This document shows, piece after piece, positions 1 to 64,000 of a DNA stretch of 64,000 nt (positions are counted from its first letter, which is position 1; each line of letters opens with the position of its first letter). Both the position numbers and the translations under genes were made by a program. The notes beneath the pieces are model-generated. The model was not told the origin of the DNA and made no database searches. It saw only the letters and a program-made list of their open reading frames with translations. The DNA comes from Octopus sinensis. Its lineage: Eukaryota. The stretch is taken from positions 44,764,001-44,828,000 of the forward strand of contig NC_042997.1 in assembly GCF_006345805.1 (NCBI RefSeq). The letters are read 5' to 3'.

Positions 1-39
1 TTTTAAATACTTACAATCTAGAAACAGTAGAGTGAGGTA

Positions 40-478
40 ATTAACCTCTTAATACATTATGGACACATTGAAACTCCGACGTCTGGCAGCTGACTTGGCA
101 GACACCCATACAATTATCAACCATCGCACAAACAATAACTCTGAGCACCTTTTCAAACTCCACCCATCTAACACCCGTGGACATATTTACAAAGTCAGAA
201 AACAGCACAGCTCCCATGACTTCAGGAAACATTTTTCCACGCTGAGAGTTGCTGAAGCATGGAACAAACTGCCGGCATCAGTTGTTAGTTGTCGGAGCAC
301 TGCATCCTTCAAAACTTCCATGCTTTCTGAGATTCGCCAACACTACACCTGATTTTCTCCCCTCCATACACACACAAGCATGTATCTGACTCATACATTG
401 TTCGCTTTCCAGACATTTGTACATTACTGCATATACTCTGACAAGTTGTGGTGCACCTGAGCACTGTATACAATAATT

Positions 479-518
<40 letters not shown>
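40..518 (+). mobile_element. 3' end of a CR1/L2-type LINE with (ATT)n tail
   Basis: ORF 59-352 ends ...KHFSTLRVAEAWNKLPASVVSCRSTASFK, the typical CR1/L2 ORF2 C-terminus (F..RV...WN.LP..VV); followed by a short UTR and (ATT)13 at 480-518. Confidence 0.75.
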
Positions 519-697
519 CTCGTATATCTCCGTTCAGAGATGTCTAGTAAATATATTTTTGAACGAAAATATACGTTCACTGTACTCTGAGATGTTTGTA
601 ACTTATTTCTAACCCGAAATACTTCGTTTATGGTGTTATTCCCGTTTTCTATCATTAACTACAAAGGGCACAAAAAAAAAAGAAGAAAAACCTTTTT

Positions 698-780
698 TGT
701 CTGCTACCCGGACAAATGGTGCTGTACTAAACTAAATCGAGTACGCTGATTCCAAATCTGAACTCAGAATTACTGTAACA
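698..780. repeat. Dispersed repeat fragment; inverted copy at ~15384-15465
   Basis: tgtctgctacccggacaaatggtgctgt...gctgattccaaatctgaactcagaatt matches the reverse complement of 15384-15465; family not identified. Confidence 0.6.
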
Positions 781-940
781 CGTCAGGATTTTGAGTTAGG
801 CGCATAATTATATATTAATACTACATTAGTATCGGGAATGGTTAAGTTCAAGGTAAAAAATTATCATAATAGTATACTAGTACTGTATATAGTATATTTA
901 TGTTCAAGGCAAATATTATTATAATATAATGGTACATAGT

Positions 941-970
941 AGGAGTGGCTGTGTGGTAAGTAGCTTGCTT
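941..970 (+). mobile_element. 5' head (A-box part) of tRNA-derived SINE; target of the element stack
   Basis: aggagtggctgtgtggtaagtagcttgctt matches the start of the intact SINE at 53548 and then breaks into unrelated sequence at 971. Confidence 0.85.
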
Positions 971-3084
971 CCGCACATGCGCGTCAGGTCGACTTCTTGC
1001 CAGTGAACAGTGAGGACGTGAGCTTTGAGCTCCGTCCTAGAAAGAAAAAAGAACAAAAACAGAGAAGGTTGTCGAGGCAAGTGATTTTGTTTTATCTGAG
1101 TTGGGTGTAATTTGTTATATTGTAATTTTTTGTTAACAAATTTCGCCCATTGCTGGGACAATTTCGCCTGCTCTCGGAGGCTGCTGTTTTGTGAATTTAG
1201 TGTGAATTTTTTGGATTCATTTTAAAAAAACAGTGGAGGGGTGTATCCTCGGCCGAATGATTAGAACCTGTTACAGTTGCTGTTGCAGTTACCGTTGGCT
1301 GTGACCAGTTTTGTGTTTGGATTTATTGGAGTTCTTTTACCAATTACGGGAAAAAACGATTCATACCAAGGAACCTATATGCATTTGACCGGGAATACCT
1401 GTGGGCCAGGAAATTGGAGTTTTGCTGAGTGAATTGTTTTCCTTTTTTCCGTCTACCCTTCCTGTTTTGTTTTAACTGTTTAATTATTTTTTGGACTTTA
1501 TTATATTTTTTGCTGTTTCTGTTAACTTTTGTGTACCAGTTTTGGACTTATTCTGTGACCTTTGAACTTTCTTTGAACTTTCAAGACTTTCTTTTTTGCA
1601 CATGGCAAAAATAAACGGTGTCGCTGCTTTGGAGTGGGAGGTGGTCCCACCCAAACAGTGGATTAAAGATCTTGAGAAGAGGACGGTGGTGCTACGGACC
1701 TATTCTAGGTCGCGTGGTGCCATCACCCTCTTCGACAAGAGCATAAATGAGAGAGAGAGTTGGCAGACTACCTGCCAACTATAAAATTTATTTCACGGGG
1801 GACCAAATTTGCAACGGTCTGGTTGCTGTTTGGTACCCCCGAGGAAGCTGGCAAATTTGCCAGCGAGCCCCTTGAGGGGAATGAAATTTTGTTCTCCCCC
1901 ACGTATTGTGGGAGGAAGATAAGAATAGCCTGGGTATGCGGGCTGCCCCCGGGCACGGAAGCGGGATGGATCGAAGATACCATCCGGCGAGGCCTGGGGG
2001 ATAGCAGGCCCGGGCTATTGAGGGTGGATGTTGCTCCTGCGGTCGACTGGGAGGGGTCAAAGGCAACTTTGACCCTGTGGACCCCGGTGGCCGTGGGAGT
2101 ATTTGACATTCCCAGACTTCCTAAATATGGCCGGGGACAGGTACCCGGTGATATTTGAGCCCCCCCCCCAAGTGTCACCTGTGCCTGGAGCCTGGCCATA
2201 TCAGGAAGAACTGTACCAAGGCCCTGAAAAGGAGAAAGTGCCCGCCGCCCCTTCATTGGAGGGGGAGAAGGTGGAAGTTTTCTCCACGAAAAGAAAAAGA
2301 AAGGTGGGCAACAATGGTTGCTCACCAAAGAATGTACAGGCCGCGGAGGAGAGTAGCGACCCCCTGCGTCTGTCGACGTAGCCCCCTGCTTCCGCAGCCA
2401 CAAAAAGAAAGAGGAAAAAGAGGAGTAGAGGACGGTCGGTGGATGTTCCTGGGCCGCCGACGGAGCCGCAGGTGGGATAGGGCTCCGTCAGTGGGAAGTG
2501 TGCCACTGACGGAGCAGTGTGAGGTTCCTTCCTGTGACGAGGAGGTGTTTGTCCTCCTTTACCACGAGAGAGGGACGGTGAGTAAGTTTTTGGACGGCTT
2601 GGGTGGCTGAGAACGTGTGTACTCGGTCTGCCCAAGTAGTCCGATATGGCCTCCGCTGGTGGCTACGGAGGTAGTAACGGAAAACATTTTGTCAAAGGTC
2701 ACAGCGACCTTTGACAAGAAAGAATTTGCTTTCCTCTTTGCAGGCTCCGACTTGTCGTTGCAGAGTTGTCTGCAGGCGGCAAGTCACATTGCTTGGGGGA
2801 CCTGACAAGGAGAATTGTTGTAAATCTATGTGCTGCCCTTGTGGCAAATTAAATGAAATAAAGTAGCTTGTAAGAGGTTTTAGTGCCTCCTTCTTGTAAG
2901 AGGTTTGAAACCTCATATTGATTTTTAAAAAAGAAAATATGTTTTCGAGAAAAATCCAATCGGCGGATGTCGGGTTTCGTCTCTCCTTTATTCATTTTAA
3001 TTCATTTTCATTCATTAATGTGTTTGTCTAGCCCGCAAAGCTACACAATCGTTGTACTGTCTATATGACAAATTTTATGAAACA
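971..3084 (+). mobile_element. ORF1-only L1/Tx1-like retroelement, copy A
   Basis: Bounded by aagtagcttgctt at 958-970 and 3085-3097; colinear with copy D (5'UTR, ORF1, 3'UTR ending aattttatgaaacaaa); no APE or RT sequence. Confidence 0.8.
1602..2805 (+). pseudogene. Frameshifted gag-like ORF1 of copy A (RRM-like region, CCHC knuckle, basic tail, C-terminal HIAW domain)
   Basis: Joined frames read MAKINGVAALEWEVVPPKQW...FATVWLLFGTPEEAGKFASEP...CHLCLEPGHIRKNC (C-X2-C-X4-H-X4-C)...KRKRK...SHIAWGT*. Confidence 0.75.
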
Positions 3085-3097
3085 AAGTAGCTTGCTT

Positions 3098-4546
3098 CCG
3101 GTTACCCATAGTGCATTTAGTTTGTCGTTTGTGTGCGAGTCGGACGTCGGTTTTGTTGCTACGGTAAGACAATGTACTCAGACCTTAGCGGGTCTGAGTT
3201 GTCTTCAGAGGAGGAGCTCGTGAGGGCGGTCATAGCGATGGACAGTGTGCTAGAAATGTCCAGGAGTTTTACAAAGGCCACGGAGAAGAAACGAAGGGAG
3301 TTGGACTTGGCTGGTCTGAAAAATTATGACAAGATGTTACAGAAGGTGGGAGGGGACGTAAGGCTGTCGCCCCCCAAAGGAATTATGGAGAAGATGGAAA
3401 GGAAAACTATCACCTATAATATGTTCTCTTTAAAAGGAAAAAAGGTTGAGCAGGTGGAAGCGGATACAGAAAAGGCGCTAAGAGAGAAGTCTAAAGAGAT
3501 TACATATATCACAAAAGGAAAAAGATATGGCACAATGGTCGTCCAATTTAGGACAGCTGAAGAGGCAATGAGGCTGGCGAGTGTGGCGGTAAAAACGGAG
3601 GAGGTAGTGCTTCTGCCCACATACTTGGGAAGAAAAACTTCTAAGGTGAGGGTAGAAGCAATTCCACCGGATGTATAAGTGGCTTGGGTAGCGGCAGCTG
3701 TCCTTGTGGGAAGCGAGGAGGAGGTGGCTGTCCTCCAAGCCACAGAAAGAGAAGAAGGAGGGTGGAAAGGAATGACGCTCGAGTTAATTTTTCAGACGGA
3801 GGAGGGACAACTCGAGAACTTGGCAAAGACTGTGACGCTGGGGAAATCGTGCTGAGGGTGTGGGTAGAGGGCAGAGTACCACGTTGTTTTAAATGTGGCC
3901 AAACGGGCCACATTAGAGCATACTGCCCTCTACGAAGGACTATGGCTGAGGATATAGTTGCGGAGACAGAAGAGAAAAGAGAGGAAGACAAAATAGACGG
4001 AGGAAACGATAAAAAGGAGGAAGAATGGAAAATTGCAGAGCGCAAAAGGAGAAAGAGGAAAAAAAAGAAAAGACACTGAGTATGATGTGGCACCCCAGTC
4101 CAACCCCATACCACTCAGACCCACCCTCCCCATACAGACATCAAACCCACCCACCCCATTTCCCCTCAAGAAAAAAAGAAAAAGAAAGAAAATACACCAC
4201 AAAATTTAGAAGAACCCACCCTCCCGGTGAAAAAGGTTATGAATGCATGACGGAAAGAATGTTATCTTTAAGTGACAGGGAAAAGGGAAAAAAGGATTGG
4301 ACGAAAAGAGAAAAAGGACTCAGGACCCAGAGACAGCGAGTGGTGTTACTCAGTGTGGGGTGAGTAGCACACTCTTCATAATATCATTTTCAGATATCAT
4401 TCATATTATCATATTTTAATTTATTCTTCATGTGCATTTTCATGTTCATTCATTATATCATATTCTATTTCTTAATTGTTATATGTCCCCACATGTGTTG
4501 TAGTGTCCCCTCTGTGTATTGCCTTTATGGCAAATTTAATAAAATA
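3098..4546 (+). mobile_element. ORF1-only L1/Tx1-like retroelement, copy B (divergent ORF1 lineage)
   Basis: Lies between aagtagcttgctt (3085-3097) and aagtggcttgctt (4547-4559); ends ggcaaatttaataaaataaa; contains no ORF2. Confidence 0.75.
3172..4363 (+). pseudogene. Disrupted gag-like ORF1 of copy B
   Basis: MYSDLSGSELSSEEE...LLPTYLGRKTSKVRVEAIPPDV*...VWVEGRVPRCFKCGQTGHIRAYCP...KRKKKKRH; one in-frame stop and frameshifts; the 3' limit is approximate. Confidence 0.7.
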
Positions 4547-4559
4547 AAGTGGCTTGCTT

Positions 4560-5348
4560 ACGCGCATGCGTGTTTGTTCGTTGCTTATTGGATTGAACAC
4601 TGTCAAGACCGTTGGTGGCCGTCTTGAATCGAAGAACTGTTGAAGAGGCGCGACTGCAAGGTAGGCACTTGCTTTTTTTTTTAGGGATTCGGTGGGGATT
4701 TTGTTGCTTGACATTGTTTTTCTTTTTTCAAATGAGAAAGTCTTCATTGGGTCTCGAAAATTTGTCGGCTGCAGCCACGCTCAAGTAACTCACTAACCGG
4801 TGCGAATTGTTTTTTTTTGGTGAGCGTGTCTCACTACCAAAATTTGAAAAGTTTATAAAAATTCGACCCATCCGTGGAAGAATGTGGTTTTTTTTTGTTT
4901 TTTTTTTTTTGCTGCTACAATAAACTGGAGTACCAGTGTGAAGCAATATTCTGGAGGATTACCTGTGGACCCGGATTATCTAAGTGGTGGAATTGTGTTG
5001 CCGTGCTGGAACTGTTTTCCTTCGTTCTTTTCTCTGCTCTGTCTTTTTGTTCTTTCTTTGTGTTTCTTTGGACTTTTATTTGAATATTTTGAACTTTTTT
5101 CTTGAACATTTTCCTGTTTTTGTTTTTTTAAAAAGCATGGCAAAAAATAAAAACACTGTCTTTGAGGGGGAAATTGTGCCTCCCAGGCAGTGGGTAAAGG
5201 ACCTTAATGAGAGAGCGGTGGTGTTGAGGACATATTCCAAGTCCCTCGACACCATCACTGTGTTCTCTCAAGTACATATTGAGAAGGAGTTGGCAGAATA
5301 CCTGCCAACCATCAAGTTTATTGCAAGGGGTGTCAAATAGGCAACTGT
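4560..5348 (+). mobile_element. ORF1-only-type element copy C, 5' part (interrupted)
   Basis: Starts acgcgcatgcg like copy D; ORF1 from ATG 5137 (MAKNKNTVFEGEIVPPRQW...YLPTIKFIARGVK); the continuation WLLFDTPEEARIFA resumes at ~5782. Confidence 0.75.
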
Positions 5349-5763
5349 ACTTCTTACCGGGCTGTTTGGTTCATACAATATTGTGGAGAGGGAAATGTTT
5401 AGTTCCTTTTTGATGACTTCCAGTCCACATTATGAAGGTTTCTTGATTTACATTTTTGGCGGGGTATTGAAAAGCTGTGGGCTTTTGAACCCTAAGTTAT
5501 AGCAGTACTTAGTCCCGATTTTAGATAGAGTGGGCGGTACCTTTGGGGGAAAAAATGGCGTCCAGTTCGGAAATTTATATAACACTCTATGCCGAAATTA
5601 GGTACTAGCTCTTCCAGAATTTTCCATTTATAGATTTTTACATATCTGTCCGCCTTCGCTCCAAGGAATGAAGTCATAGTTTGTTCGGCCTCTTCCTGTT
5701 GTACATCTGCTACACTCTCTCAATTTTTTTAGTGTAGTGAGGTTGGACTTTTTCAAGCTTCAT
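5345..5763 (-). repeat. Inverted duplicate of CR1 segment 6797-7198
   Basis: Near-identical reverse complement; ORF 5492-5677 mirrors ORF 6884-7114. Confidence 0.9.
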
Positions 5764-6060
5764 TGATACAAGTTATCTGCATGTGGTTGCTATTTGATAC
5801 TCCTGAGGAGGCTCGCATTTTTGCAATTTACTAAATGATACACAGCATGGCTTCCGAAGCTTCATTGATACAAGTTATCTGCATGTGGTTGCTATTTGAT
5901 ACCCCTGAGGAGGCTCGCATTTTTGCAATTTACTAAATGATACACAGCATGGCTTCCGAAGCTTCATTGATACAAGTTATCTGCATGTGGTTGCTATTTG
6001 ATACCCCTGAGGAGGCTCGCATTTTTGCAATTTACTAAATGATACACAGCATGGCTTCCG
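5755..6060 (+). repeat. Tandem triplication, 3 x 102 bp chimeric unit
   Basis: Units start at 5755, 5857 and 5959 (aagcttcattgatacaag...gcatggcttccg). Confidence 0.95.
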
Positions 6061-7370
6061 CCCTGGAAGAAGCTGCCTCACATAACTCTTACAGCACTAT
6101 GACTGGGTTTTGAAACAGCTGCTTGACCATTCAGATATCAATATGATATATCTTAACTTTGGAAAGGTACATCGTTGCATGATGTGTCAGAATCTGCGAG
6201 ACATTGGCACAGCTGGTAAACTGGGAGAGTAGCTGCATGACTTCCTAAATGATAAAAGCCAGGCAGTTGCAGCCAACGGCACTCTCTCAGAGGAAACCCG
6301 CAGGGAACTGTCTTGGGGACCATTACTATTTATATTAGCTCTCTTAGATATACCCATGATCACTCAGACAACCACTGTCACTAACTATGCTGATGACACA
6401 AAATTATAACAGACAAAAGAGAACTCAAACGATGTCACAAGTTTACAGCGGGACTATATGCAATATACAAGTAGGCTGAAGATAATAACATAAAGTTTAA
6501 TGCTGGAAAATTTCAAGCATTGCGCTATCAGCTCATAAATGCAGCCTGCATATACAGGACCCAAATGGACTGCAATCCCAGAGTCACAGACAGTGAAAGA
6601 TTTAGGGATCAGTATGTATAATGGTGCATTATTTCATATGCACGTTACTAACATGGCAGTAACATGAGATAACTGGCAGGATGAATACTAAGATCCTTCA
6701 AGACCAAGATGCCATGTTCATCCGGTGGAAGACCCTTTGTTCTCAGCCGCCTGAACTATTGCTCTCAGCTGTGGTCACACATAGTGCCAAACTAACAGTG
6801 AAGCTTGAAAAAGTCCAACCTTACGACACTAAAAAAATTGAGAGAGTGTAGCAGATGTACAACAGGAAGAGGCCGAAAAAACTATGACTTCATTCCTTGG
6901 AGCGAAGGCGGACAGATATGTAAAAATCTATATATGGAAAATTCTGGAAGAGCTAGTACCTAATTTCGGCATAGAGTGTTATATAAATTTCCGAACTGGA
7001 CGCCATTTTTTCCCCCAAAAGGTACCGCCCACTCTATCTAAAATCGGGATTAAGTACTGCTATAACTTAGGGTTCAAAAGCCCACAGCTTTTCAATACCC
7101 CGCCAAAAATGTAAATCAAGAAACCTTCATAATGTGGACTGGAAGTCATCAAAAAGGAACTAAACATTTCCCTCTCCACAATATTGTAAGAAGTACAGAT
7201 GTGGGAACAGAGTCAAACTACCTTACATAGCAAATGGACCAACAACAAAGACAAAAAGCTCACACAGAAATGGTGATATACAATTCCACCACCATGAAGA
7301 AATCAGCCAAAGAAGAATGATGTGTAAAAATACAAAATCACGGCGGTGCTTCAGGAATATGGTTAAAACG
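6031..7370 (+). mobile_element. Degenerate CR1/L2-type LINE RT and 3' region
   Basis: NLLNDTQHGFRPGRSCLT*LL..., NYADDTK at ~6383-6403, and LGFKSPQLFNTPPK near the C-terminus; many stops. Confidence 0.85.
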
Positions 7371-7382
7371 AGTATATATATA

Positions 7383-8109
7383 CTAGCAGTAATACCCGTC
7401 GTTCATCGGATAATTACTTTTACTCTTTCTCAGGAGTCACATTCAAAGTATTATTACATATATAATAGATTTCTCAACGGGGATTTCAGGGGAGAGTTTC
7501 AGGGAGTCGCTGGCGATGTATCGTGGTGATCAAAAATCCGGCCTGCTAAAATTTGGTTAAAGTGATTCAAACTGCAGACTCAACGCAAAATGGTCACAAT
7601 TAATTCCAAAGCGTTAAAAATGTTATGAAAACAATTGGTATGTGTTCACAAAGTCCAAACGATTAATACGAAAAAATCCTCCAGGCTACATCCCGAAAAT
7701 TCATTTCTTTGCCGAATTTCTACAATGTTTACGGCGATTCGTTTTTATTTCTTGATTTTTTATTTTTCATGCAATTTACGCATGCTTGCACGCATGGTGA
7801 ACACAGTTCACGTCAAACAGCTGAGTAAAGTTCACTATTCAATGCATGGGATAAGGCCTAAACAAACACATTATCGATCTTTGCACTTGCGAGATGAATT
7901 TCGGAACAGGGCCGATGCCGAACCCCCCTGGCACCTGTGCAGGTGGCACGTAAAAAGCACCCACTACACTCGCGGAGTGGCTGGCGTCAGGAAGGGCATC
8001 CAGCTGTAGAAACTCTGCCAGATCAGACTGGAGCCTGGTGCAGCCCCTGGCTTCCCAGAACCCGGTCGAACCGTCCAACCCGTGCTAGCGCGGAAAACGG
8101 ACGTTAAAC

Positions 8110-8163
<54 letters not shown>

Positions 8164-8321
8164 ATAGCGCAGTTCAATTTTCATTCGCCTAAACTTTAAG
8201 TGACCCATTTTTGGTGGTTCTACGATTTGTTGGCTAGGAGGAGATGTGCCGGGAAGTTAAACACACAGACACACACACACATACACACACAGACACACAA
8301 GTTGAGTTTTATATATAGAGA
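7383..8321 (-). mobile_element. Non-autonomous Helitron-like element with nested SINE
   Basis: Minus strand starts A|TCTCTATATATAAAACTC (8321) and ends ...ccgatgaacgacgggtattactgCTAG|T (7383): TC/CTAG termini, A-T target and a subterminal hairpin. Confidence 0.6.
7910..8162 (+). mobile_element. SINE with RTE-like 3' tail and (GAT)n end
   Basis: ggcacgtaaaaagcacccactacac...aacggacgttaaacgatgatg; related copies at 31478-31817 and 45200-45352. Confidence 0.75.
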
Positions 8322-8409
8322 TATGTATAACCCTATTGATATGCTCTTTGGCTTGTCACCTCTCTTTTCTCTTTCTTAATGCCTGTTTACAACGCCATGC
8401 ATAATCCTT

Positions 8410-8590
8410 TCTACTTTAGGCTCACGGTCTGAAATTCGTGGAGAGGGAGGTACTCGGTTACATCGATCCCAGTATTCAACTGGTACTTATTTTATCGAGC
8501 CCGAAATCAATGAAAGACAAAGTTGGCGACGGTTCCATTTGAACTCAGAACGTAGAGAGCCGGAAGAGATGCCGCTAAGCCTTTTGTCCG
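8410..8590 (-). mobile_element. Degenerate tRNA-derived SINE (second family)
   Basis: Reverse complement resembles 63256-63480 (ttctgagttcaaat B-box, gataaaataagtaccagtt core). Confidence 0.6.
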
Positions 8591-9199
8591 TGCAGCAATG
8601 TTATTTAATCACTAAAAATAGCTTACATTTAAAAAATGATTTTCAATCTATCGTTTGCCTTTCGTTACTTCAAACATATTTACGATCTCATGGGTATTGA
8701 AATTCTTCTAATTCCATTATGAATTGTACTTCCACAGGTATACAAACATCAGTTTATTCATCTGAATCAACATTTCTTCTCAGGGGATTTTCCTATTTCT
8801 CACAAATACTCGAAATGGGGTGTTGAACTACTCTTCTTTCCTGCAAGCCACCCCCCACTTCCTGTTGAACAGAGAGAAAAAGAAGATGAAGAGTGTCATA
8901 GTAACCAATTACTTGCTATCGTGAGCAGAGTGTGTGAGTATTTGGATGAAAGTGAGACAGTTGACACCTCTCCCAAAGTCTTATTATTCGCTATGTAAAA
9001 ATGAGAACTTGGTTTCTATTCTACAAAACCGAACTGATGGACTTAGAAGTAATTAATTATCAAGTAATTAACTGATTCTTTACGCAGGAACCAGGTCACG
9101 CATTTCTGGACAGGGTACAGACGTTTTTAAACTGGCTCCAATATTAGAAATATACGTTCTTCTTTCAAGTATTATTGTTTTTCATCTATACTGTATGCT

Positions 9200-9470
9200 C
9201 GTTGAAGGAGTGCCGCCAAATGTGACTTTTGCCGACATGGCCAGACTCACGAGATCATTGGAAGTGATGTCCAGTTTAAAATTCTAGAGGATGGACGCTT
9301 TTGGGGATACTGCAAGTAGTGTTAGAGCACCAAAGTGTTTCAGTTCGGAGAGAGAGGTTTAGTGAATGGTAAGACACAACAAAGGGGATGAGCTGAGGAG
9401 TCCCAGTTCATTCGGGTTGATCGGAGAGGAGGTAGTACACTGCTTATTTGGTTGTAGGACTAGTACCTGG
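9200..9470 (-). mobile_element. Possible degenerate L2/CR1-type 3' fragment
   Basis: Weak resemblance on the minus strand to an ORF2 C-terminal RT..LW motif; heavily decayed. Confidence 0.3.
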
Positions 9471-9529
9471 AGAAGAGACAAAAAAAAAAAAAGAAAAAGA
9501 AAAGGAAACTGTGGCTGTATGTTTCGTCT

Positions 9530-9872
9530 ACACTCACCTCTTTATGAGAGCTCAAAATCTCTCGTGGAAGCGCCATCCAACCAAAATGCAAATATATGGG
9601 AAACTACCACCTGTGTCATCTCTTGTGAAAGATAAGAGAGTCCAGTTTGCTGGACATTGTTGTAGAGCTGAAAAAGAGGTAATTTCTACTCTTCTCCTCT
9701 GGAAGCCATCTACGCGCAATACCAGAGGGCGCACACTCTCCTACCCTGATGTAATCTCCAGGGATACAGGCATCCAGCAACAGGACCTCCGTAATGCCAT
9801 GATGGACCGTGAAGTCTGGCGTAGCATGGTAAATTCCATTGTCTCGACCACGGTCGAACAATGATGATGATG
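9530..9872 (+). mobile_element. RTE-clade LINE 3' end
   Basis: ...RVQFAGHCCRAEKEVISTLLLWKP...GRTLSYPDVISRD...AMMDREVWRSMV, followed by a (TGA)n tail. Confidence 0.8.
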
Positions 9873-10693
9873 TTTCGTCACTGGATAATAAATTTATTTT
9901 TTATTTGAATAAAAATAAAGTTAATACAAATAAGCCTCTTTTTGAACAGTTGAATTTTATTTCAATGGGAAAATAATGTTCCTTCTGTTAGAAAATTTGG
10001 AAAAGCCCGGAAATCAAACAATGTGTCTGTAGGGCTAGTAAGAGTTGATAAGTAAAAAAGTGAATCTTTGCTAAACAAGCGGTTTATATTAACAGTGGTA
10101 GAAACAATTACAGTAGCGATGGAAGCAAAGATGGAAAACAGTGTGTCTGTGGGCTTGCAGTTGCAGTGGTTAGAGTGAATTATTGTCAAGCAGGCGAACG
10201 ACAGCTTTTGATTTAGACGTAGCCTTAATCAGTTATATAGGCAGCAGCTGCTCTGCCTCAGACATGTGAACAGTACTTTAATACGGGTCACACCCAGGCT
10301 CCGTAGAGGGTCATCAGTTGTCTCGAACTGAAATGTTTTCTGACACTAAGATATCTAGCTGTACAGTTTTTAGCATGCTTACAGATTTGTCGTCGCCTTA
10401 AAATATTGCAAGAGCTGGTGAGCTCTAGTATTTGTAATGAGTTTGTAAATTTTAGTTGTGTTCTTCAATAGGGATGGTAAGGCTTGACAATGATTTTCTT
10501 TGATGAATAATGACTGTTTCCCGCTCATGAGTAACAAAATACAACGTTTCGTTTTCGACATTTAAAAATTTATTGATAATATCTAATAATAATAATTTTC
10601 TGAAAAAAAAGCACAAAGCCAACTATTTTTGGGTTGGTGATGTGGGAGGGAGGAACAAGTTGATACTTACGATCCATGTATTTAACAGGTACT

Positions 10694-11118
10694 CTCTTTT
10701 ACTCTTTTACTTGTTTCAGTCATTTGACTGCGGCCATGCTGGAGCACCGCCTTTAGTCGAGCAACTCGACCCCGGGACTTATTCTTTTGTAAGCCCAGTA
10801 CTTATTCTATCGGTCTCTTTTGTCGAACCGCTAATGAACGGGGACATAAACACACCAACATCGGTTGTCAAGCAATGCTAGGGGGACAAACACAGACACA
10901 CACACACAAACACACACACACACACACACACACACAGATATATATATACATATATACGACAGGCTTCTTTCAGTTTCCGTCTACCAAATCCACCCACAAG
11001 GCATTGGTCGGCCCGGGGCTATAGCAGAAGACACTTGCCCAAGGTGCCACGCAGTGGGACTGAACCCGGAACCATGTGGTTGGTAAGCAAGCTACTTACC
11101 ACACAGCCACTGCTGCGC
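10694..11118 (-). mobile_element. Full-length tRNA-derived SINE (empty target site)
   Basis: Reverse complement of the 53548 copy; uninterrupted ggtaagtagcttgcttaccaaccac; flanked by ~110-bp direct repeats. Confidence 0.9.
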
Positions 11119-12216
11119 CTAATAATAATAATTTTCTGAAAAAAAGCACAAAGCCAACTATTTTTGGGTTGGTGATGTGGGAGGGAGGAACAAGTTGATA
11201 CTTACGACCCATGTATTTAACAGGTACTTTATATTATCTATTGCATAATTGGGACTCAGAACACAAAGAGCCGGAGAAGTGCCGCAAGGCATTTAGTCCG
11301 ACTCTGTAACGATTCCGCCAGCTCAGTATCATATAATGATGATTGTGATATCTTAATTCGAACTATGAATTATTTCTTAAACCTAGTTATTTTTCTTTAT
11401 GCAGTTTGTGGAAGGAGTTTGATTTTGAGCTACAAATATCAACCCTTCCGTTACCTTCTTCAAAACGCCTTTTTATAGCCACTTCGCAGATTCAATACTT
11501 CTTATTTTTTCTCTGTCTATCTAACGTTTTGTTTCTCCACAATTTTCTTTCCCTCCTCATTTTTTTCATATCATCACTTATGGTTTACATACAGGCCTTC
11601 ATCTATTAATTTCTCATTGATTGTGCTAATATACGCGACTAGATTGTCTTCCTCACTCTCAACATATTCAGTTATGCTTTGTTGATCTCTGCCTCTTTCT
11701 TTCTCGGGGACATATATGAACTTTATATCACCCTGGGAGTGGTTATAAACCAGTTCATCGTTTAGTTTTTTCTTGTTTTCCTGTCCATTTTCTTTTCTTT
11801 TTTTAGCAACTTTTCTTTATATCTTCTTACTATACATGTACTGTACCTTACAAGTAACGTTGCCCATGAATTTATAACTATCATAGTGTTGTCTCCATTG
11901 GCTTTTTAGTATGTCTGTAGCATTCTTTTCGGCTGATATATTTCATGTCGTTATGAAGTATTTTATCTACTTCCCAGATAAAGAGGTATTTGTATGCTTT
12001 CATTCAACTCAATCACCTTGATAACTTCTCTGGAGGTCAACACCAATCTACCTCTCCTTGATACTTTCCCCACTTTTCAGTTTCAGATGACAATATCTCT
12101 TCAGTCTAAATTCTATTTTTTTGTTTCTTTTTTTTTTTATATTTGCAGTCTAGCATCGAAGCAATCGTCTGATGCTTTCTCCCCAAAATTGTGGAACTTG
12201 TGGCATAATTTGAAAC

Positions 12217-12271
<55 letters not shown>

Positions 12272-13937
12272 GCCTTTGCACAGCTTCCAACGTTGGAGAT
12301 GTACGACGGTGTCAGTCGTTCACTACCAGTGAACTAAGGTAACACCTCTTATTTTTCGAGCACCTTCCGGAGTATTCGAGCGGTTTCAAGCAGTACTGTT
12401 TTCTGCAAGTGCTCCACCCTTAATCAGCCCCTATTTGTTCCATGAATTTCTCAAGATTCTTGCTCACTGTTTCCAGAGCTCCGACAATTATTGGTACTAC
12501 TACCACCTTTTTCAGCGACCACAACTGCTTAACCTCCCAAGCTAACCTGATCTTTTGATTCAGTAGCCTTGAACTCCATCTGGTCCCGGGGCCTTCTAGT
12601 TGCTCATTTTTTTGCTGATTTCCTTCACTTCCCTAACTGAAATGACTAGTTCTGCCTGTTTTGGACAGACTATTGTTTGTTTCAGTTCTTGCAACCATTC
12701 AGCATCCTCCTTATGTTCCTTGTCTTTGCTTCAGATGTCACTCCAAAATCTCTGACTTTCGCTGTTATCTGGTATCAACTTTTCATCTGTACACTCTCCG
12801 TTTATTTCTTTGTAGAAACTCTTCTGATCTACTGTGAATAACCTATTCTGGTGGTAACCCTTCATTCTTTGGTCGTATCTTACCATCTCTGCTTTCTTTA
12901 CAACGAAGCGCTGTTTCAGTTCCTCCATTGCCACTTTCAGGCCCTTTCTTTCAATATTATACTTCCTTTTCAGCGCCCTATATTTTTGTTCGCTTTTAAT
13001 CTCCCCTTTCTCTTTTCGGTCTAACATAGAAATTTCCTTCGAATGCATATGTAACCCTGCCTGTATTCTTCTTTTCCACCCTGGATCTTTTCTATTGTCA
13101 CTCCCATTATGTTTCTTTTTCTTGACCTCGACACCCACGTTTTCTGCTACAACAATACTTGCTGCCTTGATCAAATTATTTGTTCTGTGATATTTTTTGT
13201 TCTGGTGTATTTCAGAATTTCTTTGACATTTATCGTTTCTTGGTTCAATTTCCATCGATCAGCCTTCTTAACTTTGGAAATAATGTCACTATCATTCTCC
13301 TGTAATCTTGCCTTTATTCTGTCATAGATTGCCTTTTGTTCATCTGTCATATCACCATTAGTTTTATTGTCTTCTTTTAGATCATCTATATGTCTCTCAT
13401 CAAGTAAACTACCACTTTCCTGTGCTATGAGATTACTTTTATTAGTAAGAACTGTATTTTCATCGTTATCTCTGCTGCTATTTTCCAAAACTCGTCTTTT
13501 GATAGCTTCGAGCTCTACTTCTGTGAACCAACAATTTTTCCTTATTGCTCTAGCTTGATCACATAGTCTCTGTTCCGTGAGTTGAGACAATCCCTTTTCT
13601 CTCCAATGATCATACACCATTGTCACTAACCCCTAATTTGAGCACCATATTCGTCTACCGGTTTGCTCAGATAGTAACACTCCATGACCACAGCATTAAT
13701 TTGCTTACTCCATCTACGCTGTGTGTAGAGGTCCCTTTTTGGATGTCGACAGGCTGGAGCCGGACCAGAATCTCTGAGCCTGCCGAGTGTAACACTGTCA
13801 CCATCAATGGCTTCAGTTTCATTACCACCGTTATTCACAATATTTCGTTTTTTCATTGTCACTCATATGAGGTAGCGATTATCAGGTTGCGCAATTATCA
13901 ATGTGTTTATTGTAACACCATCACTGGATGTATCATT
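12272..13937 (-). mobile_element. R4/Dong-like RLE non-LTR element with internal deletion, between (TAA)n tracts
   Basis: N-terminus RRWSKQINAVVMECYYLS...EQRLCDQARAIRK; KAPGPDGVQGY is joined directly to the C-terminal VVVVPIIVGAL...LQKTVLLETARILRKVL; 3' (AAT)n at 12219-12271. Confidence 0.8.
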
Positions 13938-13939
13938 AA

Positions 13940-13970
<31 letters not shown>

Positions 13971-14086
13971 TATTATTATTACTATTATTATTATTATTAT
14001 TATTATTGTTGTTATTATTATTATTATTACTATTATTATTATTATTATTTATTATTATTATTATACTATTATTATTATTATATTAC

Positions 14087-14125
<39 letters not shown>

Positions 14126-14134
14126 ATTATTATT

Positions 14135-14165
<31 letters not shown>

Positions 14166-14231
14166 TATTATTATTATTACTATATTATTATTATTTATTA
14201 TTATTATTATTATATTATTACTATTATTATA

Positions 14232-14270
<39 letters not shown>

Positions 14271-14460
14271 TATTATTATTATTTATTATTATTATTATTA
14301 TTATATATTATTATTATTATTATTATATATTATTATTATTACTATTATTATTATTATATTATTATTATTATTATATTATTATATTATTATATTACTATTA
14401 TTATTATTATTATTATTATTACTATTATTATTATTATATTATTATTACTATTATTATTAC

Positions 14461-14496
<36 letters not shown>

Positions 14497-14571
14497 TATT
14501 ATTATTATTATTATTACTATTATTATTACTATTATTATTATTATTATTATTATATTATTATTATTTATTAC

Positions 14572-14607
<36 letters not shown>

Positions 14608-14724
14608 TATTATTATTATACTATTATTATATTATTATTATTATTACTATTATTATTATTTTATTATTATTATTACTATTATTATTATTATTATTATTAC
14701 TATTATTATTATTATTATTATTAC

Positions 14725-14772
<48 letters not shown>

Positions 14773-14786
14773 TATTATTATTATTA
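13938..14786. repeat. Imperfect (ATT)n microsatellite, ~850 bp
   Basis: Direct reading; scattered ACT and slippage variants. Confidence 0.98.
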
Positions 14787-14935
14787 GGTGGCGAGCTGGC
14801 AGAATCGTTAGCACGCCGGGAAAAATGCTTTGCAGCATTTCGTCTGCCTTGACGTTCTGAGTTCAAATTCCGCCAAGATTGACTTTGCCTCTCATTCTTT
14901 CGAGATCGATAAACTAAGTACCAGTTACACAAGCG
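14787..14935 (+). mobile_element. tRNA-derived SINE (second family), 5' part
   Basis: ggtggcgagctggcagaatcgttagcacgccggg...ttctgagttcaaattccgcc. Confidence 0.8.
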
Positions 14936-15523
14936 CCGACTTGTTGATATCACACAATTAAACGGCAAACGAAAATGGCAATTATACACCTTACGCTTAA
15001 TAACTTGAAACGACTAACTGCGGACTAATTCAACTTAAATCATCCACAGGAGTGCACCTTTATAATAAATTACACCGTCCAAAAACGGGTGCATTTGCTA
15101 GTGTGTGTATATATAAACTTTGAATAGATTTACTGAGGTGATCCCTTTTTGCAACCATAGGTTTTCGTCCACCTTTTTGAAAGTGTATAGAAATAAAAGG
15201 AGATGTAATAAAATTGTTTAGTGTTACGGGGATTTGAAACCGGCGCGGTTAAATTTCTGCTAATATGAGTGTTTAGCAATAGACATTTTTTTCTCCAAAC
15301 TTTTAGAAAATTTGTACTGGTCTGCTGATGGGTTTTCTTTGAAATAATATAACATTTTCATAAAAATGTTTTACTCTGTGACATGCTACAGCAATTCTGA
15401 GTCCAGATTCGGAATCAGCGCACTCGATTTAGTTTATTACAGCACCATTTGTCTGGTAGCAGACAATAAAGTTTTTGTTGCCCAGTGTTATTTTTTCTGA
15501 TGCTCTACCGTTTCTACTATGAA

Positions 15524-15822
15524 GGCGCATGGTTCGGTGTTTAGGGCGTCGGACTCAAAATCATGAGTTTGTGTGTTCGATTTTTTGTTGTGTTTGTTGT
15601 GTTCTTGAGCAAGACACTTTATTTCACGTTGCTCCAGTTCACTCAGCTGTAGAAATGAGTTACGATGTCATCGGTGCCAAGCTGTATCGGCCCCTTTGCC
15701 TTTCCCTTGGATAACATCAGTAGCGTGGTGGGCGGAGACTGGTATGCATGGGCGACTGCTGGTCTTCCATGAACAACCTTGCTCGGACTTGTGCCTCGGA
15801 GGGGAACTTTCTAGGTGCAATC
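15524..15822 (+). mobile_element. tRNA-derived SINE (third family)
   Basis: aggcgcatgg...ttgagcaagacactttatttcacgttgctccagttcactcagctg...; an inverted, better preserved copy lies at 41294-41600. Confidence 0.75.
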
Positions 15823-15834
15823 CTATCCTGTTAC

Positions 15835-16190
15835 ACTTACTTGTTTCAGTTATTTGACTGTGGCCATGCTGGAGCACCGCCTTTAGTCGAACAAATCGAC
15901 CCTAGGACTTATTCTTTGTAAGCCTAGTACTTATTCTATCGTTCACTTTAGCCGGACCGTTAAGTTAGGGGCACGTAAACACACCAGCATCGGTTGTCAA
16001 GCGATGGTGGGGAGACAAACACAGACACACACACACACACATGGATATACAACGGACTTCTTTCAGTTTCCGTCTACCAAATCCACTCACAAGGCTTTGA
16101 TCGGCCCGAGGCTATAGCAGAAGACATTTGTCCAAGGTTCCACACAGTGAGACTGAACCCGGAACCATGTGGTTGGTAAACAAGCTACTT
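15835..16190 (-). mobile_element. 3' part of the SINE split by copy D (5' head at 18214-18243)
   Basis: Minus strand resumes aagtagcttgtttaccaaccacatggttccgggttcagtc...; joining it to 18214-18243 restores a complete SINE. Confidence 0.88.
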
Positions 16191-18213
16191 TATTTCATAA
16201 AATTGGCTATGCAGCCTTACAAAGATGTAGCTGCGGGTTGGACAAAGACACAAATGATAATGGAATGGAAAAAAATGGTTGGTGGGGGAAGCAGACAACG
16301 CCCACCGAATGCTGCTTCTCGAAAACATTGTTCTCTTTTTCTCAACAACACAAAATGAGGTATTGAACTTCTTACCACAGTTCAAAGAATGGACACAATC
16401 GTCCTTACAAGATGAGACGCTGAGCCTCTTACCAAAAAATAACAAATTCAAATCGAGGTACTAAGGCCTCTTACCTTTCCTCCTCGACCAGGCTATATGC
16501 CGCCCGCAGGCAATCCTGCAGTTCTCAGTCGGGGCTCCAAAAAGCAAAACTATATTGGTCCTTGGGAAAGGAGTCAAGGAGTCCATCACCCTGAACATAT
16601 CATTCTCCAAGTTACCTGCGGAAGCCAATCCGGGTCTTCAGTCCAGGACAGGATCCCCTCCGTCTCTCTAGCTTCACAAAGCTCTGTACAGCTCCTTCCT
16701 TATGAAAGATCACAAAATCATCCTTCGTTATAATGGGAGGGGCCACAGTTTCCTTCGTCGATGGCACAATTCCCACTGATGAGGTTTCAGGACATGCCGG
16801 CAGTGTACTACTAACCGCCGATAATGTCCCATTCTTCTTCTTCATTTTTCTCCATTGTGCTACGGGAGGGTGTAGTTCCTCTGCTTTATCCGGAGGATCT
16901 TCCCTCCTTCCCGCAGCCTTGAGGTTCTTCGGTAGGCAACCATTGTTTCCCACCTTCTTCCTTTTCCCCCCTTTTTTCGAGGAGGTCTCCACCTCTTCGA
17001 CTGCCTCCATCTCTCCCTTTAAAGGAGGGGGCACTACTTTTATTAACTGCTCCAGGACCCTACTTTGGGCCTGGGGACAGTTCTTCTTAATATGGCCCAG
17101 TTCCAGGCACAGGTGACACTTGGTGGGGAGGGGTGTCCCTTAAGTATCACTGGGTACCTGTAATCGGCCATTTTCATAAAATCTGGAAATACCAGATCTT
17201 TAGCGGCTGACTGGGTCCATAGGGTCAAAACCGCTTTTGACCCCACCCAATCAGCCGCCGGCAACAATTTCACAATTAAAAGCTTGGGCCCGCTGCCACC
17301 CAGACCCCGGCAGATAGTGTCTTCTATCCATTGCAGTTCAATGCCCGGTGGAAGCCCACAGACCCAAGCTCTTCATAATTTCTTCCCACAATATATGGGA
17401 AGAAACAGAATCTTTCGCCCTTCTTAGGGCTGGCTCGCAAATTTGCGAGCCACCTCAGGGGTGTCAAATAGCAACAACACCTTTGCATATCTAACAGCCT
17501 TGGAAATAAGCTTAATTAATCTTTTTCTATTTCTGTCTTAGGAAAGACCGCGATGGTGTCGAGTGACTTAGAATAAGTCCTCAACACCACAGTTCTTTCC
17601 TCTAAGTGTTTTAACCATTGCTTAGGTGGGATAATTTCCCACTCCAACGCAGTGTTCAATTTCTTCGCCATGCTTTGAGGAAAAAGTTCAGAAAAAAAAA
17701 ACAAACAACAGAAGTCCAAACAAAGTCAAAAAACATTTCGGAGGAAGACAAAGAAGAGAAAAAGAAAGAAGGAAGACAGTTCAAATCACGGCAACACACA
17801 ATTACAGCCAACCTGTACTCCTGGCCAACAGGTACTCCAAAAGGTATTCCAAAAGTGAACAGGGACACAGCAGCAGGAACACAACTTCAAAAAAATCCGC
17901 CATAAATAGGTAAAAATTCAGAAATTTTGCCAAATAAATTTCAAAATTTTTGTGGGCGGGATTCGCCCCCAAAACAACACAATTCTCACAATTAAGGGAG
18001 ACAGCGCAACTGTAAGCAGACAAATGTCCCGGAATCCAGTGGGTATTTCTTGTTCGAAAAAATAATGGACATCAAACAAAAAACCCCCACTGAATCCCCC
18101 AAAACAAACGTCCTACCTTACAGTTGCGTCTCAAAGTTCTTCAATTCTATACAGCTGCAAAGCAACGTCTTGACTACACCAGTGCTGTAGTAAACTAACT
18201 AACGCATGCGCGT
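16191..18213 (-). mobile_element. Complete ORF1-only L1/Tx1-like retroelement, copy D (2023 bp)
   Basis: Flanked by 13-bp TSD-like copies (18214-18226 and 16178-16190); 5'UTR, ORF1 and ~270-bp 3'UTR ending aattttatgaaataaa; no ORF2. Confidence 0.85.
16461..17671 (-). pseudogene. Disrupted gag-like ORF1 of copy D
   Basis: MAKKLNTALEWEIIPPKQW...LLFDTPEVARKFASQP...CHLCLELGHIKKNCP...KRKKVGNNGC...RHIAWSRRKGKRP*; homologous to copy A ORF1. Confidence 0.78.
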
Positions 18214-18331
18214 AAGCAAGCTGTTTACCACACAGCCACTCTTGCGCATATACTGTCTTTATATAGATTAAATGAGAAGAAATATACATGGTTGCGAGGA
18301 TTGTTAGATGAATCGTATACATAATGAAATA

Positions 18332-18540
18332 ACTCTTTTACTCTTTTACTCTTTTACTTGTTTCAGTCATTTGACTGCGGCCATGCTGGAGCACCGCCTT
18401 TAGTCGAGCAAATCGACTCCGGGACTTATTCTTTGTAAGCCCAGTACTTATTCTATCGGTCTCTTTTGCCGAACCGCTAAGTAACGGGGACATAAACACA
18501 CCAGCATCGGTTGTCAAGCAATGCTAGGGGACAAACACAG

Positions 18541-18605
<65 letters not shown>

Positions 18606-18762
18606 TACGACGGGCTTCTTTCAGTTTCCGTCTACCAAATCCACTCACAAGGCATTGGTCGGTCCGGGGCTATAGCAGAAGACACTTGCCCAAGATGCCA
18701 CGCAGTGGGACTGAAACCGGAACCATGTGGTTGGTTAGCAAGCTGCTTACCACACAGCCACT
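18332..18762 (-). mobile_element. Full-length tRNA-derived SINE (first family)
   Basis: Same family as 10694-11118; internal (TA)/(CA) microsatellite. Confidence 0.9.
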
Positions 18763-18857
18763 CCTCAGTCTTTACTCTTTTTTTTTCTACCGTTTCTACT
18801 AAGTCGCCAAACAAACTGGTATGAAGTTCAGCATAACGATGTAAAAGTCTTATGATG

Positions 18858-19095
18858 CAGGGTGTTGAAAAAGTCTCTCCGCAGTGAATTTTTTTCATCC
18901 TGCGCATCACATGGCGTTATTTCAAGAGTTTTCCGGTGAACGGTTTATTTGAAAGGGACTTTGGCCACCAAGATTACCTGATTTAAACACTACCAGCTTT
19001 TTTTTTTTTTTCTCTGGAGCAAGTAAAGGATCAGTGTACAAGGATACCCCGAAAGTATTAAATACTTACTGCGGAGAGACTTTTTGAACACCTTA
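18858..19095 (+). mobile_element. Deleted Tc1/mariner derivative
   Basis: TIRs cagggtgttgaaaaagtctctccgcagt / actgcggagagactttttgaacacctta|TA; internal WPPRLPDL (WPxxSPDL motif). Confidence 0.75.
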
Positions 19096-19332
19096 TATAA
19101 TCAAGCATCGTCTTTTTAACACCAAATCGGCCTTGATTGAGCAGACCGATTGTTATATTTTCATAAATGTGTGTATGAGTATGTATATGTGTGTATGTAT
19201 GTATGTATGTATGTATATATATATTCAGAAATATTTCTGATTTGGGTAATCAGTGAATAAACGTCACTGAAAATTAGATATATATATTTACGAAGTCGGG
19301 ACAGATATCTGCGGCTGGCGGGCTTCTGCTAC

Positions 19333-19379
19333 TCTAGACCGATGATGGACAAAGATCCCGAAACATGCGTGTTTCTAGA
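19333..19379 (+). ncRNA. Degenerate type I hammerhead ribozyme motif
   Basis: tctaga-CCGAUGA-tggacaaagatccc-GAAAC-atgcgt-GUU-tctaga: perfect 6-bp stem I and 4-bp stem III; core changes U4C and G10.1U. Confidence 0.55.
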
Positions 19380-19539
19380 TGCAGGCCTGGCTGCTGGGGG
19401 TATTTGTCTCCCCTTCGTAAATATATAAGGACACAGGAAAAAATGTGTCGAAGCCATCAGGAGGCGTCGATGCTTCCTAGGGCTAAACAGCGGTGGTGTA
19501 ATACCCTACTGTCACGTTAAATTGACAGTATACAACCAT

Positions 19540-19543
19540 TCTA

Positions 19544-19611
<68 letters not shown>

Positions 19612-20108
19612 TGTAGTTGTGTGAGTGTCTGTCCCCTTCGATTTAGATTCCTAACTACTCCCACATTTTGCGGTGCAGTTTAACCAAATTCGGGTATCTT
19701 ATAGTCGTGATTAATATCGAGCCCGTCTGGCTATTAGCGCGCGTCTACGATGAGTCTACGATTTTAAAAATAATTTAACATCATTTTTTATTCCATTTTA
19801 AAGCATAATTTTTCGTGTGTCGATGGCGGCGGAGTTGGCGTCCATGGTCACACCTGCACCTATTTGCTTCTCCCCCTTCTTCCCTCCCTCGTGAAGCTGT
19901 GGGGAAGGGAGTGTAAGGAAATCAACGTTGTAAAGCGTTGTCAAGGAGACCAGCGTTCTTTTAGAACAACGACTTCATGGCTTGAAGACACCAAAACAGA
20001 AATGACTAAGAAAGCCCGAATTGGCGTCTATAAGGGAAGTAACTCTCTAAAAATGCTTATATAGTTATTTCCCTTACAAACCCGAGCAACGCCGGACGAT
20101 ACTGCTAG
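19540..20108 (+). mobile_element. Non-autonomous Helitron, copy 1
   Basis: Ends cccgagcaacgccggacgatactgCTAG|T; the 5' end is lost in (TA)n; carries an extra ~200-bp internal module. Confidence 0.8.
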
Positions 20109-20499
20109 TATATATATATATATGATTAGCACTAATTTGTTATGCGCATTTAGTAGACAGTATAACAACGTTATAGTGATGTCGATTAAGTGACATCGTA
20201 TAATTTTATAAGTATGCGTGAAAGAGGGGGGGCGTTACCACCTTGTACGTAAACAACAAGAACAATAAGAGTTTGCGAAACGTTTGTAATAAGTCATAAC
20301 ATATTTATTACTGGAGGTAATGCGTTAACATGTAAGGTTAATTGAAGGAAAAGCTTGTAACATCACATGAGCCCAGGTCTCCAAGTAAAATGAGGGAAAC
20401 ACAGGCGCGAGTGGATGTGTTTGCGAGTGGCCTGACTCAATGCACGTTTAGGAATCGACAGACAACAGTGATTTCTTTATTCGCCGACAAAATGGCATA

Positions 20500-21380
20500 T
20501 CTTTATATATAAAAGTGAAGTTGTGTGAGTGTCTGTCTCCTACGATTTAGATTCCTAACTACTCCCACATTTTGCGGTGCAGTTTAACCAAAACCGGGTA
20601 TCTTATAGTCGTGATTCATATCGAGCCCGTCTGGGTATTAGCGCGCGTCTACGATGAGTCTACGATTTTAAAAATAATTTACCATCATTTTTTTCTATTT
20701 TTTAATGCATATTTTTTAAATAAAGGGCTCACACCTGCACCTGTGTTGTTTCTCTCCCTTCTTCCCTCCCGCGTGAAGCTGTGGGGAAGGCAGGGTAGGG
20801 AAATCAACGTCGTAATGCGTTGTTAAGGAGACCAGCGTTCTTTTAGAACAACGACTTCATGGCTTGAAGTCGCCAAAACAGAAATCGCTAAAAAAGCTGA
20901 AACAGATCCACAAAAACGGCAAAAACCGCCACACAGGGCAGGTTTCCTGTGCAAACAATTTGCACAACCGAATGTTTTAGTTGTTGCACAAATCTTTATA
21001 TATAAAAGTCAAGTTGTGTGTCTGTCTCCTACGATTTAGATTCCTAACTACTCCTACATTTTGCGGTGCAGTTTAACCAAAACCGGGTATCTTATAGTCG
21101 TGATTCATATCGAGCCCTTCTGGGTATTAGCGCGCGTCTACGATGAGTCTACGATTTTAAAAAAAATTTACCATCATTTTTTTCCATTTTAATACATTTT
21201 TTCGCTATTATATAAGGGAAGTAACTCTCTAAAAATGTCTACGATGAGTCAACGATTTAAAAAAAAAATTACCATAATTTTTTATTCCATTTTTAATGCA
21301 TTTTTTTGCTATAACTCTCTAAAAATGCTTATATAGTTATTTCCCTTACAAATCCGAGCAACGCCGCGCGATACTGCTAG
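20500..21380 (+). mobile_element. Tandem Helitron (copy 2 lacking a 3' end, fused to copy 3 at 20993)
   Basis: A|TCTTTATATATAAAAG at 20500 and 20993; a single hairpin plus CTAG|T at 21380. Confidence 0.82.
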
Positions 21381-21631
21381 TATTCATTAAAATTTTAAAA
21401 TCATAACGTCTTATCATCCTGATCCTCGTATTGCAATTACAAGCACTGATGGACCGCCTCCCCTGTAAGACTTCCATTGTTTGTCCCCGACCCCTCCTTC
21501 TTATTATATCTATGTATGCCTGTCTGTCTGTTTGGTTTATTCATTCAACAAGTAAGGAATTAATTTTTGCTTTTGTTTGTTGTCCTTTAAAGGAATTTCT
21601 TTTTCTGCTTGTGGTTTCCGTAGTTCTGGAT

Positions 21632-21850
21632 CAGAACTACGACCCCACCTCCCCCTCCGGTTCGACTAGGAGACATGATTTTCTCATAACCGTTCAGGAG
21701 AGGTGTGAAAGCCTGCAACTAGTCCAACTTGGTCTCTGTAGCAGCCATCACATTTATTCTGTGTGACCTGAGGCCCTCGAGGTAACAAGCCTGCTTCCTC
21801 TTTGACCCCAAGCCAAGCACATTCAAACATCCGATCTTTAATGTAGCCAT
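21632..21850 (-). pseudogene. APE endonuclease N-terminus of ORF2
   Basis: With one frameshift reads MATLK-IGCLNVLGLGSKRKQACYLEGLRSHRINVMAATETKL...GGGVVVL, matching APE motifs (NV.GL, ETK, GV). Confidence 0.7.
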
Positions 21851-23640
21851 GTCAGTTGAAGAAGGAAAAAAAACGCTGAGCTTACCTTTCTCATTTTTCT
21901 CGGTTTTATACTAGAGGAGGAAAGTCCTTAGTACCACCCGCACTAACCCCTCCTCCTCCTTCCTCTCATACAGGAATGGTTCTATCCTGGATTTAAAATT
22001 TTCGGCAGGTCCTTCATTTCCACAATGTGTCCTCTATGTCTTTCTTTTCATTCAAGATACAAGCTTTGTGGCAGTTTGGCTACCGTATCTATGTTTTTAA
22101 TATTATTTTTATATATCTTCGTTTGACGATGGGGCTCATCTAAATATTTATTTTGTGTTTTGTATACGACTATCGTAAGATCCTCCTTCTTGAATAGTTT
22201 TATCGTGCTTAGTCCCATGGTTTCTTTTTTAGGGCTTCCTATAGGTTTTTCCGTAGTTTTTACCATTTTCATTTTTGGAGTCGACGCCATTTTCTGACGG
22301 CATTTACGTGTCACCGTTTGGAAGTCCATTTCTTCTTCTGATAGTATCACAGTAGTTTTTTCTTTTCCTCCGGCATTTCGCTGGTATTAGAGGAGGTGGA
22401 CACCCGATGTGTAACCGCCTCCTTGGCGGGGGCGTCTGCATCTTCACGGTCACCCCTTTTGTAATTGCCTCCTTGGCTGGGGGTGCCGTAATATTGATGT
22501 TTGCCGATGCCCTCTTCGTAACAGCCTCCTTAGCTAGGGGCGCCGGTGCTCCTTTTTCCTAGGGGTTTGCCGACGCCTTCTGCGTAACAGCCTCCTTGGC
22601 TGGAGGTGCCGGCGTTTCTTTTTCCTTCGAAGAGATGGTTGCTTTCTGTGTAATAGCCTCCTTGGCTTGGGGTACCATCTCTTCTTTATCTTCCTCATCC
22701 TTGTTCTTAGGGCATTTTGACATAATGTGCCCTTTCTTGTCACATTTAAAACATCGTGGTCTTCTCCCCTCAACATTTACAGGTAATATAGTCCCCTCCC
22801 CGATATGAATGGTTTCGGGGAGGTTTTCTAAGACTTCGAATGAAGCCTGGGCCAGAATCTCCAGAGTTTGACCCCACCAGTTTTGCGTGGCATCCCTGGA
22901 AACCTGGATGATATTTATTTTTTCCTCCCTGCCGAAAAGGATGGAGACGGCTATCCACGCCGCTTCCACCTCTGGAGGAATATTTTAAATTTTCATTCGG
23001 ACCGTCCTTCTACCTAGATACAGCGACAAAAACAGTATATTTCCACTTTGCACGGTTCGAGTCGAGAAGTCTCTAGCCTTCTCGGCTTCTATTGTCGCAA
23101 ACCTTGTGCCTCTGGCCAGGTATTTGATTTCGTTTAACGCCAGCCAGAGGCATTTTTCGATTGCTGATTCTTCTAAATGTACGAATCTTTTTTTTTTCCC
23201 CAGGATTGAAGACTTTATAAATTATAGTCTTTTCTTTGGTTCTAGTTATCATTTCCCCAGGCGCCGTCAGTTTGCTTTGTCCTTCGGTTTCTGTAATTAG
23301 TCCGAAATACTGTTGTATTTCTTTTTTTTTTATTCAATTTTTTCCCCTTCGCCTACAGCGACGGCAAAATTCAACTTCTTTGGCTGTTCGACCAAAGCCA
23401 TTTCACAATAATAATAATTTCACAGAAAAATATACGAGAATAGAAAAATAGTCTTCCGCGAGGAATGCAGTTAAACAAGTTACACAAAAATTTTTCTACA
23501 CTTCCTCCAAGGGAGAGGACAACAAAAATTATTCACAATAGAATAATAAATCAACGTTTCCCTACGGAAACCACAAACAGAAAAACAAATTCCTTTGAAA
23601 GATGACACACAGACAGACACTGAGTGAACAGACAGGCAAG
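21632..23640 (-). mobile_element. L1/Tx1-like element E with ORF1 and the start of ORF2 (3'-truncated)
   Basis: ORF1 23401-22048 is homologous to copy B (EGRRPRCFKCDKKGHIMSKCP); ORF2 starts at 21850. Confidence 0.78.
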
Positions 23641-24029
23641 AGTGATTTCTTTATTTGCCTATTCAAGACAAACGTAGAGAGGACAAACAATGACAGACTA
23701 GACACCACAAGTGGGGACAAAAACATAAACAGGTGAATGAAAGATGACGATGAAATGTCCACTCGGCCCGACCTCCGAGCAGTACCGTTATCAACTATAT
23801 TTTACCTCTGTTTTAAAACTTACGTTTATCAAAATAGATATCTTAATAAATGAAATGTGTTTTTAATTTTCAAGTTCTACCTCAGGATGGTAGATAGTCG
23901 TACCCAACGGGTTTACTTCGTCACCGAAGCTTGCCTATTGCCTATTCAAGGCATATACATAGGGGAAAAAACAAAGACATACAAGACATCCCCAGAGGGG
24001 ACCAAAATTATAAACGGATGAATAAAATT
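23641..24029 (-). mobile_element. Two short Tx1-like 3'-end fragments
   Basis: Both end ...ttgaataggcaa(ataaagaaatcact) on the minus strand (23645-23790 and 23935-24029). Confidence 0.5.
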
Positions 24030-24120
24030 AACTATATTTGCCTCTATTTTTAAGCTTACGTTTATCACAATAGATATCTTAATAGATAAAATGTGATTCT
24101 AATTTTTCATTTTCTAGCAC

Positions 24121-24300
24121 CTGATCACCATCCACGTAGCGTCGGAAGTACCTCAGCCTCAACGCATGCTTGCGCATCATTGGCCAAGGCAACGCCAGTC
24201 CTCCCTTTAACGGTTTCTGGCAGCAGATGGAGCACCCCACAAGTGGTGGCTTCCCCTTCCACAAAAAGCGGAAAAAGATCCGTTCTAACTTGGTCAGTCA
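24121..24300 (-). pseudogene. L1/Tx1 ORF2 post-RT fragment
   Basis: [38 protein letters not shown] fits the L1-clade FLW.G...GGL.LP motif. Confidence 0.75.
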
Positions 24301-27300
24301 TCCACCGATCCATACACCCATCCATCCATCCATCCATCCATCCACCCACCCATCCACCCACCCATCCATCCATCCATCCACCCATTCATCCATCCACACA
24401 CCAATCCATCCATCCAACCATCCATCCATCCATCCACCCATCCATCCATCCACCCATCAATCCATCAATCCATCCATCCATCCACCCATCCATCCACCCA
24501 TCCACCAATCCATCCATCCATCCATCCACCAATCCATCCACCCATCCTACAATCCAGCCATCCATCAATCCATCCATCCATCAATCCATCCATCCTCCAT
24601 CCATCCACCCATCCATCCACCCATCAATCCACCCATCAATCCACCCATCCATCCATCCATCCACCCATCCAACCATCCATCCATCCATTCACCCATCCAT
24701 TCATCAATCCATCCACCCATCCATCTATCCATCCATCCATTCACCCAACCATTAATCCATCCATCCACCCATCCATGGACGGATAGGTGGATGGATGAAT
24801 GGATGGATGGGTGGATGGATGGATGGATGGATGGATGGGTGGATTGATGGGTGGATCATCGATGGGTGGGGGATGGATGGAGGGATAGGTGGATGGATGG
24901 ATGGATGGTGGATGGATGGATGGGTGGAGGGGTGGAGGGATGGATGGGTGGATGGATGGATTGATGGGTGGATGAATGGAGGGATGTATGGATGGATGGA
25001 TCGGTGGATGGATGGATGGATGGATGGATGAATGGATGGATGGATGGGTGGATGGATGGACGTGTGGATGTATGGATGGATGGATGAATGGATGGGTGGA
25101 TGGATGGTTGAATGGATGGGTGGATGGATGGATGGATAGATGGATTGATTGATGGATGGATGGATAGATGGATGGATGGGTGGATGGATGGATGGGTGGA
25201 TGGATGGATGGATGGATTGATGAATGGATGGGTGGATGCCTGGATGGAGGGATCGATGGGTGGATGGATGGATTGGTGGATTGACGGTGGATGGATGGAT
25301 GGGTCGATGTATGGATGGATGGGTGGATGGATAGATGGATTGTTGGATGGGTGGATGTATGGATGGATTGATGGGTGGATCATGGATGGGTGGGTGGATA
25401 GATGGAGGGATAGGTTGATGGATGGATGGATGGGTGGAGGGATGGATGAATGGATGGATGGATGGATGGATTGATGGGTGGATGGATGGATGGATGGTTG
25501 GATGGATGGATGGATTTATGGATTGGTGGATGGATGGATGGGTGGAGGATAGATGGGTGGATCCATCCATCCATACATCTACCCATCCATTCATCCATTC
25601 ATCCATACATCCACCCATCCATTCATCCGTCCATACATCCACACATCCATCCATCCATCCATCCATCCACCCATCCAACCATTCATCCATCCACCCATCC
25701 ATCCATCCATACATCCATTCATCTATCCATCCATCCATCCATCTGTCCATCCATCCACCCATCCATCCATCCACCAATCCACCCATTAATCCATCCATCC
25801 ACCCATCTATCCATCCATACATCTACCCATCCATCCTTCCAACAATCCATCCATCCATCCATCCATCCACCCACCCATCCATTCATCCATCCACCCATCC
25901 GTTCATCCATCAATCCACCCATCCATTCAACCATCGATCGATCCACCCATCCATCCATCCACCCATCCACCCATCCATTCATCCTTCCACCCATCCATCC
26001 ATCCACCATCCACCGATCCATTCATCCTTCCACCCATCCATCCATTCATCCATCCATCCATCCTTCCACCCATCCATCCACCCATCCATCCACCCATCCA
26101 TCCACCCATCCATCGATCCACCCATCCATTCATCCATCCATCCACCCATCCATTCATCCATCCACCCATCCATTCATCCATCCATCCATCCATTCATCCA
26201 TCCATACATCCACACGTCCATCCATCCACCCATCCATCTATCCATGCATCCATCCGACCATCCATGATCCATCCATCCATCAATCCACCCATCCATCCAT
26301 CCATCTACCCATCCACCCATCCATCCACCCAGCCATCCATCCATCTACACATCCATCCATTCATCCATCCACCCATCCATCCATCCACCATCCATCCATC
26401 CACCCACCCATCCACCCATCCATTCATCCATCCATCCATCCACCCATCCATTCATCCATCCATCCACCCATCCACACGTCCATCCATCCACCCATCCATC
26501 CATTCATCCATCCATCAATCCATCCACCCATCCATCCATTCATCCATCCACCCATCCATCTATCCATCCATCCATACATCTATCCATCCACCCATCCATC
26601 CATCCACCAATCCACTCATTAATCCATCCATCCACCCATCCACCAATCCATCCATCCATCCACACATCCATCCATCCATCCATCCATCCATCCACCCATC
26701 CACCAATCCATCCATCCATCCATCCATCCACCAATCCATCCACCCATCCTACAATCCAGCCATCCATCAATCCATCCATCCATCAATCCATCCATCCTCC
26801 ATCCATCCACCCATCCATCCACCCTACCATCCATCCATCCATCCACCCATCCATCCACCCATCAATCCACCCATCAATCCACCCATCCATCCATCCATCC
26901 ACCCATCCACCCATCCATCCATCCATTCACCCATCCTTTCATCAATCCATCCACCCATCCATCCATTCACCCACCCATTAATCCATCCATCCACCCATCC
27001 ATGGATGGATAGGTGGATGGATGAATGGATGGATGGGTGGATGGATGGATGGATGGATGGATGGGTGGATTGATGGGTGAATCATCGATGGGTGGGGGAT
27101 GGATGGAGGAATAGGTGGATGGATGGATGGGTGGAGGGATGGATGGATGGATGGGTGGATGGATGGATGGATTGATGGGTGGATGAATGGAGGGATGTAT
27201 GGATGGATGGATGGGTGGATGGATGGATGGATGGGTGGATGGATGGACGTGTGGATGTATGGATGGATGAATGGATGGGTGGATGGATGGATGGATGGGT

Positions 27301-29174
27301 GGATGGATGGTTGAATGGATGGGTGGATGGATGGATGGGTGGATGGATGGATGGATGGATTGATGAATGGATGGGTGGATGCCTGGATGGAGGGATCGAT
27401 GGATGGATGGGTGGATGGATGGATTTGTGGATTGACGGGTGGATGGATGGATGGGTCGATGTATGGATGGATGGGTGGATGAATAGATGGATTGGTGGTT
27501 GGGTGGATGTATGGATGTATGGATGGACGGGTGGATTGATGGGTGGATCATGGATGGGTGGGTGGATGGATGGAGGGATAGGTTGATGGATGGATGGATG
27601 GGTGGAGGGATGGATGGATGAATGGATGGATGGATGGATTGATGGGTGGATGGATGGATGGATGGTTGGATGGATGGATTTATGGATTGGTGGATGGATG
27701 GATGGGTGGATGGATAGATGGGTGGATCCATCCATCCATACATCTACCCATCCATTCATCCATACATCCACCCATCCATTCATCCGTCCATACATCCACA
27801 CATCCATCCATCCATCCATCCACCCATCCATCCATTCATCCATCCACCCATCCATCCATCCATCCATCAATCCATCCATCTATCCATCCATCCATCCATC
27901 TGTCCATCCATCCACCCATCCATCCATCCACCAATCCACCCATTAATCCATCCATCCACCCATCTATCCATCCATACATCTACCTATCCATCCTTCCAAC
28001 AATCCATCCATCCATCCATCCACCCACCCATCCATTCATCCATCCACCCATCCGTTCATCCATCAATCCACCCATCCATTCAACCATCGATCGATCCACC
28101 ATCCATCCATCCACCCATCCACCCATCCATTCATCCTTCCACCCATCCATCCATCCACCCATCCACCCATCCATTCATCCTTCCACCCATCCATCCATCC
28201 ATTCATCCATCCATCCATCCTTCCACCCATCCATCCATCCACCCATCCATCCACCCATCCATCCATCCATCCACCCATCCATTCATCCATTCATCCATCC
28301 ACCCATCCATTCATCCATCCATCCATCCATTCATCCATCCATACATCCACACGTCCATCCATCCACCCATCCATCTATCCATGCATCCATCCGACCATCC
28401 ATGATCCATCCATCAATCCACCCATCCATCCATCCATCCATCCATCTACCCATCCACCCATCCATCCACCCAGTCATCCATCCATCTACACATCCATCCA
28501 TTCATCCATCCACCCATCCATCCATCATCCATCCATCCATCCACCATCCATCCATCCACCCATCCATCCATCCATCCATCCATCCACCTATCCTTCCATC
28601 CATCCACCCACCCATCCACCCATCCATTCATCCATCCATCGATCCACCCATCCATTCATCCATCCATCCACCCATCCACACGTCCATCCATCCACCCATC
28701 CATCCATCCATTCATCCATCCACCCATCCATCCATCCATCCATCAATCAATCCACCCATCCATCTATCCATCCATCCATACATCTATCCATCCACCCATC
28801 CATCCATCCACCAATCCACTCAGTAATCCATCCATCCACCCATCCACCAATCCCTCCATCCATCCATCCACACATCCATCCATCCATCCACCCATCCATC
28901 CATCCATCCTCCCATCCATTCATCCAATCATCCATCCATCCATCCATCCACCCATCCATCCATCCATCCATCCACCCATCCATCCATCCATCCACCCATC
29001 CATCCATCCACCCATCCATCCAACCATCCATCCATCCATCCACCCATCCATCCACCAATCCATCCATCCATCCATCCATCCATCCACCCATCCATCCATC
29101 CATCCACCCATCCATTCATCCATCCATCCATCCATCCATCCATTCATCCATCCACCCATCCATCCACCCATCCA
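24299..29174. repeat. (CCAT/CCAC)n satellite, ~4.9 kb, with four strand switches
   Basis: CCAT and GGAT blocks alternate at ~24775, 25561, 27001 and 27726. Confidence 0.97.
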
Positions 29175-29225
29175 TTGTCGTACTAGACTGGTATCATTAC
29201 ATTTTTAACGTGCTTTACTCATATT

Positions 29226-29420
29226 TAGGTATACTCTTTTACTTGTTTGAGTCATTTGACTGCAGCCATGCTGGAGCACCGCCTTTAGCCGAGCAAATCA
29301 ACTCCGGTACTTATTCTTTGTAAGCCCAGTACTTATTCTATTGGTCTCTTATGCCGAACCGCTAAGTGACGGGGACGTAAACACCCCAGCATTAGTTGTC
29401 AAGCAATGCTAGGGGGACAA

Positions 29421-29453
<33 letters not shown>

Positions 29454-29618
29454 CATATATACGACGGGCTTCTTTCAGTTTCCGTCTACCAAATCCACTC
29501 ACAAGGCATTGGTCGGCCCGGGGCTATAGCAGAAGACACTTGCTTAAGATGCCACGCAGTGGGACTGAACCCGGAACCATGTGGCTGGTTAGCAAGCTAC
29601 TTACCACACAGCCACTCC
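29226..29618 (-). mobile_element. Full-length tRNA-derived SINE (first family)
   Basis: Same family as 10694-11118. Confidence 0.88.
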
Positions 29619-29739
29619 TGGTTGACAGTATGTGTGCACTTCGATATTTTTTTTGAGGGGGGGCATATAAAAAACCATATGCACACATGCAGACTACATC
29701 CTTCCCCTCCCTCTTTGTCTGCCCATCCACTTGAGTAGG

Positions 29740-30165
29740 TATAAACGCATACAGGACCATGTGCTTAAGAAATTTGCTTCCTAACCACATAGCTTTGGGT
29801 TGAATTCCGCTGCATGGCACCTTGAACAAGTCTCTTCTGCTATAGCCTCGGGCCAACAAAAGCCTTGTGAGTCAATTTGGTAGACGGAAACTGAAAGAAG
29901 CCCGTCATATATATATATATATATACATATACATATGTTTGTATATATCTGTGTGTGTGTGTATCTGTGTTTGTACCCCCATCACCACTTGACAACCGGT
30001 GTTTCTGTGTTTATATCCCTGTAACTTAGTGGTTCAGCAAAAGATATTGATAAAATAAGTACTAGGCTTCAGAAAATAAGCCCTGGGGTTGATTTGTTCC
30101 ACTGAAACCTTTTAAAGTTGTGCTCCAACAAGGCTACAGTCAAATGATTGAAAAAAGTAAAAGAA
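29740..30165 (+). mobile_element. Older, diverged SINE of the first family
   Basis: Colinear but diverged head, core and tail; a further tail fragment lies at ~30190-30378. Confidence 0.7.
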
Positions 30166-31477
30166 TATATATGAGGTTTTTGGCCCTACTATAGTTTGAC
30201 AACTAGTGTTGGTTTGTTTATGCCCCCATAATCTGCTGATTTGGCAAAAAATCACACACAAAAACAAAGAATAAATACCAGGTTTAAAAAAATAAGTACT
30301 GAGGTTAATTTGTTTGACTAAACCTGTCAAAGTGTTACTCCAGCATGGCCACAGTTTAATGACTGAAACAAGTAAAAGACAGCAGATAAAAAAAATATGA
30401 CAAACATTATATAACTGAATCCACTTGACTAATAATAGATGTCATTGGAGTCTGGGGCAGCGCAATATATTCGATGTACATCCAGAAAGATTATCTCTAT
30501 GTAATCATTGGTTGATACAAAGAACTAAGGAAAGCCTCAAAGAAAAACATAACTAGGTGAAGCAAGTGTGCTTTTGAATCGCAAGGAGTGTGGAAGTCAA
30601 GGACTTAACTCTATGAGGTTTGTTGGCAAACATCTATAGGACTCCCTACATGACTCTTCCGACATGGCTCTCAATACTTTGGGCCAATGTGTACCAGCTG
30701 CCCCACCACAACTTCACTGAGGCTTTCAGACTATGAGATTTATGATATTCATCTTCCACTTGTTTCAGTTATCAGACTGTGGCCATGCTGGGGCACTGCC
30801 TTGATTTTATGATCATTGTCTATTCAGCATTTGATAGTGGATTGAGTATCAAACAAAATGTCCTATTCAATTACTTTACATTCTGAGTTCAAACGCTGAT
30901 GAGGTGAACTTTACCTTGCTTCATTTCAGAGACATCCACTGTGAATTCTTTTGGCCTCCACCTATTGTCATGTTGTTATAGAGATGGCTGCCTTCCATGT
31001 CATGATGCTCTCAACAAGATCATAACGCATGGCCTTGATGCAGCCAGCTTCCTTTTCCAGCTTCAACCAGTGGGGCTAGATCAAGGGGATGGAAAAAAAG
31101 GCCTGATGATTTGACAATTTTCCTGTTCTGTGGAAAATTGTCGACTGCATATGGCTTTCCTCATCAGGAATGCCAGTGGCAACTTGGTGAGTGTTCAGTG
31201 ACCAACCCATGCTCAGCAGGCTGAGAGGGGCAAACTGTTAAAATATTGGCCGCTCTCTGATAGGTTTATGGTTGAGCCTGTAGGAATGGAGACCTCTAGC
31301 ATTCTCTACTGGGACCATAAGGTGGATTGACAAGCCATTTTAGCTATCTAATTTCTGTGAGGAAGAGGAAAGATATGATGATTTAAGCTGGGCCCTTTAT
31401 CAAACTTCAATATTATTTACCAATTTATAAAATTTACTTCATGGTTAAGATGGTATCTTAATAGCTTGCCAGCGCCG

Positions 31478-31817
31478 CCCCCGACTGGCCTCGTGCCGGT
31501 GGCACGTAAAAAGCACCATCCGTTCGTGTCCGTTGCCAGCCTCGCCTGGCCCTCGTGCCGGTGGCACATAAAAAGCACCATCCGTTCATGGCCGTTTGCC
31601 AGCTCTGTCTGGCACCTGTGCGGGTGGCACGTAAAAAGCACCCACTACACTCACGGAGTGGTTGACGTTAGGAAGGGCATCCAGCCGTAGAAACACTGCC
31701 AGATCTGACTGGGCCTGATGAAGCCTTCCAGCTTCACAGACCCCAGTTGAACCGTCCAACCCATGCTAGCATGGAAAACGGACGCTAAACGATGAGGATG
31801 ATGATGATGATGATGAT
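31478..31817 (+). mobile_element. SINE with RTE-like tail, internal triplication of the ggcacgtaaaaagcacc unit
   Basis: Related to 7910-8162; (GAT)n end. Confidence 0.75.
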
Positions 31818-32102
31818 AAACTAATCAAGTAATGAGGTTGATTTATTTTCTTATAGTGTATTTCAAATGTGAATGGAATAAAAATGGAAGAAAATCTTAG
31901 TTTTCTTCTAAATAAAAAAAAATCTTAATAATAGAAGAAAATCTTAATTGGTAGAAACAAGTTTTGGTATCTCAATATTGGCTAATTTAATCTGCATACA
32001 AAAATACAGACATACTACATACATACAACTGCTAACAAAAATACAGACTAATGTAAATTTTTTCTTTGTTCATAATTTTTTGATTACAATATTGAAAAAA
32101 AA

Positions 32103-32546
32103 TATGCCCCCAAAGAAGAAATGTAATCTTTCCAGAAAAATCTATCAAGCAAGGAGGATTTTAGAAAACCGAAGCCAAGAGTCTCAAGAGATAAGGGACA
32201 TGAAACTTTCTCAAGATCAGCAAAGGCCATGCTGCAGCATGTCTGATGGAGTCTCAAGACAGAAGGGAGATGAGACTTTCTCAAGATCAGCAAAGGCCAT
32301 GCTGCAGCATTTAATGTTGAATCATTAAAACAATGTTTAGCATACCAGATTACACAGAGGTCCAGTAGAATAGCTCTCAGAAACAGACTAAATTCGTTCT
32401 TCACGACTCCTGGAGCTGCTTTCAGATATGATCCATCCCATTCTCATAAAAATTATAATTCTGTCCAAATTCATGTGTTAAACTCAAATTGTCGTTTCTG
32501 CAAAGCTTTAAAATTTACTCCATAATGTTTTGTTGTCATGCTGCAC
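32103..32546 (+). pseudogene. Degenerate Helitron RepHel N-terminal fragment
   Basis: MPPKKKCNLSRK...ESQEIRDMKLSQDQQR repeats, then AAFRYDP...NCRFCKALKF...MFCCH, resembling the Helitron N-terminal C..C.A.KF....CC zinc motif. Confidence 0.55.
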
Positions 32547-32641
32547 TTTCCTGTATCACCTGTTTCAACACAACAATAATATATATATATATATATAATA
32601 ATAATGATAATAATAATAACAATAATAATAACAATAATAAT

Positions 32642-33184
32642 TTGCCCTGATGCAGTACCAGGCAGTGGCTCTCATGGCTTCTGATCTTAACTGATTGGAA
32701 GTGTTATCATGTACATTGTTTTGTCTTGGTATAAAAGATGGGCTACAGCAAATATTCTGCTCAATACCACAGATTTGCTTGTCAGTTATTTGACCTTAAC
32801 CAGTTGAGCATGTCCCTTAGTGGCTGACGATATGTGCATCTCTGATCACGAGCAGAAGTAGTGGGGGAGCATCATAGCCATGTGTTGAGAGGGATTCTTT
32901 GGGGTTTGAATAATTCACCTCTGGAAACATGGGTGGTTCTTTCAACATCCTTAAACAACCCTTATTCAGGGACCTTTTGAGCGGGATGGGCTACTCAACC
33001 TGAAGAAAATTCTAACAGGGCCCCACCTGCAAGGTCATGTGCTGTTTATCTTGATATGAGATCACCATGTTGCGCACATATGGTTGTGATGCATGTGCCT
33101 GGTGTACCCTTATCAGACGGGTAGTCATGATGGGTATATTGGGCTTCGTATATTTTACCCCAGTGTCACTTTGATGGCATGCAC
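32642..33184. repeat. Unclassified ~540-bp sequence between (AAT)n tracts
   Basis: Higher-GC block with sharp boundaries against (AAT)n on both sides; no ORF; family unknown. Confidence 0.4.
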
Positions 33185-33539
33185 AATAATAATAATAGTA
33201 GTAGTAGTAGGGAATATAATTTCAAACTTACAGGGAAAAATTCAATTTAGCAATTCTAAATCAAATTTCACAATATATAATATATGTATATAATTTAGAG
33301 AAAAACTTCTAAGACATTCAATAGTGAAAGACATTATTCACACCATATAGAAAAAGTTAAATATACTATAAAAAACATTATTCTTAAAATCAATAGAGTA
33401 CATAAACAATAAATAAATAGTAAATAGACTACACGCATTTTGTGGCTATATTTTTGAATAGATAATAATAATAAAATCAATTTGATTAAAACTAAATTGA
33501 TTTATAATTCTATTTAAAAATATAGTCACTCATCAGGTC

Positions 33540-33589
<50 letters not shown>

Positions 33590-33814
33590 TAATAATATAA
33601 ACAATATAAATAATATAATATATGTACTTATCTTAACTTATAAATTAACTAATAAATATAGAAAAATACGTGTTTTAACAATAAATAATAGAATAAAATT
33701 TAACAGTATTTCTTAAAATAAAAACATTACTTATCGAAGAAATGCTGTTATCTAAAATTTTAAACGTAATATGTAGAACTTAGTGTTTATAAGAAATTTA
33801 TCATTTATAAGAAA

Positions 33815-34212
33815 CTAGCAGTATCGCCCGGCGTTGCTCGGGTTTGTAAGGGAAATAACTATATAAGCCTTTTTAGAGATGTAAAGTATAATAGCCATCT
33901 CAATATGGCTAACCACAAAGTGGGGTGTTACTGTAGCTTTTTACGTTCTGAGATTTAATAATAGATTTTTAGAGAGTTACTTCCCTTATATAATTGCAAA
34001 AAAAATGCATTAAAAATGGGAAAAATGATGGTAAATTTTTTTTTAAATCGTAGACTCATCGTAGACGCGTGCTAATACCAAGAAGGGCTCGATATGAATC
34101 ACGACTATAATATACCCGGTTTTGGTTAAACTGCACTGCAAACTGTGGGAGTAGTTAGGAATCTAAATCATAGGAGACAGACAGCACACAACCTCACTTT
34201 TATATATAAAGA
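33815..34212 (-). mobile_element. Non-autonomous Helitron, copy 4
   Basis: Minus strand A|TC...cccgagcaacgccgggcgatactgCTAG|T. Confidence 0.85.
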
Positions 34213-34565
34213 TTTATAGCATGAAAACATGACGTAAGTAAAAATTATAGAATAAATAGATAGAAATATTTATTTAAGCTGTTAAAAAGATAAAATATTC
34301 AAAAACTTTAAAAATATATGAATAGGAAATATGAATTGTAAACCTGTCTATAAAATATAAAGTGGTACGATGAAAAGAACAAAAATATAGTAGTATCTTC
34401 CACACAGTCCTTTTGATTGTTTGAGTTTTTTGAGCTGTTTTATATTCAGTCTATTATTCAAACTGCTTAATTCAGTAGTTTAAATAGGCCACGCCTACTT
34501 TGGATTCCATGTATATGAAACTATCAATAGTGTGGCTTATACTTGTGAGGTGATTATATAAAGCA

Positions 34566-34597
<32 letters not shown>

Positions 34598-34732
34598 CAT
34601 CGTTTAACATCCGTTTTCCGCGCTAGCACGGGTATATATATATATATATATATATATAATAACAATATAATAAATAAATAAAACATATGCATATATACAT
34701 ACATACTTACATCTATATGTATATATACATGC

Positions 34733-34767
<35 letters not shown>

Positions 34768-34948
34768 AGTACAGGACACCACAAATAAACGTAGAACACA
34801 ACGAGAAACAAAAACATAAAATCAAAGAAGGAAACGGACCTATTTTAACAACGATAAAACAGAGTACAGGACAAACAATGCAAGGAAAATTCCCCTTCAT
34901 CAGCTGCCACTGCTTCAACTCAATGCGTGTTTTAAAAAAGTAAGTTTT

Positions 34949-34987
<39 letters not shown>

Positions 34988-35052
34988 GTATGTAACATTA
35001 TTGGTGAATTGAAGAAATGGAGCTGAACGCAGATTGAACAGAAATCGTTTTA

Positions 35053-35143
35053 TTTCATTCTACACGTGTTTCGAAAGGCACAAATTACCAAAATCCGATT
35101 GAATAATGGGACCATATTGTGTCTTTCTCTTCAGGAAGAAAAA
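35053..35143 (-). ncRNA. Type I hammerhead ribozyme (mirror copy)
   Basis: Reverse complement of 35961-36051. Confidence 0.75.
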
Positions 35144-35960
35144 AGGAAATCCGTTGGAAAAACAAAAACAGAACAGAGGCGGAGCAAAAAACAAATCGAA
35201 CTGTGCTCCTAAGAGCCCATGGCGAAACTGTTTATCAGTGTATGTTGAGAACCGGTGGCTGAAGAATTCAACGGGTCAGGCATCGGTCAATCATGTGGGT
35301 GAGGGCGTATAGATGTTCTTTGTGACCGAGAATAAAGTTCTGACTATTTAAGGAATATTGGATGTTTTATAAGGGGCGAGAAAAAATCTACTTAGAGACG
35401 TGTGTGTGTGTATACTGTTCTATATATGTGTGTGTTGGCGTAGGGGTAGAAAACATTTTTTGTGTACGTGTGTGCGTTTGATCGTTCGGCTGTCAGTGGC
35501 TACTGCCGTGATAACCGTTGGGTGGCAGAAAGAAAAAAAAAATATATATATATATAATTTTTTAATTTTTTTCTTTCTGCCACCCAACGGTTATCACGGC
35601 AGTAGCCACTGACAGCCGAACGATCAAACGCACACACGTACACAAAAAATGTTTTCTACCCCTACGCCAACACACACATATATAGAACAGTATACACACA
35701 CACACGTCTCTAAGTAGATTTTTTCTCGCCCCTTATAAAACATCCAATATTCCTTAAATAGTCAGAACTTTATTCTCGGTCACAAAGAACATCTATACAC
35801 CCTCACCCACATGATTGACCGATGCCTGACCCGTTGAATTCTTCAGCCACCGGTTCTCAACATACACTGATAAACAGTTTCGCCATGGGCTCTTAGGAGC
35901 ACAGTTCGATTTGTTTTTTGCTCCGCCTCTGTTCTGTTTTTGTTTTTCCAACGGATTTCC

Positions 35961-36051
35961 TTTTTCTTCCTGAAGAGAAAGACACAATATGGTCCCATTA
36001 TTCAATCGGATTTTGGTAATTTGTGCCTTTCGAAACACGTGTAGAATGAAA
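35961..36051 (+). ncRNA. Type I hammerhead ribozyme
   Basis: CUGAAGA (35970-76), stem II gaaagacacaa/ttgtgcctttc (10/11 bp), GAAAC, palindromic stem III ACACGUGU, GUA cleavage triplet (36041-43), and stem I tttcttc/gaatgaaa with one mismatch. Confidence 0.75.
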
Positions 36052-36259
36052 TAAAACGATTTCTGTTCAATCTGCGTTCAGCTCCATTTCTTCAATTCAC
36101 CAATAATGTTTTAATTTCAATTATCCGCACCAACGCACGGTTGCAACGCCAGATGGTTGTACCTCCAACCGTGCTGTTTACTGCTGTGATTTTTGCTACT
36201 AAGGTATCGGTTAAACTTTTGATTAATCTACTACAAGATTATTCATCTTTCTATTTCAC

Positions 36260-36304
<45 letters not shown>

Positions 36305-36529
36305 CTGTATATATATATGTATATGGTTCTAAAATTTCAACTTGTTTTTGCTTTACTATTTTCCAAAGACATTAACATTACATTTTTAAAAAATTATTTC
36401 TTTTATAGTACTTCGTTGATTTCTTCTATTTTCTTTTTTCTATCTCCTAATTTGAATGTTTTTGTACTCAACATTTGTTCTGAAACTCATCAACTGTTTT
36501 GCTTTATCATCCCCCATGTCTACACCGAT

Positions 36530-36745
36530 AATCCTATTTCTTTACTACCCACAAGGGGCTAAACACACAGAGGGGACAAACAAGGACAGACAAACGGATT
36601 AAGTCGATTATATTGACCCCAGTGCGTAACTGGTACTTTATTTAATCAACCCTGAAAGGATGAAAGGCAAAGTCGACCTCGGTGGAATTTGAACTCAGAA
36701 CATAGCATTTCGCCTCGTGTGCTAACGTTTCTGCCAGCTCACAAC
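36530..36745 (-). mobile_element. tRNA-derived SINE (second family)
   Basis: Reverse complement of the 63256-63480 type. Confidence 0.8.
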
Positions 36746-36928
36746 CTTCAGTATTATACCACTCAAGAGAAAATGACTTTCTTGTGTTTTGTTTAAAATG
36801 CAAGATGATTACACTTGCTGTAAACTTACAATAAATGCTTCAACCCTCTTTTCTAGCTCTAACAACAATTAGCTAAGGATTTTTAACAGGTGAGAAAAGT
36901 AAGTTGAGTGAGATCATCATTTGCAAGT

Positions 36929-37299
36929 ATTGTATTTTTAGACATATAAGGCTCATAGGCTTATAAAGTGCACCCTAATTTTGGTAGGCCTAATCTGTGA
37001 AAAAAAGAAAGGAAAAAACTGCAGCTAACCCCAAATACCCTAGCTGAATGTCTTGCGCATTTTCATGTATAGGAACCATGAAGACTGATGCCTTTTGTAT
37101 TGGTTGGCTAATTTACATTAACTCCAAACTACCAAATATCACCACTGACCTCCACTGGGGACAGTGGAGGTCAGCCCATCATTAATAACACTAATCAAGT
37201 CTACCCAAAACCTGACCTTCAGCATATAAGGCACAGGGGGTCTTTTGAGGCAAATTCTTTGGAAGAAAAAGTGTGCCTTATATGCTGGAAAATATGCTA
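36929..37299. mobile_element. Degenerate Tc1/pogo-type MITE
   Basis: Imperfect TIRs tgtattttttagacatataaggc / gtgccttatatgctggaaaatatg. Confidence 0.45.
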
Positions 37300-38325
37300 A
37301 ATTTCACCATCTTTACTGGCTGTTTTCATTGTTTAATTCTCTATCAAGCTGGCTTATAATAGCTAGTGTACTCATTTTCCCAGCAGGGCACCAATCTGAA
37401 ATGTATAGATATTTGATACAGTGGTATTAATATAATAAAAAGTGTGGAAATTTATTTTTCCTACTGACAGGTTTCCTGACAAAATAGTCAGAGCTCATGA
37501 CTCTGGAAAATATGACCAACACTGCTTAATTTTAATTCCTTCTTGTCTGTTGTAATCTATCTAACTTAGGCAATCGATCAAAAAATATAATTTCTTATTG
37601 GGGAAGATAATAGAAAGGCATTTGTGAGTATGTGTGTGAAACAGTCTTCCATATATGTAATGTTATGTATATTACCAAAACTCTATCTTTGTCATCTATG
37701 TCACTGCATTGTGCTTCGTTAGAGCACTATTCTACCTAAGCACAAAGCAATTTCATGATTCTAAGATAGAATTTGTAATGTTTTTACTTTCAGTATCCAA
37801 TTCTTGTTTAATAAAATGGATGCTAATTTTTGAAACTTGAGAATCCCCACCCCCCACTCTGCAAATCTTACAGTTCAGCTTTTGCCTAAACTCAAAGAAG
37901 TATATTTTAGCTTTTGCCTAAAACTCAAAGAAGTATATTTCCAAATTACAAAGATCCTGAGGAGTGGTTCTCAAATCTGGTTTTGGGTAGTTTTAAGTGA
38001 AGGATATATAAGTTTACTATCTATAGATCACACCAAAAAGCATTTGTCGTTACTTTAGATGCAAAAATATAAAATAAGAATACGAAAGGAATGGAGAAGT
38101 GGAATGAAAAATATTGTTTAATTATTGAAGCAAGAAGTAGATTAGTTGATATGATGTATGCAGAGGCATGAGGTGGGGTGTCGAGGAGGGAACTGGTGCA
38201 TGTTGGGGCATACGTTGTGATCAATAGAGATAAAGCCCAGTTGAATGAGTGAACACACAAACATGATGGGGTGAAGGAGGGGACGCTTTGGTGCTGGTGA
38301 GGTTCAAATAATATATACTCTCTCT

Positions 38326-38508
38326 CTCTCTCTTTTCTCTTTTTACTTGTTTCAGTCATTTGACTGCGGCCATGCTGGAGCACCGCCTTTAATCGAGCAA
38401 CTCGACCCCGGGACTTATTCTTTGTAAGCCCAGTACTTATTCTATCGGTCTCTTTTGCCGAACCGCAAAGTGACGGGAACGTAAACACACCAGCATCGGT
38501 TGTCAAGC
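38326..38508 (-). mobile_element. SINE 3' half (first family)
   Basis: Matches the tail of 53548-53957; abuts the RTE truncation point. Confidence 0.85.
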
Positions 38509-38509
38509 A

Positions 38510-40640
38510 ATAGATTCTAAACCTTGCTTCCACACCTGAAATTTCTTCTCTAGTTCTGGTAGTGATTCTGCAATGAGGGCCAGATCATCAGCACAGAGGA
38601 GCTCCCAGGGGCAACCTGTCTTGAATTCCTCTGTTATTGCCTGGAGGACTATGATGAATAAAAGGGGACTGAGGGCTGATCCTTGGTGGACCCCTACTTC
38701 TATTTGGAATTCTTCACTATACTCATTGCCAACCCTAACCTTACAAATGGCATCTCTGTATAGGCCCTGTACAGCCCTTATTAACCATTCCGCAATCCCC
38801 AGTTTCCATATTGCCCACCACATAAGGAATCAGGGGACCCTGTCAAAGGCTTCCTCCAAGTCCACAAAAGCCAAGTATAAGGGTTTATCTCTGGCTAGGT
38901 ATTTCTCCTGCAGTTGCTGCACCAGGAATATAGCATCAGTGGTGCTTCTACCTGGCACAAAACAGAGCTGCATCTCATCTAAGCAGACTCTCTCCCTAAT
39001 TGGGCTATGATCCTCTCTGTGACCTTCATCAGCTCATCCAGCAGTTTTTTTTATCCCTGTAGTTATTTCTGTCGAAAGCATCACCTTTACCCTTGTAGCA
39101 GTTGACTATGGGACTACTATGCTAGTCATTGAGTATCACTCAATCTGAACTACCTGGTTTACAATGTGGGTGACTAGGCCATAGCCCACACCACCAGATG
39201 TTTTAAGTATCTCAGCAGTGATTCCTGATGGGCCGGGATCTTTTCCTGGCTTCATACCATTAATTACTTTATCTACCAGTGTGCTGTCTATTTGGATAGC
39301 TGGTCCCTCTACTGGGTCAACATTTGGCAGGCTCTCCTCCTCCCCTTCATTCTCCATGTTCAGCAGTCTTTCATAATGGCTTCTCCAAGCTTCTTTCTTT
39401 TCTGAATTATTAAAAGCAAGTGCACCATCATCCATGCAGATACATTTCTCTCCTGTGACATCACAATTTTCTCTCACACACTGTCTTGCAATCCTAAATG
39501 CTTCAGTTCTTTGGTCCTCACATCACTGGACATTGGAAAACTTCTTTTCTGCTTCGCCTTTTGCTATGTATACCTGTCGCCCAGCCTCCCTTCTGGCTAT
39601 CTGGTACAGTTCCATGCTACTCCCACCCTTCCAGGCTTTCCAGACCTGTTTCTTTGCTCTAATGGCCTTGTCTACTGTATTATTCCACCACCACATAACT
39701 CTAGGTCTGGAAGGGACTTTGCACCATTCACAGACTTGGTCTCTGGCATTCAGCTAGCTGTCCTATAGGAATTTCCGGCTACCTTCTATGTCCGAGGTCT
39801 GTAGCTCCTCCTCCCTCTCATCAAATTTTTTGATGAGGATGTCCCTAAATCTCTGACCACGCGAAGGGTTCTTTAGCTTCCAAATCCTTCTTTTCTGGAT
39901 TGGTCTGCTTCTTGGCATCCTTCTGGCCTCGAGCTTAAAGTCACTAATGACAAGTCTATGCTGGGTGGGGGGGGGTGCATTCTTCACCAGGGAGGGTCTT
40001 TGTATTGAAGAGCAACCCTGCATCCTGCTGTTGAGTGAGGATTAAATCAATTTGGCTGGCAGAGTTACCTGATTGATAGGTCATCAGGTGGAAGATTAAA
40101 AGGTTACCTGCATCACAGAACTCCAGTAGCCTAGTTCCCTTGTCATTTCAGGAACCAATACCATGGCCCCTGTGTACACCGGTGAAGATACTGGATTGCA
40201 GTCCAACATGCCCATTAAAATCTCCAGCCACAAAGATGAGGTCATTGCCACTCATCTTTGAGGTAACATGTAGAAGGGTATCATAAAAATGGTCCTTCTG
40301 GTCATTTGGTAGGCCTGCTTATGGGGCATAGGCAGAGGTAATTGTCGTACTGTTCTGTAGGACTAACCTGAGTTTAAGCACTCTATCGCATACCCTGACA
40401 ACCTCTATGACTTTATCTACCCATTTCTCTGCAATTTCTCTATTCCATTCATGTTACCTTACCAGAAAATTTTATACCTATGTGCCTTGCCTGTGAAGAC
40501 CCTGGCTGAAGCCCCTCTCCATCTTACCTCTTGTATACAGCATACATGTCTCCTTTCAAGCATCTCTGCAATCTCACTGGACCGACCTTTCAGTGTGCCT
40601 ACATTGACAGTGCCAACTCTGAAAACTGGGAAAGGAATGT
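38510..40640 (-). mobile_element. Degenerate RTE-clade LINE, APE through RT
   Basis: CCIQEVRWRG, SAYAP, AGDFNGHVG, QHRLVISDF, KDPGPSGITAE, VGVHQGSALSPLLF and LCADDL (YADD variant); many stops. Confidence 0.9.
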
Positions 40641-41293
40641 GAGGTGAGGCGTGGGGAAGAGAGATGTTATTCAGTGCCTGAAAAGAAGAGGGAGGTTGTC
40701 GTGTTCGTTTTTTAGGTATGATTCACCTATTCTCACTTCCGACTTGACACCATTCAAACATTGAAGCGTGTTAACATTGTTGCCCCTACTGGAGGTAGGA
40801 GTAGGTCATCATTAGAAAAGGGAGTTGTATCAGACAGAGAGAGGAAGCAAGCTCATCCATACATACACACAAGCATGCACGCACGCACCCATACACAGAG
40901 GAACAAGCACACACGTACAGTCCATTAGCTGTCTCCTTCACTTGATATGTGCATGGGAAATTACTGGGTAGTTGTTGGCATATTTCGAGATGAAACGAAC
41001 GAAACATAGTCGGTAAAGTAGGTGGGCAGCTAACCTAGTAGCATTTGTCCGAGGAGAGTGAGGGGGTGCAGGTAATATATAGAAATCAGCCCAGTGAGGA
41101 GGAGGGAATGAGAGAAGAGACATCAGGTAATGGTGGTGGGAGGAGAGAGATATCCGGTGTAGATGGTGAGAAGATAAAGATCGAGATATCCGGTATTGGT
41201 GGTGGTGGTGGTAGGGCAGGCGCACCGCGAACAAGCAAAGTTTAATTTGGGGAGATGGTACGAGGAACGAATGTAGTAGTAGTAGTAGTAGTA

Positions 41294-41600
41294 TGGGATT
41301 GCACCTAGAAAGTTACCCTCCTAGACACAAGTCCGGGCAAGGTTGTTTATGGAAGACCAGCAGTCGCCCATGCATACCAGCCTCCCCACTCCACGCCACC
41401 AGTGTTATCCAAGGGAAAGGCAAAGGGGCCGATACAGCTTGGCACCCGTGACGTCGCAACTCATTTCTACAGCTGAGTGAACTGGAGCAACGTGAAATAA
41501 AGTGCCTTGCTCAAGAACACAACACGCAGCCCGGTCCGGGATTCGAGCTCACAACCTCACGATCGTAAGCTCGACGCTCTAACCACTGAGCCATGCGCCT
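41294..41600 (-). mobile_element. tRNA-derived SINE (third family)
   Basis: Minus strand aggcgcatggctcagtggttagagcg...ctcgaatcccgg (A- and B-box); homologous to 15524-15822. Confidence 0.85.
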
Positions 41601-41976
41601 AGTAGTAATAATAACAATAAGAAGAAGAAGGAAGAATATACATTCGTAATGTTCATGGCGGGTGAGAAATTTGACCAGAAAAAAAAAACGAGAAATTGCA
41701 AATTAAACAGGCCAAGAAACGAATAATTATCCTAATATAATTAGTTAGCTTCCGAGAAATTGGCTGTTAGTAAACAATACATTTAAAGTGTTAATGGCAA
41801 ATGAATGTATGAAAGATCGAAAAAAACGAGAGAATGTTAACTTAGCAATGCATCATCATCATTTGGCGACTGGGCAAGAATACATGAGAGAATGGAACGG
41901 AAGCTGCAATCGGAAGCAAGTTTAATTTGGGGAGATGGTACGAGGAACGAAACATACACACGCGCACGGGCATATC

Positions 41977-44253
41977 TGTAGTGATACTATAACGGTGCGC
42001 GCGCGCGCACCGTCCATTTTCTATTTCGCGCGTGTTGGTGCCTTCACCAAGGCACAGAAAGGAAGGGCCACCACCACCGTCGCCTTTCAACACCGTCGAC
42101 CTCCACATGATGTACATAGCAACTCGCTAAGTTCGTTACACTGGTGACCTCCCGACGTGATTCTGGTCTAAAACCAGAGATCACTTATCAACAAAAAAAA
42201 TCCAGTTTTTCTGCGAAGTCGGAACACGATTTAACTCTACGCATCCATCTTTCGACGATTTGTTTCCGGCCACCACAAACAGTTGTAGAAGGAGCCTCTT
42301 TCTTATTCTACAGCCATGATGACGAACGCCATCACATCATCGATGCCTTTTCTCCACCTTCGTCATCGCTATCGTCGTCGCTATCTTCGTCGCCATCATC
42401 ACTAAGAACGATGTTGTCTCAAGTCCACTACAGTCGCCTTCCACCACCACCGTCGCCTTTCAACACCGTCGACCTCCACAAGATGTACATAGCAACTCGC
42501 GGAACTTTAGCGTGCACGCTGTATTGTGCATATGCCCACCAAGGATTTACAGCACCGTCTATCTACGAGATTCTTCTGTTCCAGTTAACATGTCACAGCA
42601 TCGAAGCTACAACCGCTACACATTGTGTTCAACCGGCATCTGCATTTTGTGATTTCAACATTTCTGTTACAGAACGAACTGCTATTGTGCTTCAGGCTAT
42701 TACAGACTGGTAAATTAATTCTTGTCTGGAATAGCCTTGAGAGACATTTTTTCTATGCGCTGTATTTTTTGTATTTTGCTCGCATTCACCTTGTATGTAT
42801 TTCTGTCGCACACACGTACACACACATAAATGCTCTCTCTCACATACATACGTCACACATGCTTTTCTCGCTTGTTTGTTCCATGCTAAATTTGCCTTTT
42901 GTGGACACCCCTCATTTCTATAGACCCTAGGTCGGTCACGTATACATAGAGAGGGCTGTTTGTCCATTATAACGCGCCAGCATGTCATACTTTTGTTCCT
43001 GTACGAACGAGGCATATAATCGCTCAACCACAGGCATATTCATTTGCTGTTTTTCGGTCTGGCAAGCACTATTGCATTTCATGCGCCTTTGCTTCGCATC
43101 GTGTACTTGCCTTGTTTTTTGCAACACGTTTGCGCTAGCTTAATTCTTTTCCCGACTCATAGGATGTCGGATGTTCACATGCGCTGCGCCTATGTATGGG
43201 CGTAATTATTTTTCCCTGTTAGACCACTGTTGGTCACGTAATTAACAGAAAATTATCTGTGTCGCGCATCACACCAGCATGTTTGCACTTTTGCCTTTTG
43301 TGTTACTAGCGATCTTCTGTCAATTCCATTTTCTCTCCTGCAGCAATTGATTTAACTGCTATTTCGCAGGATCAACTACCTTTAGAGAAGTTGGATTTTA
43401 ATTTCGTTTAGGTTCATTAACTGTGAGTTTTGCTTTCCCTCCGCTCCTTTCAGCGGAAGGTTCTATACTTTGTGACGTATACACTTTCATGCAAGCACTC
43501 TTGATTTTTGCTCATTGAGTATTTTTTCTCTTTTTCCTTTAGTAAATTTCTTGTGTATGTTATAAATTTTGCCATTATATTATTGTGTGCTATTTGGTTG
43601 TCTGGTGTCCACCTTGAGTTTTGCAGTCACTACAATAAGTTTCCTTTCGTGCGTACGCACTGGAGGGGAGCCTTGTAGTGATACTATAACGGTGCGCGCG
43701 CGCGCACCGTCCATTTTCTATTTCGCGCATTCACCAAGGCACAGAAAGGAAGGGCCCTCTCGCGCATGCGCGAACCACCGGAAGCACGACCCTGGCCAAG
43801 GAAGGGGGTCGTAGGACGTTTGACCGCTAGCAGCAGCAGCGGCGACTTGGGACGGCAGCGATTGAACGCGGCGGTCACGCATATTTTCTCTCCGTTCGAA
43901 CTTGCTTCTAGCAGTCCTTACCAAAAGGCCTTTAACCAAATTGTTGCAGACCAACATCGTCTCCATTGTTCGACGCCATCTTGAACCCGTTCTGTTTTTG
44001 CGGCTGAATATTGTAAATATTACAATCGATTAACTTTCAGCCTTGCGCGCCCAGAACCAAGGACATCAGATAACACACTTATTGTTATTGTTACCAAGAA
44101 AGAGAATAAAGTAGTTATATATATTTTACGTCTGCGTGTTGTTGTTTCTGACTAGTAGAATTCTGGATTATTAAAGCAACGGCTAGTGAGTGATTGCTTT
44201 CTTGTACCCCGAAAGTACAAGACAAGATATTCACTCACATTAAGTTCGTTACA
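41977..44253 (+). mobile_element. Non-autonomous LTR retroelement (Gypsy-like, tRNA-Trp PBS)
   Basis: Both LTRs start TGTAGTGATAC (41977, 43674) and end TAAGTTCGTTACA (42140, 44253); PBS tggtgacctcccgacgtgatt at 42142-42162; PPT ggaggggag at 43662-43670; no pol detected. Confidence 0.78.
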
Positions 44254-44271
44254 CAATCTATACACAAGCCA

Positions 44272-44455
44272 CGGCAGGTAGCTGGCAGAATCGTTAGCTC
44301 GCTGGGCCAACTGCTTCACGGTATTTCGTCCGTGTTTCAGGTTTGAGTTCAAATTCCGCCGAAGTCAACTTTGCCTTTCATCCTTACGGGGCTGGATAAA
44401 ATAAATACCAGTTAATCACTGCTGCCGATGTAATCGACTCAACGTCTTCCCCGAA
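44272..44455 (+). mobile_element. tRNA-derived SINE (second family)
   Basis: gctggcagaatcgttagc...ttcaaattccgccgaagtcaactttgcc. Confidence 0.8.
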
Positions 44456-45073
44456 ATTCATTTACTTGGTTCAGTCACGTGTGTATGTATCCTGCCTATG
44501 ACCTTAAGTTGCATCCAGTTGTGGGACCTTGGTTCGGAAGTTCTAGGGTTTTGATGAGTATGGAAACACTTCTTAGCCACTATTTATTCCAAGGTCTACC
44601 TTGACCCGAATCAGCAGCACCTATCAGGGTTCCAGCTGTGTGTTTGCTTCTATATCGACAACTCAATGTGAAGGGCCTCTAATTCCCATTAGAACTTCCT
44701 TCCTACAGAAGGTAAACTCGTATCAGAAAAACCCGAAGTGCAAGTGCAGTTGTTTTATGCTTCTCTGAACCTGAGTTGTACCACAGGTTTTAAGAGCTGA
44801 TTGCGTTGAAAAGTGGGTTCAGTACTCTGCAACACTTTTATCCACTCAAAACAAATTCACCCTTGGGAACTTCTTGGAATCTTGAGTCTAACAAGTGGTC
44901 TTTCCCGGTCACGAGTTGACTTCCACCACCATACATACATGCATGCACGCACACACATATATACATACATATACAAATATATGAGTATATATATGTGTGT
45001 GTGTGTATATATATAAATATATATATCTATACAAATATATATATACACACACACACACATATATTTGTATATG

Positions 45074-45121
<48 letters not shown>

Positions 45122-45153
45122 CACTCATACACACACACACACACACACATACA

Positions 45154-45199
<46 letters not shown>

Positions 45200-45203
<4 letters not shown>

Positions 45204-45352
45204 GGCGTTAGGAAGGGCATCCAGCCGTAGAAACACTGCCAGATTTGACTGGGCCTGATGAAGCCTTCTGGCTTCACAGACCCCAGTAGAACCGTCCAAC
45301 CCATGCTAGCATGGAAAACGGACGCTAAATGATGATGATGATGATGATGATG
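45200..45352 (+). mobile_element. 3' part of the RTE-tailed SINE
   Basis: gttggcgttaggaagggcatccagcc...(GAT)n. Confidence 0.75.
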
Positions 45353-46283
45353 ACAAAGTGAAGTTGTAAGGTACCGCACGAGTGGAAATATATATGAAAG
45401 AAGTTTTGAAAATGCAATTTTAAAGATGTTTATTTACTTGACCTGTTTTCACTTTTTTAGAAAAAGATTGTCAAAAGTAAAATGTAAAGCTTTGCATAAG
45501 ATTTGTTGAGTGAAGTACTGGTTGTCACAAAAGTATTAAAATACATATATACATTCTTTGATAATAATAAGAAAATGTTTAAAACAGTTTACAGGAAAAA
45601 TCTTGAGAAAATATTAAAAACGTTCGTTAAAAATATTAGGATTTCATTAAAAATCATGTCTGTTTGGAAGTATCTATATATATATATATACACAGAAAAT
45701 TATATGTTCAAAAAGGTCATATTTTTGTGGTATATATACACAGAAAGAGATATATTTAGGAGTTTACAAAGGTTTTGGCGATTGGTCTTAGAGGTCAGAA
45801 TGGTGTGAGGGTGTGTGTCTGTATGTGTGTATGTATACATGTGTATGTATACATGTGTTTGTGTATATGTGTGTGGGCCGCTCTTGATTGGTCCCAGGGT
45901 TTATTTTTGTGTGTGCGCATGTGTGTGTTTATGTGTATGTGTGCGTCTGTACTCAAACAGGACACAACACACACACTCACACACACACACATAACATCCC
46001 CACCAACACAAAAAAACATACAAACATACAGACGCACACACTCACACACACGACAAGATAACAATACATTTTTATCGTTACAACTGTTGAGGTCGACATT
46101 TCATAGTAGTGCTGACTATTCAATCTGTCCCGCTACAGTTGGTGACGTTCGACTGCAACTAAAAACTTTATTGTTACTAATTGGATTGTTCCACCGTGGG
46201 AAAAGTTCTGTTGCAGTGTTAATTTAAATTTGGCTATGGTGGATCGAATCCACTTCATGCTTGCAGGATCCACTACATCTATA

Positions 46284-46665
46284 TTGAGTCATCCCGTAAA
46301 TAATGCGTTTTTTTTTTTATACTTCCCCTTCATTTTTTACAATGCTTTTCCATCTATTTGGTAGACTTGCAAGGCCCCTCTTCCAAAATTCACTTGTCCG
46401 TGATGAAAAATACTCATCCAGTACTGACTTCGTCTACAGAATTCATATTTTTTTCCATCCAAATGATTTTGAAGACAACGGAATAAATGATAATCAGATG
46501 GAGCAATGTCCGGCGAATATGGTGGGTGAGGTATCGTTTCCCATTCAAACTGCTCCAGCCCTTGGAATGTCATCCTCGCTGCATGTGGCCGAGCATTATC
46601 CCGATGGAAGAATACCTTTCGTCTTGAAACTAAAGATGGTTGTTTTTCTTCTAGCGCCGACTTAA
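46284..46665 (-). mobile_element. Mariner transposase C-terminal fragment with one TIR
   Basis: FHRDNARPH and HPPYSPDIAPSDYHLF motifs; TA|ttgagtcatcccgtaaataatgcg terminus. Confidence 0.9.
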
Positions 46666-46763
46666 GCTTATATGGTTCAAATGTAGAGAAAAGAAAAGAC
46701 AAAGAAGGGCGAAGGGACAACATGCAGGTGTATCGGTTTGACACTCGGGAAGAATGGAAAAGT

Positions 46764-46800
46764 CTTTGACGTTTCGAGCCTACGCTCTTCGACTGAAAAG
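46764..46800 (-). ncRNA. Degenerate minimal hammerhead-like motif
   Basis: tttt-CAGUCGAA-GAGC gtag GCUC-GAAAC-GUC-aaag; stems are intact but the CUGA core is altered. Confidence 0.35.
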
Positions 46801-46977
46801 GATAGAAGGCAAGAAAAATGAAAAAAGAGAGGAAGAAAAAAACTGATGTATATGTACGGGCGCGCGTGTGTAGACGAGTGAGTGGGTAAATCGTAGGAAG
46901 GACACTCAAACATTTATTGGGATTTACAAGTATGGATCAAACTGTTTTGATCCATATACCATATATATATATATATT

Positions 46978-47015
<38 letters not shown>

Positions 47016-47282
47016 ATGCAATAAAAATGGTAAATAATTTTCTGTGGTTTTTCATGTAACCAACAATTATTTACCGGTAAATTTCGGTATGTAAATACGA
47101 CAAATTAATTGTCAGGACCTTTGTAAGGTTCAGTATATAGTAAAGAAAATAAGGTGGCTAGCAGCAGGCTGTTTTGCCTCATACCGAAGGAATTAGAAAT
47201 GGCAGTCAAAGACCGTTTTTTCCATTTTCTATAAGTGGAGATTCCAAAAACGAAGGCCCTTACGGCTCACATACACAAAATC

Positions 47283-47674
47283 GAACTGATTCTGAACACA
47301 TCATAAATAAACTACCAACCTTACGTAGCGAAGACGAACAGACAACTGCTCACTCCGGCCAAGCACATGGAATGTTTATAAATCATATATCCGGTAAATG
47401 GCGGGCTTTTTACGAACTGCATGTCGGGTAATGAAAAGTATTTCGGAATAAGTTTAACAATTAAGGATAATCTCTTAATTAAGAGATTATCCTTAATTGT
47501 TAAACTTATTCCGAAATACTTTTCATTACCCGACATGCAGTTCGTAAAAAGCCCGCCATTTACCGGATATATGATTTATAAACATTCCATGTGCTTGGCC
47601 GGAGTGAGCAGTTGTCTGTTCGTCTTCGCTACGTAAGGTTGGTAGTTTATTTATGATGTGTTCAGAATCAGTTC
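47283..47674. repeat. Perfect ~390-bp palindrome without spacer
   Basis: Centre ctcttaattaagag at 47478/9; mirror ORFs 47321-47536 and 47421-47636. Confidence 0.92.
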
Positions 47675-47985
47675 TGCTGACGATCATTAGACGTAAGTTG
47701 AATGTGAAATCACGGTGATACAGAACTAAATTCATTTTTTAATGTCTTGCTTTGAAAAACTGCATTTGGGTATGATTAGTATAATTTTGGTAGTAATGAC
47801 TTTGTCCCTCCTAGTGTGAGGCATTTATGTGTAATAATGCCCTCTATACAATATAGATATAATTAATTTGTTCAAAAGAAAAAAATTATTTTCGAATTCT
47901 TTTCTTTTATGAGGTTTTCACGCTAGCTACCCGATAATTTCTTGTTAAGATCCCTTATTAAGAGATTATCCTTAATTGTTAAACT

Positions 47986-48019
<34 letters not shown>

Positions 48020-49128
48020 ATTGAGGTAATCAGATCAGATGGTTCATATTTGTAGATATTTATTTATATATTACATTTTTTACATATATATCATATCATT
48101 CGGATTAGCGCTTGCTCCCATTCTAGTGGGTTTTCAAATCAAATCAGTTGTGGGTAGTTTGAACCTTTTTATAGTTTCGTAGTAGTGGTTGAGGAGGAAG
48201 TGAGGCAGAGAGAAAATATGTGTGTATGTGTGTGTGTGTGGTGTGTGTGTGTGTGGTGTGTGTGCGTGTGTGTGTGTGTGTGCGCATTTATATCTGAGAG
48301 TGAAGAAGTGTTATTTCCGTTGGTCTGCTGGACCCCCTGTGGTTTTATAAGAACTTGGCTGTCCATTTCAATGTCACTGAGTGTGTGTTGTGCATAGGTT
48401 GGCCTGGCAAATGTCATTTGGGGTCACACTTTCTATGATCATTCTGTGGAGGTGTGTGTGTGTGGTGTCTCTGTGTGTCTGTGTGTGTTTTTTTGTGTGG
48501 TGTGTGTGTGTGTGTGTATGTGTGTGTGTGTGTGTCTGTGTGTTTGGAGAAGGGGAGAGAGACAAAAAGAGAAAAGGGAAAATAAAAATAATAATAATAA
48601 AAATAAAAAATTAAAAAAATAAAAAAATAAAATAAAAATAAAAATAAAAACAAAAATAAAAATAAAATAAAAAATTAAAAAAATAAAAAAATAAAATAAA
48701 ATAAAATAAAAACAAAAAATAAAAAATAAAATAAAAAAATATAAAGAATAAATAAAAATATAAAGAATAAAAAATAAAAAAATAAAAAAATAAAAAAATA
48801 AAAATAAAAATAAAAATAAAAATAAGGGAGGAAGTGGAGAAGAAAAAATATTTTTGTGTGTTGATATTTATACCAACACATATATATACACACACACAGA
48901 CTTATACATAAAATATTTGAAAAAACCTTTTTATCGGTTCAAAATGAACAACCAAATTATACCATCTTGAAAGTTGTATGTCATAGGAAAGTTAAAACTA
49001 AAGTGACAATTAAAGGGTAAAGATGGAAGTGAATTATAAAGATAATAATATAATATGATGTATATAACAGGCAATACACACATCTACACACACACAGATT
49101 TTTCCTTCAATGTATGTTGAGTAAAGTT

Positions 49129-49697
49129 TCAGCCATTTAATTTGGGGGAGAACTTAGCTATGAAATGTTTTTCCATATTCCTCCTGAAGGGGTGTCATTC
49201 TTCGGACACTTGTAGAAGGGAAATATCTTAAATTTTCCTTCTCCACATGTAGCTAGGTGTGTGCTTAGTGGTATTTTGCGTAGTTCTTCCTGCCGAATAT
49301 GTTGTCGGTGGATCTGGCTCGCTGGCACAAAGAATTACCAGTTTCTCCTACGTAATTCTCCTTGCATGTGGGGCAGGTTATGCAGTATATGACGTTCTGC
49401 GTCTTGCAGTTCATATCTGCATTTACTTTGAATATGACACCATTTTTAAATCTTATCTCTCTGTTGCTCTCTATGTATTTGTAGGTGGGGTTGCTGCAGG
49501 TCCCACATCTACCATCTCCGCACTCTTTTGCAAAGAATTCCGTTTTAGTTTCTGAAGAGAATTTCGCTCTTGTTAGGTGTTTTTTTAGGTTTTTGTCCTG
49601 TCGTCTACTGTTTTTTATGCTATATTTGTTTAATATGTTTTTCATTTTGGGGCTCTGTAAGGCTATTGGTAGGTTTGAATGTATGGTTTGGAAGATG
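49129..49697 (-). pseudogene. Mirror GIY-YIG copy with longer upstream linker; frameshifted
   Basis: NIFQTIHSNLP...NSRRQDKNLKKHLTRAKF then the same domain; the frame breaks after QRAR. Confidence 0.8.
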
Positions 49698-50108
49698 TTC
49701 TTTGCAAAAGAGTGCGGAGATGGTAGATGTGGGACCTGCAGCAACCCCACCTACAAATACATAGAGAGCAACAGAGAGATAAGATTTAAAAATGGTGTCA
49801 TATTCAAAGTAAATGCAGATATGAACTGCAAGACGCAGAACGTCATATACTGCATAACCTGCCCCACATGCAAGGAGAATTACGTAGGAGAAACTGGTAA
49901 TTCTTTGTGCCAGCGAGCCAGGATCCACCGACAACATATTCGGCAGGAAGAACTACGCAAAATACCACTAAGCACACACCTAGCTACATGTGGAGAAGGA
50001 AAATTTAAGATATTTCCCTTCTACAAGTGTCCGAAGAATGACACCCCCTTCAGGAGGAATATGGAAAAACATTTCATAGCTAAGTTCTCCCCCAAATTAA
50101 ATGGCTGA
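49698..50108 (+). CDS. Penelope-type GIY-YIG endonuclease domain (partial, open frame)
   Basis: CGDGRCGTC linker, NVIYCITCPTCKENYVGETG, R..HR and R..E..FI....PKLN. Confidence 0.82.
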   Translation, partial: FFAKECGDGRCGTCSNPTYKYIESNREIRFKNGVIFKVNADMNCKTQNVIYCITCPTCKENYVGETGNSLCQRARIHRQHIRQEELRKIPLSTHLATCGEGKFKIFPFYKCPKNDTPFRRNMEKHFIAKFSPKLNG

Positions 50109-50643
50109 AACTTTACTCAACATACATTGAAGGAAAAATCTGTGTGTGTGTAGATGTGTGTATTGCCTGTTATATACATCATATTATATTATTATCTTTA
50201 TAATTCACTTCCATCTTTACCCTTTAATTGTCACTTTAGTTTTAACTTTCCTATGACATACAACTTTCAAGATGGTATAATTTGGTTGTTCATTTTGAAC
50301 CGATAAAAAGGTTTTTTCAAATATTTTATGTATAAGTCTGTGTGTGTGTATATATATGTGTTGGTATAAATATCAACACACAAAAAATTTTTTCTTCTCC
50401 ACTTCCTCCCTTATTTTTATTTTATTTTATTTTATTTTTTTATTTTTTATTTTTTTATTTTTTATTCTTATATTTTTATTTATTCTTATATTTTTTTATT
50501 TTATTTTTTTATTTTTTGTTTTTATTTTATTTTTATTTTTATTTTTTTATTTTTTTAATTTTTTATTTTATTATTATTATTTTTATTTTCCCTTTTCTCT
50601 TTTTGTCTCTCTCCCCTTCTCCAAACACACAGACACACACACA

Positions 50644-50681
<38 letters not shown>

Positions 50682-50881
50682 AACACACACAGACACCTCC
50701 ACAGAATGATCATAGAAAGTGTGACCCCAAATGACATTTGCCAGGCCAACCTATGCACAACACACACTCAGTGACATTGAAATGGACAGCCAAAGTTCTT
50801 ATAAAACCACAGGGGGTCCAGCAGACCAACGGAAATAACACTTCTTCACTCTCAGATATAAATGCGCACACACACACACAC

Positions 50882-50919
<38 letters not shown>

Positions 50920-51294
50920 TTTCTCTCTGCCTCACTTCCTCCTCAACCACTACTACGAAACTATAAAAAGGTTCAAACTACCCACAACTGATTTGATTTG
51001 AAAACCCACTAGAATGGGAGCAAGCGCTAATCCGAATGATATGATATATATGTAAAAAATGTAATATATAAATAAATATCTACAAATATGAACCATCTGA
51101 TCTGATTACCTCAATTTTTCTAATATATAATACCTGTACATCATCTCCAAACCTTCCGATATATATATATATATATGTATAGTCAGAAAATCATCAATTA
51201 ATCAATATAGGGTAGCAAAAAATTCAATAGAAATTTTTTCGCCACCAGCGGTCTAGTGAGAAAGAGAAAATAGTCAGAGGCTATATATATATAT

Positions 51295-51547
51295 ATATTC
51301 AACACCAATTGAGGAACGGCCTCAATAGGCCATTCGACCCACTAGAAAGATCAGCCAGGACTCAAACCGCCAAGTAGTAGTAATTCAGAAATTAAAGGAA
51401 AATTAAAAAAGGAATGAATAGGGTTTATTTTTTTTTTAATTCTCCTTTAATTTCTGAATTACTACTACTTGGCGGTTTGAGTCCTGGCTGCTCTTTCTAG
51501 TGGGTCGAATGACCTATTGAGGCCGTTCCTCAATTGTTGTTGAATAT
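51295..51547. repeat. ~250-bp MITE-like inverted repeat in (TA)n
   Basis: Arms tattcaacaccaattgaggaacggcc... / ...ggccgttcctcaattgttgttgaata; (TA)n on both sides. Confidence 0.75.
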
Positions 51548-51610
51548 ATATATATATATGTATACGTATGTATGTATATATATATGTATATGCGTGTATG
51601 TATATATATA

Positions 51611-51660
<50 letters not shown>

Positions 51661-51861
51661 CGTAAGGTGTACTAGCCATCTGAATGTGGCTAGCCACTGG
51701 GGGTGGGGTGTTAATGATGCTTTTAGCCCCAGGCGATCAACGTCACCAGATGGACTTTAGAAAACTATCTCAGTGCCCTTGTGTTATTTGCGAAGGGAGG
51801 TCATCCTCCCTCGAAGACCTAAGTACTACATACGGACTATAGTTTCAAGGTAATTGCCTCT

Positions 51862-52087
51862 CGCCAACGCATGGTAAGCACCGGTCTTCGATGAAGGAGT
51901 CCCCTTGCAAATAACATATAACGTTTTTCGTTGTCGAGCGGTTACTGTTTATATCTCGTTCAGAGATTTATTATTGCTTTCAGACAGTTTTTCTAAATCA
52001 GTGACAGTGGTTGCTGTGAAAAACGTTATATATTATTTGCAAGGGGACTCCTTCATCGAAGACCGGTGCTTACCATGCGTTGACGAG
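51862..52087. repeat. Inverted repeat, ~65-bp arms
   Basis: 51862-51927 matches the reverse complement of 52020-52087. Confidence 0.85.
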
Positions 52088-52496
52088 TACTTTTACAGAG
52101 CTTAGAAAAATTGAAGGACCACTGCAATAAATTTGAGGAATTTGATGAATAAAATCACAATTAACTGACCCTCCTGTATTTTCTTTTACCCAAAGTCAGG
52201 CACTTTCAAGTACCCTCTCGGATTTCATTTTTATTGAGCTGTGGAGAGATTTGAACTCAGAGCACGTGGGAATAATTTCATATTAAAATAACAAAAACAA
52301 ACAAACAGGTATTCATAATTTCTATTATACAAATTAGAAAAAAATCTACCTTGTAATTTGTGCATTAGAAATTATTACGTGTTTAGGGCATCAAGGGAAG
52401 GCGGACACCACAGAAGTGGTAAATGGCTCGCAGCACGAAAGAAATTACTTTAAACTTACTAAACTAATATTCGGGATGTCTTATCTCTACGAAGTA

Positions 52497-52554
52497 CAGT
52501 GATCCCTCGCTACTTCGCGGTTCAATTATCGCAGATTCACGACTTCGCGGATTT

Positions 52555-52613
<59 letters not shown>

Positions 52614-53352
52614 AATATATGATTTTGATTTTTCCTGTTTCAGCTAATGAGCTGTGGCCATGCTGGGGCACCGCCATTTATATATATGAACACCTAAAAT
52701 TTTTCATTAAATCCATTAAAATATTAATGATAAATATTATTTCCTAGTCTAAGAACAACAAAAAAAGTGTAAAATAGCAAAAAAGCATATACAGGGGTAT
52801 TTGAACTTAAGACGGTCTGTGATTGGTGCAATGGAGAGAGACGACGAATCCCGAGGTGCAAGGGAGAGAGTCAGGAATCCGTACGCGATGCTCTTTGAAC
52901 GGAAAAAGAAGCAGCGGCAGCAACTTCCTATCACAATGTTTTTGCAGCTTCGCAAAAAAGAGCTAGTTCCTGCTGCTACTACTACGGCTGCACCTTCGGA
53001 AGAAGTAGAAAAGGTGTCCCAGGAAAGGGCACCGCCGTCAGCTCTCTTCTTCATCATTTCTACTGCGCAGCAAATTCATCATCATCATCATTCAAATTTT
53101 ACTTCAACTTCTTTCGCGTTGAGTACAGTAACAATCTTTATTTTTTCTTTATCTAAAGTGTTATTACTTAACAGTTGTCCTTGTTATTAATAAACTACTG
53201 TAATGGGTGGGTTGTTAACAGTACAGGGAGGGTTTTAAAAGGTCAACTACACGTTAAATAAATACTGTAAATATGGTGTCCCTACTTCGCGGAAATTTAG
53301 TTATCGCGGCCGGTTTCGGAACCAATCTACCGCGATAAACGAGGGACCACTG
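52497..53352 (+). mobile_element. Tigger/pogo-like deletion derivative
   Basis: TA|CAGTGATCCCTCGC ... CGAGGGACCACTG|TA; C-terminal KKKQRQQLPITMF remnant. Confidence 0.8.
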
Positions 53353-53547
53353 TATAGAAGCAGATGTATAACGTAAGATTAATTTTGAGAATTTGATCAA
53401 AGACATCGCAATTAAAAGAAAAAAATAGGAGAAAACTTTTCAAATATAAATAAAGTGGAAGTATACAAGGAAAAATATCATTTTTCCATCTTTCCGTTAG
53501 TTTTGGTTCATTTTGTAAAATAAAATATATTTTATGGTTTATTATTT

Positions 53548-53957
53548 AGGAGTGGCTGTGTGGTAAGTAGCTTGCTAACCAACCACATGGTTCCGGGTTC
53601 AATCCCACTGCGTGGCATCTTGGGCAAGTATCTTCTGCTATAGCCCCGGGCCGACCAATGCCTTGTGAGTGGATTTGGTAGACGGAAACTGAAAGAAGCC
53701 TGTCGTATATATGTATATATATATATATGTGTGTGTGTATATGTTTGTGTGTCTGTGTTTGTCCCCCTAGCATTGCTTGACAACAGATGCTGGTGTGTTT
53801 ACGTCCCCGTCACTTAGCGGTTCGGCAAAAGAGACCGATAGAATAAGTACTGGGCTTACAAAAGAATAAGTCCCGGGGTCGATTTGCTCGACTAAAAGGC
53901 GGTGCTTCAGCATGGCCGCAGTCAAATGACTGAAACAAGTAAAAGAGTAAAAGAGAG
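53548..53957 (+). mobile_element. Full-length tRNA-derived SINE (first family; reference empty site)
   Basis: A-box-like tggctgtgtgg, B-box ggttcaatccc, central microsatellite and (agtaaaag)n-like tail. Confidence 0.9.
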
Positions 53958-54218
53958 TTATATTTTGAATTACATATGTATGGTGGGGACTAAAACCTTT
54001 TAAGCGTTTAAGGCCTCTTTGAGTTTTAATCCAACCCTGATTGTAGTACACAGCCAGAAATTTAGGGGATAGGTGTCAGTCGATCATATCGAACGCAACA
54101 CTTGATGCAATATTTTATCGGTCCCAGGATTTGAACCCTGATCGCAAAGAGCCATAAATACATACCGTTATGGACGCTTGTCCAACTCCCTGAAGATTCT
54201 GTTTATTCATTATCCTTT

Positions 54219-54861
54219 CAGAGGTTCTCAACCGGGGTCCATATAAGAATTTGTTATTAAAGTTTGTGAAATAAATTGCTTACACTTCTACGATACACAA
54301 AATACTTTTAGCAACATTTTAAAAAACAATTCCTAATAACATCTTTATATATAAAAGAGAGGTTGTGTGTCTGTCTGTCTCCTACGATTTAGATTCCTAA
54401 CTACTCCCACATTTTGCGGTGCAGTTTAACCAAAAGCGGTATCTTATAGTCGTGATTCATATTGAGCCCTTCTGGGTATTAGCGCGCGTCTACGATGAGT
54501 CTACGATTAAAAAAAAATTACCATAATTTTTTCCCATTTTTAATGCATTTTGTTGCTATTATATAAGGGAAGTAACTCTCTAAAAATGTATTATTAAATC
54601 TCAGAACGTAAAAAGCTACAGTAACCCCCCCCCCCCGTTGTGGTTAGCCATATTGAGATGGCTATTATACTTTACATCTCTAAAAATGCTTATATAGTTA
54701 TTTCCCTTACAAACCCGAGCAACGCCGGGCGATACTGCCAGTTTAATTATAAAAATGTAATAGGATTGTTTTAAACAATGAATGATTGTTCAGTCCACCC
54801 GAGTGAAATAGAAATCAAAGTGGGGTGGTTTAGGTAAAAAAAAAATGGTTGAGAGTCACTA
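54219..54861. mobile_element. hAT-like MITE containing Helitron copy 5
   Basis: Termini cagaggttctcaacc / ggttgagagtcacta. Confidence 0.5.
54342..54741 (+). mobile_element. Non-autonomous Helitron, copy 5
   Basis: A|TC start; hairpin plus CCAG|T (mutated CTAG). Confidence 0.82.
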
Positions 54862-57243
54862 GAGATAATCATACTTGTTTCTAGTTTCGGCACGGTTTAA
54901 TAGGAGACAATAACAAATTATGTCGACACCATGTTAGATTGGTATTTTTATTTTATCGATTTTGGGGTGATAAAGGGTAAAACTAACCAGGGTAGGATTT
55001 GAACTCAACATTATAATCATTAATTCTTTGAACCGCTGATCATAATCATTTTAATTCAAGTATAGACAGACAATATTATTTGATGAGGGGACAGGTGGAT
55101 AAAGTCGAATCCAGGACTTGAATAATCTTTATCGTATTGTAATTTATTTTACTGACCACTTTCCCGAGCGGGGGAAATGAAAAAGTTGACCGAAATAACT
55201 AAATCCTGTAAAAAAATTTTGTTCGACGCGCTCACCATATCGACAACCCACCGTCCTTTAGAGATAATTATATATATGATAACGATTTCTAACTTAGGCA
55301 CAAGGCGCTACATTTTAGAGTGAAGTGGAGATGTATAATCAGTTATATCGAATTTATAACTTGGAATTTTCATATTTTTCATAACATTCACAGAAAACAA
55401 TAAACATAGATAATAAAATTCACAGGGAACCTGCTTTGCTTGTGAGTTGTATAGCAAGTGCTTCTTTACAGGAATGGTACACACCAGCCTGAATAGTCGA
55501 ATGTATTATTCAGAATGATAAACTATATCTTATGTAAATAAACATACGGTTATAAGCATATGAATAGTACAAAAATTAAAGTAACAAAACCATATATTAC
55601 TGGAAAAATAGGTGTAAAATTATAATTATAAGGTATTAATGTGTTTTAACTGCGGAAACCGCAGAGGCAACGGCTTCGTGTCTGTAGGAATGCAGCATCA
55701 AGCGAAATCTATGGAATCTGTTGCACTACATGACTGCTTAATCTATTTTATGGACCCTTGAAGGATGGAATAATAGTGAAGGAGAGAAAGAGGAATATAA
55801 CGAACAAAATTAACTATTACGTGCTAAGGATACTTGCTTATACATAAATATCTTTGGATTTGTTTGGATTTTGGTTATGAATCTCAACGCTGTGAAAGTA
55901 TCTACCAGCATCTACTGAATACAGCCGAACATCCCCCTATTCGACATTTATAACAGATTTCTTACATCAAAACTCCAAATCCCTGATGTACTGGAGGAAA
56001 TAATTGGATTGGTAGTGTGATGTCCAATCAGTCCACCACGGGAGTGAGTGTAATTAATTAATAACGTAAATGACGAGACGGAAAGATGACCACTGTGTGG
56101 TCTCACGATTTGCTAAAAACTGCAGTAAAATCTCATTCGGAATACAGAGGGCTGACTTGTGACTTAACAACAACAACACCCTCAACGACGACTGAGTTGT
56201 GGCCCTGTCTCCCTCAAACGATGACGATGGTTCTAATGTAGATGCGCATACCATCACATCAGCATTTTCGCTTCATCGGGTCAGAAAGTTTAATATTTTC
56301 CCTACACACACACACTTGAGTGAAAGAGAAGATATTTAATTTTTTATTTTTTTTTTATTTCATTGCTTTTATTAATTAGAAATTTGTATTTTTCGGGGAG
56401 GCAGGGCGAGCTGTTTAGTTTTCGCCCCCAACGTCACCCACATTCACATACTTTCGCCCCATCACAACTTCTTCCCACACTCTCTCTCTCTTACCCTCTT
56501 TGAAACTAACTCTCAGCACACACACGCCTACAAACAAATACATTCTTCCAACTTAAATCTGCTCCGACTGCTTGGTCGAACGAAGACACATGCGAGCTCC
56601 TTTTCGCTTGTTATTTATCACATGCAAGTTTTTACGATGATCATTACGACAATGAGAAGAAGAAGAATAATAATTATCACATCAGATTTAGTCAATAAAT
56701 TCGATATTAATCTTTTCCGATGTTCTAATTACCATTTCTAAAAGATGTGAAACACATTTTATTCCGATATATTTATACATACTGGCACGTTTGCATACAT
56801 GTATACATACAACATTTGCATTGTTTGGATTGTAATTACACGCTAATTAGTAGAATATCTTCACATTTTTATGAAAAGTTCGTTATTATGTATGAATCAA
56901 TTTGTAAATTTCGACTGCAGCTCTGCGTGCGTGTGTGTGCGCGCGCATCATAGATTTTTTCCTTGTTGAAAATCAATGTATATGACTGAGTTAGCTGGGA
57001 TTTCTTTCTAGACGAGTGGATGTTCGTTCTCAAGGTAAGATGTTATTATCTCTTTTTCTTTTTAAATCGTCTTTTTCACCTTCTTTTTCTTTCCTTCTGT
57101 ACCACTATTTTATCATTATGTGTAATCTCAATGTATCACTCTACAATGATTCCCACTGTTTTTGTCAAACCTTAATGGTTAACAGTTGGCAGAATCGTTA
57201 GCAGGCCAGACGAAATGCTTTGTGACATTTCATCTGTTTTTTT

Positions 57244-59302
57244 GGTTAATATAGGGCGTAACAAATATCAGAAAATCCAAAAAAAAATGTGTGTAATAGG
57301 TGTAAAACAACTTCCTATGAACGAATATGAAAAAAAAAATTCGCGCACGCGAAAGGGGGGTGGGGGAGAGGCCTCGGAAAATTCACATCGGGAAGTTCCG
57401 AAAGCGTCTGAGGGGCTGACCCGGGCACCAAAACAAAAAAAAAATAGTGTAATATGTGTAAAACAACTTGCTCTAAACGAATATGAAAAAAAAAATGCGC
57501 TCTCGAGAAAGAGGGGTGGGGGAGAGGCCTCGGAATATTTATATCGGGAATTTCCGAAAGCGTCTGAACCGGGCACAAAAACAAAAACAAAAACAGCGTA
57601 ATAGGTGTAAAACAACTTGCTCTAAACGACTATCATGAAAAAAATGCGCGCTCGCGAAAGGGGGGTGGGGGAGAGGCTTCGGAAATTTCACATCTTCAGT
57701 CCACGGCCTTTAAACTAAGAAAAAATAGTGTAATTGGTGTAAAACTACTTGTTCTAAACGAGTATCAAGAACACACACTCACACATGAATCATAAACTCC
57801 GTATTTCGCAAAAAAAAAAAAAATAAAGAGAAGAAATTCTGGAAAAAGTGAAGAAATGTTGGATCTCCGCCATGTGAATCAAAATACGTGTCAGAAACAT
57901 CTTGAAATACTACAGAAATTATGTTACGAAAATGATAATGTATACATACCTCTTTGAGTGGTCCATCGATAATGATGATAAAGAAATGAGTTGGATTTGA
58001 ACTCAGAATATTGACTAACACAACTACATACTACAAGACTCAAAATATTCAGCCAAGTCACCACCCTTTAACTAGCAATAATAATAACATCAATAACATA
58101 ACAGCCAAAAGATTTATTTGTTCTGAAAATAACAATCATAGTAAATAAATATGTTCTTTAATATTCACATTCATGTGCACAGTTAAACACACTTACATAC
58201 AAACAGTCACGCATGCATAATACAGAACGGAACACATAAATGAAGGATGCATTACTTAGTATATATTACATCTAGAGAATTTTGATTAATAAGTCAAATA
58301 TGCAAATTATAAAGATAATTAATTGCTTTACTAAACAGTGTTGTAAAGGTGAAAAAATAAATTTGGGAAAAAAATACACGCCAAAACTAATTAATAAAGG
58401 ATAATTAGGGAAGGATTGACACAAAATAATAATTTTTTCTGTCTCTTTTTTTCTGATAAATGCATCTTAATAAGTGAGAAGAATTGCATATATCTGAACT
58501 ATTTCAAAGAAAAGCATTGTAGTATGTAGTTGTGTTAGTCAATATTCTGAGTTCAAATCCAACTCATTCTTTATCATCATTATCGATGGACCACTCAAAG
58601 AGGTATGTATACATTATCATTTTCGTAACATAATTTCTGTAGTATTTCAAGATGTTTCTGACACGTATTTTGATTCACATGGCGGAGATCCAACATTTCT
58701 TCACTTTTTCCAGAATTTCTTCTCTTTATTTATTTTTTTTTTGCGAAATACGGAGTTTATGATTCATGTGTGAGTGTGTGTTCTTGATACTCGTTTAGAA
58801 CAAGTAGTTTTACACCAATTACACTATTTTTTCTTAGTTTAAAGGCCGTGGACTGAAGATGTGAAATTTCCGAAGCCTCTCCCCCACCCCCCTTTCGCGA
58901 GCGCGCATTTTTTTCATGATAGTCGTTTAGAGCAAGTTGTTTTACACCTATTACGCTGTTTTTGTTTTTGTGCCCGGTTCAGACGCTTTCGGAAATTCCC
59001 GATATAAATATTCCGAGGCCTCTCCCCCACCCCTCTTTCGCGAGAGCGCATTTTTTTTTGTCATATTCGTTTAGAGCAAGTTGTTTTACACATATTACAC
59101 TATTTTTTTTTGTTTTGGTGCCCGGGTCAGCTCCTCAGACGCTTTCGGAACTTCCCGATGTGAATTTTCCGAGGCCTCTCCCCCACCCCCCTTTCGCGTG
59201 CGCGAATTTTTTTTTTCATATTCGTTCATAGGAAGTTGTTTTACACCTATTACACACATTTTTTTTGGGATTTTCTGATATTTGTTACGCCCTATATTAA
59301 CC
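57244..59302. mobile_element. Foldback DNA element with GG..CC ends, ~790-bp TIRs and 8-bp TSD (Merlin-like)
   Basis: gttttttt at 57236-43 and 59303-10; arms 57244-58036 and 58517-59302; internal ~130-bp subrepeats; splits a SINE (57183-57243 / 59311-59420). Confidence 0.75.
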
Positions 59303-59479
59303 GTTTTTTTAGGTTCTGAGTTCAAATCCCACCAAAGTCGACTTCACCTTTCACCCTTTCGGAATCGATAAAATGAAATATTTGCCGAGCACTGGGGTCG
59401 GTGTAGACGACTAGCTCCGTTTTCCCTTAACATTGCTGGCTTTGTGCTTAAAATTTGAAAGAATTATCATTTTTGGCAG

Positions 59480-60020
59480 CATGCTGGCAGAATCATTTGA
59501 GCATTGGAAGAAATTCTTTGCGGTATTTTTTCCGGTTCTTTGCATTATGAGTTCAAATCCATCAAATACCTATTCCACCTTTTAGAGTCCTGTCGAAAAA
59601 TGGTTTCGATAGGGTCAACAAATATCTCCTCAAAATTGCTGGCATTGTGCCTATATGAGAAACAGTTACTATTATTATTTAAGGATTTATTCCGCCGAGG
59701 CCAACTTTGCCTTTTATCCTTACGGGGTCGATAAAATGAGTTCCAGTTAATCACTGGGGGTCGATATAATTGACTTACCCCCTCCCCGAAATTGCTGGCC
59801 AAGTGCGAAAATTTGAAACCATTTATTAATTAAAGCATCGAGCTGGCAGAATTGTCAACTTGTGGGACAAAGTGCTAAGCAGCATTTCTTTCGGCTCTTT
59901 TCATTTTGAGTTCTAATTCCGTCGAGGTCGACTCTGCTTTTCATCCTGAGCACTGGGGCCTGATCTAATTGACTCATCCATCCCCTAAAATTAATGGCAT
60001 TGTACTAAAAATTGAAACCA
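59480..60020 (+). mobile_element. Cluster of three degenerate second-family SINE copies
   Basis: Repeated gctggcagaat...gagttcaaat...cactggggtcg segments. Confidence 0.55.
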
Positions 60021-60841
60021 TTATTATTATTATTATCATCATTAATTACTTGCATGGAATCTTAATTGTCAGAGAGATCTGTCATGAATAGTAGCTTCTG
60101 ATAACCAGAATCAAACTCTCGGCCTTCGCACTCATCTTCCTAGCCTCAAAGTCCGGCGGAACTGTTTGTATTGGTAGGAGAAGAAGGGAAAATACGTCGG
60201 ATAGATGGAACTCGTCAGTCTGACTAGGCAGTTCATCTAAGAGAGAGGGTAAACTTTGACATGCGGCAAAGTTTCAGAAGCAAATCCTAAGAAAAATTCC
60301 GCTACTGAAATTCCTAAAGTAGTCAAAAGTTGTTTTCAAAATAGTTTTTACAGTTTCTTGTACAATACTGGTGCCAAACCGTACAGACCCTTACTCTTCC
60401 TTTGGACAACGTCAGTGGTGAGGAGAGGGAAGACCTGCTGCATTGACAACTGTTGGTCTCCCATACTAACCCTACTCAAACTTGTAACATGCAAAGGACA
60501 CTCCAGCTTTTGCCTCATCGCAATGGAACAACAAGGAAAGCTGCTGTTTACCGGTTATAAACCGGTAATCAAATTGGCACTAAAAGATGCTTTCGACATA
60601 GGGACGGGCCATTGTCTCACTGGACGGTTACCATTCGCATCAAGCTGGCCAAATTCCAGCCATTTAAGCGCTGTCCCGTTGCAGTCTGCCTGCCTCACTC
60701 AGTGCATGTGTCCTACAGATACAAGTGGCATAAATTGCACCAGGCATAACAGGAACACAAAAGTGCTAACGAAGTTGATAAGAGGAGCACGCTAAAAGTC
60801 CCAACCTGCAATTTTTCTACTTGTGCTAAATTTTAGCCTAA

Positions 60842-61540
60842 TCTTGTGGCTCGTAAATTCCTACCCATCCATATATCTTATGTATCCAGTGTGTGTGTGC
60901 GCGCTGTCCCTCATTCTCGCTGCATAATATGTGACGCCATGATCTGTGAGACATTTCCCTCAATATAGCAGGGGTTATTGTTGCAAATGCCGCGATAACA
61001 GCTGCTTTCAATTCATTGTTGGAATTATGACGTTGTTTCGGCACAATGTTCTTTATGTATCCTCAAAGAGAGTTATCACATGGTGTCTTGCGGGCCATTT
61101 CATGGGCGCCGGGGATGTTACAGAACCACGACCTATCTATTTGTCTGGAAAAGTGTCATTAAGATGATCTCGCACAGTGAGGGCATAATGAGCCAGAGCT
61201 CCATCTTGTTGAAACTAAATCTCCTCTCCGATTCCAAGTATATCAAGTATTACTGTATAAACCATTGTTGTAACATGTTTAGATATGAAGTATGGTTTAC
61301 TGACCCGTGAAAAAAGTATGGTCCAATAACATGACGCACATTAAATGCTGCCCACATCATGACATGCGGAGTATTGTATTCAATTTCTTCATAATAATGA
61401 AGGTTCTCTTTTACTCAGAAGTAAACATTTCGTGCTCGACTCGAACGGTAAATTGCGCACTCGTCCGTAATCACCCCTTTTCCCCGTGAAAGAATCGTAT
61501 TGAATAACATATGGACGGGTAGGACTTACGGGCCACCTTG
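60842..61540 (-). mobile_element. Degenerate Tc1-like transposon
   Basis: TIRs gtggctcgtaaattcctacccatccatat / atatggacgggtaggacttacgggccac; remnants VMMWAA...IGPYFF, KWPAR and NELKAAVIAAFATITP. Confidence 0.75.
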
Positions 61541-62145
61541 TACATCCTCGAAAATGTACCTTTCCAAAAACTTATTTATTAAAAGAATTTTCCAAAATGT
61601 TATGAGGAAACAAAGTCGGTGGCTCACCAAAATGCTGTTGCGCCAAGTCTAAAACCAAATTGAAGTTATGTCTTGAACGTTATACTGATTACACGAAACG
61701 ATAAACTTAGCTTGGAAGTATTGTTAGTTGTAATATTTCCTGTTTTAAGCTTTCTTCCTACTAAAAGACATCAACGTGCGCGCGCGACAAAAAAATTTGC
61801 TTCTTGACAAAATGGTTCCGGTTTAGGTCCCATTGTGTAGCATCTTGGGCAAGTGTCTTCTACTATAGCCTTGCTGACCAAAACTTTGTGAATGGACTTG
61901 GAGACTGAAGGAAGCTCGTCGCGCGCGCGACGTGTATATATATATATATATATAATAATAATAAATATTAGGGAATAAATCCAAATTTACAGGGAAAAAT
62001 CAGATTTAGGATTGAATCCAATTTTATAGTAAAATATTATATAATATTAATTAGAGACAAAACCACTATTATGTAAATCAAACATATATTGGATTAAGTC
62101 TTTCTTTGTTTGATTTACATAATAGTGGTTTTGTCTCTAATTAAT

Positions 62146-62209
<64 letters not shown>

Positions 62210-63255
62210 TGTTTAATCTATGGATGTGACAACTGTTCATACGAAGGTGAAGGCTGCAATTCTTTAACTCAGTGTCTCCAAAATGTAACGGTAATGGTGT
62301 GGTGTGGTGCATAAATGTGGAAGGGCATGCGAGATAAAGGAAGTTAACTTCTTGCATAGTTGGTGTTTGTGTTCTCGTCATTGTGTAGAAGTAACCTACA
62401 GATAGCAATGGAGTTCTTGAGAAAAGAAAGTGAGTTAGTGAGAGTGGTGGGACGAAACAACTGCTTCGTTGGTGAGTTATCATAATTGTCCCTTTGAACC
62501 TTTTCCTTTAGAGACGGCGTTTTGTTCAGCCGGTCAGTCAGACTCGGTTCTCACTAACTGACTTTGGCTTACGGAGTTCTTGTTTTTATAACTATTCAGA
62601 TGGAGAGACATATTGTTGAGAACAATAGAGTTCGTTGATGATACCTGTTATCTCAATTCCAGCTTTTGGTGGCCTAGAAGAGGTTAGAAGGGTGAAGTGG
62701 CAAAGACATTATTTTGCTTAGCGAAGGCATCTGGCAAATGTAACTGGGATCTTTTCAATCTCAGTCACAGATTTGGCTGCAACCGTACTTCCAAATACAA
62801 AAAATAAAATACTACAGGCAAGTAAACAAAAGTTGATGAAAATTAAGCAAAAGTTAAATAAAACAAGAGTCGTGAAAATAATTAGAAGCAGTAAGCAAAA
62901 ATATCAAAAACACAGCAGCCAAGCTGAAGAACGAACTGAATAAACCACACGAGGTTGAAAAATGAATTTAACAACAGATGACCCAAAAGTTGTTGCTCTT
63001 CCATTACTTTCGCAAAAAGCAGTAACTTTCTTCAGCTAAATACACGTCATTGATTGGTTAAAATTACCCAAATGCGGCAACTTTAACACGAAATAACTTC
63101 TAAAATACAAAACTTTATCAAAAACGTTAAGAGCGTCAGACAAAATGTAATATCTTGCGATTTTCCAGCTCTTCACTTTTCAAGTAAAATCATACTAAGG
63201 TCAAATCTGATGTAGGTATGACAATTGTTATTTCTGTGGTAAACACAAAGGCAGA

Positions 63256-63480
63256 GGCGGCGAGCTGGCAGAAACGTTAGCACGCTGGGCGAAATGCTTT
63301 GCGGTATTTCGTCTGTCGTTACGTTGTGAGTTCAAATTCCGCCGAGGTCGACTTTGCCTTTCATCCTTTCGGGGTCGATAAATTAAGTACCAGTTACGCA
63401 CTGGGGTCGATGTAATCGACTTAATACCTATGTCTGTCCCCTCTGTGTTTAGCCCCTTGTGGGTAATAAAGAAATAGGTA
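63256..63480 (+). mobile_element. Full-length tRNA-derived SINE (second family)
   Basis: ggcggcgagctggcagaaacgttagcacgc...ttcaaattcc...gtaataaagaaatagg; an inverted partial copy lies at 63530-63658. Confidence 0.85.
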
Positions 63481-63658
63481 AACACAAAGGCAGACAAAAT
63501 ATAAAGAACGTGAAAAACGGACGAAATACCAATTTCTTTACTACCCACAAGGGGCTAAACACAGAGGGGACAAACAAGGACAGACAAACGGATTAAGTCG
63601 ATTATATCGACTCCAGTGCGTAACTGGTCCTTAATTTAATCGACCTCGAAAGGATGAA

Positions 63659-64000
63659 GGTTAATATAGGGCGTAACAAATATCAGAAAATCCCAAAAAA
63701 AATGTGTGTAATAGGTGTAAAACAACTTCCTATGAACGAATATGAAAAAAAAAATTCGCGCACGCGAAAGGGGGGTGGGGGAGAGGCCTCGGAAAATTCA
63801 CATCGGGAAGTTCCGAAAGCGTCTGAGGAGCTGACCCGGGCACCAAAACAAAAAAAAAATAGTGTAATATGTGTAAAACAACTTGCTCTAAACGAATATG
63901 ACAAAAAAAAATGCGCTCTCGCGAAAGAGGGGTGGGGGAGAGGCCTCGGAATATTTATATCGGGAATTTCCGAAAGCGTCTGAACCGGGCACAAAAACAA
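63659..64000 (+). mobile_element. Second insertion of the Merlin-like foldback (runs off the window)
   Basis: Starts GGTTAATATAGGGCG; shares diagnostic variants with the 58517-59302 arm; interrupts a SINE. Confidence 0.8.

What the first reader, a model, noticed from the sequence alone, without database searches (positions are those of the whole stretch)
941..5348. Three elements stacked head-to-tail at one SINE target
Seen: SINE head, then aagtagcttgctt (958), A, aagtagcttgctt (3085), B, aagtggcttgctt (4547), C, all in the same orientation. A and C are diverged members of one lineage and B belongs to another, so this is not a tandem duplication. Inference: each insertion regenerates the target through its TSD, which makes a self-renewing landing pad. 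This is independent support for strict site-specificity.
Basis: partly seen in the sequence, partly recalled or inferred. Interest (0 to 1): 0.76.

Follow-up and report, generated by a model that had tools for sequence, protein, structure and literature searches.

The report
Retroelements stacked at one octopus SINE site
Several different gag-only (ORF1-only) LINE-type retroelements have landed one after another at exactly the same spot inside an abundant octopus SINE, each separated by a copy of the 13-base target; this is a clear new example of a behaviour already known from target-specific LINEs, not a new kind of system.

Summary
A SINE head (940-970) is followed by units A (971-3084), B (3098-4546) and C (4560-5348). 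All point the same way, and AAGTAGCTTGCTT, or AAGTGGCTTGCTT, sits at every junction.

A and C are 70% identical. B cannot be aligned to them at DNA level. So this is not a tandem duplication.

All units are decayed LINE-type elements that carry only ORF1 (RRM-like domains plus a CCHC knuckle). They have no ORF2, LTRs or TIRs, and they share a conserved 3' tail ending ...ATGAAATA.

The same lineage sits at the same nucleotide of two other copies of this SINE. One is D, in this window, with the 13-mer on both sides and the SINE tail after it. The other is F, in Octopus sinensis.

A relative, G, lies in a different SINE and is flanked by a 19-bp repeat of that host. Flanking repeats in this group are therefore target duplications, not element ends.

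Best explanation: repeated target-primed insertion by a site-specific L1/Tx1-like machinery, with each target-site duplication recreating the site. Tandem insertions sandwiching a duplication are already described for Tx1-mobilised elements.

New details: A holds an internal relic 3' end plus 10 bases of the 13-mer, and the SINE tail beyond C is missing.

The parts
940..957 (+). 5' head of the host tRNA-derived SINE (SINE-1), up to the duplicated target
   Evidence: Bases 940-969 are 100% identical to SINE positions 1-30. Intact copies read GGAGTGGCTGTGTGGTAAGTAGCTTGCTT|ACCAACCACATGG.
958..970 (+). 13-mer copy 1 (AAGTAGCTTGCTT). It is SINE sequence and the left copy of the target-site duplication.
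971..3084 (+). Unit A, an ORF1-only LINE-type element of the A/C/D/F lineage. The 5' end reads CCGCACATGCGCG. The ORF1 ATG is at 1602, and the frame is broken by frameshifts and stops. The 3' tail ends ...TTTTATGAAACA.
   Evidence: Collinear with D over its whole length. The ORF1 pieces align with P0001 of O. sinensis. No ORF2 is present.
2796..2870 (+). Relic internal 3' end inside A: a tail (...GGCAAATTAAATGAAATA) plus 10 of the 13 target bases (AAGTAGCTTG, 2861-2870). The hairpin region GTAAGAGG... follows directly.
   Evidence: Tail-profile hit at 2796-2863, E=2.9e-10. Member of the 48-nt repeat family. D joins body to hairpin region at the same point without this segment.
3085..3097 (+). 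13-mer copy 2 (AAGTAGCTTGCTT) at the A|B junction
3098..4546 (+). Unit B, an ORF1-only element of a second lineage. The 5' end reads CCGGTTACCC. ORF1 runs 3172-4079 with one stop and one frameshift. It has a CCHC knuckle and a tail ending ...GGCAAATTTAATAAAATA.
   Evidence: zf-CCHC PF00098, E=7e-5. 38% protein identity to E and about 25% to A/D. 63-68% to octopus proteins P0016 and P0029.
4547..4559 (+). 13-mer copy 3 (AAGTGGCTTGCTT, one substitution) at the B|C junction
4560..5348 (+). Unit C, from the A/C/D/F lineage. Its 5' end ACGCGCATGCG is intact. It keeps the 5'UTR and the first 67 codons of ORF1 (ATG 5137), then is cut off.
   Evidence: 70% identical to A and 75% to D. 79% protein identity to P0001 residues 1-73. 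Truncated by the inverted duplication at 5370-7192.
16178..18241 (-). Comparison copy D, a single insertion of the same lineage in another SINE-1 copy. SINE head 18241-18227; 13-mer AAACAGCTTGCTT 18226-18214; element 18213-16191; 13-mer AAGTAGCTTGTTT 16190-16178. The SINE tail then runs on to 15837.

Best explanation
The locus is a pile-up of independent retrotransposition events at one specific site of an abundant octopus tRNA-derived SINE.

What the units are:
- They are non-autonomous derivatives of L1/Tx1-like LINEs. Each has a 5'UTR, ORF1 (two RRM-like domains plus a CCHC knuckle), a 3'UTR and a conserved 3' tail.
- None has an endonuclease/reverse-transcriptase ORF2, so they must be copied in trans.
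- Inferred: the copying enzyme comes from a partner LINE whose reverse transcriptase recognises the shared tail and whose endonuclease cuts the SINE.
- The cuts would fall on the bottom strand at GGT^AAG and on the top strand at GCTT^ACC, 13 bases apart.

How the stack forms:
- Target-primed reverse transcription then leaves the 13 bases AAGTAGCTTGCTT on both sides of the new copy.
- Because one duplicated copy still adjoins intact SINE sequence, the site stays cleavable.
- A later element of either ORF1 lineage can therefore land there, giving head-to-tail units each separated by one 13-mer.

Shown: the anatomy of the units, their lack of ORF2, reuse of the same nucleotide in three separate SINE copies, the 13-mer on both sides of a single insertion, and the host origin of the flanking repeat in a relative.

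Inferred: the nick positions, trans-mobilisation by a site-specific partner, and the order of arrival.
For: 1. Junction anatomy. Every junction reads conserved tail + 13-mer + precise element 5' end. There is exactly one 13-mer per junction, as n insertions into one site predict.
2. Independent reuse. D (window, minus strand) shows head + 13-mer | element | 13-mer + SINE tail. F (O. sinensis L001, 9475-9487) shows head + 13-mer | CCTGTGCATGCG. All lie in the SINE's orientation.
3. The units differ. A-C are 70% identical, A-D 68%, C-D 75%, and B is unalignable.
4. LINE nature.
   - The ORF1s of A-E align with each other.
   - The profile finds 1295 relatives; those with names are octopod proteins.
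   - The model of P0001 matches tandem-RRM proteins, and a CCHC knuckle is detected.
   - On marine-metagenome contig L003, a homologous ORF1 precedes an ORF2 with Exo_endo_phos + RVT_1 + zf-RVT. That ORF2 matches human L1 ORF2p at E=1.5e-80.
5. The flanking repeat is target-derived. G (O. sinensis L002, intact ORF1-only element) lies in a different SINE with the 19-bp duplication CAGAAA[C/T]GTTAGCACGCCG.
6. The tail works as a mobilisation module.
   - A second SINE (63245-63475) ends in the same tail type as E and G.
   - The tails of the two ORF1 lineages are 69-85% identical over the last 26 nt although their bodies do not align (my count on the alignment; one search gives 77-79% over 48 nt).
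7. Precedent. Tx1-Mar and SINEU-3 target a Mariner element with a 16-bp TSD and occur as tandem copies sandwiching a TSD (PMC4494074). L1-Tx1 families are recently active in O. vulgaris (PMC13282606).
Against: - No autonomous partner with an ORF2 was found at this site. Specificity of an endonuclease is therefore inferred, not seen.
- The SINE tail that should close the stack after C is missing.
- D's two 13-mers differ at 3 of 13 positions. This fits an old insertion (its host SINE is only 84% identical to a young copy). It would equally fit a right-hand copy templated by the RNA.
- The relic tail plus partial 13-mer inside A shows that a junction can end up inside a unit. So not every 13-mer need mark an in-place insertion.
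- Only about 105 kb (window, L001, L002) could be surveyed, which is too little to show that copies never occur outside this SINE.
Confidence: 0.65

Rival explanations
1. One or few events with template switching. During a single target-primed reverse transcription the enzyme reached the 5' end of one element RNA and jumped to the 3' end of another. That second RNA had been read through into its own downstream 13-mer. The units and the 13-mers between them would then have been laid down together rather than by separate insertions.
For: - Every tail carries AATAAA at its very end. Polyadenylation cleavage should therefore fall in the downstream flank, and RNAs should carry the 13-mer (inference).
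- Inside A a tail plus 10 of 13 target bases is embedded in a unit that is otherwise collinear with D. That is what copying a read-through or composite template would give.
- In the related E family, tails abut the next element's 5' end with no SINE involved: 23655-23626, and again at 20481-20452.
Against: - It needs three or four different RNAs from two lineages in one complex.
- Each junction has exactly one full 13-mer, which is what separate TSD-forming insertions predict.
- Single insertions D and F exist at the same site.
- The published precedent interprets such tandems as sequential insertions.
Confidence: 0.17
2. The targeting information is in the RNA. The 13-mer, or its last 10 bases, is carried at the 3' end of the element RNA. 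It guides insertion by pairing with the nicked SINE, so specificity is inherited with the element rather than set by a specific endonuclease. The right-hand 13-mer is then RNA-templated and there is little or no true duplication.
For: - Two ORF1 lineages only about 25% identical use the same site and share only the tail-plus-13-mer module.
- B's closest protein relatives, G and E, have a slightly different tail (…AATAAAGAAAT) and sit elsewhere.
- D's right-hand 13-mer is consensus-like while the left one differs.
- Read-through target sequence is known to sharpen insertion of R1- and R2-type elements (cited in PMC4494074).
Against: - For G, the flanking 19-mer is plainly host SINE sequence on both sides.
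- Relatives with the same AATAAA-terminal architecture insert at varied sites. These include a second SINE with an ordinary 18-bp TSD.
- Pairing alone has not been shown to select a site without a nick there.
Confidence: 0.1
3. Recombination or assembly artefact. Occupied SINE copies from different loci were joined through the short shared tail-plus-13-mer. The cause would be ectopic recombination or gene conversion, or a misjoin in the assembly.
For: - The right end of the stack is rearranged: C is truncated by an inverted duplication.
- A 48-nt block at 77-79% identity is shared at the junctions.
Against: - 13-48 bp at under 80% identity is very short for homologous recombination or for a long-read misjoin.
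- Three successive joins all in register and all in the same orientation would be needed.
- The flanks of the units are not duplicated elsewhere in the window.
Confidence: 0.05

Closest known systems
Tx1-clade target-specific LINEs and the elements they mobilise (Tx1L in the Tx1D transposon; Tx1-Mar and SINEU-3 in Mariner-N4_AMi; Keno in U2 genes)
   Same: - APE-type LINE relatives whose ORF1 has RRM + CCHC.
- Insertion at one nucleotide position of another repeated element.
- A TSD of 13-19 bp.
- Non-autonomous passengers that share the target.
- Tandem copies 'sandwiching a TSD', ascribed to sequential insertion (PMC4494074).
   Different: - The target here is a tRNA-derived SINE.
- The passengers are 1.5-2.1-kb ORF1-coding elements, not short SINEs.
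- Two very different ORF1 lineages share the site.
- Placement in the Tx1 clade by RT phylogeny could not be tested, because no ORF2 lies at this site.
R1 elements of arthropod 28S rDNA (from general knowledge)
   Same: APE-type, strictly site-specific, with a 14-bp TSD. Tandem head-to-tail R1 arrays separated by short duplicated target segments are known. Read-through target sequence in the RNA helps precise insertion.
   Different: R1 is autonomous, belongs to a different clade, and targets a functional multicopy gene rather than a SINE.
HeT-A of Drosophila telomeres and mammalian HAL1 ('half-L1')
   Same: Non-autonomous LINE derivatives that keep only the gag/ORF1 gene and depend on a partner's reverse transcriptase. 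HeT-A also forms head-to-tail arrays at a defined kind of site.
   Different: HeT-A adds to chromosome ends without a target sequence or TSD. HAL1 is not site-specific.
Dada DNA transposons that target tRNA and snRNA genes (PMC8869645, listed)
   Same: They choose a fixed position in a small-RNA-type multicopy sequence as a safe landing place.
   Different: They are cut-and-paste DNA transposons with a transposase and TIRs. No TIRs or transposase are present here.

Membership tests
Non-LTR (LINE-type) retrotransposon, L1/Tx1 superfamily | ORF1 protein of the RRM + CCHC zinc-knuckle type | tested here: met
   CCHC PF00098 in B and E. The ORF1s of A-E align. The P0001 model matches tandem-RRM proteins, Foldseek E=1.8e-5, but the model is only moderate (pLDDT 56 overall, 70-84 in the core).
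Non-LTR (LINE-type) retrotransposon, L1/Tx1 superfamily | ORF2 with an APE endonuclease and a reverse transcriptase in the element itself | tested here: not met
   No ORF2 in A, B, C, D or G. They are non-autonomous derivatives. A homologous ORF1 is followed by an APE+RT+zf-RVT ORF2 only in L003. E has a weak APE-like start, Exo_endo_phos E=0.059, below threshold.
Non-LTR (LINE-type) retrotransposon, L1/Tx1 superfamily | No LTRs or TIRs; flanked by a target-site duplication | tested here: met
   No terminal direct or inverted repeats within the units. D is flanked by 13-mers (10 of 13 identical) in a SINE. G has a 19-bp TSD.
Tx1 clade proper | RT-domain phylogeny groups the element with Tx1L, Keno, Kibi and related families | not testable with these tools
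   No RT at the site and no reference Tx1 sequences at hand. L003's ORF2 matches L1 ORF2p best among solved structures, which does not resolve L1 from Tx1.
Target-specific retrotransposon | Independent copies at the same nucleotide of the same target sequence, in one orientation | tested here: met
   Three separate SINE-1 copies are occupied at GCTT| (the stack, D and F), plus the in-stack junctions of B and C. Unoccupied SINE-1 copies show the intact site.
Target-specific retrotransposon | Copies absent, or rare, outside the target | tested here: inconclusive
   All five copies with this tail type in about 105 kb are at the site. The sample is too small, and L001 was chosen through the element.
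Tandem duplication or satellite | Units are near-identical copies of one another | tested here: not met
   A-C are 70% identical and B is unalignable. Only the ~48-nt tail + 13-mer is shared.
LTR retrotransposon or retrovirus-like R-U5 junction (AATAAA followed by a short repeat) | Long terminal direct repeats, a primer-binding site, gag-pol | tested here: not met
   No LTRs. No pol or RT ORF. The repeat after AATAAA is host SINE sequence.

The most novel reading that the evidence does not exclude
Stacks at the SINE site may work as workshops for new elements. Transcription that reads through a junction would turn two neighbours into one composite RNA that then transposes as a unit.

This would explain the relic tail plus partial 13-mer buried inside A, at the exact point where D joins body to hairpin region. 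It would also explain how two ORF1 lineages only ~25% identical came to share one tail module, and with it one target.

Target choice in these ORF1-only elements would then be inherited with an exchangeable 3' module (tail, perhaps plus the read-through 13-mer) rather than with the protein they encode.
Probability: 0.2. Interest if true: 0.6.

Novelty: new member of a known kind. Interest (0 to 1): 0.4.

Why it matters
This gives a clean, sequence-level case of site-specific retrotransposition into a SINE in a cephalopod genome, where SINEs and LINEs each make up more than a tenth of the DNA (PMC13282606).

Such nesting would inflate and fragment SINE annotations. It would also create local pile-ups, and it offers a natural 'safe harbour' system. 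I found no paper describing it for octopus; Repbase could not be consulted.

The ORF1-only architecture is shared by old and by intact copies. Examples are the intact ORF1 of truncated copy F (P0001, LOC115225585) and element G, whose full ORF1 reads open from 9577. These lineages may still be active.

This makes the partner enzyme and its recognition of a 13-bp site experimentally approachable. It does not change the general picture of how target-specific LINEs work.

Tried and rejected
- **LTR or retrovirus-like reading.** I first considered AATAAA followed by a short repeat as an R/U5-type end. Rejected: no LTRs, no pol, and the repeat is SINE sequence.
- **Tandem duplication.** Rejected by the divergence of the units.
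- **Protein search with A's 132-aa ORF1 piece.** No hits.
- **Exact look-up of ten window ORFs.** None is in the protein collection, so the window's own contig and possible alternative alleles could not be fetched.
- **Profile search with 20 ORF1 sequences in the word-indexed database.** Only 5 proteins came back. P0029 has no contig on record.
- **Scans for the junction AAATAAAGTRGCTTGYTT.** The metagenome scan gave 120+ matches and the viral scan 10. None of the 130 loci held on file shares any other similarity with the elements or the SINE, so these are chance matches.
- **Rfam and tRNA scans of the window.** Nothing found.
- **E's putative endonuclease start.** No BLASTP match to L003's ORF2, and only a sub-threshold Pfam hit. 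It is reported as weak.
- **A as two separate insertions.** I first read A as a full-length A1 plus a 5'-truncated A2 and inferred downstream growth of the stack. Collinearity of A with D across that point makes a composite unit at least as likely, so the growth direction is left open.
- **G as evidence of site-specificity for the second SINE.** Not claimed: n=1, and that SINE is abundant.
Full report

Yes. The window is octopod DNA. It carries several copies of a ~400-bp tRNA-derived SINE, called SINE-1 here, that begins GGAGTGGCTGTGTGGTAAGTAGCTTGCTTACCAACCACATGGTTCC.

At 940-970 only the first 30 bases of this SINE are present (100% match). The 13-mer AAGTRGCTTGCTT occurs at 958, 3085 and 4547. 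With one mismatch allowed the window has 7 matches against 0.16 expected, and the other four lie in SINE-1 copies.

Between the 13-mers lie three units in one orientation: A (971-3084), B (3098-4546) and C (4560-5348).

- A and C are 70% identical over the 5'UTR and the start of ORF1.
- D, a further copy on the minus strand, is 68% identical to A and 75% to C.
- B does not align to any of them at DNA level.

**2. What are the units?**

None has LTRs or TIRs, and none has a long second ORF. Each consists of a 5'UTR, one gag-like ORF now broken by stops and frameshifts, and a 3'UTR.

The ORFs of A, B, C, D and of another element, E (minus strand, 23644-21600), align with each other. B and E are 38% identical; A and D are about 25% identical to B. 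B and E carry a CCHC zinc knuckle (PF00098).

A profile of these sequences finds 1295 relatives in the 1.84-billion-protein library.

- Those with names are octopod proteins from O. sinensis, O. vulgaris, O. bimaculoides and Argonauta hians.
- The best hit, P0001, is an intact 281-residue ORF1 of the A/C/D lineage: LOC115225585 of O. sinensis.
- Its AlphaFold model is only moderate (pLDDT 56 overall, 70-84 in the core). It matches tandem-RRM proteins such as hnRNP A1 and NONO/SFPQ.

On marine-metagenome contig L003, a homologous ORF1 is followed by an ORF2 with Exo_endo_phos, RVT_1 and zf-RVT domains. That ORF2 matches human L1 ORF2p at E=1.5e-80.

The units are therefore LINE-type (L1/Tx1-like) elements that kept ORF1 and lost ORF2. 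The architecture is not an accident of decay:

- A and D are long diverged yet collinear from end to end.
- G, an O. sinensis relative of B, is a 1.6-kb element. Its ORF1 reads open from 9577 on my reading of the sequence; the annotated product P0011 covers its last 242 residues.

**3. The ends**

Full-length copies of the A/C/D/F lineage start at the same nucleotide with [A/C]C[G/T]nnCATGCG, directly after ...GCTT (F).

All 3' ends share a conserved tail...T[A/G]TG[G/A]C[A/C]AATT[T/A][T/A]AT[G/A]AAA[T/C]A, and the 13-mer follows it. The repeat finder reports this as a 48-nt family at 2823-2870, 3047-3094 and 4509-4556. So what recurs at the junctions is element tail plus 13 bases of SINE, not a bare 13-mer.

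A slightly different tail (...AATAAAGAAAT) ends E, G and another fragment in L001. It also ends a second tRNA-derived SINE at 63245-63475, which has an ordinary 18-bp TSD. The tail is therefore the kind of 3' module that LINEs share with the SINEs they mobilise. This fits trans-mobilisation of the ORF1-only units.

**4. Is the 13-mer a target-site duplication or part of the element?**

Three lines point to a duplication.

1. *D is a single insertion inside another SINE-1 copy.* It reads SINE head + AAACAGCTTGCTT | element | AAGTAGCTTGTTT + ACCAACCACATGG..., followed by 340 bp of SINE tail. This is the signature of insertion with a 13-bp duplication. The three differences between the two copies fit its age: the host SINE is 84% identical to a young copy.
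2. *F in O. sinensis has the same 5' junction* in yet another SINE-1 copy. Its 3' part is lost.
3. *G sits in the other SINE family* and is flanked by CAGAAA[C/T]GTTAGCACGCCG, 19 bases of that host on both sides. In this group of elements the flanking repeat comes from the target.

The tail ends in ...AAATA and the SINE reads GGTAAG at that point. The duplication is therefore 13 bases, with a margin of a few bases of possible microhomology.

In the 105 kb I could examine (window, L001, L002), every ORF1 copy with this tail type is at this site. Unoccupied SINE-1 copies show the intact sequence.

**5. How the stack most likely arose**

The simplest account is repeated target-primed reverse transcription at one site. 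Staggered nicks 13 bases apart give a duplication. One duplicated copy remains next to intact SINE sequence and can be cut again. The next element, of either lineage, lands there.

This predicts exactly one 13-mer per junction, uniform orientation and precise ends, and all three are seen.

It is also what has been described for Tx1-type systems. Tx1-Mar LINEs and the SINEU-3 elements they mobilise insert into a Mariner transposon with a 16-bp TSD. [quoted passage not shown] L1-Tx1 families are listed among the recently active LINEs of O. vulgaris (PMC13282606).

Not shown here: the partner element with an ORF2, the nick positions, and the order of arrival.

**6. A complication inside A**

At 2796-2870 unit A contains a second, internal 3' end: a tail (...GGCAAATTAAATGAAATA) followed by AAGTAGCTTG, that is 10 of the 13 bases. 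GTAAGAGG... follows directly, which is the first of the 3'UTR hairpin units.

- On my count, the last 26 nt of this relic tail are 85% identical to B's tail and 69% to A's own terminal tail (alignment).
- D joins the homologous body directly to the same hairpin unit and lacks these ~57 bases.

Two readings are possible. Either A is a full-length element plus a 5'-truncated second insertion that happens to restore collinearity with D. Or, more economically, A and D descend from a composite that arose when a junction was read through and copied as one RNA, with D later losing most of the relic.

The stack therefore has three or four units. A 13-mer can, at least once, have travelled inside an element. 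This keeps two rivals alive: template switching between read-through RNAs, and a role for the RNA-borne 13-mer in guiding insertion.

The AATAAA signal sits at the very end of every tail, so 3' processing should fall in the downstream target. That makes such RNAs plausible, but I could not test it.

**7. What is missing**

C is cut at ~5348 by an unrelated inverted duplication, and no SINE tail follows.

I could not reach other alleles or the rest of the genome.

- The window's ORFs are not in the protein collection.
- DNA scans of the metagenome and viral collections gave only chance matches.

Strictness of the specificity and the frequency of stacks therefore remain to be counted.

**8. Verdict**

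The kind of system is known, namely target-specific LINE machinery with tandem insertions at a regenerated target.

What is particular here:
- The target is a tRNA-derived SINE.
- The inserted elements are ORF1-only.
- Two distant ORF1 lineages share one tail module and one site.
- A relic junction inside one unit hints that stacks can be re-mobilised as composites.

No step had to be referred.

Noticed in passing
window 10583-11236: The SINE-1 copy at 10699-11114 (minus strand) is flanked by ~120-bp direct repeats, 10583-10701 and 11119-11236, at 96-100% identity. This is far longer than a usual SINE target-site duplication.
   Followed up: partly
window 5370-7192: Inverted duplication with ~400-nt arms (5370-5768 and 6793-7192, 97-98% complementary). 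It encloses a 3 x 102-bp tandem repeat (5755-6060) and LINE-like sequence. It truncates unit C.
   Followed up: partly
window 63245-63475: A second tRNA-derived SINE with an 18-bp TSD (GGTAAACACAAAGGCAGA). It ends in ...GTCCCCTCTGTGTTTAGCCCCTTGTGGGTAATAAAGAAAT, the same 3' tail type as the LINE-like elements E and G. This suggests a LINE/SINE tail partnership.
   Followed up: partly
window 24043-20452, minus strand: E family. Two tail fragments (24043-23934 and ~23900-23645) directly precede element E, which has ORF1 and a weak endonuclease-like start at ~21850. A further tail followed by the same 19-mer CACTSTTGYCTGTCKRTTC lies at 20481-20452. This is a head-to-tail arrangement with no SINE involved.
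   Followed up: partly
window 971-985, 4560-4572, 18213-18201 (minus strand); L001 9488-9502: The first dozen bases of the A/C/D/F elements carry GCGCATGCG or a near variant, an NRF-1-like palindrome. It may be part of an internal promoter that fixes the transcription start. This is inference only.
   Followed up: no
protein P0029 (O. bimaculoides A0A0L8GU38): A gene model fuses a B-type ORF1 (68% identical to unit B's) to an array of C2H2 zinc fingers. It is either an annotation chimera or an exapted ORF1.
   Followed up: no
window 24093-28826 and 13620-14860: A long (TGGATGGA/TGGGTGGA)-type satellite gives open frames on both strands. There is also a ~1.2-kb ATT/ATA-rich microsatellite.
   Followed up: no
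window 49265-50108: Two overlapping ORFs on opposite strands share the same N-terminal peptide. They contain a GIY-YIG-like motif (...NVIYCITCPTCKENYVGETGNSLCQRAR...), possibly a Penelope-like element fragment in an inverted duplication.
   Followed up: no
window 2871-2935 and 16478-16350 (minus strand): The 3'UTRs of A and D contain two and three copies respectively of a GTAAGAGG...CCTC hairpin unit, for example GAGGTTTGAAACCTC. Their function is unknown.
   Followed up: no

What the first reader, a model, noticed from the sequence alone, without database searches (positions are those of the whole stretch)
16178..18226. ORF1-only ('half-Tx1') retroelement inserted site-specifically into a tRNA-derived SINE
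Seen: removing 16191-18213 restores a complete SINE. The 13-bp site is duplicated (aaacagcttgctt / aagtagcttgttt versus aagtagcttgct(t/a) in intact copies). The 2023-bp insert has a 5'UTR, one gag-like ORF with a CCHC knuckle and a short 3'UTR ending AATAAA, but no endonuclease or RT. Known: ORF1-only HAL1 elements derive from L1, and Tx1-clade elements are often sequence-specific for multicopy RNA genes or microsatellites. Inference: this is a non-autonomous element that supplies its own ORF1p, borrows an ORF2p in trans, and parasitises another parasite. It would separate the SINE's A-box from its B-box. I do not know of a description of this combination.
Basis: partly seen in the sequence, partly recalled or inferred. 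Interest (0 to 1): 0.87.

Follow-up and report, generated by a model that had tools for sequence, protein, structure and literature searches.

The report
ORF1-only retroelement targeting an octopus SINE
A decayed 2-kb jumping gene in an octopus genome keeps only the RNA-binding gene of its LINE ancestors, has no copying enzyme of its own, and inserts at one exact spot in the head of another jumping gene (a SINE).

Summary
The element lies on the minus strand (5' end 18213, 3' end 16191). It splits an octopus SINE at one point and is flanked by an 11-13 bp target duplication. It has no endonuclease or RT. Its ORF1 is a pseudogene here, with 2 frameshifts and 2 stops.

Site specificity is real. 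Six element 5' ends and four 3' ends abut the same motif (AA)GTAGCTTGCTT, all in the SINE's orientation. They sit in four different SINE copies with unrelated flanks, two in the window and two in O. sinensis. One is a 4.4-kb head-to-tail chain at window 941-5340 that includes a 5'-truncated copy.

ORF1 is a real LINE ORF1: two RRM-like domains plus a CCHC knuckle. Homologues sit upstream of an APE+RT+zf-RVT ORF2 in intact full-length LINEs of O. vulgaris and O. sinensis. That ORF2 is L1-like (E 2.5e-71 to human L1 ORF2p).

ORF1-only relatives recur (F, A, B, E, H, M). ORF1 dN/dS between copies is 0.15-0.24. ORF1-only and full-length elements share a 3' hairpin.

Not shown: a full-length partner with this same SINE target, Tx1-versus-L1 placement, and absence from Repbase/Dfam.

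Verdict: a new variant of known kinds (HAL1-like architecture plus Tx1-like target specificity).

The parts
16191..18213 (-). Element F, the finding: a 2023-bp ORF1-only non-LTR retroelement, full length at its 5' end, decayed
   Evidence: Its 5' terminus ACGCGCATGCG matches the 5' termini of other copies.
18214..18226 (-). 5' copy of the target-site duplication, AAACAGCTTGCTT
16178..16190 (-). 3' copy of the target-site duplication, AAGTAGCTTGTTT. The first AA could instead be the end of the element.
18227..18250 (-). SINE head upstream of the insertion (..GAGTGGCTGTGTGGT, box-A-like)
   Evidence: Alignment A1 with intact copies
15830..16177 (-). Rest of the host SINE (ACCAACCACATGGTTCCGGGTTCAGTC.., box-B-like, then (GT)n and the SINE body)
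17672..18213 (-). 5' UTR of F (542 nt)
16612..17671 (-). ORF1 remnant of F: two frameshifts, two in-frame stops, TAA at 16614-16612
   Evidence: 70% identical to O. sinensis P0001.
17077..17121 (-). CCHC zinc knuckle, KCHLCLELGHIKKNC
   Evidence: The family profile matches retroviral nucleocapsid knuckles.
16191..16611 (-). 3' region of F, with no ORF2. The last ~45 nt are conserved in A, mini and B.
16205..16216 (-). 3' hairpin GGCT-gcat-AGCC, about 15 nt from the element's end
   Evidence: F's own stem is read by eye, one column out of register with the stem scored.
941..970 (+). Second occupied SINE head; its last 13 nt are AAGTAGCTTGCTT. It starts a head-to-tail chain.
971..2863 (+). Element A: ORF1-only, F-type. 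ATG at 1602; ORF1 decayed.
2872..3084 (+). 'mini': a 5'-truncated F-type copy (3' UTR only), between GTAGCTTG and AAGTAGCTTGCTT
3098..4546 (+). Element B: ORF1-only, of a distant ORF1 lineage (23% identical to P0001, the F-type ORF1; A2). Same target and tail.
4560..5340 (+). Element C: F-type 5' UTR plus the first 67 codons of ORF1, then interrupted
21600..23640 (-). Element D: a relative that keeps the start of ORF2 (ATG at 21850, ..IGCLNVLGLGS). It uses a different target and lies in its own chain.

Best explanation
F is an old, now dead copy of a non-autonomous, ORF1-only derivative of a target-specific L1/Tx1-type LINE of octopods.

Shown:
- It sits in a SINE head with an 11-13 bp target duplication.
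- Independent copies of at least two very different ORF1 lineages occupy the same nucleotide in the same orientation, sometimes as head-to-tail chains that include a 5'-truncated copy.
- The ORF is a LINE ORF1, with two RRM-like domains plus a CCHC knuckle. Its homologues lie upstream of an APE+RT+zf-RVT ORF2 in intact LINEs.
- ORF1 evolved under purifying selection.
- ORF1-only and full-length relatives share a 3' terminal block with a covarying 4-bp hairpin.

Inferred mechanism:
- A full-length 2-kb RNA is made from an internal promoter, since all full-length copies start at the same GCGCATGCG-like motif.
- It is coated in cis by its own ORF1p.
- An ORF2p supplied in trans by a related full-length LINE recognises the 3' hairpin and tail.
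- That donor's endonuclease nicks the SINE head at ..GGT^AAGTAGC, with the second nick 11-13 bp downstream after GCTT^ACC.
- Reverse transcription is primed at the ..ATAAA end without a poly(A) tail.
- Each insertion regenerates the target on both sides, which allows re-insertion and builds chains.
- The insertion lies between the box-A-like and box-B-like motifs, so it should inactivate that SINE copy.
- One ORF1-only lineage (B, E, H, which share a deletion structure) occurs at three different targets. I read this as use of ORF2 donors with different specificities.
For: - SINE restoration and TSD.
- Same junction in four SINE copies with unrelated flanks: the finding, the window chain at 941, L001 and L010.
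- Internal chain junctions AAGTAGCTTGCTT / AAGTGGCTTGCTT, and a 5'-truncated copy.
- No ORF2 similarity anywhere in F, A or B.
- ORF1 homologues are essentially octopod-wide: 721 hits, with named ones from O. vulgaris, O. bimaculoides, O. sinensis and Argonauta.
- Full-length relatives. L003 has three or more tandem LINE copies, the first with an intact 1132-aa ORF2. L009 has three different full-length copies.
- ORF2 domains: Exo_endo_phos, RVT_1 and zf-RVT. ORF2 matches human L1 ORF2p over residues 3-867 at E 2.5e-71. It matches R2 in the RT region only, at about 1e-24.
- ORF1p model has pLDDT 82. Its best fold matches are tandem-RRM proteins (SFPQ/NONO, IMP3 RRM12, UP1) at E about 4e-5.
- dN/dS is 0.15-0.24, with dS 0.56-1.6. 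The ORF is conserved while the 5' UTRs diverge.
- Hairpin: 91.7% of cells pair against 68% in shuffles (0 of 500 reach the observed value). All 4 pairs show double changes. Slid controls give 19-48%.
- Other ORF1-only elements with TSDs: E (16 bp), H (18 bp, in a second SINE family of which I have 16 intact copies) and M (10 bp, intact 379-aa ORF1).
Against: - No full-length LINE with the SINE target (..ATAAA|GTAGCTTGCTT) was found. The donor is therefore inferred.
- The sample is small: 64 kb of window plus about 160 kb of loci. The loci were chosen because they encode ORF1, so copy numbers and the ratio of ORF1-only to full-length elements are not estimates.
- Every F-type copy I saw is damaged. 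P0001 is open but has lost the first Cys of the knuckle and ends early.
- F and A may have different deletion end points: the region after the ORF1 stop is 421 nt in F against about 250 nt in A. A single ancestral deletion is shown only for B, E and H.
- Part of the purifying selection could have acted in full-length ancestors.
- I proposed the hairpin by eye from the same sequences it was scored on.
- Tx1-versus-L1 placement was not tested.
Confidence: 0.75

Rival explanations
1. Sporadic deletion products. A full-length, SINE-specific LINE inserts normally. ORF1-only copies such as F are dead-on-arrival or post-insertion internal deletions that never propagated as ORF1-only RNAs.
For: F and A differ in the length of the region after the ORF1 stop (421 against about 250 nt). 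L001 and L010 are cut off after ORF1, so their original state is unknown. All F-type copies are decayed.
Against: Both complete F-type copies, plus B, E, H and M, lack exactly ORF2 while keeping the 5' UTR, ORF1 and tail. B, E and H share one deletion structure although they sit at three targets in two species. The 5'-truncated 'mini' has the F-type ORF1-only 3' UTR. M has an intact ORF1.
Confidence: 0.12
2. The target is chosen by the element's own RNA rather than by a donor endonuclease of matching specificity. AATAAA lies at the very end of the element, so transcripts would run into the downstream target copy. That 3' extension would then anneal to SINE heads and guide priming.
For: Copies end ..ATAAA directly followed by the target, with no poly(A). 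The polyadenylation signal is terminal. The same ORF1-only lineage is found at three targets, which co-transcribed flanks could explain. Kojima (PMC4494074) notes that co-transcription with the target can strengthen target-specific integration.
Against: A nick is still needed, and the regular staggered TSDs (10-18 bp) point to a sequence-specific endonuclease. There are no transcript data. Full-length relatives are themselves target-specific.
Confidence: 0.1
3. One composite locus was copied (segmental duplication, or a SINE+insert unit moving as a whole), rather than there being independent site-specific insertions.
For: Only F shows both SINE halves. The other copies show only the SINE head, or internal chain junctions.
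Against: The sequences upstream of the four SINE heads are unrelated. The inserted elements differ by 26-31% in nucleotide sequence or belong to another ORF1 lineage. The 13-bp motif flanks each chain member. An analogous TSD-flanked insertion occurs in a different SINE family.
Confidence: 0.02
4. It is a host gene or a retrocopy of one (a domesticated gag-like RNA-binding protein) that landed in a SINE by chance.
For: NCBI and UniProt list relatives as 'uncharacterized protein' or 'CCHC-type domain-containing protein'.
Against: There are many diverged copies, TSDs, one fixed target, chains and 5' truncation. There is synteny with ORF2 in full-length LINEs, and this copy is broken.
Confidence: 0.01

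Closest known systems
HAL1 ('half-L1') of mammals (Smit 1999; Bao & Jurka 2010; cited through PMC5753468)
   Same: A non-autonomous LINE derivative that keeps the 5' UTR, ORF1 and 3' end but has no ORF2. It arose more than once and must use ORF2p in trans.
   Different: HAL1 ORF1 is the L1 type. Here ORF1 is two RRM-like domains plus a CCHC knuckle, and Pfam reports only zf-CCHC, no L1-type ORF1 domain. HAL1 inserts without a specific target and has an A-tail. These elements have one exact target and no A-tail. The host is an octopod.
Target-specific Tx1-clade LINEs that insert into other transposons: Tx1L into Tx1D (piggyBac), Tx1-Mar into Mariner-N4_AMi, others into LTR elements (Kojima 2015, PMC4494074)
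   Same: Orientation- and position-specific insertion into another mobile element. The relatives have an L1-like APE+RT+zf-RVT ORF2. Tandem head-to-tail arrays form.
   Different: Those are autonomous elements with ORF2. The target here is a SINE head, which the papers I read do not report. Tx1-clade membership of the octopus relatives was not tested by RT phylogeny.
SINEU-3, a non-autonomous retroposon that shares the Mariner-N4_AMi target of its presumed donor Tx1-Mar (PMC4494074)
   Same: A non-autonomous element inherits the target specificity of a Tx1-type donor.
   Different: SINEU has no ORF and has an snRNA-derived head. The octopus elements encode and conserve ORF1p.
LINE ORF1 proteins with RRM plus CCHC (the 'type I' class of Khazina & Weichenrieder 2009; from my own knowledge, not checked here)
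   Same: RRM fold(s) followed by a CCHC knuckle.
   Different: No sequence-level match to any solved ORF1p. Only the knuckle matches PDB sequences.

Membership tests
Non-LTR (LINE-type) retroelement inserted by target-primed reverse transcription | Target-site duplication flanking the insert | tested here: met
   11-13 bp for F. Relatives have 16 bp (E), 18 bp (H) and 10 bp (M).
Non-LTR (LINE-type) retroelement inserted by target-primed reverse transcription | 5'-truncated copies with intact 3' ends | tested here: met
   The 'mini' copy at 2872-3084. D-type 3' UTR-only copies also occur.
Non-LTR (LINE-type) retroelement inserted by target-primed reverse transcription | ORF homologous to the ORF1 of elements that carry an APE+RT ORF2 | tested here: met
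   L003, L009 and window element D.
ORF1-only non-autonomous LINE (HAL1-like architecture) | ORF1 present, ORF2 (EN and RT) absent, LINE 3' end retained | tested here: met
ORF1-only non-autonomous LINE (HAL1-like architecture) | Propagated as a family: several copies with the same structure, and ORF1 under purifying selection | tested here: met
   F, A, mini; B, E, H; M. dN/dS is 0.15-0.24. The sample is small and biased.
HAL1 proper (an L1 derivative) | L1-type ORF1 and descent from mammalian L1 | tested here: not met
   Pfam finds only zf-CCHC. The fold is tandem RRM. The host is an octopod.
Tx1 clade | RT groups with Tx1 references in an RT phylogeny | not testable with these tools
   F has no RT, and I had no Tx1 reference sequences. 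The relatives' ORF2 is L1-like. One distant hit carries an automatic 'Transposon TX1' name. The O. vulgaris annotation lists 80 L1-Tx1 and 60 L1 families.
Tx1 clade | APE endonuclease + RT + C-terminal zinc-binding domain, with a separate ORF1 | tested here: met
   Shown for full-length relatives only.
Tx1 clade | Target-sequence-specific insertion | tested here: met
Trans-mobilised partner system | A full-length LINE with the same 3' end and the same target | tested here: inconclusive
   The tail block and hairpin are shared with full-length relatives. None of the full-length copies I found uses the SINE target.
tRNA-derived SINE (the host element) | Head recognisable as a tRNA, with box A and box B | tested here: inconclusive
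   Box-like motifs TGGCTGTGTGG and GGTTCCGGGTTCAGTCC can be seen. ARAGORN finds no tRNA and Rfam finds no tRNA match at E<=1.
RRM+CCHC LINE ORF1p | RRM fold(s) followed by a CCHC knuckle | tested here: met
   Model pLDDT 82 with two beta-alpha-beta-beta-alpha-beta units. Tandem-RRM fold hits. zf-CCHC is above Pfam's cut-off in relatives P0059, P0105 and P0006, and below it in F.

The most novel reading that the evidence does not exclude
Octopods may harbour a long-lived, diversifying guild of ORF1-only LINE derivatives that keep ORF1p under selection without any ORF2. They would be mobilised by several target-specific L1/Tx1-type donors, so one ORF1-only lineage would be redirected to different 'safe' sites. 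Two of those sites are the heads of two different SINE families, hit between the box-A-like and box-B-like motifs. That would make ORF1p cis-function, trans use of ORF2p and inheritance of target specificity separately testable in one natural system. It would also add SINE heads to the known targets of site-specific LINEs.
Probability: 0.45. Interest if true: 0.7.

Novelty: new variant of a known kind. Interest (0 to 1): 0.55.

Why it matters
The element combines two known ideas that I did not find described together in the papers I read: a HAL1-like ORF1-only non-autonomous LINE, and Tx1-like exact target specificity. The target is the head of a SINE.

If the family is active or was recently active, it offers a natural test of three questions:
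- Is ORF1p needed in cis when ORF2p comes in trans?
- How does a non-autonomous element inherit or switch target specificity?
- How do head-to-tail LINE chains arise?

SINEs make up about 12% of the O. vulgaris genome (supplement of PMC13282606). An element that specifically disrupts SINE promoters could therefore matter for SINE dynamics.

It also has practical value for annotation. These ORF1 remnants are currently listed as 'uncharacterized' or 'CCHC-type domain-containing' octopus proteins.

Tried and rejected
- Pfam on F's conceptual ORF1 gave only a sub-threshold zf-CCHC.
- Pfam on ten long ORF1 relatives showed no EN or RT. One, P0102, is fused to WD40 repeats, which I take to be a gene-model artefact.
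- The first homologue search found only one protein, P0001. Octopus TE proteins are rarely annotated.
- ARAGORN and Rfam did not call the SINE head a tRNA. The Rfam hits (SCARNA7, a CRISPR repeat) are chance or low-complexity matches.
- The ORF2 relatives P0158 and P0159 lie on marine-metagenome contigs (L004, L005). They show neither the octopus SINE target nor the shared tail. P0157 (L006) is cut off before its 3' end. None helped to find the partner.
- The ORF1 profile against PDB matched only retroviral-type knuckles and low-complexity proteins.
- I looked for ORF2 remnants in the 3' regions of F, A and B and found none at E<1e-3.
- I could not locate the deletion break points of the F type.
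- DNA-level searching of octopus genomes is not possible with the collections offered, so there is no census.
- Repbase and Dfam could not be consulted.
Full report
**1. What is at the coordinates**

The window is octopod DNA. The only close protein relative of the insert's ORF is Octopus sinensis LOC115225585 (P0001, 70% identity).

The feature lies on the minus strand. Read 5'->3' on that strand, it consists of:
- a SINE head, ..GAGTGGCTGTGTGGT;
- AAACAGCTTGCTT (18226-18214);
- a 2023-bp insert starting ACGCGCATGCG (18213) and ending ..CCAATTTTATGAAATA (16191);
- AAGTAGCTTGTTT (16190-16178);
- the rest of the SINE, ACCAACCACATGGTTCCGGGTTCAGTC...

Four intact copies of the same SINE in the window read GTGGCTGTGTGGT AAGTAGCTTGCT(T/A) ACCAACC. 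The insert therefore splits a pre-existing SINE and is flanked by a duplication. The duplication is 13 bp, or 11 bp if the two A residues belong to the element's ..ATAAA end. The two copies differ at 3 of 13 positions, so the insertion is old.

The reading frame starts at 17671 and stops at 16614-16612. It needs frameshifts at about 17519 and 17121, and it has in-frame stops at 17426-17424 and 17375-17373. The CCHC knuckle KCHLCLELGHIKKNC is at 17121-17077. Nothing in the insert resembles an endonuclease or RT (tblastn with a related ORF2).

**2. Site specificity**

The window holds a second occupied SINE head at 941-970. It is followed by a head-to-tail chain:
- A (971-2863);
- GTAGCTTG;
- a 5'-truncated F-type copy, 'mini' (2872-3084);
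- AAGTAGCTTGCTT;
- B (3098-4546);
- AAGTGGCTTGCTT;
- C (4560-5340, then interrupted).

Two O. sinensis loci reached through annotated ORF1 proteins show the same 5' junction:
- L001..GGCTGTGTGGTAAGTAGCTTGCTT|CCTGTGCATGCG;
- L010..GCCGTGTGGTAAGAAGTTTGCTT|CCACTGCGCATGTGCG.

In all, six element 5' ends and four 3' ends abut the same motif, always in the SINE's orientation. They sit in four SINE copies whose upstream flanks are unrelated. Chance, or copying of a single composite locus, is not tenable.

A chain in which every member is flanked by the motif is what repeated insertion into a regenerated target would produce. The 5'-truncated member is a hallmark of target-primed reverse transcription.

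**3. What the ORF is**

A profile of the window's ORF1 copies plus P0001 (A2) found 721 relatives. The named ones come from O. vulgaris, O. bimaculoides, O. sinensis and Argonauta hians. None carries EN or RT domains.

Genomic context settles the ORF's identity:
- In O. vulgaris (L003), a homologous ORF1 lies just upstream of, and slightly overlaps, a 1132-aa ORF2 that is intact in the first copy. The ORF2 has Exo_endo_phos, RVT_1 and zf-RVT domains. There are at least three near-identical 5.3-kb copies head to tail.
- O. sinensis L009 has three different full-length copies in one chain.
- The window's own element D keeps the start of ORF2..IGCLNVLGLGS.

The ORF2 matches human L1 ORF2p from the endonuclease through the RT and thumb at E 2.5e-71. 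It matches R2 proteins only in the RT region at about 1e-24. The relatives therefore belong to the L1/Tx1 superfamily. I could not run an RT phylogeny with Tx1 references. The O. vulgaris repeat annotation lists both L1-Tx1 (80 families) and L1 (60 families) (PMC13282606).

An AlphaFold model of P0001 with 64 aligned relatives (pLDDT 82) shows two beta-alpha-beta-beta-alpha-beta units followed by the knuckle. Its best matches in the PDB are tandem-RRM proteins (SFPQ/NONO, IMP3 RRM12, hnRNP A1 UP1) at E about 4e-5, with low TM-scores (0.20-0.27 on the query) that I put down to domain orientation. At the sequence level only the knuckle matches solved structures, namely retroviral nucleocapsids.

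**4. ORF1-only is an architecture, not an accident**

Six complete elements lack ORF2 but keep the 5' UTR, ORF1 and the tail:
- F and A (F-type ORF1, about 61% amino-acid identity to each other);
- B in the window (only 23% identical to P0001, the F-type ORF1; A2);
- E in L009;
- H in L007;
- M in L013, which has an intact 379-aa ORF1.

B, E and H share one deletion structure. It runs: ORF1 stop, the AGGTAAG(C/T)GATG block that holds the ORF2 start codon in full-length relatives, a few codons, then ..GGGGTG(A/G)GTA(G/A)CA..CTTTCATA.TTCATTTTC and the 3' UTR.

Yet these three sit at three different targets:
- B is in the SINE head of the finding.
- H is in the head of a second SINE family..GGCAGAAACGTTAGCACGCCG|..|AGAAATGTTAGCACGCCGGGCG. 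It has an 18-bp TSD, and I have 16 intact copies of that SINE for comparison.
- E is at GGATGTGATATAATGA, directly next to full-length LINEs.

Pairwise Nei-Gojobori dN/dS between F, A, C and the L001 copy is 0.15-0.24, with dS 0.56-1.6. The ORF is the conserved part of these elements, while the 5' UTRs diverge or are replaced. Some of that selection may have acted in full-length ancestors, and a common deletion is not shown for F and A.

**5. The 3' end**

The last ~45 nt are conserved in F, A, mini and B (A3). They resemble the tails of full-length relatives, for example A ..GCCCTTGTGGCAAATTAAATGAAATAAA against L003 ..GCCCCTTGTGGGTAAATAAAATAAAA.

About 15-20 nt from the end is a 4-bp hairpin whose stem varies while pairing is kept: TGCC/GGCA, TGTC/GACA, GCCC/GGGT, GCCT/AGGC. 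F has GGCT/AGCC, read by eye and one column out of register with the scored stem.

On 12 tails, 91.7% of cells pair against 68% in shuffles (0 of 500 reach the observed value). All four pairs show double changes. Slid controls give 19-48%. I proposed this structure by eye from the same sequences, so it is supporting evidence rather than proof.

No copy has a poly(A) run. The AATAAA is terminal, so transcripts probably extend into the downstream target copy (inference).

**6. How it most likely works**

Shown: the anatomy, the TSD, the fixed target and orientation, the chains, 5' truncation, ORF1 homology and selection, and the shared tail.

Inferred:
- A 2-kb RNA starts at a fixed 5' end. All full-length copies begin with a GCGCATGCG-like motif.
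- The RNA is bound by its own ORF1p.
- ORF2p from a related full-length LINE recognises the tail hairpin.
- The donor's APE endonuclease makes staggered nicks 11-13 bp apart in the SINE head.
- cDNA synthesis starts at ..ATAAA.
- The target is regenerated on both sides, which allows chains to form.
- The insertion separates the box-A-like motif from the box-B-like motif, so it should silence that SINE copy. ARAGORN and Rfam do not call the head a tRNA.

The donor for this target was not found. That is the main gap.

**7. Comparison with what is known**

- HAL1 has the same ORF1-only logic, but it is an L1 derivative, with L1's own ORF1 type, A-tails and no fixed target (PMC5753468). The octopus elements work like HAL1 but are not members.
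- Tx1-clade LINEs are known to be target-specific, including for other transposons: Tx1L into Tx1D, Tx1-Mar into Mariner-N4_AMi, and others into LTR elements. The ORF-less SINEU-3 shares its donor's target (PMC4494074). So 'a parasite of a parasite' and 'a non-autonomous element inheriting a target' both have precedents.
- In the papers I searched I did not find three things described: the ORF1-only form within a target-specific lineage, a SINE head as the target, or one ORF1-only lineage spread over several targets.
- I could not check Repbase or Dfam. The consensus sequences may already sit in octopus repeat libraries as 'LINE/L1-Tx1'.

**8. Verdict**

This is a new variant of known kinds. 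It is of solid interest to transposon specialists, but it is not a new principle.

Noticed in passing
window 5780-6040 and 6034-~7200 (+): Three tandem ~102-bp units fuse an ORF1 fragment (..WLLFDTPEEARIF..) to the start of a decayed RT (HGFRPGRSC .. YADD). The chimera follows the interrupted element C. Its origin is unexplained.
   Followed up: partly
window 21600-24300 (-): A second chain of relatives (D type). It has an ORF2 fragment joined to a 3' UTR, a 3'-UTR-only copy, then a 5' UTR, ORF1 and the first ~80 codons of ORF2. Tails read ..GCCTTGAATAGGCAAATAAAGAAATCACT and the target is different.
   Followed up: partly
window 24300-24600: A (GGATGGAT)n-like satellite directly abuts the ORF2 fragment of the D chain.
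   Followed up: no
window 18213-18199, 971-985, 4560-4574; L001 9488-9505; L010 13739-13760: All full-length F-type copies start with a GCGCATGCG-like palindrome (ACGCGCATGCG, CCGCACATGCGCG, CCTGTGCATGCG, CCACTGCGCATGTGCG). It resembles an NRF1-type site and may be an internal promoter element.
   Followed up: no
L003 (O. vulgaris OX597840.1) 4440-19300: At least three near-identical full-length 5.3-kb LINEs lie head to tail. The first has an intact 1132-aa ORF2, so the family may be active. Junctions read ..AAATAAAATAAAA|CACTGATAAGGACGTTACTTTGAC.
   Followed up: partly
L009 (O. sinensis CM016867.1) 480-16850: A mixed chain: ORF1-only element E with a 16-bp TSD (GGATGTGATATAATGA), followed by three different full-length LINEs whose ORF2s are 68%, 89% and 95% identical to the O. 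vulgaris one. This argues for repeated insertion rather than tandem duplication.
   Followed up: partly
L007 (O. sinensis CM016880.1) 7437-9074: ORF1-only element H is inserted in the head of a second SINE family, with an 18-bp TSD (AGAAA(C/T)GTTAGCACGCCG). Five intact copies of that SINE are in the window (14801, 36732, 44287, 57191, 63270).
   Followed up: yes
L013 (O. vulgaris OX597833.1) 8937-10647: ORF1-only element M has an intact 379-aa ORF1 (P0028), a 10-bp TSD (GCTGGGTTCG) and a tail hairpin AGGC-cttgt-GCCT.
   Followed up: partly
window 59-352 (+) and 9448-9864 (+): C-terminal ends of ORF2s from other, unrelated LINE families (..RVAEAWNKLP.. and ..RVQFAGHCCRAEKE..MMDREVWRSMV..).
   Followed up: no
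L002, L011, L012 (Logan SRR11869391 / SRR11869384): Short assembled contigs, apparently octopod from the SINE-head fragment in L011, carry distant ORF1 relatives. L002 shows ORF1 followed by an ORF2 start (..CLNVKGLRS). L011 starts with a tail (CCCCTAGTGGGTAATAAAGAAATC) joined directly to the next element's 5' UTR and ends in a SINE head fragment.
   Followed up: partly
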